From: Candidatus Magasanikiibacteriota bacterium
GTDB taxonomy: Bacteria > Patescibacteriota > Patescibacteriia > Magasanikbacterales > GWA2-37-8
Length of the DNA: 64,000 bases
NCBI GenBank assembly: GCA_041666745.1
Contig: JBAYGI010000002.1
Location: 36,291 to 100,290, forward strand
Reading direction: 5' to 3'
In this document: positions 1 to 64,000 of the stretch, one piece after another
Position numbering within the stretch: the stretch's first letter is position 1
Layout: the number at the start of each line of letters is the position of its first letter
Notes under the pieces: model-generated
What the model was told of the DNA's origin: nothing
The model's input: only the letters and a program-made list of their open reading frames with translations
Databases searched by the model: none
Made by a program: the position numbers and the translations under genes

Positions 1-1
1 A

Positions 2-235
2 CAACCAAAAACAAAATTATTTGCTAGCTTTTTGAAAAGTTTACCAACTAAGTTAAAAACCTTTTTGGTTTTGACCGCTGAAAAAAATGCTGAAGTGATG
101 CGTATGACTGAAAATCTGAAAAAAGCCAAGACTTTGCGCGCGCAAGATAGCAATGTGATGGATTTACTTTCCAAAGGTGTAATCTTAACATCCAAAGATG
201 GAATTAAGAAAATGGAAGAAATTTTTGGAAAATAA
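2..235 (+). CDS. rplD: 50S ribosomal protein L4, C-terminal fragment (gene begins upstream of window)
   Basis: Open frame from window start; C-terminus ...NVMDLLSKGVILTSKDGIKKMEEIFGK resembles L4 C-terminal consensus; position immediately upstream of rplW-rplB. Confidence 0.55.
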   Translation, partial: QPKTKLFASFLKSLPTKLKTFLVLTAEKNAEVMRMTENLKKAKTLRAQDSNVMDLLSKGVILTSKDGIKKMEEIFGK

Positions 236-269
236 TTTACTAATAAGATAGGTTTCCACTTTTGTGGGA

Positions 270-779
270 ATGACAAATAAAACTAATATGGGATTACTTG
301 ATCGCTGGTCAAAAAAGAATCAAACCAAACGTTTAGAAAAAACTTCTGAGCCAAAAGCTGAGGCTGAATTAGTCGAAGAAAAAAAAGTGAAAAAAACTAC
401 TGCTAAAAAAGTAACCAGTACAGCCGCGATCGAAGATGGTCATGAAGGTCACGATCATTCAGCACACGCTCATACTGCTGACAAAAAAGTTAAAAAAATT
501 ATCAACAGCATTTTATTACGCGCTTTGGTCACTGAAAAATCTGCGGTCAAACAAAGCGAAAATAAATATAGTTTTGTAGTGGCCAAAAATGCCAATAAAG
601 CTGTGATTAAAAAAGCGATCGAAGAAGTTTACAAAATTAAACCACTAAGTGTTAATATTATAAATGTTCAAGGCAAAGCAATGCGCTTTGGCAAACATTC
701 AGGTAAGAGAAGTGATTTCAAAAAAGCGATTGTTACTTTACCAAAAGGCAAAACAATCGTAATTCATGAAGGCGTTTAA
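270..779 (+). CDS. rplW: 50S ribosomal protein L23 with ~70-aa Lys/His-rich N-terminal extension
   Basis: C-terminal ~100 aa (...LLRALVTEKSAVK...YSFVVAKNANKAVIKKAIEEVYKIKPLSVNI...KKAIVTL) is a canonical L23 core; no in-frame ATG/GTG/TTG close to core so extension appears translated; ATG at 270 (GTG at 264 also possible). Confidence 0.85.
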   Translation: MTNKTNMGLLDRWSKKNQTKRLEKTSEPKAEAELVEEKKVKKTTAKKVTSTAAIEDGHEGHDHSAHAHTADKKVKKIINSILLRALVTEKSAVKQSENKYSFVVAKNANKAVIKKAIEEVYKIKPLSVNIINVQGKAMRFGKHSGKRSDFKKAIVTLPKGKTIVIHEGV

Positions 780-803
780 TTACCGAAAATATTTTAAATT
801 ATT

Positions 804-1646
804 ATGCCGATTAAAGTTTACAAACCAACAACCCCAGGCCGCAGAAAATCCAGTGTGGATGCTTTTTCTGATATTACAAAATTTGAACCGGAGAAATCTT
901 TGGTGACAGTTTTGAAAAGACATTCCGGTCGCAATAACCAAGGTAAATTGTGTGTTCGCCATCAAGGTGGTGGTGTGAAACGTTTTTATCGCTTGGTGGA
1001 TTTCAAACAAAAGAAGTTTGATGCTCCAGCTACTGTGATCGCTATCGAATATGATCCAAACCGTGGTCCACGTGTGGCTCTGATTGAATATTTGGACAAA
1101 ACTCGCGCTTATATTTTATGCCCACAAGGTTTGAATGTTGGCGATGTCGTGATGTCATCTGACAAAGCTATTGAAGCCAAAGTGGCCAATCGCATGAAAT
1201 TGGAACATATTCCAATCGGTTTGTTTGTTTATAGTATTGAAATGACCCCAGGTAAAGGTGGTCAACTCGTGCGCGGTGCCGGTTTGTCCGCTCAGTTTAC
1301 CGGTATTGAAGGTGAATATGCTCAACTACGATTACCTTCCGGTGAAACTCGCATGGTTCCAAAAGCTTGTTTTGCTTCTATCGGTATGGTTGGTAATGCT
1401 GATTATCGTTTGATTCGTTGGGGCAAGGCCGGTCGCATGAGATTGCGCGGTATTCGTCCTCGCGTTAAAGGTAAGAACATGAATCCGGTAGATCACCCGC
1501 ATGGTGGTGGTGAGGGACACTCTCCAATTGGTCAAAAACGCGGTCCACGTACTATCTATGGAAAAGCCGCTCGCGGTGTGAAGACTCGTAAACCACAGAA
1601 ATGGAGCAATAAATTTATTATCAGTTCACGTAGAAAAAAAATCTAA
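804..1646 (+). CDS. rplB: 50S ribosomal protein L2
   Basis: MPIKVYKPTTPGRRK... and HPHGGGEG motif; 280 aa. Confidence 0.95.
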   Translation: MPIKVYKPTTPGRRKSSVDAFSDITKFEPEKSLVTVLKRHSGRNNQGKLCVRHQGGGVKRFYRLVDFKQKKFDAPATVIAIEYDPNRGPRVALIEYLDKTRAYILCPQGLNVGDVVMSSDKAIEAKVANRMKLEHIPIGLFVYSIEMTPGKGGQLVRGAGLSAQFTGIEGEYAQLRLPSGETRMVPKACFASIGMVGNADYRLIRWGKAGRMRLRGIRPRVKGKNMNPVDHPHGGGEGHSPIGQKRGPRTIYGKAARGVKTRKPQKWSNKFIISSRRKKI

Positions 1647-1656
1647 TTAAAAAATT

Positions 1657-1998
1657 ATGACAAGAAGTTTAAAAAAAGGTCTTTACGTTGATCCACGCAT
1701 CATGAAGAAAGTGGTCAAAGTAAAAGACAGTGGTAAAAAAACCCCTATCAAAACATGGTCTCGCGCTTGTGTGATTTCTCCGGAAATGGTTGGCGTGACT
1801 TTCTTGGTACATAATGGAAAAGATTTTATTAGTGTTTTTGTAGATGAAAATATGGTTGGACACCGTTTGGGTGAATTTTCTCCAACCAAGAAGTTTGTTC
1901 GTCATGGTGGTAAGATGGCCAAAGAACAAGAAACAGCCGCTACTGCAGCCGCCGCTCCTAAATCCGCCGATGCTAAGCCGGCCGCCCCTAAAAAATAA
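1657..1998 (+). CDS. rpsS: 30S ribosomal protein S19 with Ala/Lys-rich C-terminal tail
   Basis: [19 protein letters not shown]...[18 protein letters not shown] canonical S19; tail [26 protein letters not shown]. Confidence 0.95.
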
Positions 1999-2029
1999 TC
2001 AAAGATAAAAAGATTTTTAAATTTTTTAT

Positions 2030-2401
2030 ATGAATCAGGCAGTAACTGCAAAATTAAACTTTTTGAGAATGAGTCCACGCAAAGCGCGATTGGTGGTTGA
2101 TTTGATTCGCGGTCGCAGAGTAGCCAAGGCTTTGGAAATTTTGACATTGTCCAACAAATTGGCCGCTAGACCGATTATGAAACTTTTGAATTCCGCTATC
2201 GCCAATGCCAAACACAATTTTAAGCTAGGACCGGAAAATTTGGTTATATCTACTATTATGGTTGATGGAGGTCCAATGTTGAAACGCTGGATGCCAAAAG
2301 CTCATGGCCGCGCTACACCAATTCGTGAACGCACTTCACATATTAGTTTAATTCTTACCGAGGTTGCCAAACCAGTTAAGAAAGTGAAAAAAACATCATA
2401 A
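2030..2401 (+). CDS. rplV: 50S ribosomal protein L22
   Basis: ...RMSPRKARLVVDLIRGRRVAKALEILT... L22 signature; operon position. Confidence 0.9.
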   Translation: MNQAVTAKLNFLRMSPRKARLVVDLIRGRRVAKALEILTLSNKLAARPIMKLLNSAIANAKHNFKLGPENLVISTIMVDGGPMLKRWMPKAHGRATPIRERTSHISLILTEVAKPVKKVKKTS

Positions 2402-2416
2402 TATAATTTGAATACT

Positions 2417-3103
2417 ATGGGACACAAAGTTCATCCGAAAATTCATCGCACCCCATTCATTTTTGCTTGGGATTCAAAATGGTTTGCTAAAAAAGAGCAG
2501 TATCCTAATTTTATCGAACAAGAAATTAAGATTCGAGATTTTTTGGCAAAAAAATTAAAGGAGGCCAGTATCGATGCAGTTAGTATCGAGCGTACTCCTA
2601 AAGAATTAGTAGTTACCATTTTGGCCGCTAAGCCAGGTGTGATTATCGGAAGAAATGGTCAAGGTTTGGAAATGGTTCGCAAAGAAATTGAAAAGAAAAT
2701 TTTACAGTTTAAAACCAAAGTAAAACTAAATATTCAGGCGGTGAATCAACCGGCTTTGTCCGCTCAGATTGTTGGACAGAGTATGGCTTCTGAAATTGAA
2801 CGTCGTATTCCTTTTCGTCGTGTTATGAAACAAGCGATGGAAAAAGTTATGACTGCTGGTGCTCAAGGTGTGAAATTCGCTGTAGCTGGACGTCTCAACG
2901 GTGTAGAAATTGCTCGTCGTGAAGTGATGGGTGCCGGAAAAATGTCCTTGATTACTTTGCGCAGTGATGTAGATTACGCCATTGTTGAAGCCAACACTAT
3001 TTACGGAAAGATCGGTGTTAAGGTCTGGATTTACAAAGGCGAAGCTTTTGGACGTCGAGATAAATTTGCAAAAAAAGAAGTTGAAAAAGAAAAAACTAAA
3101 TAA
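2417..3103 (+). CDS. rpsC: 30S ribosomal protein S3
   Basis: MGHKVHPKIHR... KH and S3-C domains; ATG at 2417 preferred over TTG at 2408. Confidence 0.95.
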   Translation: MGHKVHPKIHRTPFIFAWDSKWFAKKEQYPNFIEQEIKIRDFLAKKLKEASIDAVSIERTPKELVVTILAAKPGVIIGRNGQGLEMVRKEIEKKILQFKTKVKLNIQAVNQPALSAQIVGQSMASEIERRIPFRRVMKQAMEKVMTAGAQGVKFAVAGRLNGVEIARREVMGAGKMSLITLRSDVDYAIVEANTIYGKIGVKVWIYKGEAFGRRDKFAKKEVEKEKTK

Positions 3104-3118
3104 GATTTTTGAAACTGT

Positions 3119-3532
3119 ATGTTGATACCAAAAAAAGTTAAACATAGAAAATGGCAAAAAGGACGCGGTCGTTTTCGTGGTGTTGCTACTCGCAACAATG
3201 CGATTGCTTTTGGCCAGTTTGGTTTAAAAAGCACAACTGCCGGTTGGATTAACAGTCGTCAGATTGAATCCGCTCGTCGTGTATTGACTCGTTATGTTCG
3301 ACGTGGTGGTAAGATTTGGATTCGCGTTTTCCCAGATCGTCCAATTACCAAAAAAGGCAACGAAGTACCAATGGGCGGCGGAAAAGGTTCTCCGGATCAT
3401 TATGTCGCTGTTATTAAGCCGGGTACGATTATGTTTGAAATGGGTGGTATCACTCGTGAGTCTGCCAAGATTGCTATGGATTTGGCCGGTTACAAATTAG
3501 GGGTACGTACTAAATTTATTGAAAAGGCTTAA
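3119..3532 (+). CDS. rplP: 50S ribosomal protein L16
   Basis: [27 protein letters not shown]... canonical L16. Confidence 0.95.
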
Positions 3533-3545
3533 TCTTAAAGATTAT

Positions 3546-3812
3546 ATGGAAAAACAAGTAATTAAAAAAATAAGTCGAGAGTTTAAAGGTATAGTAACCA
3601 GCGCGGCAATGACTAAAACCATTACTGTGAAGGTTGATAGTATCAAAAAACATACAAAATATCCAAAAAGTTTTACTGTTAGTCGCAAGTATCATGTTCA
3701 TGATGAACAGCAAGTGGCTAAAGTAGGGGATAAAGTTCGTTTTGTAGAATGTCGTCCGCTATCGGCCACCAAACGTTGGAGACTGGTAGAAGTTTTAAAA
3801 GTTAATGGTTAA
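3546..3812 (+). CDS. rpsQ: 30S ribosomal protein S17
   Basis: ...GIVTSAAMTKTITVKVD...SRKYHVHDE...VGDKVRFVECRPLSATKRWRLVEVL; ATG at 3546, 14 nt after rplP stop; no room for rpmC between. Confidence 0.9.
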   Translation: MEKQVIKKISREFKGIVTSAAMTKTITVKVDSIKKHTKYPKSFTVSRKYHVHDEQQVAKVGDKVRFVECRPLSATKRWRLVEVLKVNG

Positions 3813-3824
3813 TCAGATTTTTAT

Positions 3825-4196
3825 ATGATGCAACATCGCTCAATGTTAAAAGTAGCAGATAATACCGGTGCCAAGAAATTGCAATGCATTCGTGTTTTGG
3901 GCGGTTATAAAAAACGCTACGGTCAGATTGGTGATATTATTACCTGCGTAGTAAAAGAAGCTACACCACACGGTATGGTAAAAAAGAGTGAAGTGGTTCA
4001 TGTAGTAGTGGTTCGTCAATGCAAAGAGATTCGCCGTTCGGATGGTACCTATATTCGTTTTGATGAAAATGCCGGTGTGATTGTGGATCGAAAAACTAAA
4101 GAACCAAAAGGCACTCGTATTTTTGGACCGATTGCTCGCGAGTTACGTACCAAAGGTTTTCAAAAAATTATTTCTTTGGCGCCGGAAGTGCTCTAA
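3825..4196 (+). CDS. rplN: 50S ribosomal protein L14
   Basis: [18 protein letters not shown]... canonical L14. Confidence 0.95.
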
Positions 4197-4208
4197 ATTA
4201 TATATAAG

Positions 4209-4261
4209 TTTCTGCGAAACTTGAAATTACATCGAGTTTCGCAAAAAGAAATAAATTTCTT
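4209..4261 (+). promoter_or_regulatory. Structured intergenic leader between rplN and rplX: 13-bp hairpin (TTTCTGCGAAACT ... AGTTTCGCAAAAAGA) followed by a small AT hairpin AAGAAAT-AA-ATTTCTT and T-run
   Basis: Inverted repeats read directly from sequence; this 86-nt gap is the only large intergenic gap in an otherwise tightly packed ribosomal operon. Confidence 0.3.
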
Positions 4262-4282
4262 TTTAACTCAACTCTAGTAATT

Positions 4283-4591
4283 ATGAAAATTAAATCAAAC
4301 GACAAAGTAAAAATTATTAAGGGCAAAGATCGCAACAAAGAAGGCAAGATTATTCAGGTTTTTCCAGTTGCCGGTAAAGTTGTAGTAGAAGGATTGAACT
4401 TAATGAAAAAACATTTACGCACTCGTAAAGCTGGAGAAAAAGGACAGGTAATTGAGTTGTCCGCTCCGGTACGCGTAGAAAATGTTTCATTAATTTGTCC
4501 AAAATGCAATCGCACTACTCGCGTTGGTTTTAAATTAGATGGCAAAGATAAAAAACGCGTTTGCCGCAAATGTAAAGAGTTTATTGATTAA
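4283..4591 (+). CDS. rplX: 50S ribosomal protein L24 (KOW) with C-terminal CxxC...CxxC zinc-ribbon variant
   Basis: MKIKSNDKVKIIKGKDRNKEGKI... KOW; C-terminus ICPKCNRTTRVGFKLDGKDKKRVCRKCKEF aligns to the usual ...PTRVGY..DGKKVRV... tail but with four Cys. Confidence 0.9.
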   Translation: MKIKSNDKVKIIKGKDRNKEGKIIQVFPVAGKVVVEGLNLMKKHLRTRKAGEKGQVIELSAPVRVENVSLICPKCNRTTRVGFKLDGKDKKRVCRKCKEFID

Positions 4592-4595
4592 TTTT

Positions 4596-5138
4596 ATGAC
4601 ACCTAATTTATACCAAAAATACAAAACAGAAGTAGTGCCGGCTTTGAAAGCTGAACTCAAATTGAAAAACACCATGCAGGTGCCAAAAATTACCAAAGTG
4701 GTGATCAATGTTGGTGTTGGTCGTTTTGTAAAAGAAGCAAGTTATATTGAAAATGTAGAAAAAACTTTGTCCAAAATTACCGGTCAGAAACCGATTCGCA
4801 CCAAAGCTAAAAAAGCTATTTCCAATTTTAAAATTAGACAAGGACAAGAAATCGGTGTGGTAGTAACTTTGCACGGAAAACGCATGTATCAATTTTTAGA
4901 AAAATTGGTCAATGTAAGTTTTCCTCGTATTCGCGATTTCCGCGGTATTACCGACAAAGCTTTTGATCGCCAAGGAAATTACACTCTGGGCTTGAAAGAA
5001 AATACTGCTTTTCCAGAAGTAAAAACCGGTGAAATTGAAAAAATGCATGGTTTGCAAATTATTATCAACACTACCGCCAAAGATCGTGTTGCCGGAAAAG
5101 CATTGTTAACTCATCTAGGATTTCCTTTTATAAAATAA
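4596..5138 (+). CDS. rplE: 50S ribosomal protein L5
   Basis: MTPNLYQKYKTEVVPALKAELKLKNTMQVPKITKVVINVGVG...; ATG at 4596 directly after rplX stop. Confidence 0.9.
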   Translation: MTPNLYQKYKTEVVPALKAELKLKNTMQVPKITKVVINVGVGRFVKEASYIENVEKTLSKITGQKPIRTKAKKAISNFKIRQGQEIGVVVTLHGKRMYQFLEKLVNVSFPRIRDFRGITDKAFDRQGNYTLGLKENTAFPEVKTGEIEKMHGLQIIINTTAKDRVAGKALLTHLGFPFIK

Positions 5139-5141
5139 TAT

Positions 5142-5327
5142 ATGGCAACAGAAGCACAAATTTCCAAATCAAATAAAAAACCAAAATTTTCTACTCGCAT
5201 TGTCCGACGTTGTTGGAAGTGCGGACGCAAACGCGCCTTTATTCGTCATTTTGGTTTGTGTCGTATTTGCTTTCGTGAATTGGCTAACGCCGGTAAATTA
5301 CCGGGTGTACGAAAGTCAAGCTGGTAA
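5142..5327 (+). CDS. rpsN: 30S ribosomal protein S14 type Z (zinc-binding, 61 aa)
   Basis: ...[24 protein letters not shown]... C-x2-C...C-x2-C short-form S14. Confidence 0.9.
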
Positions 5328-5367
5328 TTAATTTTTATTTTATAACATTAAATAATCAACTGTATTT

Positions 5368-5757
5368 ATGATGACTGATCCAATCGCTGACATGCTCACC
5401 CGCATTCGTAATGCATACAAGGTGCGCAAACAAGAAGCGACATTTCCATATTCCAAACTAAAGATGAAAATCTGCGAAATTTTGGTACGTGAAGGATATT
5501 TGGAAAAAGTCCAAACTAACGAAGATAAATTTCCACAGATTGTGGTTACTTTGAAATATTCCGGACGTCAAGGTGCTTTGGAAAGTATCAAAAGAATCAG
5601 TAAGCCGGGTTCACGTTGTTATGTACAGGCTGATCAACTCACCAAAGTACTCAATGGTTTTGGTGTATCGATTGTGTCCACTTCCAAAGGTATTATGACT
5701 GGTAAAGAGGCCCGTGGAGCCAAACTAGGCGGCGAATTAATTTGTGAAGTATATTAA
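5368..5757 (+). CDS. rpsH: 30S ribosomal protein S8
   Basis: MMTDPIADMLTRIRNA... canonical S8. Confidence 0.95.
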   Translation: MMTDPIADMLTRIRNAYKVRKQEATFPYSKLKMKICEILVREGYLEKVQTNEDKFPQIVVTLKYSGRQGALESIKRISKPGSRCYVQADQLTKVLNGFGVSIVSTSKGIMTGKEARGAKLGGELICEVY

Positions 5758-5783
5758 TCAGACAGAATTATTAATAAAAACAT

Positions 5784-6332
5784 ATGTCTCGTATCGGTAA
5801 AAAAATTAGAAAAATTCCACAAGGCGTAACCGTGGAAGTGAAAAATGAAGAATTGGTAGTAAAAGGACCAAAAGGTGAATTGCGCCTAAAATTACACCCA
5901 CGTATCACAGCGTCTATTGCTGATGGTCAAGTTTCTGTTAGTGTAGTTAGTCCGGAAAATACCAAAGACAAAGCGTTGTGGGGTACATTTTCCAGTATTA
6001 TTGAAAATATGTTGGATGGTGTGACTACCGGTTTTAAAAAACAACTGGAAATTAACGGTGTCGGTTATAAAGCTTCCTTGAAAGGTGCGAATTTGGTTTT
6101 GGAAGTTGGTTTTTCTCATCCGGTAGAATTAATACCGGCTGGTGGTATTAAATTTGAAGTAGAAAAAAATGTGATTACAGTTAGCGGAATTGATAAGCAG
6201 ATGGTTGGAGAAATGGCCGCTCAAATTCGCAGTACTAAAAAAGTAGAACCTTATAAAGGCAAAGGTATCAAGTATCTTGGTGAAATAGTACGTCGCAAGG
6301 CTGGTAAGACTGCCGCTAAAGGGGCTGCATAA
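5784..6332 (+). CDS. rplF: 50S ribosomal protein L6
   Basis: MSRIGKKIRKIPQGVTVEVK... two L6 repeats. Confidence 0.95.
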   Translation: MSRIGKKIRKIPQGVTVEVKNEELVVKGPKGELRLKLHPRITASIADGQVSVSVVSPENTKDKALWGTFSSIIENMLDGVTTGFKKQLEINGVGYKASLKGANLVLEVGFSHPVELIPAGGIKFEVEKNVITVSGIDKQMVGEMAAQIRSTKKVEPYKGKGIKYLGEIVRRKAGKTAAKGAA

Positions 6333-6357
6333 TTTAGTTTAAAGAATATATAAAAAT

Positions 6358-6732
6358 ATGCGTAGATTGACTCAAACAAATAAAAATGAATTACGCCAAG
6401 TGCGTCATGCTCGTGTGCGCTCTCATTTGAGTGGCACCAAGTTGAAACCACGCTTGTCTGTTTTTCGTAGTCTAAGAAGTATTACCGCTCAATTGATTAA
6501 TGATGAAGCCGGTAAAACCCTTGCTCAGGCCAGTGGAAAAGAAGTCGGCAAAGAAAAGGTAGAAGGTTATACTGGAAAGATTTTGACTGCTTTTTTGGTT
6601 GGTAAAAAAATTGCTGAAAAAGCTAAAACGGTTGGAATTACCAAGATAGTATTTGATCGTGGTGGTTACCAATATCACGGACGTGTTCAGGCTTTGGCTG
6701 ATGGTGCTCGCGCCGGTGGCTTGGAATTTTAA
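6358..6732 (+). CDS. rplR: 50S ribosomal protein L18
   Basis: ...RHARVRSHLSGTKLKPRLSVFRSLRSITAQLIND... L18. Confidence 0.9.
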   Translation: MRRLTQTNKNELRQVRHARVRSHLSGTKLKPRLSVFRSLRSITAQLINDEAGKTLAQASGKEVGKEKVEGYTGKILTAFLVGKKIAEKAKTVGITKIVFDRGGYQYHGRVQALADGARAGGLEF

Positions 6733-6761
6733 TTTGTTTTGTAATGTATTGATTTAAATTT

Positions 6762-7235
6762 ATGCAAAAAAGTTTCAAGAGACCAGGTAGACAACAAGAA
6801 AAATCCGAGTTTGATTCCAATATTTTGGATTTGGCTCGCGTAACTCGTGTTACCGAAGGTGGAAAACATATGAGTTTTCGTGCTTTGGTAGTAGTTGGTG
6901 ATCGCAAGGGTCGCGTTGGTTTTGGTGTTGAAAAAGGCAAAGATGTACAGATTGGCGTGGATAAAGCCACTCGTCAAGCCAAAAAGAATTTGATCAAAGT
7001 GCCGATTGTTAACGAAACTATTCCACACGCAGTTTACATGAAGTTTAAAGCAGCCAAAGTAATGTTGAAACCAGCTCCAAAAGGTTCTGGTATTATCGCT
7101 GGTGGCGCAGTTCGTGTTGTGTTGGATTTGGCCGGTGTTCCAAATGTTTCTTCCAAGATTATTGGTAAAACAAAAAATAAAATTACTATTATCAAGGCGA
7201 CTTTCGAAGCTTTAAAAGCCTTGCGTTCCAAATAA
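6762..7235 (+). CDS. rpsE: 30S ribosomal protein S5
   Basis: ...VTRVTEGGKHMSFRALVVVGDRKGRVGFGVEKGKDVQIGVDKATRQAKKN... S5. Confidence 0.95.
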   Translation: MQKSFKRPGRQQEKSEFDSNILDLARVTRVTEGGKHMSFRALVVVGDRKGRVGFGVEKGKDVQIGVDKATRQAKKNLIKVPIVNETIPHAVYMKFKAAKVMLKPAPKGSGIIAGGAVRVVLDLAGVPNVSSKIIGKTKNKITIIKATFEALKALRSK

Positions 7236-7257
7236 AAAAACTAAAAATAATTTTTAT

Positions 7258-7698
7258 ATGAAATTAGCCATCCATACTCTCAAGGCATCCAAAGGCTCAC
7301 GCCATACCGCCAAAAAACTTGGTCGTGGTAATGCTTCCGGTCATGGAAATTATTCCGGGCATGGTGGTAAAGGACAAACCGCTCGTTCCGGTGGTAGTCG
7401 TGGTTTGAAATTGAAAGGTTTCAAACGTTTGATGCAATCCACTCCAAAATTACGTGGTTTTACCAGTATTGCTACTAGACCATCCGAGGTTTATTTGAGT
7501 GATTTGGAAAAACACTTTGCGGTTGGTGAGATCGTAAATTTGATAACTTTGAAAGAAAAAAACATCTTGTCCGCTTCAGTAAAAACTGCTAAAATAGTAG
7601 GGACAGGAGAATTAAAGAAAAAATTGACAGTTGAAGGTATCAAAACAACTGCCAGCGCCAAAGTCGCTATCGAAAAAGCCGGAGGAGAAGTTAAATAA
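7258..7698 (+). CDS. rplO: 50S ribosomal protein L15 (follows S5 directly; no L30 gene between)
   Basis: ...GRGNASGHGNYSGHGGKGQTARSGG... L15 glycine-rich motif. Confidence 0.9.
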   Translation: MKLAIHTLKASKGSRHTAKKLGRGNASGHGNYSGHGGKGQTARSGGSRGLKLKGFKRLMQSTPKLRGFTSIATRPSEVYLSDLEKHFAVGEIVNLITLKEKNILSASVKTAKIVGTGELKKKLTVEGIKTTASAKVAIEKAGGEVK

Positions 7699-7709
7699 CC
7701 CTTCACTTT

Positions 7710-8984
7710 ATGTGGGAAAAAATTGAACAAGTTTGGAAAATTAAAGATATTAGAAAAAATATCTTATTTGTCTTGGCCATGTTGGTAGTATTTCGTTTGG
7801 CTTCACATGTGCCGGTTCCGGGAGTAAATGTCGCCAATTTAAAAAATTATTTGGAAGGCAATCAGATCATGGGGTTGTTGAATGTGTTTTCCGGTGGTAC
7901 CATGTCAAATTTTTCAGTGATCATGTTGGGTGTGGCTCCGTATATTACGGCTTCTATTATTTTTCAGTTGTTGGCGATGATTGTGCCGGCTTTGGAAGAA
8001 ATGACTAAAGAAGGTGAATCCGGCCAACAGCGCATCAACATGTATACTAGATATCTGACAGTACCTCTAGCATTTTTGCAATCTTTTGCTATGATCCGTT
8101 TGTTGCAAAATTCCTCTCGTCCGATTTTATCGGATTTGACTCCTTTTAGAATGATTACCATTATGGCCACCATTACTGCCGGAACAATGTTTTTGGTGTG
8201 GCTCGGTGAATTGATTTCAGAAAAGAAAGTTGGCAACGGGATGTCCTTGTTGATTTTTGCCGGTATCGTTTCTTCTTTGCCAACAATTTTACGCAATGCT
8301 TTTATCAACTATACTTCGGCTGATTTTTATACTTTTGTTCTGATGGCCGGTGTAGCGGTTTTGACTGTAGTTGGTGTGGTATTTATCAATGAGGGACAGA
8401 GAAATATTCCGGTCAATTATGCCAAACAAATGCGTGGCAATCATGTTTACGGCGGTTCTTCTTCACACTTGCCAATTCGTGTAAATATGTCCGGTGTAAT
8501 TCCGATTATCTTCGCGATTTCTTTGGTGTTATTTCCACCGATGGTTGCTCAGTTTTTCGTACATGCCCGTAGTGCTTGGTTGTCTGTAATGGCAGTGAAG
8601 ACTATCGCCTTGTTTCAAAATCAATTATTTTATGGTTGTGCTTATTTCTTGTTAGTATTTTTCTTCACTTATTTCTATACAGCCGTTATTTTCCATCCTC
8701 AAAAAATTGCGGAGAATTTGCAACGTCAGGGTGGGTTCGTGCCAGGTATTCGTCCAGGTAAAGAAACTGAAAAATATTTGGGCATGACTGTAAATCGTAT
8801 CAATTTAATCGGCGCTACTTTCCTAGGTTTGATTGCAGTGTTACCATTGTTGGTCCAAGGGGCTTCGGGTACGACCTCGTTTCAGATTGGTGGTACTAGT
8901 TTGTTGATCGTAGTGGCAGTGGCTATCGAAGCGGCCAAACAGATTGAATCTCAGGTGACAATGCATGAGTACGACCGTATTTAA
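7710..8984 (+). CDS. secY: Preprotein translocase subunit SecY
   Basis: 424 aa, 10 TM pattern, ...MLGVAPYITASIIFQLL... SecY signature. Confidence 0.95.
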   Translation: MWEKIEQVWKIKDIRKNILFVLAMLVVFRLASHVPVPGVNVANLKNYLEGNQIMGLLNVFSGGTMSNFSVIMLGVAPYITASIIFQLLAMIVPALEEMTKEGESGQQRINMYTRYLTVPLAFLQSFAMIRLLQNSSRPILSDLTPFRMITIMATITAGTMFLVWLGELISEKKVGNGMSLLIFAGIVSSLPTILRNAFINYTSADFYTFVLMAGVAVLTVVGVVFINEGQRNIPVNYAKQMRGNHVYGGSSSHLPIRVNMSGVIPIIFAISLVLFPPMVAQFFVHARSAWLSVMAVKTIALFQNQLFYGCAYFLLVFFFTYFYTAVIFHPQKIAENLQRQGGFVPGIRPGKETEKYLGMTVNRINLIGATFLGLIAVLPLLVQGASGTTSFQIGGTSLLIVVAVAIEAAKQIESQVTMHEYDRI

Positions 8985-8998
8985 GATTTAATTCTTTA

Positions 8999-9108
8999 TC
9001 AAAAAAACACAGGTTACAACCACCTTTTCGCTTTTTTTGCCCGCGAGGGCAAAAGGATGAGCCTCGGCTCATAACCCGCTCAAAGGTAATTGTAACCTGT
9101 GTTTTTTT
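8999..9108 (+). ncRNA. Unclassified structured RNA / terminator-embedded conserved element, copy 1 (A-run, 13-bp outer stem ACACAGGTTACAA/TTGTAACCTGTGT, ~70-nt conserved core with GCGA-tetraloop hairpin and CUCG hairpin, U-run)
   Basis: Near-identical core repeated at 41602-41671 with completely different but perfectly paired outer stem and compensatory changes in inner hairpin (TGCCC-GCGA-GGGCA vs CAGCC-GCGA-GGCTG). Confidence 0.5.
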
Positions 9109-9176
9109 CGTCAGTTTGCAATTTCTGCTGTAAATCGGTATTTTTTTATTCTTTGAAATGGTATATAATTGGTGGT

Positions 9177-11294
9177 ATGAATTTAGAATCTTCAGTATCA
9201 TCTTTAAATAGGGTGGGGGAGGCGGCGGTGAAGCGATTGGATAAAATCGGTATTCATACTATTGAGGACCTGATTTTTTATTTTCCATTTCGTTATGATG
9301 ATTATTGTGGAGTTTTGAAAATTAAAGATTTGCAAGAAGGGGCGATGGTTTCGGTGCGTGCTAAGGTGGAATTGATTGCCAATCGTCGTAGTTTTAAAAC
9401 TCATAAAATTTTGACTGAGGCTTTGGTGTCAGACGATACCGGAAGTTTGCGAATTATGTGGTTTAACCAGCCGTATGTTATCAAAAATATTAAGCCGGGT
9501 GATATTTTTTTGTTTACCGGTACTGTCAAGGCGGATATGTTGGGATTACAATTGATTGCCCCCAACTATGAACGCGCTGTTAGTTCAGAAAATGTTTTGA
9601 CCGCCAAATTGGTGCCGGTTTATTATCTTACCGCCGGTTTGTCGCAAAAACACTTGAGATTTTTAATGAAGCAGGCTCTTTTTGTTGCGCAAAGTTTACC
9701 GGATTATTTACCATCTGAAATTTTGGAGGAACAAGATTTTTTACCATTAAATTTGGCTTTGCAAAGAATTCATTTTCCAGAAGATGAAAACGATTTGGCT
9801 AATAGTCAAAAGAGGTTAAAGTTTGACGAATTATTTTTGATTCAATTAAAATCTGAATTATCACGACAAAAACGCCAGTTAGAGCAGGCGTCAAAAATTC
9901 AATTTAAAGAAAATGAAATAAAAGAATTGGTAAAAAGATTGCCGTTTACCTTAACAAAATCCCAAAAAATATCCACTTGGGAAATTTTGAAAGATTTAGA
10001 AAAAAATAATCCAATGAATCGGTTGTTGTCTGGCGATGTGGGGTCGGGCAAGACGGTAGTGGCGGCGATTAGTATGTATTGCGCGGTTTTAAATGGCTTT
10101 CAAACAATAATGATGGCACCGACGGAAATTTTGGCCAAACAACATTTTGAAAGTTTAGCAAAATTGTTGGGTAAAAATTTAAATATCGCGTTGTTGACGC
10201 GATCGCAGTTTTTGGGGTCAGTGAATAATCAAGTGATAGAATTTAAAAAGAAAAATTTAATTCAGTGTATCGGTGAAGGTCAATTTGAGGTGGTGCTTGG
10301 CACGCATGCTTTGTTGTCTGAAAAAATAGTTTTGAATAAATTGGCTTTGGTGGTGATAGATGAACAACATCGTTTTGGAGTGCAACAAAGAAAATTAATA
10401 AAAGAAAAAATTACCGGGCTGAATGGTTTGTCGGCGCATTTTTTGAGTATGACTGCGACCCCGATTCCGCGTTCTTTGGCGTTGACTATGTATGGTGATT
10501 TGGATTTATCTGTGATTGATGAAATGCCTATCGGTCGTAAGGCGGTGACTGCTCGTTTGGTGGAATCATACAACCGACAAAAGGCCTATGATTTTATCGC
10601 GGCACAGGTAAAAAAAGGACGTCAAGCTTTTGTGGTTTGTCCTTTGATTTTGCCAACAAACAATTTAACCGGTGATGATGTTGGTCAGTTGGCGCTGTTT
10701 GATTCCGCGAATGAAAAGAAAAGCGTAATGAAAGAATACGAATATTTGTCCAAACAAATTTTCCCAAATTTGAATATTGGATATTTGCACGGTAAGATGC
10801 CACCAAAAGAAAAAGATGCGATTATGGAAAAATTTAAAAAAGGTGAAATAAATATTTTAATTTCTACAGCGGTGGTGGAAGTGGGGATAGATATTCCCAA
10901 CGCCAGCGTGATGATGATTGAAGGGGCAGAGAGGTTTGGCTTGGCGCAACTGCATCAATTTCGTGGGCGAGTGGGTAGAGCCCAACATCAATCATATTGT
11001 TTGTTGTCTACTACCAATGAAACCAGCGGTGTCACTTTGGAAAGATTGAAGTTTTTTGAAAAAAATAACAGTGGATTTAAATTGGCGGAAAAAGATTTGG
11101 AAACTCGTGGACCGGGCGAAGTTTATGGTACTTCACAAAGTGGTCAGGAGATGTGGCGGTTGGCTCGTCCTACTGATTATGAATTGATAAAAATAGCCAG
11201 AACAATGGCAAAAAGATTTGCCATGAAGTTGAAAAAATATCCAAAGTTGAAGGAAAAAATAAAAGATTTTATTACAGAAACCCATTGGGAATAA
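9177..11294 (+). CDS. recG: ATP-dependent DNA helicase RecG
   Basis: 705 aa; N-terminal wedge domain, Walker A GDVGSGKTVVA, DEQH box (VIDEQHRFGV), helicase C domain; ATG at 9177. Confidence 0.9.
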   Translation: MNLESSVSSLNRVGEAAVKRLDKIGIHTIEDLIFYFPFRYDDYCGVLKIKDLQEGAMVSVRAKVELIANRRSFKTHKILTEALVSDDTGSLRIMWFNQPYVIKNIKPGDIFLFTGTVKADMLGLQLIAPNYERAVSSENVLTAKLVPVYYLTAGLSQKHLRFLMKQALFVAQSLPDYLPSEILEEQDFLPLNLALQRIHFPEDENDLANSQKRLKFDELFLIQLKSELSRQKRQLEQASKIQFKENEIKELVKRLPFTLTKSQKISTWEILKDLEKNNPMNRLLSGDVGSGKTVVAAISMYCAVLNGFQTIMMAPTEILAKQHFESLAKLLGKNLNIALLTRSQFLGSVNNQVIEFKKKNLIQCIGEGQFEVVLGTHALLSEKIVLNKLALVVIDEQHRFGVQQRKLIKEKITGLNGLSAHFLSMTATPIPRSLALTMYGDLDLSVIDEMPIGRKAVTARLVESYNRQKAYDFIAAQVKKGRQAFVVCPLILPTNNLTGDDVGQLALFDSANEKKSVMKEYEYLSKQIFPNLNIGYLHGKMPPKEKDAIMEKFKKGEINILISTAVVEVGIDIPNASVMMIEGAERFGLAQLHQFRGRVGRAQHQSYCLLSTTNETSGVTLERLKFFEKNNSGFKLAEKDLETRGPGEVYGTSQSGQEMWRLARPTDYELIKIARTMAKRFAMKLKKYPKLKEKIKDFITETHWE

Positions 11295-11304
11295 AGTAAA
11301 AAAA

Positions 11305-11337
11305 CCAGCCAAAGGGTTGACTTTTGGCTGGTTTTTG
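11305..11337 (+). terminator. Rho-independent terminator of recG (CCAGCCAAAG-loop-CTTTTGGCTGG + TTTTTG)
   Basis: Inverted repeat plus T-run immediately after recG stop. Confidence 0.6.
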
Positions 11338-11426
11338 TTTATAATGTCGACGTTTGGTGTTTGTCTGCAAAGTGTGGCGGAAGTTCCGTCGCTTGGTGTG
11401 GCTGCGCTAGACCAGAGGAGTAGAGA

Positions 11427-11723
11427 ATGGAAATCTGCTGTATCAAGTTGCCGCGTTTCGCGGTATCTACGGTGTCGAACGGCGAACCAGACCAGCTCAT
11501 ACATGTGAATGTGCGAGCAGGCCGGTATACCAAACAGGTCATCGTTCGAAGGGATGACGCGATTTCCCTGTTGAAGGGATATGCGGGCAACCGCACCATC
11601 GATTTCTACGACGCGCTCGATTCGGAAGTCCCGGCCGGACAGATTCTGGCCAAGGATATTCTCGCCGTCAATTTGCCACGGACATCAAGGAAACGGGACG
11701 GACTTTACCTTTGTGGCCGTTAG
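11427..11723 (+). CDS. Hypothetical 98-aa ORF inside GC-rich island (possibly non-coding)
   Basis: ATG ORF, GC3 ~65% unlike host genes; no recognisable domain. Confidence 0.2.
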   Translation: MEICCIKLPRFAVSTVSNGEPDQLIHVNVRAGRYTKQVIVRRDDAISLLKGYAGNRTIDFYDALDSEVPAGQILAKDILAVNLPRTSRKRDGLYLCGR

Positions 11724-11743
11724 GCGGCGGCTTCTCTGCTCGT

Positions 11744-11771
11744 AGGCCGCGGATCTCTCGATCCGCGGCCT
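11744..11771. terminator. Perfect 12-bp palindrome with 4-nt loop (AGGCCGCGGATC tctc GATCCGCGGCCT), likely bidirectional terminator between convergent transcription units
   Basis: Seen directly; located 10 nt from stop of minus-strand gene 11782..12387. Confidence 0.5.
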
Positions 11772-11781
11772 CAGCATTTAT

Positions 11782-12387
11782 TTAGGCGCTAAAGACGTAA
11801 GTTTTTTTCTCCGGATTTAATTTGTAAACTGTCCACGGTCCACTACCATATATTTTATCCAGTTCTTGTAACAAAGAACTTTTTTCATTACTGTGCACTA
11901 CCAACGTACGAGTGGTTTCATCGGCGTGGGCGACACTGTATGTTAAATCGATGGCTATATAATAACCTTTGTTGTGATTGGCCGGATCGGGTATTTCCAA
12001 CAGTCCAATACTGTGAAATTTAAAATGAGCAAAAGCGCCTTTGGTTGGATTTTCATTTTCCAAATCAGAATATTTGGCTTGAGGGTATCTTTCAAAAAAT
12101 TTTTTATCATCATCGTCGGTTTGGTTGACGAGCATTTTGCCAAAATCTTGGGTAGCACTACGACAATTGGCGGCATATTCTTTTTCGGTACCACGGTCGC
12201 CTCTCAAAGCAGTTCTATTTTTTGAACGATAAAATTGAGTAATTACTTCGTCGATATCAAGCATAATATTTTCTTTTTCCGGTCCTAGATCCAGACGGAC
12301 TTTTCCTTCGCGATCCAGATGTTGGGTAACCACTCGTGGTTTGTCTTTTGCTTCGATAGCTGTTCCATGTCTACGTTCGAAAGGCAT
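11782..12387 (-). CDS. Hypothetical protein (201 aa), last gene of long minus-strand operon
   Basis: Long ORF with host-like composition, 16 nt downstream of radA; no recognised motif. Confidence 0.5.
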   Translation of the reverse strand: MPFERRHGTAIEAKDKPRVVTQHLDREGKVRLDLGPEKENIMLDIDEVITQFYRSKNRTALRGDRGTEKEYAANCRSATQDFGKMLVNQTDDDDKKFFERYPQAKYSDLENENPTKGAFAHFKFHSIGLLEIPDPANHNKGYYIAIDLTYSVAHADETTRTLVVHSNEKSSLLQELDKIYGSGPWTVYKLNPEKKTYVFSA

Positions 12388-12403
12388 ATGGTTTGGTAAT
12401 AAA

Positions 12404-13759
12404 TTATTTTTGAATTATTTTTTCTACCACTTCCTGAACATTTTTTATCGGTGCTATTTTTAAACCGGTAATTTTTGGTAATTTTGAAGATAGTGGAACG
12501 ACCGCTATTTCCAGTCCTAGATTTTTTATTTCAGTTAATCTTTTTTCGGTATGGTTGACCGATCGAACCTCACCGCTTAATCCTACTTCGCCAAAGGCGG
12601 CCAAACCGGGTGGTAGGGTTTTGTCTTTTAATCCGGAAGCAATCGCCAATATGACCGCCAAGTCAGCGGCCGGTTCATCTGCGGTTAGACCACCAACAAC
12701 ATTTAAAAAAACATCATAACTGTCCAGTGGTAGTCCGGCTCGACGAGATAAAACACCAATCAGAACTTGTAATCGGTTCAAATCAAAACCGGAGGCGCGA
12801 CGTTGGGGGAAACCAAAATTGGTTTTGGTAACCAGTGCCTGAATTTCGATGAGCATTGGGCGAGTACCTTCCATGATGGCGGTGATAACTGTGCCGGACA
12901 CCGGTTCTTTTCTTTCAGAAATCATGACAGCGGACGGATTTTTCACTTCGACCAATCCGTCTTTTTCCATAGTAAATACACCGACTTCATCGGTTGGTCC
13001 AAAGCGATTTTTTGCCGCTCGCAAAATACGAAAATCATGGAAGCGGTCACCTTCGAGATAGAGGACAGTGTCCACTAAATGTTCCAAAGTTTTTGGTCCG
13101 GCCACACCACCATCTTTGGTAACCTGACCGACCAATATAAAAGTGATATTATTTTTTTTGGCTGCTTCCATGAGTTTCACGGTGCAAGCTCGCACTTGAG
13201 ATACATTGCCAGCCTCGCCTTCAACTTCGTCAGAATAAACTGTTTGAATGGAATCAATAATCGCCAGTTTGCATTTGCTGGATATGCTGGTAACAATAAT
13301 ACTTTCAATATTTGTAGTGCTGGCCAATTGTAAAGTAGAGGAAGTGATATTCAAACGTGAAGCGCGCATTTTTATTTGTTGGGTAGATTCTTCTCCGGAG
13401 AAATATATTGTTTCTGCAATAATATTGGCCAGTTGTAAAGCGAGGGTAGATTTACCGATGCCGGGTTCACCGCCAAGCAATATTAAACTCCCAGGGACTA
13501 TGCCACCACCCAACACTCTATCCAATTCAGAAATATTAGATTGAAAGCGTTTAAAATTTTGATTGGAAATTTCTTGAAGTTTTTCGGTTTTTATCGGGGA
13601 ATAATTTTTGGAAATGTCAGCCGTTTCTTTTTCTTTGTTGGTTGGCGCGTTCGTTTTTTCTACCGTGCCCCATTTTCCACATTCCAAACAACGCCCGGTC
13701 CATTTTTGGAATTGAGCGCCACAGTTGGAGCAGGTGAAAATAATTGGGTTATTTTTCAT
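12404..13759 (-). CDS. radA: DNA repair protein RadA/Sms
   Basis: N-terminal C4 zinc finger CSNCGAQFQKWTGRCLECGKWG, Walker A GGEPGIGKSTL, KNRFG motif, Lon-like C-terminal domain; ATG at 13759 (MKNNPIIF...). Confidence 0.9.
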   Translation of the reverse strand: MKNNPIIFTCSNCGAQFQKWTGRCLECGKWGTVEKTNAPTNKEKETADISKNYSPIKTEKLQEISNQNFKRFQSNISELDRVLGGGIVPGSLILLGGEPGIGKSTLALQLANIIAETIYFSGEESTQQIKMRASRLNITSSTLQLASTTNIESIIVTSISSKCKLAIIDSIQTVYSDEVEGEAGNVSQVRACTVKLMEAAKKNNITFILVGQVTKDGGVAGPKTLEHLVDTVLYLEGDRFHDFRILRAAKNRFGPTDEVGVFTMEKDGLVEVKNPSAVMISERKEPVSGTVITAIMEGTRPMLIEIQALVTKTNFGFPQRRASGFDLNRLQVLIGVLSRRAGLPLDSYDVFLNVVGGLTADEPAADLAVILAIASGLKDKTLPPGLAAFGEVGLSGEVRSVNHTEKRLTEIKNLGLEIAVVPLSSKLPKITGLKIAPIKNVQEVVEKIIQK

Positions 13760-13766
13760 GTGATAA

Positions 13767-15866
13767 TTATTTAACCGGACATCGTTCTGCGCCTTTGGCT
13801 GGTGGTATACATGGAGACAACCCTGTATAACCGGTAATACGACAATAATTTCCAGCTTTTTGTGCTTCAAAATGCCAATTTTCGGCGCCATATCTTACAA
13901 AACCGGCGCTATACATAATAGCAGAGAGGGCGGATACTCCTTGTAGATTGGCGTTGCATTGTTTTGATGCACTGAAAGCGCCATCAGAAAATACTTTACC
14001 ATCTTTCATTAATACTAAATCTACCGCATATCCGGTACCATGTGGAGAATTACCCGGTTTAGCGACACTACCGGATTTTACTCCTCCGGGTTCTTTATCC
14101 GCCAATGCTTTTTGAGAAGCTATACTCCTACATTTTGATCTTACTGAAATTACATATCCTTGAGCTGCCGCTTTTTTACCAGCGTTCATTAATTTATCGG
14201 CCGTTATTTTTAAAACAAAATTTTCTCTTAGATCTTTTTTTGCGACTACTGATAACCCCGGACATTTATTGTTTTTGCATGCAGCCACCATGTCAACCCA
14301 ATTTGATGGGGGAGCGGCGGGGTTGATTTTATCACAAGCACCTTTTTCGCCTTCTACCACTCCGCCAGCCATACCGGCCATGCCAGCTTCCATATCTGAG
14401 GTGTCAACGTCGTCAGGAAGATCTTGTTGTTCGATATATTGTACTTTCAACGCCTGAAAATTCACCAAATCCGGATTGATGGTATATAAAATTGTATAAG
14501 ATCCCCACGCAATCAGTAACCCTACCACAATTTGCCCGATTTTTTTAAAACCGTTGACACGTTCTTCACCACCCATAACTGTTATTTTTACTCCTACTAC
14601 AATTATCATTATCACCCCAATAATACTGATAGCCACCATGGCTACTTTGTAAATCGCCGACATGTATTCACCAATGTATGGGAGATGGAGAAACCCCTCA
14701 TCGTCCACACTATTTTCTACATCACTAAATTTTAGTTGAGGAATATTTATTTCTAGAACCGGTTTTCTGATTTGCAAATCGGCTGTGACACCAAAAAAAG
14801 ATATCGAACTTTTATATTTTTTCATTGAAGCTTCATCTAACCAGCAATAATTATCTTTACAAATACCGATTCCATCAAGACCGCTACAGTCGTTATCTAC
14901 TTGGCATTTTTTGTCACTTTTTGTGCAGGTAGTTGAACCGCAATTCATCATATCAGCGAAAGAGGTAACGTTGTCGGAATCTTTATAGGCACACAAATGG
15001 TAACTACCATCCAAAAAACAAGCACCAGCTTTTCCACTAGCCTGGCAGTCGGAGTCACTCTTACACTCACCAATAATGGTTAAAGTTTCTTTTGGATAGC
15101 ATATTTTATTTACACATATGGATGTTATTATTATTTCCCCAGATGAACAATCAGATTGTTGCGTACAGGTTTTAGTTTTTATATTTTTTATACATTCATC
15201 GTAAGTTTTATACAAAGTATTTGATCCGCAGTCATCAATTTTATTAGAGATACATTTATCGTCTACTTTACAAAATTGTCCCGTAGAAACTGTGGTTTTT
15301 TTAGTTTCGCATTTTTCTGATGTCAAAGTAGATGAATCGCCAAAATTAGTTACACCAGCTTTATTAAGAAAGAATTTATTTATCGTTGCTGAACACCCAC
15401 CACCTTTTTCTACTGGTACAGGTGTACAAGAAAAAGCTTGGTTAGTTTTGTTGTATGTTAAACAGTAAAATTCTTCTATAGTTAAGGGGTCTTTTACAAA
15501 TTCGCCATTTCCTAATAACATTTTTGTGCTTCGGCAGTAGTGCAAATTATAATCAAATGATTTGAAAGGAGATTTTTCACATTTCCAATCGCCACCATCT
15601 TTTGGTGTACCATACTCTGTGGTGCAATCCTCGTCTTTGTAGCAAGTACAAAAATACTGATTTTTTCCATCTTTTGTTAAGGTGGTTTCTTCACAATCTA
15701 GGTTGGCTCCTCCATATTCGCAATCAGTGTTGAGAATATCACTTACGCAAGGATCCCCAATTTTACTTTTGGCGGCCATGGCGCTATTTGGCAAAAATAC
15801 CAAAGCGAAGATTATTGCAAAAAATATTTTTATGATATTTTTATTTTTTGTCATATCATTTAACAA
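13767..15866 (-). CDS. Secreted Cys-rich protein (~50 Cys) with two TM helices and C-terminal peptidase M15 (VanY / LAS-type D,D- or L,D-peptidase) domain
   Basis: Signal peptide MTKNKNIIKIFFAIIFALVFLPNSAMA; many C-x4-6-D-C modules; TMs at ~aa 400-450; C-terminal SPHGTGYAVDL and ENWHFEA zinc-ligand motifs typical of M15 family. Confidence 0.7.
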   Translation of the reverse strand: MLNDMTKNKNIIKIFFAIIFALVFLPNSAMAAKSKIGDPCVSDILNTDCEYGGANLDCEETTLTKDGKNQYFCTCYKDEDCTTEYGTPKDGGDWKCEKSPFKSFDYNLHYCRSTKMLLGNGEFVKDPLTIEEFYCLTYNKTNQAFSCTPVPVEKGGGCSATINKFFLNKAGVTNFGDSSTLTSEKCETKKTTVSTGQFCKVDDKCISNKIDDCGSNTLYKTYDECIKNIKTKTCTQQSDCSSGEIIITSICVNKICYPKETLTIIGECKSDSDCQASGKAGACFLDGSYHLCAYKDSDNVTSFADMMNCGSTTCTKSDKKCQVDNDCSGLDGIGICKDNYCWLDEASMKKYKSSISFFGVTADLQIRKPVLEINIPQLKFSDVENSVDDEGFLHLPYIGEYMSAIYKVAMVAISIIGVIMIIVVGVKITVMGGEERVNGFKKIGQIVVGLLIAWGSYTILYTINPDLVNFQALKVQYIEQQDLPDDVDTSDMEAGMAGMAGGVVEGEKGACDKINPAAPPSNWVDMVAACKNNKCPGLSVVAKKDLRENFVLKITADKLMNAGKKAAAQGYVISVRSKCRSIASQKALADKEPGGVKSGSVAKPGNSPHGTGYAVDLVLMKDGKVFSDGAFSASKQCNANLQGVSALSAIMYSAGFVRYGAENWHFEAQKAGNYCRITGYTGLSPCIPPAKGAERCPVK

Positions 15867-16512
15867 TAAACTTCGTTAGCATCTCCGTAATATTTATGTC
15901 GTTTTCCAGATTGATTTTTTTGTTGTTCACATAAATTGTCGGAACTTGATCGATGCCGAGTGTCGTGGCCAGCGCGGTGGTGCGAGCGATTTTTTGCGTG
16001 GCTTCATCGGAGTTGGCGCATTGCCACCAACTTACCGTGTTTATTTTTAAACCGTCGGCAATTTTTGTGAGATCAGATTCGCTGGAAATATTTTTTTGAG
16101 TATTTAAAATATCCGTATACTGCCAATATTTTCCTTGTTTGCCGGCACAAAAGGCGCTACGGTGAGGAAGGTCGTTGATTTTGTAAAATAAATTTTTGCG
16201 AGGCATATCTTTTAAAAACAATCGGACATCTTGCGGGTGATCTCTGACAAATTTGGTGATTTCGTAGTATTTAAGTTTGCAGACCGGACAAGAAAAATCA
16301 CTAAACAACACTATCGTGAGTGGGGCACCCGGATTCCCAAGTATTTGATCATCGTTTTCTATTGGGATTTCATAAAAACCCTCGCTTAATATCGGAGTCG
16401 CGTTTGGTGTGACGGTAATTTTTTTGGTTTTAATTATTTGAGCGGCAAAAATTGAACCGGCGATGATTACCGCTAACAGCAATAATAAATAAAATTGTTT
16501 GGTTTTGTGCAT
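15856..16512 (-). CDS. DsbA/BdbD-like thiol-disulfide oxidoreductase (thioredoxin fold, CPVC active site), membrane-anchored
   Basis: N-terminal TM, ...LFSDFSCPVCKLKYYEI... CxxC motif; 11-nt overlap with downstream Cys-rich gene. Confidence 0.75.
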   Translation of the reverse strand: MHKTKQFYLLLLLAVIIAGSIFAAQIIKTKKITVTPNATPILSEGFYEIPIENDDQILGNPGAPLTIVLFSDFSCPVCKLKYYEITKFVRDHPQDVRLFLKDMPRKNLFYKINDLPHRSAFCAGKQGKYWQYTDILNTQKNISSESDLTKIADGLKINTVSWWQCANSDEATQKIARTTALATTLGIDQVPTIYVNNKKINLENDINITEMLTKFIVK

Positions 16513-16529
16513 ATTAGCGATAATTAAAA

Positions 16530-17768
16530 TTATAATTTAATTTCAAAGACACCATTTTGTAAAGTGTCGGTGAAGAAAACTTTATTTTTTGCTTGATCGT
16601 AATTAATATTTTTTATACTATAATCACCACCCAAAGACACGTTGGTTTTCAAGCCGGTTTTCAAATCAATTTTGTACATGTCATCGTTGTTGTAGGTAGC
16701 CACTTCCGGCATTATACCAGCTCCTTGTGGCAGGTCGCGTGGTACGGCGCAAAATAGGGTACTATCACCGGCAAAAGTACATTTGTCTGCCCAAGTATTT
16801 AGTTTTAACATTTGACGGTTATTACCAATGCTATCACCGTATGAGTCTGTTATCCAAAGCTCCGGTTTGAAATCACTGCGAGTGCTGTACACACTATACA
16901 AAAGTTTTTGACCAGTCGGTGACCATTGTGGTTGGAAACCCAACCCTTCAACAACTGTAGATTTAAAATTTTCTCCGTGTAGTCCAACAAACAATACTTC
17001 ACGTCTTTCGCCACCAAGCGCTTCACCGGTTTGAGAAAAGGCGACAGTCTGTCGGCTAGGCGACCAGTCAATCTGCACTTTGTCCGCGTTATTTCCCATT
17101 GGTTCTACCAGTGTGGTGCCACTACCATCATCGTTGACTGTGACTAACCAACGATTTTCCGGGGATAGGCCGATACTTTTGGCGGCGATTTGAGCGCCGT
17201 CAGGTGAAAAGGAAAATTCTTGCCAATGTTTTGGGAGAGTAGTTTGTTTTTGTTTTTCAAAATCATAAACAATTTTGGAACCATCCGGATATTCCAATAC
17301 TGCTTTGTCGTTTTTGCTTGCCCAAGTAGCGTTGCTGACATTATAAAAAGTCTGATCAGAAAGTGATTTGATTTGTCCATCACTGGTGAGACGATAAAAT
17401 TTGCCATCGGCAGAATTGTAATAGCGCATATTACCAGCTTGACTGAATCCAGGATAGGTCACAAAATCCGAAGTCAATTTGTTTACCGGTGCGGCTTGGA
17501 AGTAACCACCAGGAGTGACTTGAGGAATTGGTAGTGGAGCAGTTTCAACGCCCCGTTCCAGTTGTCCGCCTTCTCTTTTTTCAGCGGTAGTGGTCATGAT
17601 TCTTTCGCCAGCCCCCGGAAGTTGTCCGGCTTGTTCTGGTGTGATTTCAGCCGATGGAACCGTAGGGGTGGTCGCTTTTTTGAATAATGTATATAGACCA
17701 AAACCAATCAAGGCGGCTACGACTAGTAGGGCGATGATTAAAAGAATGCGTTTGAGAACTGGATTCAT
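16530..17768 (-). CDS. Membrane-anchored TolB-like / PD40 beta-propeller repeat protein
   Basis: N-terminal TM; repeated ...SPDG.../...WSP.GQ.. blades (FSFSPDGAQIAAKS, WSPSRQTVAFS, QWSPTGQKLLYS). Confidence 0.6.
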   Translation of the reverse strand: MNPVLKRILLIIALLVVAALIGFGLYTLFKKATTPTVPSAEITPEQAGQLPGAGERIMTTTAEKREGGQLERGVETAPLPIPQVTPGGYFQAAPVNKLTSDFVTYPGFSQAGNMRYYNSADGKFYRLTSDGQIKSLSDQTFYNVSNATWASKNDKAVLEYPDGSKIVYDFEKQKQTTLPKHWQEFSFSPDGAQIAAKSIGLSPENRWLVTVNDDGSGTTLVEPMGNNADKVQIDWSPSRQTVAFSQTGEALGGERREVLFVGLHGENFKSTVVEGLGFQPQWSPTGQKLLYSVYSTRSDFKPELWITDSYGDSIGNNRQMLKLNTWADKCTFAGDSTLFCAVPRDLPQGAGIMPEVATYNNDDMYKIDLKTGLKTNVSLGGDYSIKNINYDQAKNKVFFTDTLQNGVFEIKL

Positions 17769-17782
17769 ATATTTAAATTAAA

Positions 17783-19171
17783 TTAAGTTTTTTGTGGTTG
17801 ATTTTCAGTTTGTTGTTCCTGATTTTGTTGATTTTCTTTGGCTTTTTGTTCATCCAGATATTCTTTTCGAGATCTTCCGGTAGCGGCCATCAGACGGTTT
17901 ATGGTCAATATTTCTTTTCTCTTTTTTAATCGTTCTTTGGTCGGTTTCAACACTTCCTTTAATTGATCTATTATTTCAGTTACTTCTTTTTCTATTTTAT
18001 CTACTGCGGCTGTTAACCTGTCTTTTATTATGGCGAAGTTTTTGATCAATAAAATTAAGACTATAAAAGGTGATACAACAATCAACAAAAGTCCAGGAAT
18101 TACCGCCGCGGCAAAACCGGCCGCTATTATTCTTCCGGTACCGACAAGCGCCATGGATAAAGCAGTGGTAATTTTAGTTGCCTCCAAGGTTACTTTGATA
18201 GTTTGCAAAGTAATTAATTTTGTTTCCAGTATAGTAATTTTGGCTTCATCTTTCGCGTTTGATATACCCATGGTCACGCCCATGATGGCACTATAAATTG
18301 TTGGTAGAAAACGTCTCAACAACCACATTGCGCCACTAGATTTAACTCCATCCATTTTATTTTCCAATTTTCTCAAATCAGATTCTAGGTCTCTTCGTTT
18401 TTTACCAAGTTGTTTCAATCTTGATCGATCACTTTGTAAGCTATTTTTTATATTTTTGCCCAAATTTCCCGGTGCATTTTTAACAGCCTTTACAATATTT
18501 TTTGGCGCATCTTTGATCGCCTGTGCGCCACTTTTTATTTTATTAACTCTATCGGTGATACCACCTTTGACACTATCTTTCATTCTTCCACCCAAACTTT
18601 TTTTCTTTGCTTTGTCGGAAGCCATATTGGAAGCGGCGGATTCCTCACTGCCAGGAGGTACTTTTTCAGGGGCTTTATCGGTAGTTGGGTGTGGGCCGGT
18701 TTCTTCGAGAGCTTTGTCCGGGATAGTTTTTGGGGGAGTGGTGTCACGTTTTGTATCGGTTGGTTCAGGAGGAATTGGTTGCTCGTCCGCGGTATCTTCA
18801 GTAGGAGTGGGTGGGGTTTCTTTTTCGGTACCTGGCGGAGGTGTTTGTGGAGATGGGGTAGGAGGTGGAGGAGGAAGGGGTTGAACGGGTTGTTGTTGTG
18901 GCGGTGTTGCATCAGGCTGTGGTGAAGTTTCTTCTGGAACAGGCGGAATAGTGGGCGGAAATTTTGGAGTCGGCGGAATTTCTTCCGGAGGTGTGATTTC
19001 AGTTTTCGGAGTTTTTATTACCGGGGTTTCTAAACCTAATTGAATTTTTTCATCTTTGATTTTTGCACTGTTAACGCCGGATATACCTGTTATTTCAATA
19101 TTATTATCGGCAACTAGACCATTTCTTTCTAATTCTTGTCTAATAAGTTTTTGTTCGTCTGGCGTAGCCAT
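17783..19171 (-). CDS. Proline-rich low-complexity membrane protein (hypothetical)
   Basis: PT/PP-rich segment aa ~50-180, Lys-rich middle, C-terminal hydrophobic TM cluster; GC-rich antisense ORFs here are by-products of proline codons. Confidence 0.5.
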   Translation of the reverse strand: MATPDEQKLIRQELERNGLVADNNIEITGISGVNSAKIKDEKIQLGLETPVIKTPKTEITPPEEIPPTPKFPPTIPPVPEETSPQPDATPPQQQPVQPLPPPPPTPSPQTPPPGTEKETPPTPTEDTADEQPIPPEPTDTKRDTTPPKTIPDKALEETGPHPTTDKAPEKVPPGSEESAASNMASDKAKKKSLGGRMKDSVKGGITDRVNKIKSGAQAIKDAPKNIVKAVKNAPGNLGKNIKNSLQSDRSRLKQLGKKRRDLESDLRKLENKMDGVKSSGAMWLLRRFLPTIYSAIMGVTMGISNAKDEAKITILETKLITLQTIKVTLEATKITTALSMALVGTGRIIAAGFAAAVIPGLLLIVVSPFIVLILLIKNFAIIKDRLTAAVDKIEKEVTEIIDQLKEVLKPTKERLKKRKEILTINRLMAATGRSRKEYLDEQKAKENQQNQEQQTENQPQKT

Positions 19172-19176
19172 ACATA

Positions 19177-21687
19177 TTATTTAACAAACAATTGTTTATC
19201 CGCAATATCCAGAGTGTATTGTTTTTTATTTTTCTTTTTTAAAATCTCGCTAGTCATTAGTTTTTCCATTTCAGTGCGGAGTTGGCGACGGATAGTGCGG
19301 GCATTGGCATTGGTGTTTGGCAACGAGGCGATATATTCGGATAATATTTTTTCTTTGGTTTCTATTTTGGTGTGATACTGTGCCAGCTGTTCATTGAATT
19401 TAGTTATTTCCAATTCGGCAATTTTTGCCAGATCATTGGCAGTTAGAGAATTGAATAAACAAACTTTGTCCAGACGGTTTATTATTTCAGGAGAAAAATA
19501 TTCTTTCAGTTTCTCGCTGATTTTTTTGCTGTAGGCTTCGCTTTGGGAAGCTGTCCCGCCAAAACCAAAATCCGCACGTTTGGCGTCTTGAGCGCCTAGC
19601 GAAGTCGTTAGTATTATTATAGCATGTTTTAAAGAAATTTTCTTGCCCGTGGAGTCGGTGATTTCCCCATTTTCCAAAATTTGTAATAATAGCTTGGTGA
19701 CATCTTTGTGGGCTTTGTCTATTTCGTCAAATAACACCACACAATGTGGGTTGTTTTTTATTTTATCGGTAAAGTTGTTGCTTTCTTTGTAGCCAATATA
19801 ACCGGCGGGAGAGCCGAGTAATTTGGATACGCCAAAACTTTCGTTGAACTCGCTCATATTTAATTTTATAAACGAGTCTTTGTTTGGATAGAGAGTTTCC
19901 GTGATAGTTTTGGCCAATTCAGTTTTTCCCATGCCACTTTGCCCGACAAACATAAAAGAGGCCAGCGGTCTGTCCGGGTGGTTTAATCCCAATCGGGCGC
20001 GATTGATGGTTTCAGCGACCTCGTGGATGACATTGTCTTGACCGATTACCAAAGTTTTTAATTTTTCTTCCAGATCCAATAATTCATTTTTTTCTTCCAT
20101 GATTAGTTCACTTGGTTTGGATCCGATAATTTTGGCGATTTGTTCCAACACATCGTGGTCGGTAATTTCTCCCAAAAATTTAGCTTGTTTTTCTTTGGCG
20201 ATTTTATTTTCTTTTTCTATTTCTTTGCGTAATTTTTCTTCCTGCATTTTGAGTTTTACCGCTTCATCGAATTTGTCAGATAGGGCGGCGGCTTCTTTGT
20301 CTGAAATAATCTTTTCCAATTTTTGTTTTAGGCGTTCTATTTTTCCAATCCAAGAAGAACTTTTGGAGTTGATTCGTTTGGCGGCGGCGGTCTCGTCCAG
20401 GATGTCGATCGCTTTGTCCGGTAAAAATTTGTTGGTGATATATCTTTCAGAAAGGCGAACGGCGGCTTCGACGGCTGATTTATTAATTTTAATATTATGG
20501 AAAATTTCGTAATTGGTTTTGATACCTTCCAATATTTTGACCGAATCTTCAACTGATGGTTCTTTGACAAAAATTGGCTGAAAACGGCGTTCTAGAGCGG
20601 AATCGCTTTCGATGTATTTTTTAAATTCATTTAAAGTCGTAGAACCAACACAACGAATTTGGCCACGCGCCAAGGCCGGTTTTAAAATGTTGGCGGCATC
20701 CATAGTGCCTTGGTTACTGCCGGCGCCGACAATGTTGTGTAGTTCGTCAATAAATAAAATAATATTGGGGTTGGCAATGACATCGTCGATTACTTGTCGC
20801 AGTCGTCCTTCGAATTCACCGCGATAAATTGTGCCGGCGATCAGCAGTCCCATATCCAACGCGTAGATTTTTTTGTTTAATAAAATATCCGGAACTTTGT
20901 TTTGCAAAATACGTTTGGCCAAACCTTCGATGATTGCAGTTTTGCCCACACCCGGATCACCCAGTAATACGGGATTATTTTTGGTGCGACGACAGAGAAT
21001 TTGGATTAGACGTTCGATTTCATTTTCGCGACCAATAATCGGGTCGATATTTTTTTGCAATTCCGGATTGGTCAAATTGGTGGCAAAAAAATCCAAAGCG
21101 GTTTCTTTTTTGTTGTTGCGTTTGTTGGTTTTTGGTAGGGGGGTATTATTATGTTCCGGACCAAACATATTTTCTTGCATTTTGTCTACTGCTTCCATCA
21201 CCTCGTTTATTTGCGGAAATTGCGAGGTGTTGGTGAGTACCGCGTTTAATTGTTTATAAATATCCGCCAAAGTAAGATGGTTATTTTTCAAAATTAAATT
21301 AATAGTAGGATTGTTGAGATCCACAATTCCTTTTAATAAATGTTCGGTACCGATATAGTTGTGGGCATGTTCTTGGGCAATCACCATGGCTTTTTCAATA
21401 GCGGTTTTGCAATCCGTAGATATTGGCGGTATTTGCAATTCGGCTGTGCCGGAAGATTTTTTCCCTGTTTTGGTGGCAGTCGGTAGTTCTAAAATTATTT
21501 TTTCAACATCTTTCAAGTCTACTTTTAAACGATTCAAAATTTCGGCCGCTACCGAGCCTTTTTGATTCTGCAAAATAAAAAACAGATGGATTGGTTCCAC
21601 TTCTTTATTTTCCAGTTTGGCGGCTAATTGGAAACTTTTGCTAAGAACGTCTTTGAGGTGGGTGGAAAATCTATCTAATATGGACAT
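19177..21687 (-). CDS. clpC: AAA+ chaperone ClpC/ClpB family (two nucleotide-binding domains)
   Basis: 836 aa; Clp_N repeats; Walker [11 protein letters not shown] and [10 protein letters not shown]; Walker B FIDELH / LFDEIDKAH; short middle domain suggests ClpC-type. Confidence 0.85.
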
Positions 21688-21769
21688 AATTACCCAGTTT
21701 AGTTGCTTTAAGAATAGGGATATTATATAATAAAAGAGTCTAATTTACAAGCTAAAAAAAGATAAAAAT

Positions 21770-23185
21770 ATGTTTCCAAAACAGGTATTTAAAGTCTATG
21801 ATATCCGCGGTCTAACAGAGGGTGAGTTGAGCGAAGATTTGGCCTATCGGATTGGCAGAGCGTATGGAGTGTTTTTGCGAGAAAGTAGCACTGTCATTCC
21901 GATCCGCCAGTCGGCGGGCGAGGAATCCCTCAAAGTGGTGGTCGGGCAAGACATGCGCGCCACCAGTCCGAAATATGCAAAAGAAGTAATTCGCGGGCTA
22001 AATGATGAAGGTCTAAATGTGGTAGATATCGGTTTGGCCAGCACGCCACTGTTTAATTTTGCTTGTACTTTTTATCCTGAACATTTGGCTGGTATCATGG
22101 TGACTGCCAGCCACAACCCGGCGCAATACAATGGTTTCAAAATGACCCTGCACGATGGTACGCCAGTCGGAGGAAAAACCGGTATGGATACGATTCGCGA
22201 TTTAGCAGAAAAAAATGAGTGGACATCGGCGAACGCAGAAAATGTCATTCCCGCGAAAGCGGGAATCCAGGCATCAATCACCCAAAAAGATGTCTTCCCA
22301 GATTACCTAAACAAAATTTTATCCATTGTAAAACCGGAAGAAATAAAACCATTAAAAATAGTAATTGACGCCGGCAACGGTATGGCCGCCGTCACATTCG
22401 TGGAATTATTAAAAAAGTTACCGGTGCAGGTTGAATATTTGTTTTTAAAACCGGATGGAAATTTTCCGAATCACGAGGCCAATCCGTTGAAAACTGAAAC
22501 ATTAAAAACATTGCAGGAAAAAGTAAAAGCCACCGGCGCGGATTTTGGTTTTGCCTTGGATGGAGACGCGGATCGTATGGGTTTAGTAGATGAAAATGGG
22601 GAAGTGGTGGAAGCGTCTTTTGTTGGGGCTTTGGCTGGTTTAGAAATTTTACGAGAACACCCTGGTGTACACATGCTTTATGATTTGCGCTCCAGTAAAA
22701 TTCAGAAAGAAGTTTGGGAAGCCAATGGCGCTACGACCGGTATGTGTCCGGTGGGGCATGCGAATATAAAAAAGATGATGAAAGATCAAAAGGCAGAGTT
22801 CGCCAGCGAGCTGTCTTTGCATCTGTATTTTCACTCCATGTGTGATGTGGAATCCACCGATTTGGCCCTGTTATATTTCTTGCGATTGTTATCTCGTAGT
22901 GGCAAAAAATTGAGCGAGCTGATCGCGCCGTTGAAAAAATATTTTCATTCCGGTGAGATAAATTTCAAAGTGGCCGACAAAGAAAAAGTGTTGAACAATT
23001 TACGTGTTCAATATGGCGATGCAAAAATAACCGAGTTGGATGGATTATCTTTTGAATATCCGACTTGGTGGTTTAATGTACGCGCGAGTAATACTGAGCC
23101 GGTTTTGCGGCTGAATTTGGAGGCGGATACCAAGGGTGAAATGGAAGAAAAATTGGTGAATGTGAAAAATATAATCAATGGATAG
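21770..23185 (+). CDS. Phosphoglucomutase/phosphomannomutase family (alpha-D-phosphohexomutase)
   Basis: Active-site TASHNPAQYNGFK, Mg-binding DGDADR, 471 aa; carries two in-frame GC-rich palindromic insertions. Confidence 0.85.
   Translation: MFPKQVFKVYDIRGLTEGELSEDLAYRIGRAYGVFLRESSTVIPIRQSAGEESLKVVVGQDMRATSPKYAKEVIRGLNDEGLNVVDIGLASTPLFNFACTFYPEHLAGIMVTASHNPAQYNGFKMTLHDGTPVGGKTGMDTIRDLAEKNEWTSANAENVIPAKAGIQASITQKDVFPDYLNKILSIVKPEEIKPLKIVIDAGNGMAAVTFVELLKKLPVQVEYLFLKPDGNFPNHEANPLKTETLKTLQEKVKATGADFGFALDGDADRMGLVDENGEVVEASFVGALAGLEILREHPGVHMLYDLRSSKIQKEVWEANGATTGMCPVGHANIKKMMKDQKAEFASELSLHLYFHSMCDVESTDLALLYFLRLLSRSGKKLSELIAPLKKYFHSGEINFKVADKEKVLNNLRVQYGDAKITELDGLSFEYPTWWFNVRASNTEPVLRLNLEADTKGEMEEKLVNVKNIING
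21893..21930. repeat. GC-rich palindromic element inserted in-frame in pgm (GTCATTCCGATCCGCCAGTCGGCGGGCGAGGAATCCC)
   Basis: Nested inverted repeats ATTCC...GGAAT and CCGCC-AGTC-GGCGG; encodes extra peptide SSTVIPIRQSAGEESLK just before conserved VVVGQDMR. Confidence 0.5.
22244..22270. repeat. GC-rich palindromic element GTCATTCCCGCGAAAGCGGGAATCCAG inserted in-frame in pgm (encodes VIPAKAGIQ; antisense WIPAFAGMT)
   Basis: Perfect 8-bp stem ATTCCCGC/GCGGGAAT with GAAA loop; reverse complement almost identical (27/28) to intergenic copy at 30481-30509. Confidence 0.6.
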
Positions 23186-23192
23186 AATAGTA

Positions 23193-25292
23193 TTATTCAA
23201 TCACTATCCTAGCATCCAACACTTTTACACCCCTGCCTTTTGGCAATACGAGCAGAGGATTGATATCCAATTCTTTAATATTTGGGAAATCAATCAGTAG
23301 TTGAGAAAGACGTCCGAGACAATCTATGAGTGCCTGAGTATCCATTATTGCTTGTCCACGGGCGCCATCTAATATCTTTTTGGATTTTAATTTGTTGATC
23401 ATTTTTTGGGCGTCGTAGGCGGTGAGAGGTGCCAGTCCAAAAGTTACATCTCTAAAAATCTCCACATAAGTTCCTCCCAGTCCGACCATAATAGTGTTGC
23501 CTAGTCCTTGGTCTTTGACACTACCCAAAATCATCTCGACTCCTTTTTCTTTGATCATTTCCATTATTAAAATTCCATCAATTTTGGCGAGGGGAAATTT
23601 GTGTTTAATGTTTTTAATCATCTCGGTAAATTTTGTTCCCGCTTCATTTGGCGCAACATTCAGCATCACCCCACCCGCATCGGTTTTGTGTAAGATATTT
23701 TGAGAAACAATTTTTAATACGACCGGCTGGCCGATTTTTTTTGCTATTTTTTCGGCCTCGCTGGCAGTTTTGGCGACTTCACTAAGCAATAAAGTAAAAC
23801 CATAATCTCGTAAAATTGGCAGAGCGTCGGCTTCCGGAAAAATAGTTTGTCCGCGTTTTTTGGCTTCGATAAAATATTTTTCAGCCGCTTTTTTGTTGGT
23901 ATTTTTAAGATTAAATTTGGTGTTACATTTATCTTTTCGAATATTGGCAAAGTGGGTGAGAGCGTCTAGCGCCTTGGCCGCTTCTTCTGGAAAATTAAAA
24001 GTAGACACACCGTTGGCGCGTAGCATTTTTATACTTTTTTCAACCAATTTTCCACCAATGAAACTAGCGACGATTGGTTTTTTGGATTTTTTCTTGGCGT
24101 TAATAATCGCTTGAGCGGTCAGGTCAAATTCGGTCATGGATTGAGGTGTCAGTACTACAATAATACTATCGACATTTTTGTCTTTTTCCAAAATATCTAT
24201 TACTGCTTTGTATCTTTCGGCTTTGGCATCTCCCAAAACATCAATCGGATTATGAAAATTCGCATAGGCTGGTAAAACCTTTCTTAATTTTTTTTCAGTA
24301 ACCTCAGAAATTTTGGCCATCTGTAATCCACTCAAAACTACTTCGTCGGTAGTTAGTACACCTGGTCCACCCGCATTGGTGATGATTGCCACATGACCGC
24401 CTTTTGGTAATTTATTGTGCGTAAAAATTCGTAAGTATTCAAAAAGTTCTGAGATTTTCTCGGCACGAATAATGCCGGCTTGGGAAAATAGTCCTTGGTA
24501 AGCACTGTCGTTGCCGGCCAGCGCGCCGGTATGCGAGGCGCTAGCGGAAGCACCGTCGCTAGTGCGTCCGGATTTGATGGCGATGATTGGTTTGGGATTT
24601 TTTCCGTGAGTAAGTTTTTTGGCGGCCGCAATTATGGCTGGGGCGTTGGTAAGTTCTTCGACATACATGGCAATCACTTTGGTTTTTTTGTCTTTGGCCA
24701 GATATTCAAAAAGATCAGCTTCAGACAACAAAGCTTTGTTACCAACACTGACAAATTTGGAAAAACCGATATCCAGTTTTTGAGCATAGTCCAAAATTGC
24801 TGTACAGAGCGCGCCACTTTGGGAGATAAAAGCAATATTGCCAAGCGGGGGCATGATATTGGCAAAAGAGGCATTCATTTTATTTTCCGGATTGATTATT
24901 CCCAAACAATTTGGGCCCACCAGAGCGATATTATTTTTTTGGCAGATTTTTTTTATCTGGTTTTCCAAACCAACATTGCCCACTTCTTTGAAACCGGCAG
25001 AGATAATAATCACCCCTTTTATTTTTTTCTTGGCAACGGTCTCTAGTACGGTTGGGACGATACCGCTAGGTACAACGATGATAGCCAAGTCTACTTTTTC
25101 TTTGATGGCCAACACAAAAGGATAACATTTGAGATCGTAAAGTTCAGTCGCTTTGGGATTGACTGGGAAAATTTTGCCCTTGTATCCTTGAGTAATTAAA
25201 TTTTTCACAATATCATTACCGACATGGCCAACTTCAGTCGAAGCGCCGATTATGGCAATAGATTTTGGATAAAAAATTGAATTGAGATCCAT
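23193..25292 (-). CDS. Acetyl-CoA synthetase (ADP-forming), fused alpha/beta subunits (CoA-binding + succinyl-CoA-synthetase-like + ATP-grasp)
   Basis: 699 aa; N-terminal SIAIIGAS...GHVG CoA-binding Rossmann, central CoA-ligase, C-terminal ATP-grasp region. Confidence 0.8.
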   Translation of the reverse strand: MDLNSIFYPKSIAIIGASTEVGHVGNDIVKNLITQGYKGKIFPVNPKATELYDLKCYPFVLAIKEKVDLAIIVVPSGIVPTVLETVAKKKIKGVIIISAGFKEVGNVGLENQIKKICQKNNIALVGPNCLGIINPENKMNASFANIMPPLGNIAFISQSGALCTAILDYAQKLDIGFSKFVSVGNKALLSEADLFEYLAKDKKTKVIAMYVEELTNAPAIIAAAKKLTHGKNPKPIIAIKSGRTSDGASASASHTGALAGNDSAYQGLFSQAGIIRAEKISELFEYLRIFTHNKLPKGGHVAIITNAGGPGVLTTDEVVLSGLQMAKISEVTEKKLRKVLPAYANFHNPIDVLGDAKAERYKAVIDILEKDKNVDSIIVVLTPQSMTEFDLTAQAIINAKKKSKKPIVASFIGGKLVEKSIKMLRANGVSTFNFPEEAAKALDALTHFANIRKDKCNTKFNLKNTNKKAAEKYFIEAKKRGQTIFPEADALPILRDYGFTLLLSEVAKTASEAEKIAKKIGQPVVLKIVSQNILHKTDAGGVMLNVAPNEAGTKFTEMIKNIKHKFPLAKIDGILIMEMIKEKGVEMILGSVKDQGLGNTIMVGLGGTYVEIFRDVTFGLAPLTAYDAQKMINKLKSKKILDGARGQAIMDTQALIDCLGRLSQLLIDFPNIKELDINPLLVLPKGRGVKVLDARIVIE

Positions 25293-25374
25293 AAAAAAAT
25301 CCGTGATAATTATTCACAGATTTATTTTAGCATTTTTTTGGGTTTTTGTATATAATTTTTTAGTTTGTCTATTT

Positions 25375-25599
25375 TTAGTTCTCAAAAAATTCATCCAAAG
25401 ATATTTCTGCTTGGCGCAATATATTTCTTAATGTACCGGGCGCTAATTCAGAGTGGTCTGGCACTATTACTGTGACGATTTTCCCATCTATGATTTTCCT
25501 TAATTTTTGGTGACTGCCTTTTTGCGATATCAAAACAAATCCTTTTTTATATAAAAAACTTAATATTTCTGATCCTGAAAAGTTGGCCAATCTGTTCAT
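25375..25599 (-). CDS. hicA: HicA-family mRNA interferase toxin
   Basis: ...KKGFVLISQKGSHQKLRK... YcfA/HicA GSH motif; ATG at 25599, 1 nt after hicB stop. Confidence 0.75.
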   Translation of the reverse strand: MNRLANFSGSEILSFLYKKGFVLISQKGSHQKLRKIIDGKIVTVIVPDHSELAPGTLRNILRQAEISLDEFFEN

Positions 25600-25600
25600 A

Positions 25601-25819
25601 TTAGGCCATCTCAAAATCCAATGTCTTAATCATTGGGTGTTCTTGGTATTGGTCTAAAAATTCTTTTGGCGCGTCTTCTAAATACAGTTCTATTGCTTCG
25701 CGTAAATTAGCTTCGGATTCCTCCAAGTTTTTTCCTTGAGAGGTTACCCCTAATTCGGCGCAAAAGGCAACATAGAATTTACCGTCAAAATGATAGGTTG
25801 TTGTTAATTTTAAAGTCAT
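25601..25819 (-). CDS. hicB: HicB-like antitoxin (UPF0150 fold)
   Basis: MTLKLTTTYHFDGKFYVAFCAELGVTSQGKNLEESEANLREAIELYLE...; ATG at 25819. Confidence 0.65.
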   Translation of the reverse strand: MTLKLTTTYHFDGKFYVAFCAELGVTSQGKNLEESEANLREAIELYLEDAPKEFLDQYQEHPMIKTLDFEMA

Positions 25820-25880
25820 AGTATTAACTTGTATTAATAAAGTGATTATACCATAATTCAGCAAAAAGTAAAATTGAATT

Positions 25881-26768
25881 TTACGCCATCCCACGTAGTT
25901 TTTTTATTCTATCTTCAATCGGTGGATGAGTGGAAAAAATTCCAGATAATTTTTTACCGGAAAACGGAGAAGAAATAAATAGGTGCGCGGTGGCTTGGGA
26001 GGTACGCGCCATTGGTATATTTTCTGCGCCAATTTTTTCTAATGCGCGTGCCAACCCTTCGGGGTAGCGGGTGAGCAAAGCACCACTGGCATCGGCCAAA
26101 TATTCACGACGACGAGAAACCGCCAATTTGATAAGTTCGGCAATAATAGGAGATAAAATAGCCAACACAATTCCAATAATCGCAAAAATAGCAAACGCAT
26201 CGCCACCCTCGCGATCACTACCGCGTCGGCGAAACATTCCACCGCGTAGAAAGATATTGGCCATAATGGAAACCGAACCAACCAAAACCGCGACCAACAT
26301 CATGAAACGAATGTCGTAATTTTTTATATGTGAAAGTTCATGCGCCAACACACCTTCCAATTCTTCGTTTTGTAATTTTTCAATCGCTCCGCGCGTAATG
26401 GCAATAGAAGCGGTGGCCGGATTGCGCCCGGTGGCAAAAGCGTTGATCGCACTTTCTTCCATGATGTAAATTTTTGGCATCGGCACGCCGGCGGTAATAC
26501 AGAGATTTTCTACCAGATGATAAACATATTTATTGTCGTCGTGTTCCAACGGTTTGGCACCACTGGTCCAGAGGGCGATTTTGTCTCCTTGGAAATATGA
26601 AATAGAGGTTATAAAAAGTGAAATAATCACGCCCAAAAAAAGCCCGCCATAGCCATCGCCACCATAACCGCGGTCAAAAACATAGCCCAAACCAACCACC
26701 AATCCAGCGGCGAGCATGAGTAAAAATATGGATTTTCGTTTGTTTGAGTCAATTTCTTGGTAGAGCAT
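25881..26768 (-). CDS. htpX: Zinc metalloprotease HtpX (peptidase M48)
   Basis: HELSHIKNYD HExxH motif, N-terminal TMs, 295 aa. Confidence 0.85.
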   Translation of the reverse strand: MLYQEIDSNKRKSIFLLMLAAGLVVGLGYVFDRGYGGDGYGGLFLGVIISLFITSISYFQGDKIALWTSGAKPLEHDDNKYVYHLVENLCITAGVPMPKIYIMEESAINAFATGRNPATASIAITRGAIEKLQNEELEGVLAHELSHIKNYDIRFMMLVAVLVGSVSIMANIFLRGGMFRRRGSDREGGDAFAIFAIIGIVLAILSPIIAELIKLAVSRRREYLADASGALLTRYPEGLARALEKIGAENIPMARTSQATAHLFISSPFSGKKLSGIFSTHPPIEDRIKKLRGMA

Positions 26769-26869
26769 AGTAATATTAATTTAACCATAAAAAAAGGGGG
26801 TTGTAAAGGTGTCGGGTTGACAAAATCAATTTTTTATCATAAAATAACATCACAAATAAATTACCAATT

Positions 26870-27106
26870 ATGTATAAAAACAATTTACAATTTTCCGTTG
26901 TTTATCAACAAGATGAAGATGGTGGGTTTATCGCCACTGTTCCGGCATTGCCGGGTTGCCATACTCAAGGTAAGGATTTACCACAAACAATATTGCGTAT
27001 AAAAGAGGCGGTAGATTTGTATATAGAAAGTTTGAAATCAGACAAATATATCCGTCAGGCAGCGCAAAGACAGGTATTAGTCGGCACTGTAATGGCAAAC
27101 GGTTAA
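26870..27106 (+). CDS. hicB: HicB-family antitoxin (UPF0150)
   Basis: ...FSVVYQQDEDGGFIATVPALPGCHTQGKDLPQTILRIKEAVDLYIES... classic HicB N-domain. Confidence 0.8.
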   Translation: MYKNNLQFSVVYQQDEDGGFIATVPALPGCHTQGKDLPQTILRIKEAVDLYIESLKSDKYIRQAAQRQVLVGTVMANG

Positions 27107-27107
27107 T

Positions 27108-27344
27108 ATGGTAAGTTTCAGTCAACTTCCAAATTTAAAAGCCAAGCAACTAATACATATTTTGGAAAAGATAGGTTTTGAAGTCGCAAGGCAAAAAGGC
27201 AGTCATGTAATTTTAATACACGAAAAAAGTAAATTACGCACGGTGGTGCCAATTCATTCAGGTGAAACAATCAAAAAATCTCTTTTGATGGAGATTGTAA
27301 AACAGGTAGGTTTATCAGTGGAAGATTTTTTGGAGTTGTTATAA
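27108..27344 (+). CDS. hicA: HicA-family toxin
   Basis: ...IGFEVARQKGSHVILIHEK...; 1-nt gap after hicB. Confidence 0.8.
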   Translation: MVSFSQLPNLKAKQLIHILEKIGFEVARQKGSHVILIHEKSKLRTVVPIHSGETIKKSLLMEIVKQVGLSVEDFLELL

Positions 27345-27387
27345 AAATTGTTAAAATCTATAAAATAAATTTGCGGACAAAGTTTAA

Positions 27388-27416
27388 AAAACACCGACTG
27401 CCAAGCCGGTGTTTTA
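27388..27416 (+). terminator. Putative terminator after hicA (AACACCG-loop-CGGTGTT + TTTT)
   Basis: 7-bp stem, 10-nt loop, T-run. Confidence 0.4.
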
Positions 27417-27433
27417 AATATGTGGACAAAAAT

Positions 27434-27463
27434 TTGACCAAATGCTTCGGGGGGGGGTAGAAT
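27434..27463 (+). promoter_or_regulatory. Sigma70-like promoter TTGACC-N18-TAGAAT whose spacer contains a G9 homopolymer tract (27449-27457)
   Basis: Hexamers read directly; ~40 nt upstream of ATG 27503; poly-G is exceptional in this AT-rich genome. Confidence 0.5.
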
Positions 27464-27502
27464 AGATGTGTTAAATATTTTTTTATTTTTTAATTAAATT
27501 AT

Positions 27503-28483
27503 ATGGTAGAAGGGTACAAACACAAACCATCATCAGTAGGAGATAAATTAAGAGGAGTTGCTGGTAGAATAGCGATGTTAGGAGGCGCGGCAGGTTTGCT
27601 TGGTGGCGTTGAACAGGTTGGTGAACACAGAGGAAAAGAGACTGCTCAAGAAAAAATTATGACAGGAAAAAATAAAAAAGAGGATAATACAAAAAATTTG
27701 GAGCAAGAAGTGGAAAATCGTCAGATGCATGTGATCAAAGAGATAGATCAATGTATACATGAATTAGAAAAAATCCCAAAAAATTTAAGTGTATCAGAAT
27801 TGTCTGATGTGACATTAAAAATGGAAAACATTCTTGATAATTATATTCAGTGGGCTTTTGATGATACTGGAGAACAAACAGATAATACAATTTTGATTTT
27901 AGGGAAAATACGCGAATTTGCTACAAAAATTGCCGAAGGACATGTTGATGAAGAAGATGAAAAAAACCAATTTAGAGCATTTATCACAGGAGATGGTGTG
28001 CTGGCCTACGAGGCAAAAAAAAGTCCGGATTTTAACATAATGGTTAATGAAGTAATAGCCAAAAAACGACTTGAGTTGATGGAATTTAAAAGATTATTTC
28101 TTACAGCTTTTAATAATAGGGATTTTCAAAGAGCAACAATTTACAGTCGTGATATTATATTCCTTGCGGAACAAATTTCGGGTTTGACTGCTAGTATGTA
28201 CTATGAAAAAGCAGACAGAGCAAAGTTTGGTAGTTATTATAGAAAAAGTGGAGAATTAGGTTTGGGAAGGGGTTTGGATTTGCATAGAGTCAGAGAACAT
28301 GTTAGTGAAATATCACAAGGTTCTCCAGAAGATTTTACTCGACCAGAATTTCTTACACCCCATGAAATAGATACTTTTATTGATATGCCAAAGTCAGGTT
28401 CGTCAAGAAAAACAGAAGAAGAAATCAGAATGCAAAAACAAGCCGATGAAAATAGTCGTGGCACGAGTCCGGCATTTGATTAA
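27503..28483 (+). CDS. Hypothetical protein (326 aa, no recognised domain), downstream of G9-tract promoter
   Basis: ATG ORF with host-like codon usage; acidic/Lys-rich; bracketed by promoter and strong terminator. Confidence 0.5.
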   Translation: MVEGYKHKPSSVGDKLRGVAGRIAMLGGAAGLLGGVEQVGEHRGKETAQEKIMTGKNKKEDNTKNLEQEVENRQMHVIKEIDQCIHELEKIPKNLSVSELSDVTLKMENILDNYIQWAFDDTGEQTDNTILILGKIREFATKIAEGHVDEEDEKNQFRAFITGDGVLAYEAKKSPDFNIMVNEVIAKKRLELMEFKRLFLTAFNNRDFQRATIYSRDIIFLAEQISGLTASMYYEKADRAKFGSYYRKSGELGLGRGLDLHRVREHVSEISQGSPEDFTRPEFLTPHEIDTFIDMPKSGSSRKTEEEIRMQKQADENSRGTSPAFD

Positions 28484-28488
28484 AAAAT

Positions 28489-28521
28489 AAAGCCGGCTTA
28501 CAAATAGCCGGCTTTATTTTT
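28489..28521. terminator. Bidirectional Rho-independent terminator (AAAGCCGGCT-tacaaat-AGCCGGCTTT flanked by A-run and T-run)
   Basis: Perfect 10-bp stem between convergent genes. Confidence 0.65.
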
Positions 28522-28538
28522 CATATTTTATAGAGGTT

Positions 28539-29891
28539 TTAAAGTACTAAATCTACACCTGCACTCCCGTCATAATTTTCAGGGTGAAATCGTTTATCAT
28601 TTTCTAAAACTAATTCTGTATCTTCCTCATTCCACAACCATCCAGTCGCGGTTAAAATCCAGTCTGGTTGAGCTGTATCTTCCATTAGTAGACTGGCATA
28701 TTCTCCGCGTTGTAAAACGGTATGCTTATCAAATGTTATTCCATACTGATCAATGATCGTCTGTAATTCTTCAAGTATTTTTTTATCGTCCCCATCCAAA
28801 TTAGTAGTATTGGTTTGAAATTTTATTTTTTGTTCAATGTATCGTTTTAATAAAAAATCGGCAACAGTCAAACTTCCTGTCTTGATCTCCTGCAAAAAGT
28901 CAAAAAAAAATTTCTTAGTTAACAAAAAGCTTTTTAATAGCTCTAATTTTTGTGTATCGTTTGCTGTCGTTTTTAGAAGATTAACAATTTTTTGACGGCC
29001 ATCAAATTTACTGTTTTCAGTTTCTGTTTCCGTTTCAGATTGTTGACCAATCATGTAATTTTTTGCTATCCTGATTTCATCTGCATCCAAATCATTCTTT
29101 GAAAGGATTTGATTTAGAAAATGTTCTCTTTTTTTATTAATAATTTCTCCTATAACCCCTGCCCTTTTAAGACGCATCGCCGGCTGATTATGTGAAGGAT
29201 CGGTTTTTTTGATAACATCTTTCACTAATTGGTAATCAGCTGGGGCCAATTCTTTTTTTGGGTCTTCGCTGGATAAATAAACGCGAGCGATTTCTGCCCA
29301 GTATTCAGTGGCTCTTCTAAGTTTCACATTCACATGGGAGTAAGATTCTTTAAAAATTTTATCCCAATCCACGTGTTCAACACGCTCAACATCATTGGAT
29401 ATATATCTATCTGGTGCTTGGCTACGCTCTATTACAGTTTTTTTAAAATTTTCTTTTTCTTCTGTGGTCATGCCGTTATTTGCTTCCCAATCATTGGCAT
29501 GTGCAATTTCATGTAAGAGAATGTTATCCCACAAATCATAATCGTTGTGATAGTGTGAATTTGATAAAATATAAATTTTACGTATATCTGGTGTGCTTAA
29601 ATTCGTTATATCGCGTATATGGATAGCTCTGGCACCTTGAGTAGATTGAGATAATGTTCCATAAGAACCTTCAAATCGTAATACAAAAATTTCTCCCAAC
29701 CAACCTTTTGGCACAGTACTTAAAATAGATGTTACCTGATCCTCTGTGACAGCAGCGTCAAATTTTTTTAAACCTCTCAAACAAATTTCTGGTCCTTCAA
29801 TTTCTGGTTTTACAATGTCAGGGGTTTCTAAAGGTTGTGTTGGTTTAGAAATGTGACTGTCAATATTTTGTGGTCTGCTTGTCTCGGGCAT
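28539..29891 (-). CDS. Hypothetical zincin-like protein with HExxH motif (NILLHEIAHANDWE), co-transcribed with lemA
   Basis: 450 aa, no signal peptide; HEIAH motif; start 4 nt after lemA stop. Confidence 0.5.
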   Translation of the reverse strand: MPETSRPQNIDSHISKPTQPLETPDIVKPEIEGPEICLRGLKKFDAAVTEDQVTSILSTVPKGWLGEIFVLRFEGSYGTLSQSTQGARAIHIRDITNLSTPDIRKIYILSNSHYHNDYDLWDNILLHEIAHANDWEANNGMTTEEKENFKKTVIERSQAPDRYISNDVERVEHVDWDKIFKESYSHVNVKLRRATEYWAEIARVYLSSEDPKKELAPADYQLVKDVIKKTDPSHNQPAMRLKRAGVIGEIINKKREHFLNQILSKNDLDADEIRIAKNYMIGQQSETETETENSKFDGRQKIVNLLKTTANDTQKLELLKSFLLTKKFFFDFLQEIKTGSLTVADFLLKRYIEQKIKFQTNTTNLDGDDKKILEELQTIIDQYGITFDKHTVLQRGEYASLLMEDTAQPDWILTATGWLWNEEDTELVLENDKRFHPENYDGSAGVDLVL

Positions 29892-29895
29892 ATTG

Positions 29896-30462
29896 TTAAA
29901 ACTTCACCTGCACGTTCTGTCTCTCACCCTCGGCTGCTTGGAAAAATTCGTATTTAGCAAATTTCAAAAAGCCGGCAAACATATTGGTCGGGAATGTCTG
30001 AATACTGGTATTGAAGTCGCGCACATTGCCATTGTAAAATCTGCGACTGGCTTGTATTTTATTTTCCGTATCCGAAATTTCATCTTGCAATTGCAAAAAG
30101 TTTTGGCTGGCTTTTAATTCCGGATAATTTTCTGTAACCGCAAACAAACTTTTTAAAGTAGAGGACAGAGCGTTTTCCGCTTGTTCGCGTTGTGCCAATG
30201 TCGCGCCGGAATTGTCGTGTACCGCCATCGCCGAGGTGCGTGCTTCGGTCAATTTTACCAATGTCTCGCGTTCGTGGGTCATATATCCCTTCACGGTTTC
30301 CACCAAGTTTGGGATAAGGTCGTATCGGCGTTTGAGCTGGACATCAATATCAGAAAAGGCCTCGTCCACGCGGTTTTTCCCGCGCACCAGACCATTAAAA
30401 ACGGCAATTATCCAGATTAGCACTATTGCCAGAACCGCTAAAATAATATAAAGTATAGGCAT
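29896..30462 (-). CDS. lemA: LemA family membrane protein
   Basis: N-terminal TM then ...FNGLVRGKNRVDEAFSDIDVQLKRRYDLIPNLVETVKGY... LemA signature. Confidence 0.8.
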   Translation of the reverse strand: MPILYIILAVLAIVLIWIIAVFNGLVRGKNRVDEAFSDIDVQLKRRYDLIPNLVETVKGYMTHERETLVKLTEARTSAMAVHDNSGATLAQREQAENALSSTLKSLFAVTENYPELKASQNFLQLQDEISDTENKIQASRRFYNGNVRDFNTSIQTFPTNMFAGFLKFAKYEFFQAAEGERQNVQVKF

Positions 30463-30480
30463 AAATAAAATGTTTATTAA

Positions 30481-30509
30481 CTGGATTCCCGCGTTCGCGG
30501 GAATGACAG
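30481..30509. repeat. Intergenic copy (reverse orientation) of palindromic element CTGGATTCCCGCGTTCGCGGGAATGACAG in divergent lemA/rseP promoter region
   Basis: Reverse complement matches 22244-22270 at 27/28 positions; GC-rich tail continues to ~30540. Confidence 0.55.
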
Positions 30510-30577
30510 TGTGGTTGGGCCGGTGGACGGCTCCGTTTAGTTATTGTATCTAATTTTTTAATATAAATCAAGCCATT

Positions 30578-31879
30578 ATGGCCTCACTCATCTTTTTCAT
30601 CATCGTATTGGCAATTTTAGTCTTGTCTCACGAGTTCGGTCATTTTATCGCCGCCAAAAAAACAGGCATGACCGTGCACGAATTTGGCTTTGGTTTTCCT
30701 CCGAGATTTTTTGGTATTCAATTTTTGAAGGTGAAAGAAATAAAAAAAGTGGCTGAAGTTGAAACAGTGGATGTAAAAGATGAAATGGTGCCGACCGCGG
30801 ATGGCGGGGAAATTTTGAAAGAAACTATTACCGATACAATTCAAGAAATAGATGTAGTGGAAGAAAAAAGAAAATGGCGTTTTGTGTGGGGCAATCGTGA
30901 ATTAAATGAGACCGATGAAAATTATGGCACAGTGTATTCGCTCAATTGGATCCCAATGGGTGGGTTTGTAAAAATTAAAGGTGAAAACGGTGAAGAAGAA
31001 AATGATCCGCACAGTTTTGCCGCCAAAAAGAATTGGCAAAAAGCGGTAGTGTTGTTTGCAGGCGTGGTGATGAATGTACTTTTGGCCGCCGTGCTTTTGA
31101 GTTTGGGATATATGATCGGACTGCCACAATCTTTAGATAAAATGGCGGATGTTTCCAATATAAAAGATAGACGAATAGAAATTTTGGGAGTATTGTCCGG
31201 CAAACCGGCAGAAAAAAATGGAGTGTTGGCGGGTGACGCGGTGGTGCAAGTGGGAGAAATGCAAAATCCGCGTCTGACGCAAATGCAGGAATATATTAAT
31301 GCTAATAAAGATAAAGAAATAGTCTTTAAATTTTTACGCGACGGACAAACAATAGAGAAAAAAATTACACCGTTATATAGCGAGGAAACAAAAAAAGCCG
31401 GCATCGGAATTTCCATCGCCGAACTCGGCACGGTAAAATATTCTTTTTTCCGTTCTATTTTTGAAGGAATAAAAGCGACCGGAATATATTTGAAAGAAAT
31501 TGTTTTGGCGTTTTATTATTTAATCGCCGGTTTGTTTGCCGGAAATGGCGCGGGAGATGCAGTATCAGGCCCAGTGGGAATCGCTGTGATGACCGGCCGA
31601 GTGGCGCGCCTTGGTATAATTTATCTCATCCAATTTACCGCAATGTTATCGTTGAATTTGGCGGTGTTTAATGTTTTGCCAATCCCTGCACTTGATGGTG
31701 GTCGTCTGCTGTTTCTCGCCATCGCCGCTATTCGCAGAAAACCGGTTTCGCAAAAATTAGAAAATATTTTCCACACGGTTGGTTTTGCTTTGTTGATGTT
31801 GTTGGTAGTAGTAGTCACTGTCCGCGACCTTTCAAATTTCAAAGTTCTGATAATTAATTTTTTTAAAAGATTGATGTAA
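30578..31879 (+). CDS. rseP: RIP metalloprotease RseP (site-2 protease, peptidase M50) with PDZ domain
   Basis: HEFGHF in TM1, PDZ segment, C-terminal LDGG motif region; 433 aa. Confidence 0.85.
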   Translation: MASLIFFIIVLAILVLSHEFGHFIAAKKTGMTVHEFGFGFPPRFFGIQFLKVKEIKKVAEVETVDVKDEMVPTADGGEILKETITDTIQEIDVVEEKRKWRFVWGNRELNETDENYGTVYSLNWIPMGGFVKIKGENGEEENDPHSFAAKKNWQKAVVLFAGVVMNVLLAAVLLSLGYMIGLPQSLDKMADVSNIKDRRIEILGVLSGKPAEKNGVLAGDAVVQVGEMQNPRLTQMQEYINANKDKEIVFKFLRDGQTIEKKITPLYSEETKKAGIGISIAELGTVKYSFFRSIFEGIKATGIYLKEIVLAFYYLIAGLFAGNGAGDAVSGPVGIAVMTGRVARLGIIYLIQFTAMLSLNLAVFNVLPIPALDGGRLLFLAIAAIRRKPVSQKLENIFHTVGFALLMLLVVVVTVRDLSNFKVLIINFFKRLM

Positions 31880-31880
31880 T

Positions 31881-32696
31881 ATGTCACGCAAAGGTGAGCC
31901 ATTTTTAACACCGGAAGATTTGAAAATTAGGGCAAAAGTATGGAAAGAGGATATTGGCGCAGAAGAAAAAGCAACCGCAGATTTATCTGCTGTTGTAGAT
32001 AATGTTACCAACACCATGACCTTGTCTAATATTTCTGCTTTACAAAATAAAACTGGTGAAAAGGCAGGCTCACGATTTTCTCCCTATGGTTATCAAGCGC
32101 GCCGTGTTGAAGGTGGTAGTGTTAGTGGGCTTAGAAGTATAGAATCCAGTCACCAAGAGTCATTTATTAAAAGAGTGGCAGAATTATTAGAAACGAAGAA
32201 AAAAGTTAAAATTTTAGATATTGGCGGTGGCGCTGGTTTATATGCGCAACAATTGCGTGATACTTTTGGCGATAAAGTGGATGTATTTACCACAGGAATA
32301 CGAAAAAGAAATGCTAAATTAGTGCGTCAAGAAGTTGGACAAAAATTGCATAAACAAGATTTAAAATGGCGTTCGGTTTTACAACTTTCAGATTATCCGG
32401 AATTTGATTTAATCATAGACACTTTCGGCGAATCAATGTATGGCATGAGGAATGTTAATGAAAACGGCGAATATGATACGGGTTTAAGGATTAAAGACCA
32501 AGAAAAATATTTTTCTGCTGTTGCTAAAAAATTATTGCCGGGCGGGTATGCCAGTTTGTTTGGAACTATTGACGCCATGGATTATGATCCGACATTTATG
32601 AAAATGATACATCGAGTAGAAAATGAATGTGGTGTAACAGCCAAGGTATATAATTCCGGTATGGTAAAAATTTCAAAACCATTAGAAAATAAATAA
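31881..32696 (+). CDS. Putative class I SAM-dependent methyltransferase-like protein
   Basis: Motif I-like ILDIGGGAGLYA; otherwise unassigned. Confidence 0.45.
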   Translation: MSRKGEPFLTPEDLKIRAKVWKEDIGAEEKATADLSAVVDNVTNTMTLSNISALQNKTGEKAGSRFSPYGYQARRVEGGSVSGLRSIESSHQESFIKRVAELLETKKKVKILDIGGGAGLYAQQLRDTFGDKVDVFTTGIRKRNAKLVRQEVGQKLHKQDLKWRSVLQLSDYPEFDLIIDTFGESMYGMRNVNENGEYDTGLRIKDQEKYFSAVAKKLLPGGYASLFGTIDAMDYDPTFMKMIHRVENECGVTAKVYNSGMVKISKPLENK

Positions 32697-32705
32697 AAAT
32701 GTAAT

Positions 32706-33752
32706 ATGCAATCCAAACTTGAACAACTCAAAAGCGAGGCCTTGCTCGCGATAAAATCCGCCAAAGATAAAATGCAGTTGGAGGATTTGGAAAATAAAAT
32801 ATTGGGACGCAAAAGCGGGGAGCTCACCAATTTGCTAAAAGGCCTAAAAGATTTGGCCGATGACGCGCGCAAAGTGGTGGGGCAGGTGGCCAATGAGGTG
32901 AAAAAAGAAATTGAAACCGCGATGCAAGATAAGAAAAAAGAATTACAAAGCGCCGATTGGGGCAGTGCTTTGCAAAAAGAAAAAGTAGATATCACCCAGC
33001 CGGCTTTACCGCCAACTGAGCGTGGATATTTTCATCCCAATACTATTATTCAAAAGGATTTGGAAGAACTTTTTACTTCCATGGGTTTTATGGTTTTGGA
33101 CGGTCCAGAATTGGAAAGCGAATATTACAATTTTACCGCGGTGAATATTCCGGCCAGCCATCCGGCGCGTGATATGCAGGATACTTTTTATATTAAAAAT
33201 CATGGACAAGAATCAGATTCACCCTGGGTCATGCGCACTCACACTTCTTCAATGCAAGTGCGAGCCGCGCAAAAATATGGCGCGCCTTTGCGAGCTATTG
33301 TGCCGGGGAAATGTTATCGCAACGAGGCAACCGACGCTCGTCATGAACACACATTTTATCAACTGGAAGGTTTTATAATAGACAAAGAAATAACCTTCGC
33401 TCATATGAAAGGTATATTTCAGGCCGTAGCCGATCATTTGTATGGCAAAGGCACCAAAATTCGTTTAATGCCAAAATATTATCCGTTCGTGGAGCCGGGA
33501 GTGCGCGGAGAAGTTACTTGTTTCTTGTGTAAAGGAAAGGGTTGTAGAGTTTGTAAAGATAGTGGTTGGTTGGAAGTAATGCCGGGCGGTATGATTCACC
33601 CCAATGTTTTGCGCGAAGGAAAAATTGATCCGGATGTTTACCAAGGTTTTGCTTTTGGTTTTGGTTTGTCGCGTTTGGTGATGTTGAAATATGGCATTGA
33701 AGATGTTCGTTTACTTGAAAGCGGTGATTTAAAATTTCTAAAACAGTTTTAA
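32706..33752 (+). CDS. pheS: Phenylalanine--tRNA ligase alpha subunit
   Basis: Class II aaRS motifs, ...RDMQDTFY..., 348 aa. Confidence 0.95.
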   Translation: MQSKLEQLKSEALLAIKSAKDKMQLEDLENKILGRKSGELTNLLKGLKDLADDARKVVGQVANEVKKEIETAMQDKKKELQSADWGSALQKEKVDITQPALPPTERGYFHPNTIIQKDLEELFTSMGFMVLDGPELESEYYNFTAVNIPASHPARDMQDTFYIKNHGQESDSPWVMRTHTSSMQVRAAQKYGAPLRAIVPGKCYRNEATDARHEHTFYQLEGFIIDKEITFAHMKGIFQAVADHLYGKGTKIRLMPKYYPFVEPGVRGEVTCFLCKGKGCRVCKDSGWLEVMPGGMIHPNVLREGKIDPDVYQGFAFGFGLSRLVMLKYGIEDVRLLESGDLKFLKQF

Positions 33753-33753
33753 T

Positions 33754-36201
33754 ATGTTAATCTCATACAATTGGCTAAAACAATATATCAACCTGCCGGA
33801 TTCTGTGTCTGCGCAAGAAGTGGGAGATAAATTGAAAAATGCGGTGGTGGAGGTGGAAAAGGTGGAAGCGCAGGGGGCGGATTTGGATAAAATTGTGGTT
33901 GGCAAAGTGACGAGTGTACAGAAACATCCCAATGCGGATAAATTAAATATTTGTACCGTGGAATTTGGTGAAAAATTTCCAGCGCAGGTGGTTTGTGGTG
34001 GAAGTAATGTAGTTGAGGGAATGTTGGTGGCGTTTGCTCCGCTTGGCGCCAAGGTGCGTTGGCATGGCGAGGGTGAATTGGTGGAATTGAAAAAAGCCAA
34101 GATTCGCGATATTGAATCTTATGGTATGATTTGCGCTTCTACTGAAATTGGTTTGGGTGCAATGTATCCGCTTAAAAGCGAAAAAGAAATTTTGGATTTA
34201 ACAGATAAAAATTTAAAAGTGGGTATGCCATTGGCCGAAGCGCTCGGACTTAATGACGCCATTTTTGAAATAGACAACAAATCCCTTTCCAACCGTCCCG
34301 ATCTATGGGGGCATTATGGTATCGCGCGCGAAGTGGCGGTGTTGTATAATCGCGATTTGAAAAATTATGAGACGAAGAAAATTGGCAGTGGAAAAGGTTT
34401 TAAATTGAAAGTGGAAGTGCAAGACAAAAAATCCTGCCCGCGGTATATGGCTGTGGCGGTGGAAAATGTGGTTATCGCGCCATCGCCGGCTTGGTTGCAA
34501 AATGCGTTGGTGGCGATTGGTCTGCGCCCGATAAACAACATCGTGGACATTACCAATTTTGTGATGATGGATTTGGGTCAGCCGATGCACGCCTTTGATG
34601 CCAAAAATATTGATGGAAAAATTATTGTGCGCAACGCGCAGAACAACGAAAAATTTATTACATTAGACGAACGTGAACATATTTTAAATGAAAATGATTT
34701 GGTAATCGCCGATGACCAAAAAGCGATCGCTTTGGCCGGTGTGATGGGTGGTTTGCAAAGTGGCGTAGAGGATAACACCAATACCGTTATTTTTGAATCC
34801 GCCAATTTTGATTCTTCCACTGTGCGTAAAACCTCGGTGCGTTTGGGTTTGCGAACAGATAGCGCTCAGCGATTTGAAAAATCTTTGGATCCAAATATGT
34901 GCGAGCAGGCGCTGTGTAAAGCGGTGGAATTAACTTTGCAATTATGTCCGGAGGCGAAAGTTGCCAGTCCGGTGTCCGATGTCAAAAGTTTTTCATTGCC
35001 GGTTGGCCCGATAGATGTGCCAAAAAATATTTTTGAGAAAAAATTGGGTGTGGTGATTCCGGAAAAAGATATTTTAAACACATTGACTCGGCTTGGTTTT
35101 GAAGTGAAAGCCAAAAAAGATATTTACAAAATTACCATTCCAACCTGGCGCGCTACCAGAGATGTCGGTATTGCCGAAGATATTGTGGAAGAAGTTTTGC
35201 GTTTTTATGGTTATGAAAATATTGTGTCCGCTTTACCGAGTATGCCGATCACTCCACCGGAGAAAAACCATCTACGCGCGTTGGAACATACGGTCGGTGA
35301 TGTGTTGGTAAAAAATTTGGCCTACACCGAAACATATAATTATTCTTTTGTCAGTGAACAGCAAATTTTGGCTTTGGGAGATGATTTGAAAAAATATATT
35401 GAGCTGGATAATCCGCTTTCCAAAGAGCGACCATATCTGCGTCGCAATTTATTGCCGAATTTGATGGAAAATGTAAAAAATAATATTGCCGATACGGCGG
35501 AAGTAAAAATATTTGAAATTGGAAAAGTTTTTTCTACCAATGAAAATGGTCTGCGCGCCAATGCCAATGGAGATGAACTTTTGCCGGGTCAAGATAGTTG
35601 GTTGGCCGGTGTGTATGTCGCCAAAAAAGTAGAAACACCATATTGGCAAGCCGTGTCGGTATTGGAAAATATTTTTGCGGAGTTGAAAACGCGCTATGAA
35701 ATACTACCACCGGATAAAGCGATGGCGTGGGAACATCCATCGCGTTTGGGTTTGGTATCGGTGAAAGGGAAAACCGTTGGTGTTGTTTGTGAAATCAATC
35801 CGTTGACAGCAAATAATTTGGGTATTGACCAGCGAGTCGGTGTGTTGCAATTGAATTTATCCGCGTTGTCAGATATTTTGGAAGTACAAAATTTTCAATC
35901 ACACTACAAACACACGTCAATATATCCAGAGGTAGTGCGCGATTTGGCGTTCTTGGTGAAAAAGGAAATCAGTCACAGAGAAATTAAAGAAGCATTGAAA
36001 AATATTGATCCATTGCTAAAAAAAGTGGAGCTGTTCGATGTTTATGAAGGGAAAAATATTGGTGAAGGATACAAAAGTATGGCCTACCACCTGACTTTGG
36101 GAAGTGATGATCGCACTTTGACCACTGCCGAGGTTGATACTGCATTCGTCAAAGCGCAAGAAAAGTTAAAAAAACAGTTTGATGTCGAGGTGAGGAAGTG
36201 A
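33754..36201 (+). CDS. pheT: Phenylalanine--tRNA ligase beta subunit
   Basis: MLISYNWLKQYINLP..., tRNA-binding, B3/4, B5, FDX-ACB domains; 815 aa. Confidence 0.95.
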   Translation: MLISYNWLKQYINLPDSVSAQEVGDKLKNAVVEVEKVEAQGADLDKIVVGKVTSVQKHPNADKLNICTVEFGEKFPAQVVCGGSNVVEGMLVAFAPLGAKVRWHGEGELVELKKAKIRDIESYGMICASTEIGLGAMYPLKSEKEILDLTDKNLKVGMPLAEALGLNDAIFEIDNKSLSNRPDLWGHYGIAREVAVLYNRDLKNYETKKIGSGKGFKLKVEVQDKKSCPRYMAVAVENVVIAPSPAWLQNALVAIGLRPINNIVDITNFVMMDLGQPMHAFDAKNIDGKIIVRNAQNNEKFITLDEREHILNENDLVIADDQKAIALAGVMGGLQSGVEDNTNTVIFESANFDSSTVRKTSVRLGLRTDSAQRFEKSLDPNMCEQALCKAVELTLQLCPEAKVASPVSDVKSFSLPVGPIDVPKNIFEKKLGVVIPEKDILNTLTRLGFEVKAKKDIYKITIPTWRATRDVGIAEDIVEEVLRFYGYENIVSALPSMPITPPEKNHLRALEHTVGDVLVKNLAYTETYNYSFVSEQQILALGDDLKKYIELDNPLSKERPYLRRNLLPNLMENVKNNIADTAEVKIFEIGKVFSTNENGLRANANGDELLPGQDSWLAGVYVAKKVETPYWQAVSVLENIFAELKTRYEILPPDKAMAWEHPSRLGLVSVKGKTVGVVCEINPLTANNLGIDQRVGVLQLNLSALSDILEVQNFQSHYKHTSIYPEVVRDLAFLVKKEISHREIKEALKNIDPLLKKVELFDVYEGKNIGEGYKSMAYHLTLGSDDRTLTTAEVDTAFVKAQEKLKKQFDVEVRK

Positions 36202-36211
36202 TTATACACAG

Positions 36212-36250
36212 AAACTCCGCAAAACAACTTGCGGAGTTTTTTTATTTTTC
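36212..36250 (+). terminator. Rho-independent terminator of pheT (AAACTCCGCAA-loop-TTGCGGAGTTT + T-run)
   Basis: 11-bp stem then TTTTTTATTTTT. Confidence 0.7.
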
Positions 36251-36257
36251 AAATTTG

Positions 36258-36266
36258 TGGTATAAT
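36258..36266 (+). promoter_or_regulatory. Extended -10 promoter element TGgTATAAT upstream of PAS gene
   Basis: TG-N-TATAAT 40 nt upstream of ATG 36307 with GGAGG RBS. Confidence 0.4.
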
Positions 36267-36306
36267 TTCTATAGTAAGAAACTCGTTTAATATAAAAATT
36301 TATCAT

Positions 36307-36828
36307 ATGGAGGAAATCAACTACCAAAAAGCGTTAAAAGATCTGGAAGCATCCGAAAAACGCTATCGTCGGTTGTTTGAAACAGCGCAAGACGGTGTTC
36401 TTATAATAGATTTTAATACGGGGATAATTTTAGATGTTAATCCATTTTTGGTTGATATGCTGGGCTATTCCAAAGATGATTTATTAAAAAAATATCTTTG
36501 GGATGTTGGCTTTTTGAGAGATGTGGTCGCTTCCAAGGAAAATTTTATGGCCTTGCAGACTGAAAAACTTGTTCGTTTTGAAGATTTACCATTGGAAACC
36601 AAAGACGGAAAAAGGAAAGACGTAGAATTTGTCGCCAATGCTTATCAGGTAAATGGAGATCATGTGATTCAATGCAATATCCGCGATATCACCGCTCGTA
36701 AAAAAGCCGAAAGCCAGTTGAAAGAAAAAATGGAGGAATTAGAAAAAATGAATCAAGCGATGATTGGCAGGGAATTGGAAATGGTAAAGTTGAAGGAAAA
36801 AATAAAGGAGTATGAAAATAAAAAGTAA
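36307..36828 (+). CDS. PAS domain-containing protein (stand-alone sensor)
   Basis: ...YRRLFETAQDGVLIIDFNTGIILDVNPFLVDMLGYSKDDLLKKYLWDV... PAS fold; C-terminal coiled coil. Confidence 0.7.
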   Translation: MEEINYQKALKDLEASEKRYRRLFETAQDGVLIIDFNTGIILDVNPFLVDMLGYSKDDLLKKYLWDVGFLRDVVASKENFMALQTEKLVRFEDLPLETKDGKRKDVEFVANAYQVNGDHVIQCNIRDITARKKAESQLKEKMEELEKMNQAMIGRELEMVKLKEKIKEYENKK

Positions 36829-39244
36829 AATCTTTTTAAATTTGTTTTTAATTTCCATTTTTTCTGTGGCAGTAGTGTCCGGCTCTATTTATTATTTCGG
36901 TCGTCAAATAATTATAGATAATATTGCCAGTTACAATTATATTTTGGCGCAAAATGATATTGACGCGGTCGATCGTTTTGTTGATCGTCGATTGGAACGA
37001 TGGCAGTCGTATGTTTCCAGCAACACAGATTTATGGAATGCTTTGCATCAGTCGAATGATAAATTTGCAAAAATGGATGGTCGTGAAGTGTTTATAAAAA
37101 CTGAAGATGATGCTTGGAAAAAGGAAGACAAAAATACAATCACTCCATTCATGAAAACTATTTTGGAGAATCCTATTTCCGATGGTTTGCGATTGCGTAC
37201 GGCTTTTTATGAAAAACAATCCGGTTACAAAATCTTTCCTGAATTTTTTGTTACCAACAAATATGGGGCGTTGATAGCCACTACCAATAAGACCACTGAC
37301 TATCTCCAGTCCGATGAAGATTGGTGGCAAAAGGCCGAAGATGAGGGTGTGTGGGTCGGTGACCTATCTTTTGATGAGAGCAGTGGTGTAAATGGCTTGG
37401 AGTTTTGTATTCGCATTGATGATAACGAAGGTAATTTTGTGGGGGTGGCTAAAATTATCTATAATATTAAAGATATTTCCAATATTATTGATAGTGTTAT
37501 AAAACCACTGGCGAGCGGTGTTGAAATTACCAGTTTAGGTTTTACTCGCAAAACAGTTAATGTTAGTTTGCTCACCAAAGATAGGAAATTAATTTATTCA
37601 ACGAAAAGTGGTTTTGGTAATTTAAAGGATTATCCTTTTTCTTCCATATTAAATACAATGATTGATAGTCGCAAGCCATATTTGGTGGCTACGGTGGATG
37701 GAACAGAAAAACTGTTTAGTCATGGCGATTCTCTCGGGTATAGTGATTTTAAAGGATTTGGTTGGTCGTTGATGGTAGAAAAAGATACACAAGAAGTATT
37801 GGCGCCTCTGGGGGTATTGTTGAATTGGTTATTTGTTTCTATTTTGGTAGTTTTTGGTCTCGTAGTTATATTGGCGCTGTGGTTGTCTAGTTCTTTTAAT
37901 AAACCGATTAAAAAATTAATGCAAAAAGTGGAGCAAGTGGAAAATGGTGACCTAGACATTAAATTAGAATCGTTAAGTCGTGATGAAATTGGTCAATTGG
38001 CCAAATCATTTGGAGATATGGTGGTGGCGGTAAAGGAATCTCGTCGAGAAATAAATAAAAAAGTGGAAGAGCAAACCGCGGAAATTAGACAAAAGTCTTC
38101 AGATTTAATTGATAAACAAAAAGCCATTTTAAATATTTTGGAAGATGTTAAAACTGAGAAAGAAAATGTTGAACGCGAACGTGACAAAGTGAACGCGATT
38201 TTGCATGGTATTGGTGACGGAGTATTTGTGGTGGATAAAGATTATAAAATTACAGTATTCAATTCAGTGGCGGAAAATATTTCCGGTTTTAGCGTGAAAG
38301 AAGTGATCGGAAAGCGTTATAATTCGGTATTAAAGTTTGTGTTTGAAAAAGATGAAAAAGTTCAAGACGAATTTGTGCGTAGCGCTATGGAGAGTGGTAG
38401 GGTTAAACAAATGTCCAACCATACTGTGATGGTGCGTAAAGATGGTCAGCATATGCCGGTAGCTGATTCGGCGGCTCCGCTAAAAGATGAAAAAGGCAAG
38501 GTTGTCGGTTGTGTAGTGGTATTTCGCGATGTTACAAAGGAAAGAGAAATTGATAAAATGAAATCCGAGTTTGTTTCAGTAGCTTCGCATCAATTGAGTA
38601 CACCGCTTACCGGTATAAAATGGTTTACCGAATTGTTGTTGAAAAATAAATTAAGCCCAACCGCCAAAGATTATGTGAAGCAAATTGCTGTCAGCAATGA
38701 GCGCATGGTGCATTTGGTGGATGATCTATTGAATGTTTCGCGCATAGAAACCGGACGAAAGTTCGATATATTACCGGTCGAAGTGGATGTAGTGTCTATT
38801 TTAAATCAAGTGATAGACGCCCAAAATGTATTGGCCCCTCTTAAAAAATTAAAAATCGAATTGGAAAAATCTTCTCCCCAAAAATTAATTTTATTGGTGG
38901 ATGGTGAAAAAATGCGTCAGGTATTTCAAAATCTCGTCAACAATGCCTTTAAATATTCCAAAGAAGGCGGTCATGTCGAAGTTGGTATTAAAGAAGATAA
39001 AAATGCGGTGGTTTTTTATGTAAAAGATAGGGGAATTGGAATACCAGAGAATCAACAGCATAGATTATTCGAGAAATTTTTTCGAGCCACCAATGCTTTA
39101 ACCGCGCATACCGATGGTACCGGTCTAGGTTTGTATATCATAAAAGCGATTGTCGAGGGTCATAAAGGAAAAGTTTGGTTTGAATCAAAAGAAAATGTAG
39201 GAACAACTTTCTTTGTTTCTTTACCAATTTTGAGTAAAAAATAA
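36812..39244 (+). CDS. Membrane sensor histidine kinase (TM - ~300-aa extracytoplasmic sensor - TM - HAMP - PAS - HisKA - HATPase_c)
   Basis: H-box SVASHQLSTPLTGI, G-boxes DRGIGIP...GTGLGLYIIK; two TMs flanking periplasmic domain. Confidence 0.85.
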   Translation: MKIKSKIFLNLFLISIFSVAVVSGSIYYFGRQIIIDNIASYNYILAQNDIDAVDRFVDRRLERWQSYVSSNTDLWNALHQSNDKFAKMDGREVFIKTEDDAWKKEDKNTITPFMKTILENPISDGLRLRTAFYEKQSGYKIFPEFFVTNKYGALIATTNKTTDYLQSDEDWWQKAEDEGVWVGDLSFDESSGVNGLEFCIRIDDNEGNFVGVAKIIYNIKDISNIIDSVIKPLASGVEITSLGFTRKTVNVSLLTKDRKLIYSTKSGFGNLKDYPFSSILNTMIDSRKPYLVATVDGTEKLFSHGDSLGYSDFKGFGWSLMVEKDTQEVLAPLGVLLNWLFVSILVVFGLVVILALWLSSSFNKPIKKLMQKVEQVENGDLDIKLESLSRDEIGQLAKSFGDMVVAVKESRREINKKVEEQTAEIRQKSSDLIDKQKAILNILEDVKTEKENVERERDKVNAILHGIGDGVFVVDKDYKITVFNSVAENISGFSVKEVIGKRYNSVLKFVFEKDEKVQDEFVRSAMESGRVKQMSNHTVMVRKDGQHMPVADSAAPLKDEKGKVVGCVVVFRDVTKEREIDKMKSEFVSVASHQLSTPLTGIKWFTELLLKNKLSPTAKDYVKQIAVSNERMVHLVDDLLNVSRIETGRKFDILPVEVDVVSILNQVIDAQNVLAPLKKLKIELEKSSPQKLILLVDGEKMRQVFQNLVNNAFKYSKEGGHVEVGIKEDKNAVVFYVKDRGIGIPENQQHRLFEKFFRATNALTAHTDGTGLGLYIIKAIVEGHKGKVWFESKENVGTTFFVSLPILSKK

Positions 39245-39247
39245 AAT

Positions 39248-41125
39248 ATGCCAAAATCAAAATTAATCAGCAAGTGCATGGCCGAGCATGAAAGCGGGCA
39301 ATGTCACCTTTTTCGTCTGTTTTTTGAATACAGTCCGGATCCGATGTTTATCGAAACTATCGATGGAAAAATACTAGACTGCAATGTGTCTGCTTTGAAA
39401 ATGTTGGGCTATACCAAACATGAAATGTTGAGTTTGAATGTGGAGGATTTAATCCCAAAAGATAAAAGAAAAATTTTGCCGGAAATAATGAAGAAAATAA
39501 TTCATGTCGGTTCCGCTGTTTTGGAAAGTGAAAATATCAAAAAAGACGGTTCAGTTGTCCAAGTAGAAGCGCATTTAAAACTGATTCATCAAGAGGGGCG
39601 ACCACTAATATTTGCGGTAGTTGTAAATATTGGGCACCATAAAAAGATTGAAAAAGATTTAAAAGATAGTGAGGAAAAGTATAGAACTTTGTTTTTGCAC
39701 CAAGATGCGATCCTTGCTTCTATTCCGGATATTATCATGGAAGTTGATAAAAACAAGGTATATACTTGGGCAAACAAAAAGGGTTTTGAATTTTTTGGAG
39801 CTGACGTATTAGGTAAACGAGCGTCTCATTATTTTATAGGCAAACAAGCAACTTACAAAATAGTCGAGCCTCTTTTTGTTGGTACAAAAGATGCTATATA
39901 TGTGGAAAGTTGGCAAAGAAGAAAGGATGGAGAAAAACGATTGCTGGCTTGGTGGTCCAGATCGTTAAAAGATGATCAAGGAAATATTATTGGCGCAATT
40001 TCTACAGCGCGTGATGTTACCGATTATAGGTTGATGGAGGAAAAATTAATAGAAAACAAAAAAAGAGATGAAATCGTCTTTAGTTCAATCGTAGATACAA
40101 TTTTTGTTTGCGATAAAAAGGGTAAAATTTTAAATTTTAACAAAGCGGCTGAGAATTTGACTGGTATTTCTGCGAAAGAAGCAATCGGGAGTCATTATCA
40201 CAGAGTGTTTAGTTTTGTTGAAGAGGTTAGCAATAAACCTAGCTATGATTTTATAGTTGAAGCGATAGAAAAAGAAAAAATAATAAAAAATATCAACCAC
40301 ATGATGCTTGTTTTGAAAGATGGGAGAAAGATATCGATATCCGGGTCAACCGCGCCAATAAAGAATACTAAAGAAGGGACGGTTGGATGTGTGGTGACAT
40401 TGCGAGATATAACAAAAGAAAGAGCGGTGGATAAAACAAAATCAGAATTTGTTTCCGTAGCTTCGCATCAGTTGCGTACACCACTCACTGGTATTAAATG
40501 GTTTGTTGAATTGTTATTAAAAAATAAATTAAGTCCAACCGTAAAAGATTATATTGATCAAATCGCTATCAGCAATGAGCGTATGATACGTTTAGTGGAC
40601 GATTTGTTGAGTGTCTCACACATAGAAACAGGGCGAAGGTTTAATGTGGTTGCAAATGTTGTAGATGTAGTACCTGTTTTAAGACAGATTATGGATGAAC
40701 AGCGTTTGTTGGCCAAGTTGAAGAAAGTGGAATTAGTGTGCAGTAAAACCGCTCCATTGGAATTAATACTGAAGGTGGATGTAGAAAAAATACGGATAAT
40801 ATTTCAAAATTTAATCAGTAATGCTGTTAAATATTCAAAAAAAGGCGGTAAGGTGGAAGTGGGTTGCGAACAGCAAGACAAACAGGTGGTTTTCTATGTA
40901 AGAGACTTTGGTTTTGGTATACCGGATAGTGATAAGCATAGAATTTTTGAAAAGTTTTTTCGTGGTGAAAATGCTTTGTTGGCCAATACCGATGGTACGG
41001 GGCTGGGTCTTTTTATCGTGAAGGCGGCCGTAGAAGATCATGGAGGTGAGATTTGGTTTGAATCACAAAAAAATAAAGGTTCAACCTTTTATTTTTCTTT
41101 GCCGACGGTGAATAAAAAAAATTGA
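39248..41125 (+). CDS. Cytoplasmic multi-PAS sensor histidine kinase, paralog of upstream kinase
   Basis: Three PAS/PAC modules, H-box SVASHQLRTPLTGI, HATPase_c; C-terminal ~240 aa highly similar to 36812..39244. Confidence 0.85.
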   Translation: MPKSKLISKCMAEHESGQCHLFRLFFEYSPDPMFIETIDGKILDCNVSALKMLGYTKHEMLSLNVEDLIPKDKRKILPEIMKKIIHVGSAVLESENIKKDGSVVQVEAHLKLIHQEGRPLIFAVVVNIGHHKKIEKDLKDSEEKYRTLFLHQDAILASIPDIIMEVDKNKVYTWANKKGFEFFGADVLGKRASHYFIGKQATYKIVEPLFVGTKDAIYVESWQRRKDGEKRLLAWWSRSLKDDQGNIIGAISTARDVTDYRLMEEKLIENKKRDEIVFSSIVDTIFVCDKKGKILNFNKAAENLTGISAKEAIGSHYHRVFSFVEEVSNKPSYDFIVEAIEKEKIIKNINHMMLVLKDGRKISISGSTAPIKNTKEGTVGCVVTLRDITKERAVDKTKSEFVSVASHQLRTPLTGIKWFVELLLKNKLSPTVKDYIDQIAISNERMIRLVDDLLSVSHIETGRRFNVVANVVDVVPVLRQIMDEQRLLAKLKKVELVCSKTAPLELILKVDVEKIRIIFQNLISNAVKYSKKGGKVEVGCEQQDKQVVFYVRDFGFGIPDSDKHRIFEKFFRGENALLANTDGTGLGLFIVKAAVEDHGGEIWFESQKNKGSTFYFSLPTVNKKN

Positions 41126-41194
41126 TTTGATTTTTTGTCAGTTTTTTATTTTCGTGATATAATAGTCATAGGTAATTATTTAAAAGAGGGGTAT

Positions 41195-41581
41195 ATGTTT
41201 ACAAACTCAAAAGATATTTTATATTTAGTTATTTCGTTTTGCGTGCTGTGGGTGACTTTTTTCTTGTGTTGGATGTTTTATTATTTGATGCGTTTGTTGC
41301 GCAATGCCAATGAGATCGTCGAGGAATTTCGGGTGCGACTGCAGACTTTGACCGAGGCTATAAATTATATTCGCGGAAAAGTGGAACACATGTCCGGTTT
41401 GATGACTTTGATTACTGACGGCGCTTCCGGTTTGATTCAAAAAGTAATCGCCAAAAAAACCCACGAATGGGTAGAGGATGGATCCGAAAAGATAAATAAA
41501 AGCGCCAAAGAGGCGGTGGCTAGGGCAGTGGCTGTGACTGCTAAAAAAATGAAGAAAGCTACTAAGGCGATCAAAAAATAA
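41195..41581 (+). CDS. Hypothetical small membrane protein (1 TM + helical Lys-rich tail)
   Basis: ATG at 41195 preceded by AGAGGGG RBS; TM LYLVISFCVLWVTFFLCWMFYYL. Confidence 0.5.
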   Translation: MFTNSKDILYLVISFCVLWVTFFLCWMFYYLMRLLRNANEIVEEFRVRLQTLTEAINYIRGKVEHMSGLMTLITDGASGLIQKVIAKKTHEWVEDGSEKINKSAKEAVARAVAVTAKKMKKATKAIKK

Positions 41582-41690
41582 TAAAAAATACGCACATATA
41601 ACCACCTTTTCGCTTTTTTCAGCCGCGAGGCTGAAAGGATGAGCCTCGGCTCATAACCCGCTCAAAGGTAATTATATGTGCGTATTTTTT
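41582..41690 (+). ncRNA. Unclassified structured RNA / terminator-embedded conserved element, copy 2 (outer stem ATACGCACATATAA/TTATATGTGCGTAT)
   Basis: Core 41602-41671 matches 9020-9089 except compensatory changes in GCGA hairpin; flanked by A-run and U-run. Confidence 0.5.
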
Positions 41691-41699
41691 ATTATTTTT

Positions 41700-41728
41700 T
41701 TGACTGTGGATAAGGTTTGGAGTATGAT
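41700..41728 (+). promoter_or_regulatory. Sigma70-like promoter TTGACT-N17-TATGAT for gdh
   Basis: Consensus-like hexamers ~30 nt upstream of start. Confidence 0.45.
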
Positions 41729-41759
41729 TAACAATTATATTTAATTTTTAATTGTGAAT

Positions 41760-42986
41760 ATGCAAAATCCGTTCGAAAATGCGTTGGTTCAGTTGGAAAA
41801 AGCGGCCAAAATCATGAATCTGGATAAAAATATCTATGAGATATTGAAACAGCCGGATCGTATTTTGATTGTATCAATACCGGTAAAAATGGACAGTGGT
41901 GAGGTGAAGGTGTTTACTGGTTATCGTTCTCAATACAACAATGCCATGGGGCCATATAAAGGTGGTATTCGTTATCATGAAAATGTGTCGATTGATGAGG
42001 TGAAGGCGTTGTCTTTTTGGATGATGGTCAAGTGCGCTACCGTGAATATTCCGATGGGTGGCGGAAAGGGTGGTATTATCGTAGATTCCAAGAAATTGTC
42101 GGTGGGTGAGTTGGAGAGGTTATCGCGTGGTTATATCCAAAAAATTTGGCGTGAAATCGGGTCGGACAAGGATGTACCAGCGCCGGATATGTATACCACT
42201 CCGCAAATTATGGGGTGGATGAGGGATGAGTTTGAAAAACTTTTGGGTCAGGCTGATCCGGGGGTAATTACCGGTAAAGCAATCGCGGATGGTGGTAGTG
42301 AGGGGCGTGAAACAGCCACGGCTCAGGGTGGGGTTTATGTGGTGCGTGAATTGGCCAAAAAATTAAATTTAAATCCGAGTGAAGTAAAAGTGGTGATCCA
42401 GGGCATGGGCAATGTTGGTGGTTTTATGGCCAAATTACTGAGTGCGGATGGTTATAAAATTATTGCGATTAGTGACAGTAAAGGTGGAATATACAATGAA
42501 AACGGTTTGGATGTGTCAGCGGTATTTGAACACAAAAAACAAACTGGATCGTTGGTTGGTTTTGTGGGTGCTCAAATTGTTTCCAATGAACAGTTGTTGG
42601 AATTGAATACGGATATTTTGGTGCCTTCAGCTATGGAAAACCAAATCACTTCTCAAAATGTCAATAATATCAAAGCGAAAATAATAGTTGAAATGGCCAA
42701 CGGTCCAACCACTCCGGAAGCGGATGAAATTTTGGCTGGGCGCAATATTATCGTGGTGCCAGATGTTTTGTCCAATGCCGGTGGGGTGACGGTCAGTTGT
42801 TTTGAATGGGAACAAAATATTAAAAATGAAAAATGGACTGAGGCGCAAGTGTTTGCGAAGTTAGAGCCGATGATGGTACAGTCCTTTGGTGAGGTTTGGG
42901 ATACCAAAGAAAAATACCAGATCACTATGCGCGCGGCGGCCTTTGTAAAAGCGATTGAACGAGTAGCCAACAAAATGATTGTTTAA
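41760..42986 (+). CDS. gdhA: Glutamate dehydrogenase (Glu/Leu/Phe/Val dehydrogenase family)
   Basis: ...GPYKGGIRYHENVSIDEVKALSFWMMVKCATVNIPMGGGKGGI... catalytic motif, NAD(P) Rossmann GMGNVG; ATG at 41760 (GTG 41754 alternative). Confidence 0.9.
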   Translation: MQNPFENALVQLEKAAKIMNLDKNIYEILKQPDRILIVSIPVKMDSGEVKVFTGYRSQYNNAMGPYKGGIRYHENVSIDEVKALSFWMMVKCATVNIPMGGGKGGIIVDSKKLSVGELERLSRGYIQKIWREIGSDKDVPAPDMYTTPQIMGWMRDEFEKLLGQADPGVITGKAIADGGSEGRETATAQGGVYVVRELAKKLNLNPSEVKVVIQGMGNVGGFMAKLLSADGYKIIAISDSKGGIYNENGLDVSAVFEHKKQTGSLVGFVGAQIVSNEQLLELNTDILVPSAMENQITSQNVNNIKAKIIVEMANGPTTPEADEILAGRNIIVVPDVLSNAGGVTVSCFEWEQNIKNEKWTEAQVFAKLEPMMVQSFGEVWDTKEKYQITMRAAAFVKAIERVANKMIV

Positions 42987-42999
42987 GTAAAATTCGGTT

Positions 43000-44763
43000 A
43001 TGTTAGGCAGAGAGCGAATAAAAAAATGGTCACCATATATTTTGGTAATACTTTTATATTCGCTCTCTTTTTTTATCTTAACATATCCGCTGATAAAAAA
43101 TTTCGGTAGTGGCATTATTGGCTATCAAGGGAGTGACGCGCCGATATTTTTTTGGAATGCTTGGTTTTGGAAACAAAAATTATTAAACTGGGATTGGTCG
43201 TATTTTACCAATCTTATTTTTTTTCCATTGTATCCATCAGTACTGTTGCATACCAATACTCAGGTGCAAGGGCTATTGGCGACGATAATCGGATTGGTAA
43301 CCGGTAATTCGACCTTGGGCTTCAATTTGGTTTTTTGGTTTTCCACGGTGGCGGGCGCGTTTTTTGCGTTTTTATTTTTTAATTTAAAAACAAAAAATAC
43401 CATCGCGTCTTTTTTGGCCGGACAATATTTTGGCTTTCAGCACTTGTTTGGGATATATAGTTTATTTGGCACCCAAAATGTATTAAGTTTTTGGTATCTT
43501 CCGGCTAGTCTTTATTTCTTTGAACTATTTTTAATTAAAGCGAAAAAAAATTATCTGTTTTGGTTGGCGGTAATATTAAGTTTGGCATTTTATAATGAGC
43601 TGATAGTTTTTTTATTTTCCATTGCGACCATTTTTTTGTATGGCTTGGGAGTGATGGTTTTGGAAAAAAAGAAAATCAAAACATATTTGATTCCCGCTTT
43701 ATTAGTCGTTGTTATATTTTTTGTTTTGTCTTTGCCAAAAATATTGGCCATAAATTGGAAAGCCGGTGGAGCAGGGGATACTCCCACACCCACCTTGATG
43801 GATGTGGATTATTATCACAGTGATATTATAAATTTATTTCGTCCATCGGTGCATCATTTGATAGGTGATCAACTTGGCCGGTTGGGCGGTAACTTTGCCC
43901 TATATAATGGCAACGCATTTTTGGGTTTTTCTTTTTTCTTGGTGTTGTTTATTTGGTTGTTGTATTACAAAAAACATAAATCGTCATCAGAAGATAAAAA
44001 CAGTTTTTTAATATATAGTTTTGGAGCGGTGATGATATTTTTGTTGGCCTGTGGTCCGTATTTACATTTGTTTGGTTATGCTACCGGTATAGTGATGCCC
44101 CACTGGTTTATATTCAAGCTCTGGTCGGGGATAAACAATTTGCGCGTGCCACCACGCTGGCTATTTGTGTTTATATTTTTCATCGCCGGAATTTTGTCGT
44201 TGTGGTTAAAAAATATCTTTGAGCATACAACCAAACAAATGAAAATATTTTTAAGTTTAGTTATTTATTCGTTGTTGATTTTTGATTGTTGGTTTGTTCC
44301 CAAAAATATTATTTTTACCACCCCTGATTCGCCGGTATTTGAAAAAATCGTCGCGGACAAAAACGGCAGTGTGCTAGAGGTTCCGGTTTTGATTGCGAGC
44401 GGTCAGTTCAATTTGAATGGTAGTGAATATTCATCATTGTTGCGCCAAACTTGGCACCAGCACCAACAACTCGGCGGGATGCTCAGTCGTTTGCCGTTTG
44501 CTTGGCGAGATTATTATCAACAGGCTCCGGTATTAAAATATTTTATAAATTATGAAACCACACTGGCGGATCAAGCGGATTTGGAAAAAGATAATATAAA
44601 TAATTTTGTAAAAGTTTATGATTTGCGGTATATTATTTTGGATAAAAGCAAGTTATCTATATCAGATAAAGCGGGAAAAAGTTTGTTAGAATATATTAAT
44701 AATAAATTAAAGTTTAAAGTTTATTTTGAAGATGATAAATATTTGGTATTTATCGTCAAATAA
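43000..44763 (+). CDS. Polytopic integral membrane protein (587 aa), possibly GT-C-like glycosyltransferase
   Basis: >10 predicted TM segments, aromatic-rich; no firm family assignment. Confidence 0.45.
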   Translation: MLGRERIKKWSPYILVILLYSLSFFILTYPLIKNFGSGIIGYQGSDAPIFFWNAWFWKQKLLNWDWSYFTNLIFFPLYPSVLLHTNTQVQGLLATIIGLVTGNSTLGFNLVFWFSTVAGAFFAFLFFNLKTKNTIASFLAGQYFGFQHLFGIYSLFGTQNVLSFWYLPASLYFFELFLIKAKKNYLFWLAVILSLAFYNELIVFLFSIATIFLYGLGVMVLEKKKIKTYLIPALLVVVIFFVLSLPKILAINWKAGGAGDTPTPTLMDVDYYHSDIINLFRPSVHHLIGDQLGRLGGNFALYNGNAFLGFSFFLVLFIWLLYYKKHKSSSEDKNSFLIYSFGAVMIFLLACGPYLHLFGYATGIVMPHWFIFKLWSGINNLRVPPRWLFVFIFFIAGILSLWLKNIFEHTTKQMKIFLSLVIYSLLIFDCWFVPKNIIFTTPDSPVFEKIVADKNGSVLEVPVLIASGQFNLNGSEYSSLLRQTWHQHQQLGGMLSRLPFAWRDYYQQAPVLKYFINYETTLADQADLEKDNINNFVKVYDLRYIILDKSKLSISDKAGKSLLEYINNKLKFKVYFEDDKYLVFIVK

Positions 44764-44778
44764 ATTTATAATAAAAAT

Positions 44779-45648
44779 ATGCCTGAATTACCGGAAGTAG
44801 AAACAATTCGCCGTGATTTGGAAAATAAAATTACCGGTGAAAAAATTAAAGATATTAAAATTTTGGCTACCAAAAGCATTCACAATAAATCTTCGGATTT
44901 TTTAAAAGTTTTGGTGGGTAATAATTTTAAACATATTGAACGCCGTGGTAAGTTGTTGATGTTGGCTTTGAGTAAAGTGGATAAATTTGCCTATCTGTTG
45001 GTGCATTTGAAAATGACCGGACAATTAATTTATCGTAACAAAAAACAATTGTTGGTTGGTGGCCATAGTCAAACTGGCATGACTACTGGGGTACCCAACA
45101 AATTCACACGCGCCATCTTCGTGTTTAGTAATGGTGGGCAGTTATTTTTCAACGATTTGCGTCGGTTTGGATATTTGAAATTGGTGTCGAAAGAAGAAAA
45201 AGAAAAAATAGTGACTAACAATTTTGGTATTGAACCGTTAACGCCGGATTATACTTTGGAAGCGTTTGCCGATTTATTCAAAAAGCGTCAGACCAATATC
45301 AAGGCACTGCTTTTGAATCAAAAATTAATTGCCGGTATTGGCAATATTTATGCCGACGAGACTTGTTTTGAAGCTCGGATTTTACCGTTTAGAAAAGTAT
45401 CAAGCTTGACTGGACAAGAAATTAAAAAACTTTATCGAGCGATTGAACATGTTTTAAAATTATCTATAAAAAACCGTGGAACAACCTTTAATAATTATGT
45501 AGATAGTGATGGTAATATCGGTAGTCATATTAATTTTTTAAAAGTGTATGGACGAGCTGGTCAAAAATGTAGGCGTTGTCGGCATATTATTTTAAAGAAA
45601 AAACATGCCGGGCGCGGTACGCATTATTGCGCTAATTGCCAGAAATAA
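44779..45648 (+). CDS. mutM: Formamidopyrimidine-DNA glycosylase (Fpg/MutM)
   Basis: MPELPEVETIRRDL catalytic N-terminus (Pro2, Glu3), H2TH, C-terminal zinc finger CRRC...CANC. Confidence 0.9.
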   Translation: MPELPEVETIRRDLENKITGEKIKDIKILATKSIHNKSSDFLKVLVGNNFKHIERRGKLLMLALSKVDKFAYLLVHLKMTGQLIYRNKKQLLVGGHSQTGMTTGVPNKFTRAIFVFSNGGQLFFNDLRRFGYLKLVSKEEKEKIVTNNFGIEPLTPDYTLEAFADLFKKRQTNIKALLLNQKLIAGIGNIYADETCFEARILPFRKVSSLTGQEIKKLYRAIEHVLKLSIKNRGTTFNNYVDSDGNIGSHINFLKVYGRAGQKCRRCRHIILKKKHAGRGTHYCANCQK

Positions 45649-45651
45649 TTT

Positions 45652-46554
45652 ATGAATTTGCCCGGCTGTACTGTTACCCTATGTACTTATAATCGTTTGG
45701 CATCTTTGAAAAAGAGTTTGAGTTCTTTGTTGTCTTTGGATTATCCGGAATTTGAAATTGTGATTATCAATGATGCTTCTACCGACGGCACTGCCAAGTA
45801 TCTAGCTACTTTAAAGGATCCAAAAATAAAAATAGTCAATCATCAAAAAAATCTCGGTTTAAGCGAAGCGAGAAATAGCGGAATTAAATCTGCTCATTAT
45901 GATTTTATTGCATCGATAGATGATGATTGTGTAGCCGATAAAAATTGGTTAAAAAATTTAATGACCGGTTTTACTTCCGACGAAATCGCTTTTGTGTTTG
46001 GACAGGTTTTTTATATCTCAGAAAATTATCACGGATATTTTCCGGAAAGATTGGTGCAAAATATCGGAGCTCGTTGGCCGATGGGAGGTAATATCGTTTA
46101 TCGTAAAAAAGTTTTTGATAAAATCGGTTATCTAAATTCGGATTTTTTTTATTTCAACAACGAAGACAGTGAAATTGCTATTCGAGCGGTGGCCAATGGT
46201 TTTGGATATGCGCGCGCTAGCAACGCGATTATTATTCATGAGTCGGCCAACTGGAATGTGCAATCACTGTGGCGCTCAGCTCGTAACGGGGCAGTGTGGC
46301 CAAAGCTAAAAAAACTCTACCCCAAACATTATTTGCATTTCCGCCCAAAAATATTATGGGGGTTGGTTGTTTTACCATGGGATTATTTTTTTATTCTTAC
46401 TTTACCGGTCTGCGTTCCGATATTATTGGTACGTTACGTGGTTCATGGTAAACGTGATTTTAAAATATTTTTTGCCAAGTGGCCGATTTTGCTGTTTTTG
46501 CGTCGCTATTATATTTGGAAGGAAGCGGTCAAAAATAAAGTTTGGATGTTTTGA
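45652..46554 (+). CDS. Glycosyltransferase family 2 with C-terminal TM region
   Basis: ...VTLCTYNRLASLKKSL...YPEFEIVIINDASTDGT... GT-A DxD region. Confidence 0.75.
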   Translation: MNLPGCTVTLCTYNRLASLKKSLSSLLSLDYPEFEIVIINDASTDGTAKYLATLKDPKIKIVNHQKNLGLSEARNSGIKSAHYDFIASIDDDCVADKNWLKNLMTGFTSDEIAFVFGQVFYISENYHGYFPERLVQNIGARWPMGGNIVYRKKVFDKIGYLNSDFFYFNNEDSEIAIRAVANGFGYARASNAIIIHESANWNVQSLWRSARNGAVWPKLKKLYPKHYLHFRPKILWGLVVLPWDYFFILTLPVCVPILLVRYVVHGKRDFKIFFAKWPILLFLRRYYIWKEAVKNKVWMF

Positions 46555-46618
46555 GTTTGGTGACATCCTTGCAATTTCTGCCTATTTTAGATAAGATAGT
46601 TGGGTATTTATTATCATT

Positions 46619-49111
46619 ATGAAAAAGTATAACCATCAGGAAGTTGAAAAAAAATGGAAGAAAAAGTGGGAGGATAGTGAAATTTACAAAACAGCGGATA
46701 CTTCGGATAAACCAAAATATTATGTTTTGGATATGTTTCCGTATCCGTCTGGCGCCGGTTTGCATGTTGGTCATCCCAAAGGATATATTGCTACAGATAT
46801 TATTGCGCGTCAAAAAATGATGCAAGGTTACAATGTACTTCACCCGATGGGTTGGGACGCGTTTGGTTTGCCGGCAGAAAATTATGCCATCGCGAACAAA
46901 GTGCATCCGAGTGTGGCCACGGCCAAAAACATCAAAACTTTCAAAAAGCAATTGGGTTTGCTTGGTTTTACCTATGATTGGAATCGCGAAGTGAATACTA
47001 CCGACCCGGCATATTACAAATGGACACAATGGGCATTTGTTCAAATGTTTAAAAAAGGTTTGGCTTATGAATCTTTTGAGCCGATCAACTGGTGTCCGAG
47101 TTGTCAGACCGGTTTGGCCAACGAAGATTTGAACGATGGAAAATGTGAGCGCTGTGGTAGTGAGATTGAACACAAGCCGATGCGCCAATGGGTTTTGAAA
47201 ATTACTGATTATGCGGAGAGGTTATTGAAAGATTTAGAAAAATTACCACAATGGCCGGAACATATTAAAAAAATGCAGAGTGATTGGATTGGAAAGAGTG
47301 AAGGGGCGGAAGTGGATTTTACGATTGTCATCCCGAGCGAAGCCGAGGGATCCCTCCACTCGTTGCGACACTCAGTCGGGATGACAACTCTCAAAGTATT
47401 CACCACTCGTCCGGATACTTTGTTTGGTGCGACCTATATGGTAATAGCGCCGGAACATAAAATTTTAGAACAATTAAAAGAAAAAATTTCCAATTGGACA
47501 GAAGTGCAAAAATATATTACCGATGCGAATAAAAAATCCGATTTGGAACGCACGGATTTGGCCAAAGAAAAAACCGGCGTGCGAATCAAAGGTGTGGAAG
47601 CGATAAATCCAGTCACGGAAGAATCGTTACCAATTTTTGTAGCTGATTATGTTTTGGCCGGTTATGGTACCGGAGCGATCATGTCTGTACCAGCGCACGA
47701 TGAACGAGATTGGGAATTTGCTAAAAAATATAAACTACCGATAGTAGATGTAGTATTGCCAATGGATAAAAACGGCGCTGTTCTTTTTGATGCCAACAAT
47801 TTAAGTGAAAGTGCTTTTTGTGAAAATGGTGTGGCGGTGAATTCGGACTTTTTAAATAATTTACCTACCGAAGAAGCCAAAGAAAAAATGATTGGATGGT
47901 TGGAAGAAAAAGGAATAGGCAAAAGGAAAGTACAATACAAATTACGCGATTGGGTTTTTTCTCGTCAGCGTTATTGGGGTGAGCCGATTCCTTTGGTAAA
48001 ATGTGAAAAATGTGGTTGGATCCCAGTTCCGGAAAATGAATTACCGCTTGAACTTCCAAAAGTAAAAAATTACGCACCTAGTGGTACCGGGGAATCACCG
48101 CTCGCCACTATCGACAAATGGGTAAATACCAAATGTCCGCAGTGTGGTGGCAAAGCCCAACATGAAACCAACACCATGCCACAGTGGGCGGGGAGTTGTT
48201 GGTATTATTTACGCTATGAAGATCCACACAATGAAAAAGAATTGGTAAACAAAAACAAAGAAAAATATTGGAGTCCGGTAGATTTGTATGTTGGTGGAGC
48301 CGAGCATGCCACGCGTCATTTGATCTACGCGCGTTTTTGGCATAAATTTTTATTTGATATCGGTGTGGTGCAAAACGACGAACCGTTTACTCGTTTGCAA
48401 AATGTCGGTTTAATTTTGGCCGAAGATGGACGCAAAATGAGTAAGCGCTGGAACAATGTGATCAACCCCGACGATGTGGTAAAAGAATACGGTGCCGACG
48501 CCATGCGTTTGTATGAAATGTTTATGGGACCATTTGATCAGCCATGTGCTTGGAATACTCAAGGGTTGGTAGGTATGAAAAGATTTTTGGAAAGAGTTTG
48601 GGGGTTGTTGGGGAAAAATACCGGATCCCCGATCGGGTCGGGGATGACAAGTGGTGCTATAACTCTATTACATCAGACAATAGAAAAAGTTTCAAAAGAT
48701 ATTGAAACACTTTCTTTCAACACCGCCATCGCCAAGATGATGGAGTTGGTGAATGAGTTTAATAAACATGAGCAAATCACCACAAAAGATTTGAAAACTT
48801 TTTTACAATTACTCGCTCCCTTTGCCCCTCATATTAGTGAAGAATTATGGGGCGTGTTGGGAGAAAAAGAAAGCATATTCAAGTCAGTTTGGCCAAAACA
48901 TGATCCGGAACTGGCAAAAGATGTTGAAATTACTCTGGCTGTGCAGATAAATGGTAAATTACGCGACACCATCACCGTGTCTGCTGATATTTCCGAAGAA
49001 CAAGCCAAACAAACTGCTTTATCTAGTGAAAAAGTAAAAAAATGGCTGGAAAACAAACCCCCTCAAAAGGTGATTTATGTTAAAGGGAAACTGATCAGTA
49101 TAGTAGTGTAA
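46619..49111 (+). CDS. leuS: Leucine--tRNA ligase
   Basis: HVGHPKGY (HIGH), KMSKS, CP1 editing domain; 830 aa; carries two in-frame GC-rich palindromic insertions. Confidence 0.95.
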   Translation: MKKYNHQEVEKKWKKKWEDSEIYKTADTSDKPKYYVLDMFPYPSGAGLHVGHPKGYIATDIIARQKMMQGYNVLHPMGWDAFGLPAENYAIANKVHPSVATAKNIKTFKKQLGLLGFTYDWNREVNTTDPAYYKWTQWAFVQMFKKGLAYESFEPINWCPSCQTGLANEDLNDGKCERCGSEIEHKPMRQWVLKITDYAERLLKDLEKLPQWPEHIKKMQSDWIGKSEGAEVDFTIVIPSEAEGSLHSLRHSVGMTTLKVFTTRPDTLFGATYMVIAPEHKILEQLKEKISNWTEVQKYITDANKKSDLERTDLAKEKTGVRIKGVEAINPVTEESLPIFVADYVLAGYGTGAIMSVPAHDERDWEFAKKYKLPIVDVVLPMDKNGAVLFDANNLSESAFCENGVAVNSDFLNNLPTEEAKEKMIGWLEEKGIGKRKVQYKLRDWVFSRQRYWGEPIPLVKCEKCGWIPVPENELPLELPKVKNYAPSGTGESPLATIDKWVNTKCPQCGGKAQHETNTMPQWAGSCWYYLRYEDPHNEKELVNKNKEKYWSPVDLYVGGAEHATRHLIYARFWHKFLFDIGVVQNDEPFTRLQNVGLILAEDGRKMSKRWNNVINPDDVVKEYGADAMRLYEMFMGPFDQPCAWNTQGLVGMKRFLERVWGLLGKNTGSPIGSGMTSGAITLLHQTIEKVSKDIETLSFNTAIAKMMELVNEFNKHEQITTKDLKTFLQLLAPFAPHISEELWGVLGEKESIFKSVWPKHDPELAKDVEITLAVQINGKLRDTITVSADISEEQAKQTALSSEKVKKWLENKPPQKVIYVKGKLISIVV
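47326..47386. repeat. GC-rich palindromic element inserted in-frame in leuS (TGTCATCCCGAGCGAAGCCGAGGGATCCCTCCACTCGTTGCGACACTCAGTCGGGATGACA)
   Basis: 10-bp terminal inverted repeat GTCATCCCGA/TCGGGATGAC plus inner palindrome GAGGGATCCCTC; encodes extra ~14-20 aa (IVIPSEAEGSLHSLRHSVGMTT) in a loop that is 8 aa in E. coli LeuS. Confidence 0.55.
48623..48649. repeat. Second GC-rich palindromic element in leuS (GGATCCCCGATCGGGTCGGGGATGACA; encodes PIGSGMTSG)
   Basis: 8-bp stem ATCCCCGA/TCGGGGAT; shares GGGATGACA terminus and GGATCC with the other family members. Confidence 0.45.
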
Positions 49112-49116
49112 AAGTT

Positions 49117-49150
49117 AATCACAGGTCAACAGCCTGTGATTTTGTTTTTT
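49117..49150 (+). terminator. Rho-independent terminator of leuS (AATCACAGG-tcaacag-CCTGTGATT + TTTGTTTTTT)
   Basis: 9-bp stem and T-run 6 nt after stop. Confidence 0.7.
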
Positions 49151-49219
49151 CCAATAATATGTTATAATATACTCAAGCTTAAAAAGGTGGGGCTGTTTTT
49201 ATCTTAGTTCGGTTTTTTT

Positions 49220-49612
49220 ATGTTTGGAAGAAAAAAAGTTATATCTAAAAAAATATTGATCGTAGAAGATGATTCGTTATTGGTCAAAGTTTTGTCCGCT
49301 AGTTTTTTAGAAGAAAAATTTCAGGTAGTTACGGTTGAAAATGGTTTGGAAGTGATGGAGGCGGTAAAGAAATTTTCTCCCGATATGATTTTGTTGGATT
49401 TGATCATCCCCGGCATTGATGGATTTGCCGTTCTCAAACAACTCAAAGAAGATGATGCTACCAAAAATATTCCGGTAGCTATTATGTCCAATTTGGGTTC
49501 AGTTAGTGATGTGAAATCCACCAAAGCGCTTGGCGCCGATGAATATTTCATCAAGGCCAATACCGAGATGGAAAAAATAGTTAAATATGTTAAAAATAAA
49601 CTAAAAATTTAA
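49220..49612 (+). CDS. Single-domain response regulator (CheY-like receiver)
   Basis: ILIVEDD...DMILLDLIIPGIDG...K; 130 aa, no output domain. Confidence 0.8.
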   Translation: MFGRKKVISKKILIVEDDSLLVKVLSASFLEEKFQVVTVENGLEVMEAVKKFSPDMILLDLIIPGIDGFAVLKQLKEDDATKNIPVAIMSNLGSVSDVKSTKALGADEYFIKANTEMEKIVKYVKNKLKI

Positions 49613-49613
49613 T

Positions 49614-49997
49614 ATGCCAAAATCAGAAAAAAAGACGATACTAATAGTAGAGGATGACGAGGTGTTGTTGCGCGCTTTGTATCTGATGTTTCACAAAAGT
49701 GAATATACGATTGCGTCGGCTACCGATGGTGATACCGCTCTCAAGATGACACAGCGCTTGAAACCGGATTTGGTTCTGCTTGATTTACTGTTGCCAAAGA
49801 TGAATGGTTTTCATTATTTAAAGTTTTTAAAAGATCAGCCGGATATCAAAAATATTCCAGTTATTGTTTTGTCCAATTTAGGAGATAAAGAAAACATAGA
49901 AAAAGCAAAGGCATTGGGAGCCCTTGACTATTATATCAAATCAGACACAGATTTGACTGTGTTGGCCGACAAAGTAAAGAAACTTTTAAAAGGTTAA
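49614..49997 (+). CDS. Single-domain response regulator (CheY-like receiver), second copy
   Basis: ILIVEDDEVLL...DLVLLDLLLPKMNG...; 127 aa. Confidence 0.8.
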   Translation: MPKSEKKTILIVEDDEVLLRALYLMFHKSEYTIASATDGDTALKMTQRLKPDLVLLDLLLPKMNGFHYLKFLKDQPDIKNIPVIVLSNLGDKENIEKAKALGALDYYIKSDTDLTVLADKVKKLLKG

Positions 49998-50018
49998 TTT
50001 ACCCTAAAAAACAAGGAG

Positions 50019-50840
50019 ATGAAAAATAGATGGTTAAACTTAGTGTTGCTTTTAACCAATCGGATTTACACCAAGAAACAGCTGATAATAGAACAAAGCG
50101 GGTTGGGGGCAGTTTATAATATTTTTCTTTTGATCGTCCTAGAAATAGTGCTGGCGGTTATTTCTTTACCTCTTTATATCAGTCTTCGCTCCGCTTCGGT
50201 CACGGCATTTTTATCTGAAAAGGGGAGTTATGCCAAAGTAGATTTCGATTACAATATTCGACGTATTCTCACTTTGACCGGTGTTGGTATCGTGGCGTTG
50301 ATTTGGGTGATTAAATTATCGCTCATTATTTTGTTACCAAAAATTTATGGCCCATTACCGCTTTATGTGGTGACTGATTTTCGACCGGCGGATATTTTGT
50401 CCAAAGAATTGGTGATGGCTGAGACGGGCATCCAGACAGCGCGTATTATGAAAACAATGCCCAAACCGGAAGTGACCGGAGTAACCAAATTAAAAGGCGG
50501 TGATTATACTTTTTTGGGTACCGGCCAACCAAATTCCACAGTGATTTTGTTATTGACTGACAAACAAACGGCCATTTATTCAGGTTTGACTGATAAGAGC
50601 GGTAAGTGGGAAATAGACTATTCTCAGAGTAAATTCAAACTCGGTCCGGGCAATCATTCGGTGATCGTTTTTGGTTATGATCAAAAGCTCGGAGTACGCA
50701 GTGAAACCGGTTTGGAGCAATTTTTTAAGGTGCAGACTTCTTTGATGGACAGTTTGGTTGCTAATGTAGATGTGCTGGCCAATTGGTCCGTGGTAATTAT
50801 TATTTTACTGGGAGTATTTTTGACTTTTTTAACTTTATAA
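50019..50840 (+). CDS. Membrane protein with N-terminal 2-TM anchor module (shared with giant protein), one Ig-like domain and C-terminal TM
   Basis: N-terminus MKNRWLNLVLL...IVLAVISLPLYISL...RRILTLTGVGIVALIWVIKL parallels giant-protein N-terminus. Confidence 0.5.
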   Translation: MKNRWLNLVLLLTNRIYTKKQLIIEQSGLGAVYNIFLLIVLEIVLAVISLPLYISLRSASVTAFLSEKGSYAKVDFDYNIRRILTLTGVGIVALIWVIKLSLIILLPKIYGPLPLYVVTDFRPADILSKELVMAETGIQTARIMKTMPKPEVTGVTKLKGGDYTFLGTGQPNSTVILLLTDKQTAIYSGLTDKSGKWEIDYSQSKFKLGPGNHSVIVFGYDQKLGVRSETGLEQFFKVQTSLMDSLVANVDVLANWSVVIIILLGVFLTFLTL

Positions 50841-50841
50841 T

Positions 50842-53800
50842 ATGGCCACTCGTTGGCTCAATTTTTTCTTTCGTTTTTCCGGATATGTTTTTGGTTTAAA
50901 ACAAAAGATTGTTAAATCAGATAGTTTGTGGAAAGTTATTCCCGAAGCCATTTTTTTGCTTTTGTTAGAATTTAGTTTTGCGATAGTTTCTTTGCCGATG
51001 TATTTACTGGTGCCACCGGAAAAAGTACAAGAGACCGGCGCTATTTTTCCTAGCGCAAATAAAGAAAAACCTCAAATTAGCACCTATGTTGTCAGACGAA
51101 AAATCAGTTTGGTCACTACTTTGAGCGCGGCTATAATATTTTTTTCTAAATTAATTTTTGTTGGGATTGTTTCTTTTTATTTGTTGGGCGCGCAACAACT
51201 TTTGGCGTCTACCCAAGATTGGGATTTTACCACTTCTTCTCAATATATTACCAGCAGTTCATCGATTGAATTTGTTGGCGGAACTGCGCAATTAAAAGAT
51301 TTAGGGGCTACTGTTACCGGTTCTACTATCAACGCCGGCGTTACTACCACTGGTAATAACTGGGCATATAATGATTGGACAGACCCATCAAATGTGGTCG
51401 TGGGTGGAACTAGGCAGACATCCAATGGAAATCCGGGACCATACTTAAATGTGAATATTGCGATCACCGGTTCGGCAACCCAAAATAGAACAGGCGCCGG
51501 CTATTGGACGCAATCATTTGTTACTACGGTCGCCTCGCCAGACACAGCCACTTTGAATTTGGATTGGAAGTCCATTACCTATACATCACCAACTGCTCCA
51601 GCCACTTATCGGCTATATGCTTTTATTGATACATCTCCCACTACGACTCCACCCTCGTCCACCAGCACCGCGGTTTGGAATAGTGGGGAAATCACCGGTA
51701 CTACCAATTGGGCAAGTATTTCAGCAGTGAATATCGCCAGTAAAGTTCCAACAGCCGGTACCTATTATTTAAAAATTGCCGCCTATGCCACTAGTCCAAA
51801 AGTGGCTACAAGTTTTTCCTATATTTCCGGTTTTGACAATATTATTGTAAATTGGTCAAAGGTTACCCATGTTTATGATTCTACAAAACCAACTGTTACC
51901 CCGAGTAGTTCGTTGACCATGGCCAAGACGGTGAGTTGGAATTCTTTTGCTGAAACAGCGACAAAAAATGGTGGTGAAATTTATTATCAATTAACCGGAG
52001 ATGATGGCAGTACTTGGAAATATTGGAATGGTTCGGCTTGGGCTACGGCCAGTGCGTCAAATTATAATATTGCCACCGATGTAAATACTTATATTGGTAG
52101 TTTTGCGACCAGTAGTAACCAAATTAAATTTAAAGCATTTTTATCCAGTAGTGGCAGTCAGCAGGTGATTTTGGACAATGTGGCGATTGGTTACACGGAA
52201 AATTTACCACCGACAGTGGCAAATTTAGCGCCGGCGCAAAACATACAAAATGGGTATGTATTTGTAAATTATAATTTACAAGATACCGAAAGCGATCCGT
52301 CCAGTTTAGTCAATTATGAATATTCATTAACCGGTGCGTTTGCCGGTGAACAGGTGGCGATGACCGCCTCGACGACTGACCCGGCACATAGTGGTATTTC
52401 AAATTTGACCACATCACCGGCAGGGGTGGCGCATACTTTTGTTTGGGATGCCAAATCACAGTTGGGGGCAGTATACAACACCAGTGTATATGTAAGAATG
52501 CGCGGTAACGACAGTATCCAAAGTGGCGCCTATACGACTTCGACGGTATTCACGGTAGATTATGTAAATCCAGTAGTAACAAATGTTTCGGCGACTCAAC
52601 CTTTGAATACTACAACCGTGCAAATCAGCTATGATCTTTCTGACAATACAACAGATAATTTATTTACAGATTTTCAAGTGTCTGGTGATGGTGGATCTAC
52701 TTGGGCGGTCGCGACTTCATCCGCCAGCGGAGCGGTTGGTAGCGGAGTAACCGCTGGAGCAGGCAAAATAATCTATTGGAATGCCGGTACAAATTATGGT
52801 GGTCATCAGCAAAGTAATATGCAGGTGCGTGTGCGAGCCAAAGATAAATGGCAAAATATTGATGGGTTTGTTACTTCGACCAATTTTTCATTGGATACTT
52901 TGGCGCCAGCGACTTTGGTAACTGCGGATTTAAAAGCTCAACCAAATGCGGGCGATACGACGGTTTTAATTGGTGGCAGTTTCACTGAAGTAAATCCAAG
53001 TACCAATACTTTTTATGCGGCAGTGACCGGTGGCGCTTATGATGGCGCTACTATCGGCACTCTCAATTCCGCCAGTCCTTCGAATCAAGCGACAACGGTA
53101 ACGACATCTCTCAAAGGCAATGATTATATTTCCAAAGTAAAAATCACCCATACGGATAAATATGGACAATCTTTTGATAATGAAAATACATCACCAAGCA
53201 CCACTTTTAAATTTGTAAAACCATACACACCGGCCGCACCAACTTTATCTAACCCGATAACTACTCATTTGGATTTGGTGGTGAATTCAAATGTAAACGA
53301 AGCTAGTGGTTTGGAATATGCTATTTATGAAACCACGACGGCGAAATATGTCCAAAGTAATGGGACACTCGGTGTGTCGGCCGTTTGGCAAACTTCCGTG
53401 GCTTGGGGCACCAAAACCGTAACTGGTCTATCTTCACCGGTTTCACAATATATTTTTCAAGTAAAATCTCGCAATACTTCAGATGGCGCGCATGCTGTTT
53501 CGTCTGAATCGGCATTTTCGGCGACCGCTCAAATTCCGAACACAGCTCCGTCAATCGCTTTAAATACTTACGCTCAAACTACAGATGGCACTGATTATGT
53601 GACGATTGCCTACACCGGTACCGATGGTCAAGGTGATATTAGTGGTGTACCGACCTACCAATATTCTACCGATAATGCAACGTGGCATACTATGACACAA
53701 AAATCCGGTGTGGGAAGTAGTGGAACTTCCAGTTTGGTATTTTTACCAACCGGTAGCGCTTATAATTTTGCTTGGGATTCAAATGCTGATTTACCGACTG

Positions 53801-56800
53801 TCGAAACTTCCACAACAAAAATCCGTTTGAAACCAAATGATTCTTTGATTGACGGTAGTACGGTAACATCAAACGCGTTTACGGTTGATCATAAGGCGCC
53901 GGTAATTTCAGCCGTGACCGCATTGCAGGGTGCAGGTACACGCACGGTAACTTTTTCATATACTCTAACAGATGCAAATACTTCTTTTGTAGATTTACAA
54001 GTTTCAAATGATGGCGGTATGACTTGGGCGATTGCAACTTCAACTGTGAGTGGAAGTGTAGGGGCGGGTGTAACACCAGGGGCAGGGAAGATAATTACTT
54101 GGAATGTGGCAACAGATTTCAACGAACAGTACAATACCAACATGAAAGTGCACATTCGGGCGCGCGATAGTTTTGGTAACCAAGGTGTATATGATCCATC
54201 TTCCCCGTTTACTGTGGATACTCATGCACCGGTGATTTCCAATATTACAGCTGTTCAGGACTCATCCGCTGACACCTTTACTTTTCATTATGATATCAGT
54301 GAGGATGCCAGCAACTCGACTTTGGTGCTTGCCATTTCATCCAATGGCGGTTCAACTTGGGTGGTGGCCACTTCTACCGCTACCGGAGATATTGGTTCAG
54401 TCGCGAATGGCACGAATAAAACTATTACTTGGAACGGCGCGACCGATTTCGCCGATCAAGAAAAAACCAACATGCAAATTCGTTTGACTGCGAACGATCA
54501 ATATGACAATAGTAGTAATTTGGCTTCAGGTAATTTTAATTTGGATACTTATGCGCCACGCGTGACGGCGGTGAGTGGACTCCAATCTACTGGAAATACC
54601 ACTGTCGGTTTTTCTTATACTTTGACCGATCAAAATAGTTCTTTGGTGCAGATAGATATTTCTTCTGATGGTGGTTCGACTTGGAATGTGCCTTCTTCCA
54701 GTCTCACCGGTGATATTGGCAATGTCAGTCCGGGTTCAAAATCTATCACTTGGAATGCGAAAACAGATTTTTCAAATCAACAAATCAGCAACATGCGCGT
54801 ACGCGTACGCGGTAAAGATATTTTCAACAATCAATCCGGAAATACAACCTCGACAAATTTTTCTTTAGATACTCTAAATCCGGCTTCATTAGTAATAACA
54901 GATTTGAAAGCTCAGCCATTGGCTGGTGATACGGCGGTTTTAATCGGCGGATCATTTACCGAGGTAAACCCGAATACCAATATTTTTTCTGTGGCTATTG
55001 ATGGTGGGTCCTATGGTTCCGGTGTTGCCGGTACCGTAAATACCGCCTCTCCGTCTGATCAATCAACCGCGGTGGGTGTTACTTTAAAAGGCAATGATTA
55101 TATTTCCAAAGTAAAAATTACTCATACTGATGATTATGGTCAAGCGACCGATAATGAAAACACCTCACCAAGTACAACTTTTAAATATGTAAAACCATAT
55201 ACACCGGCCGCTCCAACCGTGGACAACCCAACAGTTGGTACGGTTGATGCCTTGATTAATAAAAATGTAAATGAAGCGGATGGTTTGGAGTACGCGATTT
55301 ATGAAACTTCACAAAGTAAATATGTTCAAGCCAACGGTACTTTGGGAACAGGAGCGGTATGGCAACCGTTGGGTGTGTTGGTAGGACAGTGGGGAGAATT
55401 TTTATCAGTGTCCGGAAAAGTGCGAGTAAATAGTTTGGCTACTCATTCTTATCTTTATCAATTTGAAATAAAATCACGCAATAGTAGTGATGGAGCGCAC
55501 TTGACCAGTAGTGAGAGCGCATTTTCTGCCGGCGCATCGTCTGCCAATCAGTCGCCGGTGATTACGATAAATTCGGCCAGCCAAACCACTGACGGTAGTA
55601 AATATATACCAATTAATTATACCGGTTCTGATTTGGAAAGCGAAACAAATGTTTTGGTAAAATTTGAATATTCCACTGATAATTCCAACTGGCACACAAT
55701 GACTGAAAAATCCGGTGTGGGAAGCAACGGTACCACCGGCTTAGCTTTTGTTTATACCGGCACCGCGCATTTATTTGCTTGGGATGTTGGCACGGATTTA
55801 GCCAACACTGAAGACAACACAGTATATGTACGTTTGCAAGCCAACGATGGTACAAGCAGTGGCAATGTTGCAACCGTATCGGCATTTACCGTGGATACCA
55901 AAAACCCATCGATTGCTTCACTGACCGCCAATCAAGTCTTGGGTCTACATAATGTATCCATCGGTTATAATCTGACAGATTTAAATACATCCACAGTGAT
56001 ATTAAATATTTCATCTGATGGTGGTTCGACTTGGAATATTACTTCTTCAACAGTGAGTGGGGCGGTGGGAGTGGGAGTGACACCGGGTGATGGCAAGAGT
56101 ATTACTTGGAATGCGTTGGCGGATTTTGCCAATCAGGAAAGTTCAAACATGAAAGTGCGTCTGCGCGCGACTGATAGTTTTGGTAATCAAGATATATTTG
56201 TAACATCATCTGCTTTTATCGCCGATACCAAAGTTCCAGTGGTTAGCAATGTTTCAGCAGTACAAAATAGCGGTAATAATTTTGTGACTGTGGGCTACGA
56301 TCTGTCTGATGCCAGCACGTCAACGGTTTACTTGGAAGTTTCATCTGACAGTGGGTCGTCTTGGACGGTTACATCTACCAATGTTAGTGGAAATGTCGGC
56401 GCGAACGTGACACCGGGAAGTGACAAAACAATTACTTGGAATGCCGGCATAGATTTTCCAAGTCAACAAGTAGCTACCATGAGAGTACGTGTTAAAGCTA
56501 CAGATGTTTATAATAATGCCGGTGAAAATACGGAGTCGGCAGATTTTGCCTTGGACAGTAAAGCGCCACTTTTGACAAACGTATCGGCCGCGCAAGTAAT
56601 CGGTTCAGACAATTTTAATTTTACGTATGATTTATTTGACAGCGCAAATGTAATAATTTCTTTGGACATTTCTTCCAACGGCGGTTCTACTTGGACAGTG
56701 GCGACATCTAGCTTGTCTGGAGCAGTTGGATCCGGTGTAGCTCCCGGTTTTGGAAAAACTGTTTCTTGGAACGGTGCGGTTGATTTCAACAGTCAGCAAA

Positions 56801-59800
56801 AAAATAACATGAAAATTCGAATTCGGGGTACTGACATTTTCAATAATACCAGTATAAATTTTGAATCAGATGTATTTAATTTGGATACTTTGGCACCAGC
56901 TACCGCAATCGGTGTTGATGTAAAATCTCAACCCAATGCCGGAGACACAACTGTATTGGTCGGTGGATCATTTACTGAAACAAATCCATCTGCCAATATT
57001 TTTGTAGTGGCGATTAATGATGGTGCTTATGTCGCTTCGACTACCGGTCAGTCCGGTACTGCCACCCCAGCGGATCAAGCAACCGGGGTTGGGACAACAT
57101 TGACCGGCAGTGATTATATTTCCAAAGTAAAGATAGTGGAAACTGATAATTTTGGTCATAATTCTACCAATGAAAATACCTCACCAAATACAACTTATAA
57201 ATATGTAAAACCGTATACACCATCCGCGCCGACTGTAAATAATCCACAAAATACTTCTCTTGATGTGACAGTAAATGCAAATATTAGTGAATCATCCACG
57301 GTTGAATATGCAATAATGGAAGTTTCTACCAATAAGTATGTTCAAACCAATGGTACTTTGGCCAGTAGTACAGTTTGGAAAACTTTGGGCGTTGGAGCCG
57401 GTCAATGGGGGAATACCAGTGGAGTATCGGGAAAAATTACTGTCAGTAGTTTGAATTCTCCGGTAGCAAATTATAGTTTCAAAGTAAAGTCGCGCAATCC
57501 TTCTGATGTGGCGCATGCTATTAGTAGTGAAAGTGATTTTTCTAATATTACTACTATTACAAATAGTGCGCCAACAATTTCGATTGTGTCTGCTAGTCAG
57601 TCCAACAATACCAATTATGTTGTAATTAATTACACCGGTACGGATGGGCAAAATGATACCAACAATTTAACCGGTTACCAATTTTCAACCAACACTACAA
57701 ATTGGTTTACAATGACCGAAAAATCCGGTGTGGGTAGCAGTGGTACAAATAATTTAATTTTTAGTTCGACCGGCACCGCCTTTAATTTTGCTTGGAACAT
57801 CGCGGTAGATTTACCAAATACGGAAGTGCCGACCGTTTATGCGCGCTTGCAATCCAGCGATACTTTGGCTAGTAGTAATTTGGCAGTGTCCTCAGCTTTT
57901 TCAGTCGATACTGTCGGGCCGGTTGTTTCCAATATTCTTGTTAGCCAAACTCCAAATACAAACAATGTCGTGATCAATTATGATTTGTCAGATAATTCAG
58001 GAAGTAACAATACGGTAATTTTGCAAATTTCTTCAAACGGTGGTTCGACATGGACAGTACCTACCACAACTTTGAGTGGCGAAGTAGGAACCGGAGTTAG
58101 TGTTGGTACCGGTAAGACTGTAATTTGGAACGTCGGTGTAGATTACAACAATCAAGAAAACGATGTGATGAAAGTGCGTATAGTTGGTATTGATCGTTTT
58201 GACAATATTGGAAGCTTTGTTTCTTCAGATGATTTTACAGTGGACACCAAAGCGCCAGTCGTGAGTATTGATTCCATTATACAGGAGGCTGGCGATGGGG
58301 TAATTGACGTCTCATATGATATTTCTGATCATACCATGTCGGGAAATTTTGTAGATATGCAAATTTCAGATGATGGCGGTGCTACTTGGAATGTAGTGAC
58401 TACTACTGTAGGTGGTGATATTGGTGCCGGTGTGCCATCGGATGGTGAAACTTTTGATTGGAACGCTAAAGTTGATTTTCCAAATCAAGAACAATCCGAC
58501 ATGAGAGTGAAAGTAAGAGCCAGAGATTACTTTGGCAACCAAGGTGTATTTGTTTCATCAGGAAATTTTTCAGTGGATACCAAAGGACCGGTGGTTTCAT
58601 CGGTGACCGCTTCACAATCTACCGGTACCTCCACTATTACTATTAATTATAATTTAACTGATTTAACCGCCTCAAATTTAGATGTTATTCTTGATGTTTC
58701 AGATGACGGTGGATTTTCATGGACGGTGGCTACCACCACTCTCGCGGGAAATATTGGTGGGTCACAAACAACCGGCAGTGGAAAAACAATCACCTGGAAT
58801 TCAAACGTAGATTATCCTGGAATATATAACACGGCAATGCAGGTACGCGTTCGTGCTATTGATACTTGGAATAATGTTGGCAGTAATGAGGCTTCTTCAA
58901 ACTTTACAGTTGATACAGCAGTTCCTTCTATTTCCAATATTACCGCTTCACAAACAGTTGGATCCAATAGTGTAACAGTTCATTATGATCTTTCTGATGA
59001 CACCACAACCAATCTCACGGTAGCTTTGGATATTTCTTCGGATAATGGATCTACATGGACAGTCGCTACTACCACATTATCCGGAAATATTGGCAGTGGT
59101 CAAACGACTGGTGTAAACAAAACAATTACTTGGAATGCCGGAATTGATTTTGCTAATCAATACAATACTGTAATGAAAGTTCGTGTCCGAGCGCTTGATT
59201 ATTATACCAATTTTGCCAGTGCAATTTTGGGAACTGCTTTTACTCTTGACACCAAGAATCCGGTTGTTTCAAATGTAGTCGCGGAACAAACTGTGGGTAC
59301 GACCAACTTTGTGATTAACTATGATCTAAATGATGATAACATTTCCAATCTGACAGTAGCTCTGGATATTTCTTCGGACAATGGTTCTACCTGGACAGTC
59401 GCTACTAGTACATTGTCCGGCAATGTCGGTGTAGGTCAGGATGTGGGTACAAACAAAGCAATCACCTGGAATGCTGGAACGGATTACAATTCTCAATATA
59501 AAACACAAATGAAAGTGCGCGTGAGAGCGGTTGATAACTATTCCAATTCAAGTGGTAATGTTAATTCAAGTGCCTTTGGGTTGGACACCAAAAATCCTAT
59601 CATCAGCAATCTCACTGCCATACAAAATGTTGGTTACAATAATGTGGTGATTGGTTATGATTTAACAGAGGACACTACTTCAAGTATTGTGGTTGCTTTG
59701 GATATTTCCAACAACAGTGGTTCTACTTGGACAGTGGCGACTACCACTCTGACTGGCAATATTGGAAGTGGTCAAACTGCGGGTAACGGTAAAAGTATAA

Positions 59801-62800
59801 TCTGGTATGCGGATACTGATTTTGACAATCAATACAAAACCGGCATGAGAGTTCGTTTGCGAGCTATTGATATTTTCAATAATCAAAGTGGTGACACAGA
59901 AACTTCCGACTTTACTTTGGATACCGCCAATCCGGTTGTTTCCAATGTCATAGCCGGTCAAACTTTGGGTTCGGATAGTGTTACAATAAATTATGATTTA
60001 GCTGATAATTCTACAGACAATGTTTTGGTCGTTTTGGATGTTTCATCTGACAATGGTTCTTCATGGACGGTAGCTACTTCTTCTTTGTCCGGTGATATCG
60101 GAACAAGTCAGACGACCGGTTCAAATAAATCAGTTACTTGGAATGCCGGAGGGGATTTTGGTGAGCAGTACAACAACAACATGCAAGTTCGTGTGCGAGC
60201 AATGGATAAATTTACCAATTGGGGTACTTATGTAAGTTCCTCAAATTTCATGGTTGATACCAAAGCGCCGGTTATTTTAACTTTAGCGAATTTGAAGGCT
60301 CAGCCTAATGCCGGCGACACCACAGTTTTGATCGGTGGAAACTTTTCTGAAGATAATCCGGACACCAATGATTTTTACGTGGCAAATAATGGCGGGAGTT
60401 ACAGTGTGGCCACGGCAGGAGATAATAATACCGCCAACCCGTCTGACCAAATCACTGCTGTCGGCTCAACCTTGAAAGGCAGTAGCTATATTTCTAAAGT
60501 AAAGATATTACATACGGATGATTTTGGAAATATAAAATCAAATGAAAACATTAATCCTGCCAGTGGTTATAAATATGTAAAACCATACACACCGGCAACT
60601 TTGACAGTAAATAACCCTACTTCCAGTTCGGTAGACGTCGCAGTGAATAAAAATACCAACGAAGTGTCAGGTTTGGAATATGCGATTTATGAAAATTCAA
60701 CCGGTAAATATGTGCAGACAGATGGCACGCTCAATACTGATGCCGTTTGGCAAACCGGAGCAAGTTGGGGTACAAAAACTGTGATCGGTTTGAGTTCACC
60801 TGTGTCCGTTTATGTTTTTCAAACCAAATCCAGAAATAGCGCCGATACTGCTCATGCCACATCCAGCGAGAGTTCTTTGTCCGCTGGTGCTTCGGCCGGT
60901 AATAATTCACCGGTAATTTCTATAAATTCTGTTGTCCAAAGCGCAGGCTCGAATTATGTGATGATCAATTATACCGGTTCAGATAATGAAAACGATGTGG
61001 TAAATTTGGTCAACTACGAATATTCATTAAATGATGTCGATTGGTTTGCGATGACCGAAAAATCCGGTGTTGGCAGTGATGGTAAAACCAATTTGGCCTT
61101 TACTTCCGGTGGAACGGCATTGGTATTTGCTTGGAATGCAGGCGCTGATTTATCTAATGTAGAGGATGCATCGGTGTATATTCGTCTTAGAGGTAATGAC
61201 GGTGTCCTTAATGGCAATTTGGAACAAAGTTCCGCTTTTGCGCTGGATTTGAAAGTACCAACCATTAGTAATATTAGCGCGAGTCAAGTAATTGATAGTA
61301 GTACAGTCGCTATCGCTTATGATTTATCTGATCTCACCGCTACAAGCAATACAGTTGTAATGGATATTTCTTCAGACAATGGATCGACTTGGACAATAGC
61401 GACTACAACCTTATCCGGTAATATTGGCAGTGGACAAAATGTTGGGGTTGGAAATACCATTAGTTGGAATGCGGGAGTAGATTTTGCTGATCAATATAGT
61501 ACACAAATGAAAGTTAGAATACGAGCGGTTGATTATTATGGAAATCAAAACGGCAGTGTTGTTTCAGGAGCCTTTACGGTTGATACCGCCGCTCCAATAA
61601 TAACCAATGTATCAGCTTCACAAATTTCCAACACCAACAATGTATCAATAACTTACGATTTGGCTGACACAAATAATTCAACCGTGGCAATTGATATTTC
61701 AGAAGATGGTGGGTCAACTTGGGCAGTAACCGATATTTCAGTTGCCGGTAATATTGGAGCGGGTGTTGCGCCGGGTACCGGTAAAACAATTGTTTGGAAT
61801 GCCGGCACGGATTTTGGCGGGCAATCACAATCGGATATGCGTGTGAGAGTGAGAGCTACTGATACTTATGGAGAAACTAGCGCCAATGTGTCATCGGCAA
61901 ATTTCTCGGTTGATACCGCTGTTGCTTTGTTGACAAATGTTTCGGCTACTCAGTCTATTGGATCAACCAACGTGATAATAAATTATGATTTAGCAGATTC
62001 AAATAATTCAACCGTTGTGATTGATATTTCTGATGATGGTGGATCAACATGGACCGTCACGGATACTTCTGTTTCCGGAAATATTGGCACCGGTGTCACA
62101 CCTGGCAACGGTAAATCTATAACTTGGAACGCTGACACGGATTTTGATTATCAATATCAAACAGATATGCGTGTGAGAGTACGCGCGACTGATGTGTATG
62201 GCAATCAAACCGCATATGTTGAATCTTCCAATTTTATTTTGGACACGGATAATCCGGTAGTAACAAATGTGGCTGTGGCGCAGACGGTTGGAACAAAAAA
62301 TGTAGTTATTACATATGATATCGCGGAAAATAATAATTCAACTGTGGCGATTGATATTTCAGAAGACGGTGGATCAACATGGACCGTCACGGATACTTCG
62401 GTTTCCGGAAATATTGGCGCCGGTGTCACACCAGGCACGGGTAAATCTATCACTTGGAATGCCGGCGCTGATTTTAATGGGCAGGCACAATCCGACATTC
62501 GAGTTAGAGTTCGAAGTGTAGATATTTTTGGTAATCAAGGAAATTATATCGAATCAAATAATTTTGCTCTGGACACTGCCACTCCGGTGATATCAAATAT
62601 TTCAGCCGGTCAATCGGCAGGTAGTAATAATGTAACTGTGGTCTATGATTTATCTGACGACAATACTTCCAATCTCAATGTTGCGTTGGATATATCTTCA
62701 GACAATGGGGTTACTTGGACGGTAGCGACCAGTACGGTGAGTGGCAATATTGGCGGTAGTCAAACCGCCGGTTTTGGAAAGAGTATTTCCTGGAATGCCG

Positions 62801-64000
62801 GTACAGATTTTTCGAATCAGTTTAGTGAAAATTTCCGAATACGTTTAAGAGCCTATGATATTTTTGGCAACCAAAGTAATAATTTTAGTTCGCCATTATT
62901 TACAGTAGACACACAAGCGCCGACTGTTTCTGGTGTGGTCGCTTCGCAGTCCGGCAATGGTGTAGTGGTGGTGAATTATAGTTTGGTTGATAATTCAGCC
63001 TTTAACAATTCTGTGACAATTGGTATTTCCGATGACGATGGCATTTCTTGGAATGTGGTAACTACTTCTGTAAGCGGGGATGTTGGAGTCAACCAAAATA
63101 CGGGTGTGCGTACTTTTGTTTGGGACGCGCCAATTGATTTTTACAGCCAACTTAATTCAGGCATGAAAGTACGTGTGCGAGCCACGGACACCTTTGGTAA
63201 TCAAGGAAGTTTTGTTCAATCATCTGCCTTTAGTTTGGATACCAAAGCTCCGGTGATTAGTAATGTTGCTGTCACACAAACTCTCAGTACGGATACAATT
63301 GTTGTTCATTATGATTTAACTGAAAATACTACGACATCTACTGTATCAGTGGAAGCCTCAGATGATGGTGGTTTGACATGGAATGTGACTATCACAAGTT
63401 TGACCGGCTCCGTTGGCAATGTTACAGCGGGTAGTAAAACCATCAATTGGAATGCCGGCGCGGATTTTGTTAATCAGGAAAAAAATAATATGCGTGTTCG
63501 TTTACACGCCTCGGACACTTTTGGTAATCTGAGCAGTAATTTTAGTTCAAGTGATTTTGTGCTCGACACCAAGGCTCCGGTTGGATTAGCTACAATCAGT
63601 AAATTTAGTTCAGCCACCGGCTCGGTTACTTTAAATTGGTCTGCGGGAGTGACTGATATCAATTTCAATCATTATGAAATTTGGCATGGAACGAACCAAA
63701 GTGATGTAAACAATCGCACCAGTTCAGCTTTGAAATGGAGCACGACCGACGATTCGGGATTGTCCAATATTTTGACCATTTCCACAGTTATTACCGGTAT
63801 TCCAACCGACGGAGATTATTTTGTGAAGATATTTGCTGTTGATGACTATAATCACGAAGCTACTATTCCAAGTATTGCGGTGTTTCAAACCGCAGTTACA
63901 CCGGTGACAGTAATTACCAGCGGTGGTGGTGGTGGCTTTGTCGCTCCGATAATTACTCGTTTGAGTCGTCCGATTTTAGATCCGATTGTTCCAATGGAAA
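50842..64000 (+). CDS. Giant surface/adhesin-like protein, partial (>4386 aa, continues past window end): N-terminal 2-TM anchor, ~550-aa unique region, >=21 tandem ~110-aa Asp-box (SxDxGxTW) beta-sandwich-type repeats interleaved with 4 copies of a ~330-aa FN3-containing supermodule
   Basis: ATG 50842 two nt after upstream stop; single open frame to 64000 (absent from supplied ORF track only because it lacks a stop); periodic motifs LDISSDNGSTWTVAT...KTITWNAG.DF.NQ...MKVRVRA.D every ~330 nt. Confidence 0.8.
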   Translation, partial: MATRWLNFFFRFSGYVFGLKQKIVKSDSLWKVIPEAIFLLLLEFSFAIVSLPMYLLVPPEKVQETGAIFPSANKEKPQISTYVVRRKISLVTTLSAAIIFFSKLIFVGIVSFYLLGAQQLLASTQDWDFTTSSQYITSSSSIEFVGGTAQLKDLGATVTGSTINAGVTTTGNNWAYNDWTDPSNVVVGGTRQTSNGNPGPYLNVNIAITGSATQNRTGAGYWTQSFVTTVASPDTATLNLDWKSITYTSPTAPATYRLYAFIDTSPTTTPPSSTSTAVWNSGEITGTTNWASISAVNIASKVPTAGTYYLKIAAYATSPKVATSFSYISGFDNIIVNWSKVTHVYDSTKPTVTPSSSLTMAKTVSWNSFAETATKNGGEIYYQLTGDDGSTWKYWNGSAWATASASNYNIATDVNTYIGSFATSSNQIKFKAFLSSSGSQQVILDNVAIGYTENLPPTVANLAPAQNIQNGYVFVNYNLQDTESDPSSLVNYEYSLTGAFAGEQVAMTASTTDPAHSGISNLTTSPAGVAHTFVWDAKSQLGAVYNTSVYVRMRGNDSIQSGAYTTSTVFTVDYVNPVVTNVSATQPLNTTTVQISYDLSDNTTDNLFTDFQVSGDGGSTWAVATSSASGAVGSGVTAGAGKIIYWNAGTNYGGHQQSNMQVRVRAKDKWQNIDGFVTSTNFSLDTLAPATLVTADLKAQPNAGDTTVLIGGSFTEVNPSTNTFYAAVTGGAYDGATIGTLNSASPSNQATTVTTSLKGNDYISKVKITHTDKYGQSFDNENTSPSTTFKFVKPYTPAAPTLSNPITTHLDLVVNSNVNEASGLEYAIYETTTAKYVQSNGTLGVSAVWQTSVAWGTKTVTGLSSPVSQYIFQVKSRNTSDGAHAVSSESAFSATAQIPNTAPSIALNTYAQTTDGTDYVTIAYTGTDGQGDISGVPTYQYSTDNATWHTMTQKSGVGSSGTSSLVFLPTGSAYNFAWDSNADLPTVETSTTKIRLKPNDSLIDGSTVTSNAFTVDHKAPVISAVTALQGAGTRTVTFSYTLTDANTSFVDLQVSNDGGMTWAIATSTVSGSVGAGVTPGAGKIITWNVATDFNEQYNTNMKVHIRARDSFGNQGVYDPSSPFTVDTHAPVISNITAVQDSSADTFTFHYDISEDASNSTLVLAISSNGGSTWVVATSTATGDIGSVANGTNKTITWNGATDFADQEKTNMQIRLTANDQYDNSSNLASGNFNLDTYAPRVTAVSGLQSTGNTTVGFSYTLTDQNSSLVQIDISSDGGSTWNVPSSSLTGDIGNVSPGSKSITWNAKTDFSNQQISNMRVRVRGKDIFNNQSGNTTSTNFSLDTLNPASLVITDLKAQPLAGDTAVLIGGSFTEVNPNTNIFSVAIDGGSYGSGVAGTVNTASPSDQSTAVGVTLKGNDYISKVKITHTDDYGQATDNENTSPSTTFKYVKPYTPAAPTVDNPTVGTVDALINKNVNEADGLEYAIYETSQSKYVQANGTLGTGAVWQPLGVLVGQWGEFLSVSGKVRVNSLATHSYLYQFEIKSRNSSDGAHLTSSESAFSAGASSANQSPVITINSASQTTDGSKYIPINYTGSDLESETNVLVKFEYSTDNSNWHTMTEKSGVGSNGTTGLAFVYTGTAHLFAWDVGTDLANTEDNTVYVRLQANDGTSSGNVATVSAFTVDTKNPSIASLTANQVLGLHNVSIGYNLTDLNTSTVILNISSDGGSTWNITSSTVSGAVGVGVTPGDGKSITWNALADFANQESSNMKVRLRATDSFGNQDIFVTSSAFIADTKVPVVSNVSAVQNSGNNFVTVGYDLSDASTSTVYLEVSSDSGSSWTVTSTNVSGNVGANVTPGSDKTITWNAGIDFPSQQVATMRVRVKATDVYNNAGENTESADFALDSKAPLLTNVSAAQVIGSDNFNFTYDLFDSANVIISLDISSNGGSTWTVATSSLSGAVGSGVAPGFGKTVSWNGAVDFNSQQKNNMKIRIRGTDIFNNTSINFESDVFNLDTLAPATAIGVDVKSQPNAGDTTVLVGGSFTETNPSANIFVVAINDGAYVASTTGQSGTATPADQATGVGTTLTGSDYISKVKIVETDNFGHNSTNENTSPNTTYKYVKPYTPSAPTVNNPQNTSLDVTVNANISESSTVEYAIMEVSTNKYVQTNGTLASSTVWKTLGVGAGQWGNTSGVSGKITVSSLNSPVANYSFKVKSRNPSDVAHAISSESDFSNITTITNSAPTISIVSASQSNNTNYVVINYTGTDGQNDTNNLTGYQFSTNTTNWFTMTEKSGVGSSGTNNLIFSSTGTAFNFAWNIAVDLPNTEVPTVYARLQSSDTLASSNLAVSSAFSVDTVGPVVSNILVSQTPNTNNVVINYDLSDNSGSNNTVILQISSNGGSTWTVPTTTLSGEVGTGVSVGTGKTVIWNVGVDYNNQENDVMKVRIVGIDRFDNIGSFVSSDDFTVDTKAPVVSIDSIIQEAGDGVIDVSYDISDHTMSGNFVDMQISDDGGATWNVVTTTVGGDIGAGVPSDGETFDWNAKVDFPNQEQSDMRVKVRARDYFGNQGVFVSSGNFSVDTKGPVVSSVTASQSTGTSTITINYNLTDLTASNLDVILDVSDDGGFSWTVATTTLAGNIGGSQTTGSGKTITWNSNVDYPGIYNTAMQVRVRAIDTWNNVGSNEASSNFTVDTAVPSISNITASQTVGSNSVTVHYDLSDDTTTNLTVALDISSDNGSTWTVATTTLSGNIGSGQTTGVNKTITWNAGIDFANQYNTVMKVRVRALDYYTNFASAILGTAFTLDTKNPVVSNVVAEQTVGTTNFVINYDLNDDNISNLTVALDISSDNGSTWTVATSTLSGNVGVGQDVGTNKAITWNAGTDYNSQYKTQMKVRVRAVDNYSNSSGNVNSSAFGLDTKNPIISNLTAIQNVGYNNVVIGYDLTEDTTSSIVVALDISNNSGSTWTVATTTLTGNIGSGQTAGNGKSIIWYADTDFDNQYKTGMRVRLRAIDIFNNQSGDTETSDFTLDTANPVVSNVIAGQTLGSDSVTINYDLADNSTDNVLVVLDVSSDNGSSWTVATSSLSGDIGTSQTTGSNKSVTWNAGGDFGEQYNNNMQVRVRAMDKFTNWGTYVSSSNFMVDTKAPVILTLANLKAQPNAGDTTVLIGGNFSEDNPDTNDFYVANNGGSYSVATAGDNNTANPSDQITAVGSTLKGSSYISKVKILHTDDFGNIKSNENINPASGYKYVKPYTPATLTVNNPTSSSVDVAVNKNTNEVSGLEYAIYENSTGKYVQTDGTLNTDAVWQTGASWGTKTVIGLSSPVSVYVFQTKSRNSADTAHATSSESSLSAGASAGNNSPVISINSVVQSAGSNYVMINYTGSDNENDVVNLVNYEYSLNDVDWFAMTEKSGVGSDGKTNLAFTSGGTALVFAWNAGADLSNVEDASVYIRLRGNDGVLNGNLEQSSAFALDLKVPTISNISASQVIDSSTVAIAYDLSDLTATSNTVVMDISSDNGSTWTIATTTLSGNIGSGQNVGVGNTISWNAGVDFADQYSTQMKVRIRAVDYYGNQNGSVVSGAFTVDTAAPIITNVSASQISNTNNVSITYDLADTNNSTVAIDISEDGGSTWAVTDISVAGNIGAGVAPGTGKTIVWNAGTDFGGQSQSDMRVRVRATDTYGETSANVSSANFSVDTAVALLTNVSATQSIGSTNVIINYDLADSNNSTVVIDISDDGGSTWTVTDTSVSGNIGTGVTPGNGKSITWNADTDFDYQYQTDMRVRVRATDVYGNQTAYVESSNFILDTDNPVVTNVAVAQTVGTKNVVITYDIAENNNSTVAIDISEDGGSTWTVTDTSVSGNIGAGVTPGTGKSITWNAGADFNGQAQSDIRVRVRSVDIFGNQGNYIESNNFALDTATPVISNISAGQSAGSNNVTVVYDLSDDNTSNLNVALDISSDNGVTWTVATSTVSGNIGGSQTAGFGKSISWNAGTDFSNQFSENFRIRLRAYDIFGNQSNNFSSPLFTVDTQAPTVSGVVASQSGNGVVVVNYSLVDNSAFNNSVTIGISDDDGISWNVVTTSVSGDVGVNQNTGVRTFVWDAPIDFYSQLNSGMKVRVRATDTFGNQGSFVQSSAFSLDTKAPVISNVAVTQTLSTDTIVVHYDLTENTTTSTVSVEASDDGGLTWNVTITSLTGSVGNVTAGSKTINWNAGADFVNQEKNNMRVRLHASDTFGNLSSNFSSSDFVLDTKAPVGLATISKFSSATGSVTLNWSAGVTDINFNHYEIWHGTNQSDVNNRTSSALKWSTTDDSGLSNILTISTVITGIPTDGDYFVKIFAVDDYNHEATIPSIAVFQTAVTPVTVITSGGGGGFVAPIITRLSRPILDPIVPME
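52560..63600 (+). repeat. Diverged tandem coding repeats (~330-nt unit x >=21; ~1-kb supermodule x4 beginning ~52925, ~54901, ~56920, ~60290) within giant gene
   Basis: Recurring peptide motifs at regular spacing; nucleotide copies are diverged (not identical). Confidence 0.7.

Follow-up and report, generated by a model that had tools for sequence, protein, structure and literature searches.

Does a run of nine G residues between the −35 and −10 hexamers of a promoter act as a slippage-prone switch of the gene that follows, or is it read in some other way? The question is raised by a locus of a Candidatus Magasanikbacteria MAG, which belongs to the Candidate Phyla Radiation (CPR), or Patescibacteria: ultra-small, mostly uncultured episymbionts with many genes of unknown function, whose regulation of transcription is barely known. 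The stretch of DNA that was analysed (64 kb, hereafter the window) lies in a 163.5-kb contig of this MAG, and its initial annotation had interpreted the tract as a candidate phase-variable switch of an ORFan gene. The mechanism invoked there is indeed an established one: in porA of Neisseria meningitidis and in tp0126 of Treponema pallidum, a poly-G tract lies between −35 and −10, and a spacing of 17 nt is optimal (PMC7864442). Overall, we found the interpretation partly supported: switching is plausible, with a serious rival.

The G9 promoter and its genomic setting

The features of the locus are the following (positions in the window):

25881-26768, minus strand: HtpX gene
26769-29895, strand not applicable: lineage-specific island of 3.1 kb, between HtpX and LemA
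26870-27106, plus strand: HicB (Pfam HicB_lk_antitox, E = 1.7e-7), upstream neighbour in the same island
27108-27344, plus strand: HicA (Pfam HicA_toxin, E = 7.8e-20), upstream neighbour in the same island
27390-27416, plus strand: terminator-like hairpin, ACACCGA...CGGTGT and then TTTT, which ends the HicBA transcript 18 nt upstream of the −35 hexamer
27434-27439, plus strand: −35 hexamer TTGACC, whose TTG recurs in the related loci L003 and L010 with unchanged spacing to the G tract
27440-27457, plus strand: spacer of 18 nt, aaatgcttc followed by G9 (letters: aaatgcttcGGGGGGGGG)
27449-27457, plus strand: G9 homopolymer, in the 3' half of the spacer and adjoining the −10 hexamer
27458-27463, plus strand: −10 hexamer TAGAAT, ending 39 nt before the ATG of the 326-aa ORF
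27468-27476, plus strand: GTGTTAAAT box, at the inferred transcription start (about 27468-27471), with agat between it and the −10 hexamer
27503-28483, plus strand: 326-aa ORFan (NCBI WCT11_01455, hypothetical protein)
28483-28521, strand not applicable: bidirectional terminator, perfect over 16 bp, common to the ORFan and the convergent 450-aa gene
28539-29891, minus strand: 450-aa hypothetical protein with a HEIAH (HExxH) motif, convergent with the ORFan and 4 nt downstream of LemA
29896-30462, minus strand: LemA gene

The presence of G9 in an 18-nt spacer of a −35/−10 pair was confirmed at 27434-27463. The initial annotation had also called the run striking, and it is the sole G/C run of at least 7 in the window, where the runner-up is a single G6 (21138). 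The genome had been described as strongly AT-biased; with a G+C content of about 39%, its bias is moderate. The consensus promoter scan scored TTGACC/TAGAAT at 10/12 with an 18-nt spacer, which is the best sigma-70-like match of its intergenic region, and a promoter is predicted there. The qualification of this promoter as strong is backed by its position and by its recurrence (see below) and not by the score itself, since hexamer matches of at least 10/12 are reached by chance in 4-9% of 158-nt pieces. Considered by itself, apart from the recurrence, the G9 site would be suggestive, not compelling.

These figures bear on the simplest alternative, namely that the tract is a chance G run, or an assembly or sequencing artefact, with no function. 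Besides the 4-9% of such intergenic pieces that carry a 10/12 promoter match, the expected number of G runs of at least nine per 64 kb, which ranges from 0.06 (iid) to 0.18 (first-order Markov), leaves some room for chance, and poly-G artefacts exist, as exemplified by a G18 at the end of a related contig (L047). Against an artefact, unique sequence surrounds the tract on both sides and three assemblies agree on it: the MAG deposited at NCBI, the Logan assembly of SRR6484324 (7.6 kb), and a contig of JGI 3300037810 (1.5 kb) are 100% identical over the locus and all read G9. Each of these assemblies is a consensus, and the three probably represent a single population.

Among the promoter matches of at least 10/12 found in the window before operon-leading genes, the other four have 17-nt spacers and the G9 promoter alone has 18. 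The loss of one G, a change envisaged in the initial annotation, would indeed give a 17-nt spacer, the norm of the other four best matches of the window.

The surroundings of the promoter are coherent with an independent transcription unit. The hairpin at 27390-27416 was found as an inverted repeat and by RNA folding (−15.3 kcal/mol, z = −2.2); having only four T, it was not called by the consensus terminator scan. The leader of the 326-aa ORF is AT-rich and carries no Shine-Dalgarno sequence, as is the case for almost all of the 52 gene starts. The Rfam search of 27200-27700 returned sub-threshold matches only (at most 26 bits, vs gathering scores of at least 40), and no Rfam family (tRNA, rRNA, riboswitch) reached its gathering score anywhere in the window. 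Two other roles of the tract were considered and rejected: as a minus-strand element, it has no minus-strand gene there to serve, and as a transcribed 5'-UTR or reiterative-transcription element, it has no plausible promoter upstream. We also observed an 83% near-copy of the −10/start region (GGTAGAATAGcgATGTTA vs GGTAGAATAGATGTGTTA) at 27563-27580, 107 nt downstream and within the ORF; lying just 5' of an in-frame ATG (27575), it may be due to chance or mark an internal start.

The gene behind the promoter had been annotated as an ORFan of 326 aa with no recognisable domain, and both statements held. Searches against Pfam, PHROG, PADLOC and NCBIfam gave no match for the protein, and no PDB entry scored better than E = 0.1. 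It retrieved only itself among 5.8 billion clustered proteins and, by exhaustive phmmer search, among 1.84 billion representative proteins; tblastn-confirmed searches of metagenome and viral contigs gave no relatives. Scored for codon usage, its own frame reaches +0.30, while the five alternatives are all below zero. This resembles the other genes of the genome, and such native-like usage suggests that the ORFan is probably a real gene. The single-sequence AlphaFold model (pLDDT 46.7) is unreliable. Neither a signal peptide nor clear surface features were found in the protein; the manual hydropathy estimate for residues 18-36 was weak.

The possibility that the ORFan is the third gene of the HicAB operon was rejected, given the 158-nt gap containing the hairpin, the T run and the ORFan's own promoter; the second HicAB pair of the window (25375-25894) is not followed by such a third gene. 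The two HicB/HicA pairs flank HtpX, one on the minus strand (25375-25894) and one on the plus strand (26870-27344). The former is kept in L002 and L003, while the latter belongs to the window-specific island. On the other side of the ORFan, the HEIAH motif of the 450-aa protein is zinc-metalloprotease-like. Only distant homologues of this protein were found, in Patescibacteria (at most 28% identity), it matched no family and no PDB entry, and no tract like G9 was found near the homologues, whose hosts are higher-GC Patescibacteria.

The island interrupts a gene pair that is otherwise compact. By tblastn synteny, LemA and HtpX are about 15 nt apart or less in L058, L004, L006, L008 and L026, and the HtpX proteins of close relatives are 73-81% identical. 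The LemA-HtpX junction appears as a hot spot of lineage-specific insertions in Magasanikbacteria: it holds HicBA, the ORFan and the HExxH protein in the window, two unrelated genes in L003 (91-1803), a DGR-like RT and Avd pair in L005 (6537-10003), and no insertion in the five loci just listed. Only short AT-rich chance repeats were found in the search for direct repeats or target-site duplications flanking the island. For the orphan genes of the islands, nothing was returned by searches against family, defence, phage and PDB collections, and among the island proteins of the window, L003 and L010 there was no PHROG match, and no integrase or other phage gene. As a separate observation, an ORF with no stop over more than 4,389 codons runs from 50833 to 63999 (plus strand) and past the right end of the window, being an incomplete giant protein gene; because it runs off the window, the mechanical ORF lists contain no long ORF there.

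Recurrence of the module in Magasanikbacteria

The initial annotation had indicated orthologous loci in relatives as a check. No such loci exist, and the check took another form: the same G9/18-nt design is present in two other genomes, before unrelated genes. We surveyed all the G/C runs of at least 8 in 80 related loci (1.38 Mb; 1.44 Mb with the window). In these 1.44 Mb, runs of lengths 4 to 7 number 3398, 726, 106 and 12, and runs of lengths 8 to 11 number 3, 4, 1 and 1. The counts flatten at 8-11, and runs of at least nine are thus well above the extrapolation from shorter runs. Three of the four G9 runs share one arrangement, i.e., a −35 hexamer, 9 nt, G9 adjoining TAnAAT, and then GTGTTwAA. 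The three promoters read, from the −35 hexamer to the box:

Window: TTGACC, aaatgcttc, G9, TAGAAT, agat, GTGTTAAAT
L003 (CALRIA010000038.1; minus strand, C9 at 3620-3628): TTGACA, actaactgc, G9, TAAAAT, aaca, GTGTTTAAT
L010 (CAZXML010000002.1; minus strand, C9 at 14944-14952): TTGCTA, ataggtgtt, G9, TAAAAT, taaaa, GTGTTAAT

The pattern TAnAAT-N3-6-GTGTT[AT]?AA occurs at exactly three sites in the 1.44 Mb (both strands), each of them after a G9, and no other G/C run of at least 7 lies in a promoter spacer there. Abutment on a −10-like hexamer is found for 3/4 G9 runs vs a background of about 0.5% of G4-G5 runs adjoining TAnA[AT]T. The recurrence of the composite motif in two other genomes effectively refutes chance, and we regard a chance run or an artefact as very improbable. 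That L003 and L010 are contaminants from the same organism is excluded by the 70-79% identity of HtpX among the three genomes. Exact flank and DNA pattern scans of metagenome and genome contigs for the window site gave no other copy. We regard the promoter module as very probably real.

The remaining long runs of the survey are of different kinds. In L005 (7632-7641), a G10/C10 tract occupies a 43-nt divergent gap between the Avd and RT genes of a diversity-generating retroelement; it lacks the −35/−10 geometry and was rejected as a member of the module, and it may act on the 5' UTRs instead. The G18 of L047 (11669-11686), at the contig end, is probably a sequencing artefact. Two further tracts, a G9 just downstream of HtpX in L068 (10915-10923) and a G11 about 800 nt downstream of HtpX in L081 (11674-11684), are non-coding and without promoter geometry. 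A hairpin resembling the HicA terminator, upstream of the L010 promoter, was discarded as a coincidence, as it is inside a conserved coding region.

A shared design can also be explained by descent. The three promoters could be diverged copies of one mobile promoter that carried a G run by chance, hitch-hiking with no function and not yet decayed. This would be coherent with three observations: the promoters of the window and L003 can be aligned for about 94 nt, a stretch that reaches 11 nt into the ORFs (ATGGTAGAAGG, MVEG); nhmmer detects L003 when the full region is used (E = 8e-4); and the closer genome, L003, has the more similar promoter. Beyond the shared start, though, the window and L003 ORFs have nothing in common, and with either flank used without the tract, nhmmer detected neither L003 nor L010, so the surroundings are by now close to random with respect to each other. 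The tract, as the most mutable element, has instead stayed pure and exactly nine long in all three, the opposite of what neutral decay predicts. Hitch-hiking is, in our view, improbable. That the most mutable element is the best conserved argues for selection on the tract, which we consider likely.

All three G9 promoters head insertions that are missing from the nearest relatives. The window cassette, in the LemA-HtpX island, consists of the promoter (27434-27463), a single ORF and the terminator (28483-28521). The L003 cassette spans about 480 nt (promoter, 107-aa ORF and terminator) between HicA and acetyl-CoA synthetase, and its insertion site measures only about 75-82 nt in the window and L002. 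The L010 insertion is larger, with four ORFs over 3.77 kb between genes separated by 12 nt in L011. The proteins downstream of the three promoters show no homology to each other and none belongs to a family; the ORFs of L003 and L010, joined into one query, gave no match, not even to themselves, which means that those proteins are absent from the searched collection. A phage moron is an autonomous unit of promoter, ORF and terminator that has been inserted between two conserved genes. The window ORFan and the 107-aa ORF of L003 resemble morons in having their own promoter and terminator and in being inserted between otherwise adjacent genes; unlike morons, they have no prophage context or phage families and lie in a bacterial chromosome, between housekeeping genes.

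The same recurrence also counts for a reading that competes with the switch. The tract could be a fixed, sequence-specific element of a promoter class, in which G9 and GTGTTwAA are read by a dedicated sigma or transcription factor, or via a G-tract structure beside the −10 hexamer. It would mark the promoters of mobile or phage-derived cassettes, and changes of length would be deleterious accidents. Tract length (9), distance to −35 (9 nt) and abutment on −10 are identical in three diverged genomes, while the neighbouring bases differ, including the nine that separate the tract from the −35 hexamer; no fourth site with the composite motif exists in the 1.44 Mb, and each of the three heads an inserted cassette. 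On the other hand, no recognition factor for such a tract is known to us, no integrase or other phage gene is present in any of the three islands, and a G9 is unstable by nature, so that the need for a fixed length would be a costly design. An uninterrupted tract kept across related lineages, as seen in the three genomes, is expected where mutability is selected for, but a fixed element predicts it as well.

G tracts beside the −10 hexamer in phages

Looser scans of viral contigs for the Magasanikbacteria motif returned 0 and 5 unrelated matches. Two groups of viral sequences carry G tracts in a comparable position, and neither had a match in the GenBank phage collection.

The first is a phage family (among the viral loci L086-L141, about 47% G+C) with the promoter-like site TTGACT-tcggagta-Gn-TAGAAT, in which the flanks of the tract (aagccttgaaattgcTTGACTtcggagta-Gn-TAGAATtgta) are near-identical. 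Seven contigs have G8, 19 have G9 and two have G10, giving spacers of 16, 17 and 18 nt. Judging from these contigs, the family would be a good candidate for a phase-variable phage promoter. Its polymorphism indicates that such tracts vary in nature, which counts for a slippage switch, and weighs against a fixed element in that one such promoter exists in forms from G8 to G10.

The second is a 208-kb contig, IMGVR_UViG_3300015214_000001 (L089, L096, L111, L127, L136, L139), with 26 G runs of 7-9 in the 49 kb of it that were analysed, or about one per 2 kb. Sixteen of the 26 adjoin TAnAAT, most of them after TTGACAaataNNc. The distance to TTGACA is variable, and spacers are 15-18 nt where a TTGAC −35 is present. 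Here, the G tract beside −10 looks like the hallmark of a promoter class, rather than a set of many individual switches. Like the G9 module, these promoter-like sites combine TTGACA, a short variable stretch, G8-9, and TAGAAT or TAAAAT. Unlike the module, they are present in dozens of copies in one genome, have spacers of 15-18 nt, and lack the GTGTTwAA box; moreover, the downstream genes have Shine-Dalgarno sequences, which implies a different host type, and there is no sequence relationship to the window. This contig bears on the fixed element in both directions. A G8-9 adjoining a −10-like hexamer about every 2 kb means that classes of G-tract-plus-(−10) promoters exist, but the tolerance of both G8 and G9 and of 15-18-nt spacers means that an exact length is not needed there.

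A possible slippage switch or fixed element, and the meaning for CPR biology

The mechanism that we propose for the window starts from a sigma-70-type module (−35 TTGACC, 9 nt, G9 adjoining −10 TAGAAT, the box at the start, and an AT-rich leader of about 30-40 nt), which would drive a self-contained, lineage-specific orphan cassette within the LemA-HtpX island. The tract would set the −35/−10 distance at 18 nt. Replication slippage of G9 would then generate G8 (17 nt) and G10 (19 nt) sub-populations, and the cassette would be expressed heterogeneously, as from a tunable contingency promoter of the porA/tp0126 type.

Several observations are relevant to this slippage switch. The 17-nt spacers of the other four best promoter matches count in its favour, since G8 would give the optimum. 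The consensus of G9 in all the assemblies is compatible with switching, considering tprL of T. pallidum, where G9 predominates in every strain although tract lengths from 7 to 11 occur within isolates (PMC7864442). Conversely, all three Magasanikbacteria promoters have exactly G9 and an 18-nt spacer, and free switching would more likely show differing lengths. A sequence-specific promoter class is also suggested by the GTGTTwAA box, a further conserved element, and this counts against a switch, as do the lack of length differences among the three assemblies, which is in line with a fixed element, and the nature of the downstream gene, an ORFan without clear surface features. A last point against a switch is that the source is probably a landfill metagenome, with no host immune pressure evident; the sole basis for this is one paper on landfill viruses that mentions JGI 3300037810 once.

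Weighing this evidence, we lean towards an appreciable heterogeneity of tract length in the population. That switching is a selected function rather than a by-product is a more tentative proposal, and the fixed element is held just as tentatively: the two readings are nearly equal, with hitch-hiking and chance or artefact well behind.

The comparison with known systems is informative in both its likenesses and its differences. As in porA, a G tract of about 9-11 nt is inside a sigma-70 spacer and its length sets the spacing (PMC7864442). Unlike in porA, where length variation and its effect on expression were experimentally shown, the window is known from sequence alone; the gene there is a known surface porin of a host-restricted pathogen, while here it is an ORFan of an environmental CPR bacterium; and here the tract adjoins −10 in a design common to the promoters of unrelated genes. 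The tp0126 and tpr genes (E, G, J, L) resemble the present case in that a small-genome bacterium has several poly-G promoters. The tpr genes, however, are paralogues that share a promoter from gene duplication, while the genes downstream of the G9 module are unrelated; in tprL, moreover, the tract overlaps the −10 region and leaves the spacing unchanged, and its variation was measured by fragment-length analysis.

Other repeat-in-promoter switches include the poly-C of Bordetella fim, the poly-A of Mycoplasma hyorhinis vlp and the TA repeats of Haemophilus influenzae hif. In these, slipped-strand mispairing of a simple-sequence repeat in or beside the promoter spacer modulates transcription, as is proposed for the G9 module, although repeat type and organism are different. 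To our knowledge, all of these repeats control known surface structures and none has been reported from Patescibacteria. The term 'Patescibacteria' together with 'phase-variable' was not found in the literature searched, and none among the matches listed for 'Candidate Phyla Radiation' combined it with phase variation. The combination of a conserved composite module, unrelated orphan cassettes, constant abutment on −10 and a CPR host is unlike every described case that we know of.

On a wider scale, in Magasanikbacteria and possibly in CPR widely, the G-tract module may put newly acquired or newly born orphan cassettes under hypermutable on/off control, or G8-9 beside −10 may be an undescribed promoter class that a specific factor reads both in CPR cassettes and in some large phages; at this breadth, we consider the generalization doubtful. 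If the former were true, it would amount to a 'phasome' for accessory ORFans, whose contingency loci would be the first on record for the Candidate Phyla Radiation, and to a simple sequence signature for contingency or accessory genes, e.g., those of host or phage interaction. If the element were instead a fixed recognition element, the new promoter class, shared with some large phages, would help to annotate the transcription units of CPR bacteria and phages. Should the module with its unstable G9 hold, it would offer a first entry point to stochastic (bet-hedging) gene control in CPR.

Follow-up and report, generated by a model that had tools for sequence, protein, structure and literature searches.

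The window, that is, the whole stretch of 64,000 nucleotides of a Candidatus Magasanikiibacteriota bacterium that was analysed, carries two copies of an element belonging to a previously undescribed, well-supported RNA/repeat family of CPR bacteria. It can be regarded, with rather more confidence than doubt, as a mobile, terminator-like structured RNA repeat that acts on the transcript of the upstream gene and contains a functional core. The copy of main interest, copy 2, is located where the first-pass annotation had placed a second structured element, between a small membrane-protein gene and the gdh promoter; its presence there was confirmed, with borders slightly wider than first reported, as a 128-nt palindromic unit composed of the following parts.

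41573-41700, + strand: whole unit of copy 2 (A-rich tract, outer stem, core, outer stem, T-rich tract), delimited by the inverted repeat, the fold and the covariance model
41573-41589, + strand: 5' A-rich tract (41573-41603 pairs with 41670-41700)
41590-41603, + strand: 5' arm of the variable outer stem P1, whose columns covary in 34 copies
41604-41669, + strand: conserved three-way-junction core, supported by covariation and invariant in genome and metagenome copies
41604-41609 with 41664-41669, + strand: helix P1b, ACCUUU paired with AAAGGU
41610-41613 and 41660-41663, + strand: UCGC opposite GCUC
41617-41636, + strand: hairpin P2a/P2, with a GCGA loop at 41625-41628
41637-41638 with 41657-41658, + strand: GG paired with CC
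41639-41654, + strand: hairpin P3, with an AA bulge at 41655-41656
41670-41683, + strand: 3' arm of the outer stem
41684-41700, + strand: T-rich tract, reading ATTTTTTATTATTTTTT after the stem end at 41683

The inverted arms of copy 2 (41573-41609 and 41664-41700) are 37 nt long, 95% complementary and separated by a 54-nt spacer. Folding of the + strand RNA yields -60.6 kcal/mol, compared with -20.2 +/- 3.3 kcal/mol for dinucleotide shuffles (z = -12.1), a value equalled by none of the 200 shuffles; the reverse strand yields -66.0 kcal/mol. The covariance model of the family matches positions 41588-41686 with 108.6 bits. Both copy 2 and copy 1 have, in their sequences, the GC hairpin and the immediately following U-tract of an intrinsic terminator. 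Copy 1 is located downstream of the ribosomal-protein genes, in the following surroundings.

7710-8984, + strand: secY, the last gene of the ribosomal-protein cluster, 5' of copy 1
9001-9108, + strand: copy 1, a further member of the family located between secY and recG, with its core at 9022-9087
9177-11294, + strand: recG, 3' of copy 1, preceded by a conserved TATAAT at 9166-9171

The two cores are 92% identical over 74 nt (nhmmer E = 1.4e-19) and lie in the same orientation, so that the match in orientation and architecture claimed for the two copies is borne out. All differences between the cores fall in the P2 stem and are compensatory (CAGCC/GGCUG versus UGCCC/GGGCA), while the outer stems are unrelated in sequence, both pair, and differ in a fully compensatory manner; the stem of copy 1 ends with CCTGTG followed by TTTTTTT. 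No third copy was detected in the 64 kb with the covariance model. In the secY-recG spacer the element is present in the window and in the related loci L038 and L039. The copy in L038, orthologous to copy 1, has an identical outer stem and differs in P1b by two compensatory changes; that in L039 is divergent; in L040 and L041, secY is followed by simple hairpin-plus-T-run terminators instead of the element. The AT-rich sequence after copy 1, proposed in the first-pass annotation to be promoter-like, contains a TATAAT just 5' of recG that is kept in all four orthologous spacers preceding this gene. In the window (9160-9180) and in the spacers of L038, L039 and L040 this TATAAT lies only about 5-10 nt 5' of the recG start, which suggests that the recG mRNA may be leaderless or nearly so. 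Between the recG terminator and the next gene the window has a gap of about 445 nt (11337-11781) that contains only short overlapping ORFs on both strands. Rfam gave zero matches for it at E <= 0.1, and neither a tRNA nor a tmRNA is present; the relatives have a similar gap or small ORFs at this place.

Members of the family outside the window were collected by two independent pattern scans. A scan of one genome per species with the pattern of the core's 3' half gave 11 true copies in four MAGs, three of them named Magasanikbacteria and one labelled "uncultured Gammaproteobacteria"; the exact 5' half of the core was present in all 11, though the pattern did not demand it. The pattern of the 5' half, run against metagenomes, gave 15 loci, nearly all with the 3' half of the core. 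Divergent copies were added with a covariance model (R1), bringing the total to 34 distinct sequences from Candidatus Magasanikbacteria MAGs and metagenomes. The MAG with the gammaproteobacterial label, binchicken_co169_185, has three copies (L003, L013 and L015), all without the A-run and T-run; the label may be wrong, the element being otherwise restricted to Magasanikbacteria.

Throughout the family the repeat unit is 110-130 nt long. Outside the core it consists of an A-run, a variable outer stem of 12-16 bp and a semi-conserved inner stem AAU.ACC / GGUAAUU, which is the only part shared by the arms, their sequences being otherwise copy-specific. Helix P1b, ACCUUU / AAAGGU, is extended through a U.C/C.U tandem mismatch to a G-C and a C-G pair, and the register of this extension is supported by the variant in L042, in which GAGC stands opposite GCUC and the mismatch is thereby converted into two Watson-Crick pairs. 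Three U residues separate the P1 side from the P2a/P2 hairpin (UUU, 5 bp, a GCGA or GUGA loop, 5 bp, AAA), which is followed by GG-AUG...CAU-AA-CC, forming P3 with its AA bulge, then by a single C, the return strand of P1 and the T-run. The P3 loop is CUCG, CUUG or UUCG, and CAUAACCC is invariant across the family. In the 34-sequence alignment, which was fitted to the model and leans toward that structure, 88.2% of the cells are paired, against 36-46% when the partners are slid by 1-3 columns, and both sides have changed in 30 of 40 pairs, values reached by none of 500 shuffles; an independent MAFFT alignment, free of this bias, agrees. After refinement few conserved nucleotides are unpaired, most being helical.

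In some copies an additional domain of about 70 nt, folding into two hairpins, is inserted exactly at the AA bulge, between CAU of P3 and AACCC.

L020:717-886, - strand: copy with the extra domain
L024:1243-1415, - strand (the same as L030:1120-1292): copy with the extra domain

The inserts of L020 and L024/L030 have in common the motifs GUC..GAG, UUGCGAG and GAAGUG as well as covarying pairs. Another resemblance concerns the copy at L029:6569-6668 (- strand) and other copies with P3 of the GAGCC..GGGCUC type, which contain UCGGGCUCAUAACCCG, presumably matching the anticodon stem-loop of the bacterial initiator tRNA (tRNA-fMet). Mimicry of tRNA-fMet was rejected, as the P3 pairing shows covariation instead and other copies break the mimic, and the likeness is probably a coincidence.

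The family is absent from Rfam 15. At gathering score the whole 64 kb gave zero matches, and together with ARAGORN no tRNA, rRNA, tmRNA or other known RNA family was found in it; at E <= 10 the element region gave only generic long-hairpin matches, far under threshold. With the core alone the best score was 18 bits, where the threshold is 34.7; the search with the extra domain yielded no relevant match, and no prior description was found in the literature on Magasanikbacteria, CPR and Patescibacteria. An invariant junction with stems free to vary, many copies per genome, an optional two-hairpin domain at a fixed position (L020, L024/L030), as in many ribozyme and ncRNA families, and an outer helix of at least 20 bp, sufficient for RNase III, would all suit a catalytic or processed RNA, that is, a self-cleaving ribozyme trimming the 3' UTR or a trans-acting sRNA cut out, e.g., by RNase III. 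Such an origin of the conservation is quite unlikely in view of the mostly helical nature of the conserved nucleotides, the persistence of antisense copies and the lack of a match to the known ribozyme models of Rfam 15. The hammerhead core has the established consensus CUGANGA, and this required motif is absent, as checked by eye, from the junction strands on either strand.

The relation of copy 2 to its two neighbours can be judged from the arrangement of the gdh locus.

41195-41581, + strand: conserved gene of a 128-aa small membrane protein, with its stop codon (41579-41581) within the A-rich tract
41700-41728, + strand: promoter-like TTGACT-N17-TATGAT, with 10/12 consensus matches
41760-42986, + strand: gdh, Glu/Leu/Phe/Val dehydrogenase, identified by its Pfam families

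Orthologues of the small membrane protein in L042, L043 and L044 are 128 aa each, and because this length is conserved the start of the gene in the window was set at ATG 41195. The promoter scan by itself was at chance level (5 sites versus 4.4 expected), so the support for the gdh promoter comes from its conservation across genomes: TTGACT-N17-TATGAT, with unchanged spacing, precedes gdh in L042, L043 and L044 regardless of what lies upstream. In L042, whose Gdh is 84% identical, the element directly follows the orthologous 128-aa gene and is separated from gdh by a 230-aa gene on the opposite strand, and gdh retains its own promoter motif. In L043 a plain hairpin terminator, not the element, follows the 128-aa gene. 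The element moves with the 3' end of the 128-aa gene and the promoter moves with gdh; therefore the element is not the gdh leader, and the two are adjacent in the window only because the intervening gene is absent. Judging by gene order, copy 2 appears to be an element of the end of the upstream transcript, with the promoter belonging to gdh. Both proposals of the first-pass annotation for this site, the TTGACT-N17-TATGAT promoter and the assignment of the element to the end of the upstream transcript, thus find support in the related genomes.

The gdh neighbourhood of the window (33754-46554) is rearranged in comparison with L042, L043 and L044. Three genes, one of them encoding a 625-aa histidine-kinase-like protein, are located between pheT and the 128-aa gene (36229-41125), the opposite-strand 230-aa gene is missing before gdh, and a gene of a 587-aa membrane protein (43000-44763) separates gdh from fpg, which in the relatives are 1 nt apart. 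In L037 (Logan contig SRR6484324_43789), gdh is identical and the contig starts 114 nt upstream of it, just past the 3' end of the element; judging from this contig start, the repeat probably breaks assemblies.

A position upstream of gdh and recG in the window, about 40 conserved nucleotides in the junction and an architecture recalling aptamers within terminator hairpins might point to a 5' leader or riboswitch of the downstream gene, in which the ligand-bound junction controls the terminator. This is hardly credible: it is already contradicted by the gdh-conserved promoter lying 3' of the element and by the whole gene lying between the two in L042, about 11 copies of the family are located between convergent genes with no downstream gene to regulate, and the downstream genes are mutually unrelated and do not form a consistent set with the element in their 5' UTRs. 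Moreover, an outer stem of 12-20 bp would form with or without a ligand, and Rfam 15 gave zero riboswitch-family matches. The HMP-PP (thiS) riboswitch is similar to the element in having a conserved fold of ligand-binding size inside a terminator hairpin. Terminator-embedded aptamers of this kind are 5' leaders of one gene class with weak, switchable stems, whereas the element is located at the 3' ends of genes that are unrelated to one another, and its outer stem is very stable.

The 3'-end placement is common to the entire family. When ORFs were called mechanically around every copy and orthologous loci were counted once, the model match was found to begin in most cases 2-22 nt past a same-strand stop codon, and in two species copies lie 15-19 nt past a tRNA-Cys gene. 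About 14 copies are in the tandem-sense context, about 11 are between convergent genes and three are tandem-antisense (L002, L021 and L029); no copy is intragenic and none lies between divergent genes. The upstream genes, named from reading their translations, not by database scan, include secY, the H+-pyrophosphatase gene, dnaE, ftsH, ruvA, the pyruvate kinase gene, glyA, the RNase J gene, rnpA, apt and tsaD; the neighbouring genes on both sides are mutually unrelated. The A-run and T-run are present in about 20 of 29 copies, even between co-directional genes, while about nine have neither. Two of the copies lacking the U-tract are located upstream of a separate simple terminator. At glyA/pyk the stretch between the element, which lacks the U-tract, and pyk contains a separate terminator of the simple bidirectional type; here the element is a passenger of the 3' UTR and not the terminator itself. 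The window also contains plain symmetrical terminators composed of an A-run, a stem and a T-run, at 11300-11336, 27388-27415, 28483-28521, 36210-36241 and 49117-49141. Several plain-terminator stems resemble outer stems of the family, e.g., ACACCGGC and CACAGG, and in the related loci the loops of such terminators are often AUAAUU-like, resembling the inner arms of the element.

The orientation of the element shows no match to local GC skew, and the two copies in L005 face opposite ways, so replication was rejected as its determinant; orientation therefore tracks the neighbouring gene. It is also reversed at orthologous sites, downstream of ftsH in L011 versus L029 and at glyA/pyk in L024 versus L010, between species whose flanking proteins are about 90% identical, and the orientation of the core consequently cannot be essential to the role of the hairpin at these sites. 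An invertible promoter switch was considered and discarded, as the core contains no promoter motif and the sequence of the arms changes from locus to locus.

Recurrent placement at gene or operon ends, from which the first-pass annotation had argued for a terminator or insulator, is upheld by the whole family, every copy being located just past the 3' end of a gene, with plain terminators occupying the same slots in relatives. Copies within coding regions, named there as an observation that would speak against this proposal, are absent; as to random orientation, named likewise, a bias of about 14 sense to three antisense copies exists, but orientation is not fixed and flips at orthologous loci. 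The terminator interpretation agrees with the placement and with the shared slots, but about a third of the copies have no U-tract, and it had overlooked that this is a gained-and-lost dispersed repeat with an invariant three-way-junction core.

The best-supported interpretation is that the element would provide or accompany a two-way intrinsic terminator. The proposed mechanism, of which the termination activity, the binding of a partner by the core and the way of movement are inferred, can be put together as follows. The variable, GC-anchored outer stem, together with the A-run and T-run on either side of it, would make up a factor-independent terminator working in both directions and a 3'-end hairpin; in copy 2 this hairpin would end the mRNA of the small membrane protein, and gdh would then be transcribed from its own promoter. 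The apex of the hairpin is not a plain loop but a compact three-way junction with an almost invariant centre, one arm capped by a GNRA loop and the other by a stable tetraloop; it may act as a recognition module, for a protein or a tertiary fold, by which the 3' end is marked or protected. Like a miniature mobile element, the unit spreads and disappears whole, and it could flip through its own inverted arms. Bidirectional intrinsic terminators likewise stand directly behind stop codons and combine a GC-anchored stem with an A-run and a T-run; in the element a 66-nt structured domain replaces the usual loop of 3-8 nt, and some copies lack the U-tract. Since a simple hairpin would suffice for termination, the conserved core needs another account, and its invariance implies a function beyond hairpin formation.

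Gain of the element is best seen at the gdh-fpg junction. In L043 these genes are separated by 129 nt containing a complete element, whereas L042 and L044 have TAA-T-ATG at this site, and the spacing of gdh and fpg is the same (6227/6229) in a third contig, as judged from its gene table and not from DNA. The L043 insertion can be read as TA[127 nt]TA, a weak indication in AT-rich DNA with a single insertion. As the unit landed between genes 1 nt apart, the whole hairpin must have arrived together, and insertion of the core into the loops of existing terminators was rejected as the sole route. Dispersal of the unit is illustrated by the L018 copy, which matches copy 2 at 94% identity over 112 nt that include the outer stem, but has flanks non-homologous in both DNA and protein; in addition, the same core is associated with different outer stems within one metagenome. 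On the evidence of these loci the element is a dispersed repeat undergoing gain, loss and flipping.

Once in place, the element is conserved. In L016 and L027, with RuvA proteins 82% identical, identity is 95.5% in the core of the orthologous copies and 72.7% in the final 360 nt of ruvA, and the outer stem carries a compensatory change of G-C to A-U; the core is conserved above the neutral rate, and its fold is kept by selection. In the region downstream of this ruvA-associated copy (L016:1-270, L027:~8700-9000) GC content, as read from the alignment, jumps about 20 nt past the element from about 40% to about 65%. The high-GC segment is common to both loci, and at its start stands a GC-rich hairpin that is conserved, CCACCCAGG...CCTGGGTGG. 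Foreign DNA or a chimeric assembly could account for the segment.

The filled and empty gdh-fpg sites, the near-identical whole units at non-homologous loci (L018 and copy 2), the identical cores with differing outer stems in one metagenome, the flips in orientation and the possible TA duplication in L043 could also be accounted for by a selfish, MITE-like element, whose insertions are tolerated 3' of genes and whose core is kept for a mobilising enzyme, with no function for the host. An enrichment close to 3' ends is likewise described for pneumococcal repeats and has been interpreted there as tolerated insertion (PMC3049150). A purely selfish nature is nevertheless rather unlikely, given the conservation of orthologous copies over coding DNA and the pairing kept by compensatory changes, and given that copies replace plain terminators in the same slots. 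Besides, the terminal arms vary and hence offer nothing constant for a sequence-specific transposase to bind, and no transposase gene was found among the neighbours of the copies examined. A viral origin was rejected as well, since a scan of IMG/VR gave six pattern matches, none of which fitted the covariance model.

Mismatches in the stems bear on which strand is functional. On the tetraloop-bearing strand 39 A.C/C.A mismatches were counted against 7 G.U (binomial p ~2e-6), with an excess both for the outer stem (21 versus 4) and for the other helices (22 versus 5), in tandem and convergent contexts alike. In slid controls A.C and G.U are about equal, so base composition is not the cause. Accordingly, the reverse strand is more stable than the + strand in 25 of 29 copies. 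L006 and L020, which are unrelated loci, have mismatches in common, and these were therefore inherited and tolerated. As a check for a genome-wide mutational bias, the plain terminators of the same loci gave 5 G.U and 2 A.C in a small sample of 13 usable ones. This polarity contradicts a simple + strand RNA model, as selection on the + strand predicts the opposite. Possible causes are that the reverse strand matters too, e.g., by halting antisense transcription, which would fit the symmetrical A-run and T-run; that the unit spreads via a complementary-strand intermediate; that helix-breaking mismatches are favoured in the + strand RNA; or that the mutation process is strand-biased.

In its strongest form the polarity could mean that the opposite strand or single-stranded DNA is the functional entity, as a DNA hairpin or cruciform site for recombination, replication or single-strand transposition, or as a terminator directed at antisense transcription, the + strand RNA being incidental. 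The 39 to 7 excess of G.U equivalents tolerated on the reverse strand in both contexts, the greater stability of that strand, the flips in orientation and the symmetrical A-run/T-run even between co-directional genes speak for it. It is still improbable, as GNRA, UNCG/YNMG and CUUG-type loops occur on the + strand only, orientation follows the neighbouring gene (about 14:3) and not local GC skew, and no reverse-strand promoter-like site reading into copy 2 was found in the promoter scan. From the one-strand tetraloops, the orientation bias, the conservation and the domain fixed at the bulge it can be argued that the core of the terminator-like repeat functions as + strand RNA with a sequence-specific partner.

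The closest described analogue of the element is SPRITE of pneumococci, an interspersed repeat of about 105 nt with an 18-bp duplex, a U-rich tract and AAAA/TTTT ends, present in tens of copies per genome near the 3' ends of CDSs, over-represented between convergent genes and proposed to be a co-opted terminator; neither a recognisable partner transposase nor a clear duplication of the target is associated with it (PMC3049150). The long duplex, the U-rich tract, the A/T-run ends and the 3'-end and convergent placement match those of the element, a likeness that is a functional analogy drawn from the published description and not sequence homology. SPRITE, of a Firmicute, has no structured apex, whereas the CPR element has the invariant three-way junction with tetraloop-capped arms; and unlike SPRITE as described, the element has a copy-specific outer stem and is conserved where neighbouring genes are at 73% nucleotide identity.

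REP and BIME sequences are extragenic palindromes that, like the element, occupy gene ends and the spacers of convergent gene pairs, in both orientations, and form mRNA hairpins that can affect stability and termination (PMC3184786). REPs are about 35 nt long, with a genome-constant stem, a GTAG-type motif and a RAYT gene alongside, whereas the element is three times longer, with a variable stem and a conserved apex, and no RAYT was found near any copy; instead of a palindrome of 20-40 nt with a constant stem and a flanking tetranucleotide, the unit has 110-130 nt. A DNA uptake sequence or a REP was rejected on the reversed pattern, the apex being conserved and the stems not. MITEs that fold as RNA, such as Correia/NEMIS, ERIC/RU-1, RUP and bcr1, are non-coding, shorter than 200 bp and have inverted ends, and resemble the element in their presence/absence polymorphism and long predicted RNA hairpins; they are co-transcribed with their neighbours (PMC3184786, PMC3049150). 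As in a MITE, the element is present or absent at an orthologous site and occurs as the same unit at non-homologous sites, and its arms are inverted in every copy, but their sequence is not family-constant. In MITEs the terminal inverted repeats are constant within a family and the target duplications are defined, whereas the termini of the element are its least conserved part and a single doubtful TA duplication is seen; it is because the ends are the variable part that it falls outside both the REP and the classical MITE definitions.

A bolder possibility, to be entertained only tentatively, is that a new functional RNA domain is delivered by a mobile terminator cassette to the 3' ends of dozens of unrelated transcripts, where it might be a tag read by a CPR protein in decay, processing of mRNA or tRNA precursors, or insulation, or else a new small ribozyme; the wobble polarity would then be a footprint of spread through the complementary strand, as ssDNA or cDNA. 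To our knowledge, almost nothing is known about non-coding RNA, transcription termination and small mobile elements in CPR/Patescibacteria, which cannot grow alone. The family described here represents a covariation-supported RNA structure missing from Rfam 15 and a case in which some of the predicted terminators of a genome come from a repeat subject to gain, loss and flipping. In practical terms, the repeat could be mis-annotated as the leader of a downstream gene. Its compact invariant junction is a handle for finding an RNA-binding protein or an activity specific to these organisms.

Follow-up and report, generated by a model that had tools for sequence, protein, structure and literature searches.

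In-frame palindromic repeats of the CGTC-tagged REP superfamily in two loops of a Patescibacteria leucyl-tRNA synthetase, with a GIY-YIG nuclease gene as candidate partner

The leuS gene in the window, by which we mean the whole 64-kb stretch of DNA that was analyzed, carries two GC-rich palindromic segments that are members of the CGTC-tagged REP superfamily, to which Neisseria dRS3/NTS, Rickettsia RPE-4 and RPE-6, and the "Ssn-related motifs" (SRM) belong. In our assessment, it is probable that both segments are copies of a palindromic repeat that is dispersed, non-autonomous, and tolerated in protein loops, with an element carrying a GIY-YIG nuclease gene as the likely source.

The host gene of both elements, leuS (leucyl-tRNA synthetase; 46619..49111, + strand), is an intact ORF of 830 aa. 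Its product is 76% identical to a LeuS from Magasanikbacteria (P0001), matches T. thermophilus LeuRS (1H3N) with an E value of 1.5e-225, and keeps the HVGH, KMSKR, and TTRPDT motifs. The first-pass annotation had placed GC-rich palindromic insertions at 47326-47386 (site 1) and 48623-48649 (site 2), and both were found there, in frame within the ORF and with exactly the sequences it gave; their GC contents are 0.61 and 0.67, respectively, versus 0.40 in the rest of leuS. Site 1 reads T-GTCATCCCGA...TCGGGATGAC-A over 61 nt. Its inverted termini, previously described as 10 bp long, reach 12 bp (TTGTCATCCCGA/TCGGGATGACAA), and GTCATCCCGA occurs with 0 mismatches in the 64 kb only at 47327-47336 (+) and 47376-47385 (-). 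In this unstranded composite element, two units stand in inverted orientation with their GTC tags facing outward, an arrangement known as an HH dimer (predicted translation VIPSEAEGSLHSLRHSVGMT): the left unit, GTCATCCCGAGCGAAGCCGAGGGATC (47327..47352, +), includes GCGAAGC, and the right unit, GTCATCCCGACTGAGTGTCGCAACGAGTGGAGGGATC (47349..47385, -), shares with it a central palindrome, GAGGGATCCCTC (47345-47356). At site 2, the 27 letters GGATCCCCGATCGGGTCGGGGATGACA lie within a single unit, TGTCATCCCCGACCCGATCGGGGATCCGG (48621..48649, -), which reads GSPIGSGMT on the + strand. An example of the peptide predicted to be coded across the insert segments (47326-47386 / 48621-48649) is VIPSEAEGSLHSLR.

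Three further units were found in the window. Two lie in a phosphoglucomutase-like gene, namely, pgm-1 (VIPIRQSAGEESL; 21892..21931, +), which is of the same family as the leuS units, and pgm-2 (22243..22270, +), which reads VIPAKAGIQ, while the third (TGTCATTCCCGCGAACGCGGGAATCCAG; 30481..30508, -) is intergenic, upstream of the first start codon of the ORF at 29896..30462. The pgm copies had been reported to share both the termini and the GMT-encoding frame of the leuS segments; the termini are shared, but the pgm copies run the other way and read VIP.... In its basic form, a unit consists of GTC, followed by a hairpin starting with ATYCC and then by C. Each of the 6 window units retains GTC as well as the C behind the stem, and T precedes GTC in every one of them, as it does in most of the units read in relatives. 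The stems of the site-2, pgm-2, and intergenic units are 8 bp with loops of 4-5 nt, while the site-1 units have an outer stem of 5 bp and larger structured loops. Folded as ssDNA, the 59-nt core of site 1 gave -13.5 kcal/mol (z -3.1; 1/200 shuffles as good), and the 27-mer of site 2 formed an 8-bp stem (z -2.1). Only with a GC filter did a generic search for GTC, a 5-bp stem, and C rise above chance level (15 matches vs 12.9 expected without it). No Rfam family was matched in the window at gathering thresholds; an intein or a self-splicing intron was ruled out, the segments being only 27-61 nt and Rfam blank in the window.

The superfamily, which is known across bacteria, was not recognized in the first-pass annotation. 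The SRM pattern HGTCWYN(0-2)YYVSBRHN(0-5)WNVSBRGN(0-2)RNCYNB has 3 matches in the window against 0.09 expected, at 48621-48649 (leuS site 2), 22243-22270, and 30481-30508; the two site-1 units and pgm-1 fall outside the strict pattern because their loops are longer. The pgm-2 and intergenic units agree with the NTS consensus at 27/28 positions. The positions found to be critical in the study of Ssn are GTC and the C that follows the stem, and the SRM consensus permits A, C, or T before GTC, the base in Neisseria being C (PMC11893778). CGTC-tagged REPs have been described with stems of 8-9 bp, loops of 4-5 nt, and a non-pairing CGTC tag, mainly as HH dimers; when intragenic and in frame, more than half are dimers or grouped repeats coding 20-30 aa, typically with the tags outside (PMC3733652). 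CGTC-1 corresponds to Neisseria dRS3 and R. conorii RPE-6 and CGTC-4 to RPE-4 (Di Nocera et al. 2013, PMC3733652), an equivalence that we take from that paper and not from a comparison of RPE consensus sequences. The window units likewise are GC-rich stem-loops bearing a short tail and an unpaired tag that ends with GTC, occur in dispersed copies, and form tag-out dimers at site 1, in nearly all inserts of relatives' LeuS, and in 13/13 metagenome copies. They differ in that the tag is mostly TGTC, not CGTC, in the 5-bp outer stems and larger loops of the site-1 units, and in their host, since Patescibacteria were not among the five phyla covered by PMC3733652.

Regarding the protein, both sites fall in surface loops of LeuRS whose length varies. 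The CP1 editing domain starts with a beta-hairpin, and site 1, between the KSEGAEVDF and LKVFTTRPDT blocks, forms the tip of this hairpin, five residues ahead of the TTRPDT editing motif; site 2 is the loop joining two helices where the chain enters the anticodon-binding domain. An AlphaFold2 model with a pLDDT of 82.3 shows strands 226-237 and 256-262 on either side of the site-1 loop, whose residues 242-253 score below 50, suggesting disorder, and places the site-2 coil (666-677) after helix 647-665 and before helix 678-696. Against 120 Patescibacteria LeuS homologues, the enlargement of the site-1 loop to about 22 aa that had been claimed is borne out, at 23 residues versus a modal 8 (48/120 homologues, and also the length in T. 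thermophilus LeuRS), for a net gain of 15 aa. Site 2 had been credited with the addition of nine residues. Its hairpin does code 9 aa, but the linker, counted in a common frame of reference, is 38 residues versus a mode of 35, and a gain of only 3 aa therefore suggests a replacement or remnant instead of a net 9-aa addition.

The same peptides were not found in repeat-free relatives: the nearest relatives (P0001, P0005-P0010, and others) have an 8-aa loop with nothing added and a normal linker, and the P0001 contig contains zero family units in 22 kb. Occupation is patchy on the LeuS tree, with site 1 filled in approximately 20 and site 2 in 9 of the 120 homologues, and some 20 other LeuS lineages have different units in these same two loops, including full dimers at site 2 in P0002, P0020, and P0050. 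One LeuS (L005) has the left-unit 26-mer (26/26) at the same codon even though it is far more diverged, and another (L004) has a decayed older copy at site 2. A search for an empty-site polymorphism via an exactly conserved neighbor protein returned only a contig identical to the window (L001), and since it is the only other contig of the strain, no such polymorphism was obtainable. A ComEC-type competence gene lies one to two genes downstream of leuS in relatives' loci.

Outside leuS, a copy of site 1 identical at 57/59 positions lies upstream of infC in another metagenome (L137), 12 further dimers are present in low-GC contigs, and intergenic copies were found in L127 and L129-L141, which bears out the earlier suggestion that the repeat is not confined to leuS. 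At least 120 genome stretches, representing more than 10 phyla, contain the left 26-mer, and one locus (L126) has one unit nested inside another. The basis for the high genomic load proposed earlier is the 6 units in the 64-kb window, and among relatives the load differs widely, from 0 units in a stretch of 22 kb to 10 in one of 20 kb. Among the non-leuS units in Patescibacteria loci, 13/15 are intergenic, and none of the genic copies uses the single frame that contains TGA, consistent with the proposal that selection preserves the reading frame.

The evidence for an enzymatic partner comes from small genes bracketed by the units. On a contig of Magasanikbacteria (L142), the gene for a 96-aa GIY-YIG product (P0172) is flanked by inverted repeats of 66 nt with 95% complementarity, and this terminal repeat aligns over approximately 38 nt with the right unit of site 1; the terminal inverted repeats in the window are 12 bp. 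MITEs of DDE-type insertion sequences combine such terminal repeats with a target-site duplication of fixed length. GIY-YIG genes (PF01541) flanked by inverted units were also found in L043, L084, and the low-GC locus L133-L140 (L138). This association emerged from targeted tblastn and not from the clustering of neighboring genes: the 139 cross-phylum loci with the 26-mer had no recurrent adjacent family within 1.5 kb. The family assignment of the nuclease is by Pfam PF01541 only, NCBIfam giving no specific family name. In Neisseria, the GIY-YIG ssDNA nuclease SsnA acts on NTS, and Ssn (CDD cd10448) binds and cuts its motif as ssDNA, on one strand only (PMC11893778, 2025). The present system resembles this one in the sequence of the unit, in the critical GTC and C, and in the motif-gene-motif arrangement around a single-domain GIY-YIG gene of ~95 aa, which we found in Magasanikbacteria and in a lineage apparently using genetic code 25; intragenic or in-frame copies and Patescibacteria are not mentioned in that paper. 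A point of difference is that a GIY-YIG gene is absent from the 64-kb window and from seven LeuS-centered loci of relatives, and the source genome may thus lack the enzyme. From its sequence and setting, the L142 gene is a concrete candidate for the enzyme behind CGTC-type repeats.

We propose that units inserted into, or replaced part of, the two LeuRS loops, as an inverted pair at site 1 and singly at site 2, where the unit may be what is left of a pair. The inserts would simply be transcribed and translated as additional loop residues, presumably with neutral effect, and of the copies entering the presumably indispensable leuS gene, selection would spare only those that lie in tolerant loops, keep the frame, and contain no stop codon. 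The likely source would be a compact IS-like element consisting of an Ssn-type GIY-YIG nuclease gene of ~95 aa between same-ended inverted repeats, with the nuclease putatively moving the units, and the dimers that lack a gene would have arisen from this element in the manner of MITEs. That exactly these two loops are hit again and again may be due in part to the overwriting of old insertions and not to numerous independent events.

The repeated occupation of sites 1 and 2 may also be considered from the side of the protein. Together with the whole domains that site 1 carries in some lineages and the V-I-x reading of 13/14 sense-oriented units, it would fit lineage-specific functional modules of LeuRS selected for editing or tRNA binding, with the palindromic DNA being incidental. 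We give little credence to this explanation because the same DNA is found between genes and in other genes, the peptides are wholly different between lineages and are missing from the closest relatives, the site-1 insert is predicted to be disordered, and older copies decay. A chimeric join or adapter-like sequence also needs to be considered for a metagenome assembly; however, such an artefact is extremely improbable given that the leuS ORF is intact, that the separate contig L001 is identical across site 2, and that similar in-frame units are present in many independent NCBI, ENA, and JGI assemblies.

As tagged hairpins that often form inverted doublets, the units resemble REPINs, and their movement as classical REPs/REPINs by RAYT, an IS200/IS605-type Y1 transposase, may be envisaged. 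This appears very improbable, since the tag is (T/C)GTC and not GTAG (or GGAG), the genes bracketed by units are GIY-YIG, and the 2013 survey of CGTC repeats found neither a Y1 association nor a dedicated transposase (PMC3733652). A tblastn search of 1.18 Mb, made up of the window plus 141 loci that bear units or are related, also revealed no Y1 transposase, a weak negative. What REPIN/RAYT systems and bacterial MITEs have in common with our proposal is that inverted hairpin doublets are gene-less derivatives of a small same-ended element, while the GTAG tag, the Y1 transposase, and a detectable target-site duplication set them apart. Another explanation, which we regard as possible but unlikely, is that the units are not self-mobile and are spread by recombination, gene conversion, or the DNA of natural transformation, the GIY-YIG protein only cutting in a restriction-like manner, as in Neisseria. 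The work on Ssn has demonstrated ssDNA cleavage and the modulation of transformation, not transposition (PMC11893778). Passive spread is also in keeping with the lack of a consistent target-site duplication or target motif across 14 copies, with the competence gene near leuS in relatives, and with different unit subfamilies in the same loops, as expected from the overwriting of a resident copy. Nevertheless, the first arrival in an empty loop and the nesting of one unit in another need an insertion step, and the TIR-gene-TIR architecture is IS-like. A bolder extension of our main proposal, which we consider speculative and doubtful as a whole, is that the small GIY-YIG gene is the long-missing mobilizing enzyme of the entire CGTC-REP/dRS3/RPE superfamily. 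The Patescibacteria pair, a 520-bp TIR-GIY-YIG-TIR element and gene-less dimers of 48-63 nt, would then be a minimal autonomous/MITE system, and the reoccupation of LeuRS loops would reflect targeting as well, with different unit subfamilies inserting into, or replacing, resident hairpins beyond what selection alone would yield.

Rickettsia palindromic elements (RPE) were reportedly found in frame in genes by Ogata and colleagues in 2000 and 2002, and Wolbachia also has protein-coding palindromes. The leuS elements resemble RPE as selfish palindromes in frame in housekeeping genes whose ORFs stay intact, tolerated in loops, and the small, AT-rich genomes of RPE hosts are a likeness to the present host. 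In contrast, the hosts are unrelated, RPE-1 is longer (~100-150 bp) than the leuS elements (27-61 nt), and what is observed here is that many lineages have units in the same two loops of LeuRS time and again. Protein-coding palindromic repeats are thus already known in kind, while the host lineage is new; a literature search on in-frame palindromic repeats in the Candidate Phyla Radiation (CPR) or on the insert peptide motifs retrieved nothing relevant. These findings extend such repeats from Rickettsia and Wolbachia to CPR, where a core translation enzyme absorbs them repeatedly at two defined loops, and the Magasanikbacteria GIY-YIG gene between repeats like the leuS inserts offers a testable enzyme candidate for CGTC-type repeats. 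For annotation, they account for many odd GC-rich peptides in CPR proteins, such as VIPAKAGIQ, GSPIxSGMT, and ...PRND.

The leuS gene (46619-49111, forward strand) is an 830-aa open reading frame, the top database matches of which are LeuS proteins of Candidatus Magasanikbacteria and Patescibacteria with no more than 76% identity. The first-pass annotation had reported two GC-rich palindromic insertions in this gene, and a sequence check located both exactly as given, a 61-nt element at 47326-47386 (site 1) and a 27-nt hairpin at 48623-48649 (site 2). Their GC contents are 0.61 and 0.67, respectively, versus 0.40 in the remaining leuS, the window itself being AT-rich (GC approximately 0.39), and, single-stranded, both fold more favourably than shuffled sequences (z -3.1 and -2.1). 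Without mismatches, GTCATCCCGA occurs in the 64-kb window only at 47327-47336 (+) and 47376-47385 (-), and the inverted terminus of site 1 extends beyond it, reaching TTGTCATCCCGA/TCGGGATGACAA.

When the window protein was aligned with 120 Patescibacteria homologues, site 1 fell between ..EVDF and LKVFTTRPDT, in a loop that has a modal length of 8 residues (48 of the 120 homologues, e.g. KIKDSEQT), likewise 8 residues in Thermus thermophilus LeuRS, and 23 residues in the window (TIVIPSEAEGSLHSLRHSVGMTT), 15 more than the mode. Site 2 had also been described as an added peptide; its unit does encode GSPIGSGMT, but the linker exceeds the modal length by only 3 residues, which implies that the unit took the place of some linker sequence or is the remnant of a larger insert. 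The first-pass annotation would have been refuted by relatives that lack the repeat family but share these peptides: the LeuS proteins of the closest relatives lack both segments, and empty and occupied states are scattered on a neighbour-joining LeuS tree with the insert columns masked, an outcome that favours insertion.

A codon-level DNA comparison with the leuS loci of seven relatives revealed one basic unit, composed of a GTC that does not pair (T is the usual base before it), a GC-rich hairpin with a stem beginning ATYCC (ATTGCG in other subfamilies), and a following C. The "left" and "right" hairpins previously distinguished represent one kind of unit in opposite orientations: at site 1, the left (47327-47352, +) and right (47349-47385, -) units have their tags outside and overlap in the central palindrome. 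Site 2 is a single unit (48621-48649) in reverse orientation. Six GC-rich units in all are present in the window, including two forward units (21892-21931 and 22243-22270) in a phosphoglucomutase-like gene with PF02878-80 and PF00408 domains, which give VIPIRQSAGEESL and VIPAKAGIQ, and a further intergenic copy at 30481-30508.

Since such repeats have already been described, the phenomenon is known in kind; the leuS element is a known kind of repeat in a new host lineage. A CGTC-tagged REP superfamily with "no dedicated transposase" was defined by Di Nocera et al. (2013; PMC3733652), in which CGTC-1 comprises dRS3 and Rickettsia RPE-6, CGTC-4 corresponds to RPE-4, the repeats mainly form tag-out "HH" dimers (inverted pairs with the tags outside), and intragenic copies code for 20-30 aa. 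In Neisseria, the NTS is CGTCATTCCCGCGMAVGCGGGAATCYRG, dRS3 included, and SsnA, a small, single-domain GIY-YIG protein, binds and cuts a general "Ssn-related motif" in ssDNA only and on one strand only, with the three bases preceding the palindrome and the C that follows it as the critical positions (the 2025 Ssn paper, PMC11893778). The unit at 22243-22270 and the intergenic unit each match the Neisseria NTS at 27 of 28 positions, and the published motif pattern has 3 matches in the window, leuS site 2 among them, versus 0.09 expected. Patescibacteria are not mentioned in either paper, nor are in-frame copies in PMC11893778.

Comparisons with other genomes indicate that the leuS segments are a dispersed repeat and not leuS sequence. 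An identical copy of the left 26-mer of site 1 is present at the same codon of an otherwise much more diverged LeuS gene (locus L005), and a scan of species-representative genomes for this 26-mer, GTCATYCCGAGCGAAGCCGAGGRATC, with two degenerate positions allowed, matched at least 120 genome stretches (L006-L125) in more than 10 phyla. The matches listed include Acidobacteriota, Verrucomicrobiota, Chloroflexota, Bacteroidota, Firmicutes, Nitrospirae, Cyanobacteria, Armatimonadota, Planctomycetota, Proteobacteria, Bdellovibrionales, and Patescibacteria, and among them the 26-mer, which contains the unusually stable DNA mini-hairpin GCGAAGC, often forms both ends of a longer palindrome. A dimer-junction scan of metagenomes yielded 13 low-GC contigs, with the element mostly intergenic; in L137, a whole copy of the site-1 element (57/59 identical) lies directly upstream of infC. 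At LeuS site 1 of L126 (8343-8414), one unit (8363-8386) is nested in the loop of another, an arrangement that needs an insertion event, and a third, reverse unit follows the pair, for a total insert of 38 aa. The site-2 copy of L004 has decayed towards AT and lost its GTC tag, as would be expected of an unselected insert. Among the matches listed, the Acidobacteriaceae carry the 26-mer within a longer conserved repeat (..CCTTT-26mer-TGCAGTT.CGCGGACC..).

In an AlphaFold2 model of the window LeuS (mean pLDDT 82.3), strands 226-237 and 256-262 form a beta-hairpin with site 1 at its tip, where residues 242-253 have pLDDT <50. Site 1 aligns to the T. thermophilus hairpin at approximately 235-242, just before T247/T248/T252, residues of the threonine-rich editing motif with which the CP1 editing domain begins. 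Helices 647-665 and 678-696 flank site 2, a coil (666-677) leading into the anticodon-binding domain; this linker is even longer in T. thermophilus. Unit-type peptides occur at site 1 in about 19-21 of the 120 homologues (VIP..GMT, VIA..PRND, and VIL..QDD types) and at site 2 in 9; both loops are hot spots. Beyond leuS, 13 of the 15 units located in Patescibacteria loci lie between genes; none of the genic copies is in the single TGA-containing reading frame, and V-I-x is read by 13 of 14 sense-oriented genic units, which are non-independent because most are the same LeuS sites. The simplest reading is insertion at many places with survivors filtered by selection, while site preference or the overwriting of a resident unit may underlie the occupied loops. 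In some Patescibacteria LeuRS proteins (P0003, P0004, P0012, P0068, P0100, and P0110), the site-1 hairpin contains entire additional domains; in the first three, the insert is an alpha/beta-hydrolase of approximately 180 aa (PF00561/PF06821). A NUDIX domain (PF00293) occurs at another position in other homologues, and many others are 930-1320 aa long.

Regarding mobility, no GIY-YIG gene was found in the window or in the LeuS-centred loci of relatives, and no Y1 (IS200/RAYT) transposase in 1.18 Mb of fetched DNA, the latter a weak negative. GIY-YIG genes (PF01541) flanked by inverted site-1-type units are present in a Firmicute (L043) and a Planctomycete (L084) locus. In one low-GC locus represented by five metagenome contigs (L133, L136, and L138-L140), a site-1-type dimer precedes a 94-aa GIY-YIG gene (L138 8705-8986) by 45 nt, and a reverse unit lies just downstream of the gene. 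In all five contigs, a TGA within the reading frame of this gene falls precisely on the conserved Gly of ..SGTLYxGVT, which points to genetic code 25 (UGA = Gly) in the host, the code of Gracilibacteria and Absconditabacteria. A search with the 94-aa protein returned 2267 homologues, those named being from Patescibacteria, Absconditabacterales, WS5, and Candidatus Magasanikbacteria (P0172, 71% identity). In the P0172 contig (L142), the gene is bracketed by 66-nt terminal inverted repeats (95% complementary, starting TTGTCATTCCGACCGAGTTCGCACGAGTGGAGG), together a 520-bp IS-like unit. The right unit of leuS site 1 aligns with this repeat over approximately 38 nt, and the leuS insert therefore looks like a gene-less, MITE-like form of such an element. 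The GIY-YIG nuclease may be what moves the insert; what the published Ssn work demonstrates is cleavage and an influence on transformation rather than transposition (PMC11893778). The earlier observation is confirmed and its interpretation supported; the analysis adds the LeuRS hot spots and, within the same candidate phylum, a nuclease gene whose ends match. In L142, the left inverted repeat sits in a larger mosaic of units and inverted repeats (2620-2852; parts 2621-2669 and 2789-2825, arms 2679-2703 and 2828-2852), resembling the clustered mosaics described for Neisseria.

The window also contains two copies (8995-9115 and 41567-41706) of an intergenic element, 105-135 nt in length, that is strongly structured (z -9.6 and -10.9 for the RNA fold). 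Its outer stem of 19-31 bp differs in sequence between the copies with complementarity kept, the first inner hairpin shows a compensatory change (UGCCC/GGGCA versus CAGCC/GGCUG), and a conserved core, ..AAAGGAUGAGCCUCGGCUCAUAACCCGCUCAAAGGUAAUU, is followed by a U-run. In a relative, a similar intergenic element (L003 5996-6110, z -9.7) precedes the same glutamate-dehydrogenase gene at a distance of two genes. A comparison with Rfam gave no matching family; the element may represent an unclassified structured RNA, an elaborate terminator, or a further small mobile element. A single frame open from 50833 to the window end at 64000 (at least 4389 codons), with internally repeated GC-richer segments (e.g. 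61752-61785 and 62412-62445), probably encodes a giant repetitive surface protein. The convergent ORFs 11427..11723 (+) and 11782..12387 (-) are separated by a perfect GC-rich hairpin of 11 bp at 11745-11773 (GGCCGCGGATC-TCTC-GATCCGCGGCC, z -6.9), which resembles a terminator and has no relation to the GTC-tagged family.

What the first reader, a model, noticed from the sequence alone, without database searches (positions are those of the whole stretch)
50842..64000. Giant (>4386 aa, truncated by window) Asp-box tandem-repeat surface protein missing from the ORF track
A single uninterrupted reading frame runs from ATG 50842 to the window end. The supplied ORF list shows only short antisense artefacts here because the real ORF has no stop within the window. 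Architecture: a 2-TM N-terminal anchor; a ~550-aa unique Thr/Ser-rich region; then at least 21 repeats of ~110 aa, each with an Asp-box/BNR-like SxDxGxTW motif (LDISSDNGSTWTVAT...SGNIG.GQT.G..KTITWNAG.DF.NQY...MKVRVRA.D). These are probably beta-sandwich domains. Giant repetitive envelope proteins are a recognised feature of CPR and other episymbionts and are candidates for host attachment. The specific Asp-box-in-every-repeat architecture is not one I can assign to a named family.
Basis: seen in the sequence. Interest (0 to 1): 0.7.

Follow-up and report, generated by a model that had tools for sequence, protein, structure and literature searches.

The report
Double-anchored giant CPR surface protein cassette
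This is a real, intact gene for a roughly 4,700-residue cell-surface fibre of a tiny Candidatus Magasanikbacteria (CPR) bacterium, built from about 40 beta-sandwich domains, and it is the last gene of a conserved four-gene cassette (two CheY-like receivers, a miniature paralogue, the giant) that I could not find described anywhere.

Summary
ATG 50842 opens a frame with no stop for 4,386 codons to the window end (chance about 1e-123). It holds 21 ~110-aa 'A' repeats with a canonical Asp-box. The repeats are only 55% identical at DNA level, so assembly collapse is not a concern.

The architecture is richer than reported:
- an N-terminal two-segment membrane module;
- two CBM-like jelly rolls;
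- A arrays interrupted four times by B-C-D inserts;
- a terminal FN3.

Complete orthologues (3,196-5,686 aa) end in Ig-like domains, a C-terminal TM helix and a basic tail, so both ends are probably membrane-anchored. About 290 residues are missing here.

New finding: in 34 of 35 evaluable CPR genomes the gene follows two REC-only response regulators and a length-invariant 273-aa paralogue with the same N- and C-terminal modules.

Best reading: a surface fibre or adhesin. Host attachment and regulation by the receivers are inferred, not shown. It is a new variant of a known kind, of moderate interest.

The parts
49117..49141 (+). Terminator-like hairpin (10-bp stem plus T-run) just after LeuRS. 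It marks the probable upstream boundary of the cassette's transcription unit.
   Evidence: It is a consensus match only. The terminator-like count in the region is 6, against 2.2 expected from shuffles.
49220..49612 (+). REC1: a 130-aa single-domain (CheY-like) response-regulator receiver, first gene of the cassette.
   Evidence: Pfam Response_reg E 1e-21. Only generic receiver matches in NCBIfam, none reaching an equivalog cut-off. Two REC genes lie upstream of the giant in 34 of 35 evaluable loci.
49614..49997 (+). REC2: a 127-aa single-domain receiver, starting 1 nt after REC1.
   Evidence: Pfam Response_reg E 6e-23. Synteny.
50019..50840 (+). p273: a 273-aa miniature paralogue of the giant protein. 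It has the same N-terminal two-segment membrane module, one Ig-like domain and a C-terminal TM helix.
   Evidence: - N-terminal module 30% identical to giant aa 1-104, E 1e-8.
- Residues 165-242 are 32% identical to the last Ig-like domain of orthologue P0171 (3889-3966), E 2e-9.
- Weak Ca_tandemer, Big_6 and Big_13 hits.
- 33 of 39 homologues are 273-275 aa, and 37 of 39 have a C-terminal hydrophobic segment.
- Directly upstream of the giant in 34 of 35 evaluable loci.
- 100% identical to WCT11_01545 of Ca. Magasanikbacteria.
50842..64000 (+). Giant surface-protein gene, 4,386 codons in the window, cut by the window end. About 290 codons are missing, judged from the closest complete orthologue.
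   Evidence: Full-length orthologues are P0171 (4,003 aa), P0022 (3,982 aa), P0024 (3,196 aa) and P0021 (5,686 aa).
50842..51192 (+). N-terminal membrane module (aa 1-117). Two hydrophobic segments (about aa 31-56 and 89-117), with a conserved Y-x-V-R-R-K motif before the second.
   Evidence: Hydropathy. Conserved across orthologues. 76% identical to P0171. Shared with p273.
51193..52194 (+). N-terminal ectodomain (aa 118-451): two beta jelly-roll/sandwich domains. The first is CBM/adhesin-like. The second carries an Asp-box (TGDDGSTW at aa 385).
52195..52554 (+). D0: a D-type domain, i.e. a divergent A-like sandwich. This copy has lost the Asp-box.
   Evidence: HMM mapping. A-to-D homology by hhalign, probability 96.8%, E 2.8e-10.
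52555..52890 (+). A1: first Asp-box FN3/Ig-like repeat.
52891..53883 (+). B1-C1-D1 insert. B is an A-related sandwich without an Asp-box, C is FN3-like, and D is A-related with a degenerate Asp-box.
   Evidence: Weak FN3-type Pfam hit.
53884..54864 (+). A2-A4 array.
   Evidence: Collinear with P0171 at 67-85% identity.
54865..55890 (+). B2-C2-D2 insert.
55891..56880 (+). A5-A7 array.
56881..57903 (+). B3-C3-D3 insert.
57904..60252 (+). A8-A14 array: seven copies, where P0171 and Uhrbacteria P0022 have four. From A9 onward it belongs to the variable, expanded zone.
   Evidence: The AF2 model is of A11-A12.
60253..61242 (+). B4-C4-D4 insert, the most diverged of the four.
61243..63561 (+). A15-A21 array: seven copies against four in P0171 and P0022. 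A16-A18 look like recent duplicates (64-67% aa identity). A19-A21 are collinear with the orthologue.
63562..64000 (+). Terminal FN3-like domain (aa 4241 to about 4340) and the start of the C-terminal tail, cut by the window end.
   Evidence: Weak Pfam fn3 and Ig hits. 75% identical to P0171 3568-3711. In orthologues, Ig-like domains, a Pro-rich linker, an Ig-like domain, a TM helix and a basic tail follow.

Best explanation
The gene encodes a cell-surface fibre of a Candidatus Magasanikbacteria (CPR/Patescibacteria) cell. Its full length is probably about 4,700 residues and about 40 domains.

Shown:
- The polypeptide starts with a conserved membrane module.
- Two carbohydrate-binding-module-like jelly rolls follow immediately.
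- Then comes a long chain of FN3/Ig-like sandwiches: 21 Asp-box 'A' domains in five arrays, separated by four B-C-D inserts, then an FN3.

Inferred from every complete orthologue: it ends in Ig-like domains of the Ca2+-stabilised adhesin-repeat type, a C-terminal TM helix and a basic cytoplasmic tail. Both ends would then sit in the cytoplasmic membrane, and the chain would form a long loop or hairpin outside the cell.

Inferred roles:
- The A domains act as rigid spacers.
- The Asp-box hairpin stabilises the sandwich or the domain-domain packing, as in reelin and sulfite oxidase. It is not a catalytic or sugar-binding site.
- The membrane-proximal jelly rolls most likely bind glycan, either the cell's own wall or a partner's surface.
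- The variable, expanding middle part (A9-A18) is the exposed, fast-evolving region.

The gene is co-transcribed with two CheY-like receivers and a 273-aa miniature paralogue that has the same N- and C-terminal membrane modules. I infer that p273 and the giant share a membrane assembly, and that the receivers couple it to a phosphorelay.

Overall function: adhesion or tethering at the cell surface, to a host cell, to kin or to a substrate. The confidence given is for 'surface-exposed structural or adhesive fibre'. Host attachment specifically I put at about 0.35-0.4.
For: - Open frame, with the start validated by orthologues.
- Zero Cys, 25% Ser+Thr, Asp-rich and a net charge of -175, as in secreted Gram-positive-type surface proteins.
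- The N-terminal ectodomain is a confident model that matches adhesin and CBM jelly rolls.
- Five complete relatives (P0171, P0021, P0022, P0024, P0034), the last piece of the Uhrbacteria orthologue and loci L083 and L111 all end in a TM helix plus basic tail. None has an LPXTG, RTX or PEP-CTERM motif.
- The orthologue C-terminal Ig-like domains reach the NCBIfam Ca_tandemer cut-off, 55 against 50 bits.
- Cassette: 34 of 35 evaluable loci with the N-terminal module have p273 and two REC genes directly upstream, against 0 of 41 loci with only a distant ectodomain relative. Intergenic gaps are 1, 21 and 1 nt, and a terminator-like hairpin lies upstream.
- p273 shares both terminal modules with the giant.
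- The ends are conserved and the middle is variable and expanded.
- Giant membrane proteins of another CPR bacterium have been proposed to give it a fibrous surface and to mediate host attachment (PMC8080830).
Against: - No experimental or expression data exist for any family member.
- The C-terminus of this particular gene is outside the window and could not be retrieved, so the second anchor is inferred from orthologues.
- Membrane topology is unresolved. Both the N-terminal tail and the loop between the two hydrophobic segments are positively charged, which does not fit a simple two-pass model.
- The domain order is identical in Uhrbacteria P0022 and in P0171 (15 A, 4 BCD), and per-module identity is 67-89%. 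That degree of conservation suits a structural envelope element as well as, or better than, a host-specific adhesin.
- The CBM-like domains sit next to the membrane, not at a distal tip.
- No ligand-binding site was identified.
- A functional link between the REC proteins and the giant rests on gene order alone.
- Histidine kinases are not specifically linked to the cassette: 12 of 36 cassette loci against 22 of 44 other loci.
- The Uhrbacteria copy carries a stop and a frameshift.
Confidence: 0.75

Rival explanations
1. It is an envelope scaffold or molecular ruler, not an adhesin. The double-anchored chain would be a structural component of the CPR cell envelope, for example a fibrous coat, a wall-membrane tether or a spacer of fixed length. 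The jelly rolls would bind the cell's own wall polymers, with no role in recognising a partner.
For: - The module order and number are strictly conserved over the first ~2,470 residues and between classes: P0171 and Uhrbacteria P0022 have the same formula.
- Both ends are anchored in the cell's own membrane.
- The CBM-like domains lie directly after the membrane anchor.
- Distant relatives that share only the terminal FN3 end in SLH-like wall-binding motifs.
- The cassette and the invariant length of p273 suggest a defined assembly.
Against: - The distal arrays vary in copy number (4+4 against 7+7) and in sequence (51-61% identity, non-collinear). A strict ruler would not be expected to vary like this.
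- The family is restricted to a subset of CPR lineages. 41 of the 76 evaluable ectodomain loci lack the cassette and the N-terminal module, so it is not a universal envelope part.
Confidence: 0.3
2. It is a signal-controlled surface device. The two CheY-like receivers would bind the shared membrane module of p273 and the giant, and switch the fibre between states by inside-out signalling. This is comparable in logic to LapD/LapG control of the LapA adhesin, or to CheY-type control of pili or gliding legs.
For: - REC-REC-p273 co-occurs almost perfectly with giants that carry the N-terminal module: 34 of 35 against 0 of 41.
- The genes are tightly packed.
- Both REC proteins are output-less receivers, which act through protein contacts.
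- p273 and the giant share the conserved Y-x-[IV]-R-R motif before the second hydrophobic segment.
- PAS/HAMP histidine kinases without cognate DNA-binding regulators lie 9-14 kb upstream.
Against: - The evidence is gene order only.
- No interaction, phosphorylation-dependent behaviour or motor (ATPase) gene is found in the cassette.
- Histidine kinase proximity is not cassette-specific.
- REC-only genes are common in CPR genomes.
Confidence: 0.12
3. It is an Asp-box glycosidase or sialidase-like protein. The repeated SxDxGxTW motifs would be blades of one or more beta-propellers with carbohydrate-active function.
For: The motif matches the BNR/Asp-box consensus. Sub-threshold BNR, Reelin-B and sialidase hits exist.
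Against: - The motif spacing is about 110 aa, not the 40-70 aa of propeller blades.
- AF2 gives separate seven-to-eight-stranded sandwiches with high confidence.
- PDB and Pfam matches cover only the hairpin.
- No catalytic domain is found anywhere in the protein.
Confidence: 0.02
4. It is an assembly artefact or a pseudogene: a chimeric or collapsed repeat assembly, or a decaying gene that happens to remain open.
For: The Uhrbacteria orthologue is interrupted by a stop and a frameshift. The gene is repetitive.
Against: - The chance of an open 13-kb frame is about 1e-123.
- Repeat DNA identity is only 46-71%, and the longest exact repeat is 32 bp.
- The protein is collinear, module for module, with independent orthologues at both ends.
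- An independent assembly is identical over the first 2.3 kb of the gene.
- Invariant residues in all 21 repeats indicate purifying selection.
Confidence: 0.02

Closest known systems
Giant membrane and surface proteins of CPR and DPANN episymbionts, e.g. the 1,392-4,163-aa membrane proteins of Vampirococcus lugosii (PMC8080830)
   Same: They are very large, membrane-localised, multi-domain (fibronectin, PKD, integrin-type) proteins in an ultrasmall CPR bacterium. They have been proposed to form a fibrous surface and to mediate attachment.
   Different: - The lineage differs: Magasanikbacteria and related classes, not Absconditabacteria.
- The domain set differs: Asp-box FN3-like A/D domains, B and C modules, and CBM-like jelly rolls.
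- The REC-REC-p273 cassette and the double anchoring are not described in that paper, nor in the giant-gene survey.
Ca2+-stabilised giant repeat adhesins of Gram-negative bacteria (LapA, SiiE and MpIBP type; NCBIfam Ca_tandemer NF033510). The comparison with the named proteins is from general knowledge.
   Same: - A long rod of about 100-aa Ig-like repeats with an xDTxxP-type linker and an acidic composition.
- The orthologues' C-terminal Ig-like domains reach the Ca_tandemer cut-off.
- In LapA, surface display is controlled from the cytoplasm, which is a possible analogy for the REC pair.
   Different: - There are no RTX repeats and no T1SS signal: 0 GGxGxD motifs in four of the five complete relatives checked, and one isolated motif in P0034.
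- Anchoring is by TM segments at both ends rather than by an outer-membrane retention module.
- The A repeats do not match Ca_tandemer or any Big_* model.
Reelin repeats (subrepeats A and B) and other non-propeller Asp-box domains: the sulfite-oxidase dimerisation domain and the chitobiase C-terminal Ig-like domain (PMC2716378)
   Different: - The A domain is a seven-to-eight-stranded FN3-like sandwich, not the larger reelin jelly roll.
- There are no EGF modules.
- No individual repeat reaches the gathering score.
- The similarity is confined to the hairpin.
Gram-positive wall- or membrane-anchored giant proteins: LPXTG MSCRAMMs, and S. aureus Ebh with a C-terminal TM anchor (comparison from general knowledge)
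   Same: A C-terminal TM helix followed by a basic tail in orthologues, no cysteines, a Ser/Thr-rich repetitive ectodomain, and a monoderm-type host lineage.
   Different: - No LPXTG or other sorting motif precedes the TM helix.
- There is no cleavable signal peptide. Instead a conserved two-segment N-terminal membrane module is present, and it also occurs in a separate small paralogue.

Membership tests
BNR/Asp-box beta-propeller proteins (sialidase, Vps10 and GH74 type; Pfam BNR PF02012, BNR_2) | Presence of the S-x-D-x-G-x-T-W hairpin motif | tested here: met
   17 strict and 22 relaxed motifs, against 0.014 expected by chance. In the AF2 model the motif lies in the turn after strand 36-43, followed by short strand residues at 51-52.
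BNR/Asp-box beta-propeller proteins (sialidase, Vps10 and GH74 type; Pfam BNR PF02012, BNR_2) | Motifs recur once per four-stranded blade, and the blades close into a propeller | tested here: not met
BNR/Asp-box beta-propeller proteins (sialidase, Vps10 and GH74 type; Pfam BNR PF02012, BNR_2) | Sequence match at or above the curated Pfam threshold | tested here: not met
   BNR is hit by 6 of 21 repeats, with a best E of 0.0066 and all below the gathering score. The whole-protein scan does not list BNR.
Reelin subrepeat B (Pfam PF21471) | A domain-level match to the 127-position model that reaches the gathering score | tested here: inconclusive
   The whole-protein summed score is 68.4 bits against a cut-off of 27, but no individual stretch is significant. 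Per repeat, 8 of 21 match, with a best E of 0.0037, and only around the hairpin at model positions about 30-83.
Reelin subrepeat B (Pfam PF21471) | Jelly-roll subrepeat paired with subrepeat A and an EGF module | tested here: not met
Fibronectin type III / Ig-like beta-sandwich fold | Seven-to-eight-stranded two-sheet sandwich superposable on FN3 domains | tested here: met
Fibronectin type III / Ig-like beta-sandwich fold | Sequence membership in Pfam fn3 (PF00041) or a Big_* family | tested here: not met
   No A, B or D repeat matches. The terminal FN3-like domain matches only at E 0.06, and the C-type module at E 0.05 to FN3_DSCAM.
Ca2+-stabilised repeat adhesins (NCBIfam NF033510 Ca_tandemer) | Repeat matches the model above the 50-bit cut-off | tested here: inconclusive
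   It is met by the C-terminal Ig-like domains of the Uhrbacteria orthologue, at 55.2 bits. The equivalent region of this gene lies beyond the window. The A pair gives no hit, and p273 gives only E 0.013.
RTX / type I-secreted giant adhesins (LapA, SiiE, MpIBP) | C-terminal RTX nonapeptide repeats (GGxGxD) and a T1SS signal | tested here: not met
   There are 0 GGxGxD motifs in the window protein and in P0171, P0021, P0022 and P0024, and one in P0034. All complete relatives end in a TM helix plus basic tail.
Sortase-anchored LPXTG surface proteins | LPXTG-type motif immediately before the C-terminal TM helix and basic tail | tested here: not met
   The TM helix and basic tail are present in orthologues, but there is no LPxT[GASN] in the last 80 residues of any of them. 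The window copy's own C-terminus cannot be tested.
The CPR 'REC-REC-p273-giant' cassette family, defined in this analysis | N-terminal two-segment membrane module, CBM-like ectodomain, and a D-A-BCD-AAA-BCD-AAA-BCD core | tested here: met
The CPR 'REC-REC-p273-giant' cassette family, defined in this analysis | Two REC-only genes and a ~273-aa paralogue directly upstream on the same strand | tested here: met
   In the window, 49220-50840. In other genomes, 34 of 35 evaluable loci.
The CPR 'REC-REC-p273-giant' cassette family, defined in this analysis | C-terminal FN3, then Ig-like domains, a TM helix and a basic tail | not testable with these tools
   The FN3 is present (63562 onward), but the remainder is cut off by the window. 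The source contig could not be fetched.

The most novel reading that the evidence does not exclude
REC-REC-p273-giant is a previously unrecognised, phosphorelay-controlled surface apparatus restricted to a group of CPR classes (Magasanik-, Uhr-, Falkow-, Buchanan- and Kerfeldbacteria and relatives). The giant protein and its miniature paralogue would co-assemble through their shared N- and C-terminal membrane modules into a double-anchored loop. The two CheY-like receivers would dock on the conserved cytoplasmic loop or tails to switch the fibre's display, conformation or attachment in response to signals. This would be a regulated host-contact or tethering device in bacteria otherwise thought to have very little regulatory capacity.
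Probability: 0.15. Interest if true: 0.8.

Novelty: new variant of a known kind. Interest (0 to 1): 0.55.

Why it matters
CPR/Patescibacteria are a large, mostly uncultured part of bacterial diversity. They are thought to live attached to other cells, yet outside Saccharibacteria and Absconditabacteria the molecules that mediate contact are unknown.

This analysis turns one anonymous giant ORF into a defined and testable system:
- a family with a fixed module grammar;
- a probable double membrane anchor;
- a variable middle segment;
- a strictly co-occurring trio of small genes, found in at least 34 species-level genomes.

It also delimits an unmodelled but widespread domain: an Asp-box FN3-like sandwich with more than 1,600 protein clusters across phyla. 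This domain could be added to the domain databases, and a fragment now labelled 'Transcriptional regulator' could then be annotated correctly.

If the receiver proteins really control the fibre, it would be a new example of inside-out regulation of a surface structure in a minimal organism.

Tried and rejected
- Whole-protein homology search: timed out.
- Recovering the missing 3' end:
  - An exact 45-mer scan of metagenome contigs found nothing.
  - Look-ups via p273 and REC2 returned only a 4.8-kb Logan contig, and LeuRS is not on record.
  - The word-index search with the C-terminal 146 aa found nothing.
  - A protein-based metagenome scan gave at best 56% identity.
- afdb50 fold library: not available.
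- Histidine kinase linkage to the cassette: rejected. 12 of 36 cassette loci against 22 of 44 other loci hold a homologue.
- Synteny of the GT2, the PMT-like 587-aa protein, GDH and Fpg with the cassette: absent or rare.
- My first family-wide hhalign run was contaminated, because the D and B HMMs recruited A domains. I repeated it with clean window-only alignments.
- Sorting signals (LPXTG, PEP-CTERM, lipobox) and RTX repeats: none in the window protein or in four of the five complete relatives; P0034 has one isolated GGxGxD.
- Rfam: nothing in the window.
- Propeller or glycosidase reading: rejected on structure.
- Locating the Asp-box relative to the inter-domain interface in 3D: not possible, because model coordinates are not exposed.
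Full report
**1. The observation**

Translating window 50842-64000 in frame 1 gives 4,386 codons without a stop. With the gene's own base composition the per-codon stop probability is 0.062, so the chance of such a frame is about 1e-123. The ATG lies one base after the TAA of the preceding ORF.

The first 570 residues, starting at the initiator Met, align with six independently assembled orthologue fragments. This supports the start codon. The only ORF of at least 100 aa that the tool lists inside the region is an antisense one, 57292-57651.

A motif scan finds 22 relaxed and 17 strict Asp-box motifs, against 0.014 expected by chance. A linker motif ([VL]DTxxP) delimits 21 'A' repeats of 108-112 aa.

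The repeats are old. They average 47% amino-acid and 55% DNA identity (maximum 71%), and the longest exact DNA repeat in the gene is 32 bp. Collapse or mis-joining by a short-read assembler is therefore not a realistic worry. An independent Logan assembly of run SRR6484324 is identical to window 48334-53142.

**2. Anatomy**

I built HMMs from the window's own modules and mapped them back. The formula is:

TM module (aa 1-117) | ectodomain (118-451) | D0 | A1 | BCD | A2-4 | BCD | A5-7 | BCD | A8-14 | BCD | A15-21 | FN3 (4241 to about 4340) | tail (cut)

Profile-profile comparison shows:
- D is a divergent A with a degenerate Asp-box (probability 96.8%, E 2.8e-10).
- B is probably an even more divergent relative without the motif (79%, E 1.6e-5).
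- C is unrelated in sequence and weakly FN3-like.

The protein has no cysteine. It is 25% Ser+Thr, has 291 Asp against 84 Glu, and a net charge of -175.

**3. Folds**

An AlphaFold2 model of the tandem pair A11-A12, using 16 tandem pairs from the gene as the alignment, is confident (pLDDT 91.6, pTM 0.80). It shows two all-beta sandwiches, with the Asp-box in the turn that follows strand 36-43.
- Foldseek gives tandem FN3 proteins: cytokine receptors, NCAM, the Vibrio biofilm scaffold RbmA and the phage lambda tip protein.
- None of the listed top hits is a beta-propeller.

- many carbohydrate-binding modules;
- MAM and ephrin-receptor ligand-binding domains;

**4. Named families**

On the whole protein Pfam reports only Reelin_subrepeat-B, as a sum of weak hits (68 bits, no individually significant stretch). 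Scanned one by one, no repeat reaches any gathering score. The recurrent sub-threshold hits are Reelin_subrepeat-B (8 of 21), BNR (6 of 21) and Mo-co_dimer (6 of 21). The literature lists exactly these as non-propeller Asp-box domains (PMC2716378).

NCBIfam gives nothing for the A pair, the B-C-D insert or the ectodomain. A PDB profile search hits only the hairpin of a sialidase (E 1.8e-4) and of reelin.

The A-type domain is therefore unmodelled. It stays uncovered even in small non-CPR proteins, where Pfam recognises only the fused FGE-sulfatase domain.

**5. Relatives**

An exhaustive profile search of 1.84 billion cluster representatives with the 21-repeat alignment finds 4,599 proteins at E<=1e-3, 1,611 at <=1e-10 and 105 at <=1e-30. 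The domain is thus widespread. It occurs in giant proteins of Planctomycetota, Rifleibacterium and others, with unrelated partners such as RCC1, FG-GAP and NHL.

True orthologues share the whole plan:
- P0171: 4,003 aa, 69% identical over aa 1-3234.
- P0022: Uhrbacteria, 3,982 aa.
- P0024: 3,196 aa.
- P0021: 5,686 aa.

All of them continue after the terminal FN3 with one or two Ig-like domains, a Pro-rich linker and a last Ig-like domain. They end with a TM helix plus basic tail (...LWLYRINKKELVH). The family members L083 and L111 end the same way.

In the Uhrbacteria copy the Ig-like domains reach the NCBIfam 'Ca2+-stabilised adhesin repeat' cut-off, 55 against 50 bits. There is no LPXTG, PEP-CTERM or lipobox motif. 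GGxGxD is absent apart from one isolated occurrence in P0034.

By comparison with P0171, about 290 residues of the window's gene are missing, which puts the full length at about 4,675 aa. I could not retrieve the source contig's 3' part.

**6. Conservation pattern**

Module by module against P0171:
- aa 1-2466 is collinear at 67-89% identity. The first CBM-like jelly roll is the exception, at 59%.
- A9-A18 (aa 2467-3909) is only 51-61% identical for the A, B4 and D4 modules (A11 67%, C4 73%), with mostly non-collinear best matches.
- A19-A21 plus the FN3 are collinear again, at 68-76%.

P0171 and Uhrbacteria P0022 both have 4+4 distal A copies where the window has 7+7. A16-A18 (64-67% identical to each other) and A11-A15 with A19 look like lineage-specific duplications. 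The ends are constrained, while the middle varies and expands.

**7. The cassette**

Directly upstream lie two 127-130-aa receiver-only response regulators (49220-49612 and 49614-49997) and a 273-aa membrane protein (50019-50840). The gaps between the four genes are 1, 21 and 1 nt. A terminator-like hairpin follows the preceding LeuRS gene.

The Uhrbacteria contig shows the same order. I then scanned one genome per species (GTDB representatives) with the ectodomain alignment:
- 229 loci encode a relative, and 80 were kept.
- Every informatively named one is Patescibacteria: Magasanik-, Uhr-, Falkow-, Buchanan-, Kerfeld-, Sungbacteria and others.
- Of 35 evaluable loci in which the giant carries the same N-terminal membrane module, 34 have a p273 homologue directly upstream and two REC genes.
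- None of the 41 loci with only a distant ectodomain relative has them.

p273 is a miniature paralogue of the giant:
- Its N-terminal module is 30% identical to giant aa 1-104 (E 1e-8).
- Its Ig-like domain is 32% identical to the last Ig-like domain of P0171 (E 2e-9).
- It ends in a TM helix.

Its length is almost invariant: 33 of 39 homologues are 273-275 aa. The giant, in contrast, ranges from 3,196 to 5,686 aa.

p273 has 191 homologues in the 5.8-billion-protein database. One, WCT11_01545 of a Candidatus Magasanikbacteria MAG on a 163.5-kb contig, is 100% identical and identifies the source organism.

Histidine kinases are not specifically linked to the cassette.

**8. Mechanism**

Shown:
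- A membrane module is followed by about 37 beta-sandwich domains within the window.
- The A domain is FN3-like and carries a canonical Asp-box hairpin.
- The membrane-proximal domains are CBM-like.
- The cassette is conserved.

Inferred from orthologues: a second, C-terminal membrane anchor. The chain would then form a loop, about 150 nm of contour at roughly 4 nm per domain. That figure rests on general knowledge of FN3 arrays.

Inferred from published analyses of Asp-boxes in sandwich domains: the hairpin has a structural, interface-stabilising role rather than a catalytic one.

Inferred from composition and the conserved acidic positions (D2 in the linker, D80, D97, N101): possible Ca2+-dependent rigidity. 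This was not tested.

The most likely function is a surface fibre for adhesion or tethering. Attachment to a host cell is plausible for a CPR bacterium but is not demonstrated. The rigid conservation of the proximal module order fits a structural envelope role equally well.

The two receivers and the paralogue suggest a regulated membrane assembly. That rests on gene order only.

**9. Novelty**

Giant repeat surface proteins are a known kind, in CPR as elsewhere. Members of this family already sit in public databases as 'hypothetical protein' or 'Ig-like domain-containing protein', and one fragment is labelled 'Transcriptional regulator'.

Full-text searches found no description of this family, of the Asp-box FN3-like domain as a family, or of the cassette.

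I rate it a new variant of a known kind, of moderate interest. Most of the upside lies in the cassette.

Noticed in passing
L001 10001-22032 (Uhrbacteria JACPHT010000006.1): The orthologous giant gene is called as three ORFs (790 + 585 + 2,595 aa). An in-frame TAA replaces a conserved codon in a C module (around L001 12373), and there is a frameshift around 14245-14282. This is either pseudogenisation or MAG consensus errors.
   Followed up: partly
P0001 (Candidatus Magasanikbacteria GW2011_GWA2_37_8, contig of 21.6 kb): A 1,065-aa fragment of this surface-protein family (module order AA-BCD-AAA-BC) is named 'Transcriptional regulator' in NCBI and UniRef. This is a clear misannotation.
   Followed up: partly
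L002-L004, L009, L014-L016 and other loci (TPA_asm MAGs): Many contigs that carry the CPR-type cassette are titled 'uncultured Gammaproteobacteria bacterium'. Their gene content (cassette, LeuRS 70% identical to the window's) indicates Patescibacteria, so the titles look like placeholder or wrong taxonomy.
   Followed up: no
window 36229-41125: A PAS-only protein (199 aa) is followed by two PAS/HAMP histidine kinases (810 and 625 aa), with no DNA-binding response regulator nearby. The only receivers in the neighbourhood are the two REC-only genes of the cassette, 8 kb downstream. Kinase proximity is not cassette-specific in other genomes.
   Followed up: partly
window 43000-44763 and 45652-46554: A 587-aa protein with a weak PMT_2 (protein mannosyltransferase-like) hit (E 0.017) and a GT2 glycosyltransferase lie a few kb upstream of a surface protein that is 25% Ser/Thr. 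They could glycosylate it, but they are not syntenic with the cassette in other genomes.
   Followed up: partly
P0139, P0153, P0154 (non-CPR metagenome proteins): Small secreted proteins consist of a signal peptide, one A-type Asp-box FN3-like domain and an FGE-sulfatase (SUMF1-like) domain. Pfam recognises only the enzyme part. The A-type domain is thus a mobile, unmodelled module used well outside CPR.
   Followed up: partly
L089, L092, L094, L101, L103, L108, L116 (metagenome loci): Proteins that share only the terminal FN3-like domain with this family end in SLH-like motifs (...GYGDGTFGP...YAEFLKIATL...) instead of a TM helix. They use wall binding, a different anchoring solution.
   Followed up: no
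P0007-P0009 (Margulisiibacteriota and relatives): The D-B-C modules of this family occur, without A repeats, in ~1,000-1,160-aa proteins. These carry Big_5 and FlgD_ig domains and a T9SS C-terminal sorting domain, which indicates exchange of these modules between CPR and diderm lineages.
   Followed up: no
window 1-64000: The Rfam gathering-threshold scan finds no RNA family in the whole 64 kb, not even a tRNA, although the window contains a ribosomal-protein/SecY-like operon region (264-8984, not annotated here) and three aminoacyl-tRNA synthetase genes.
   Followed up: no
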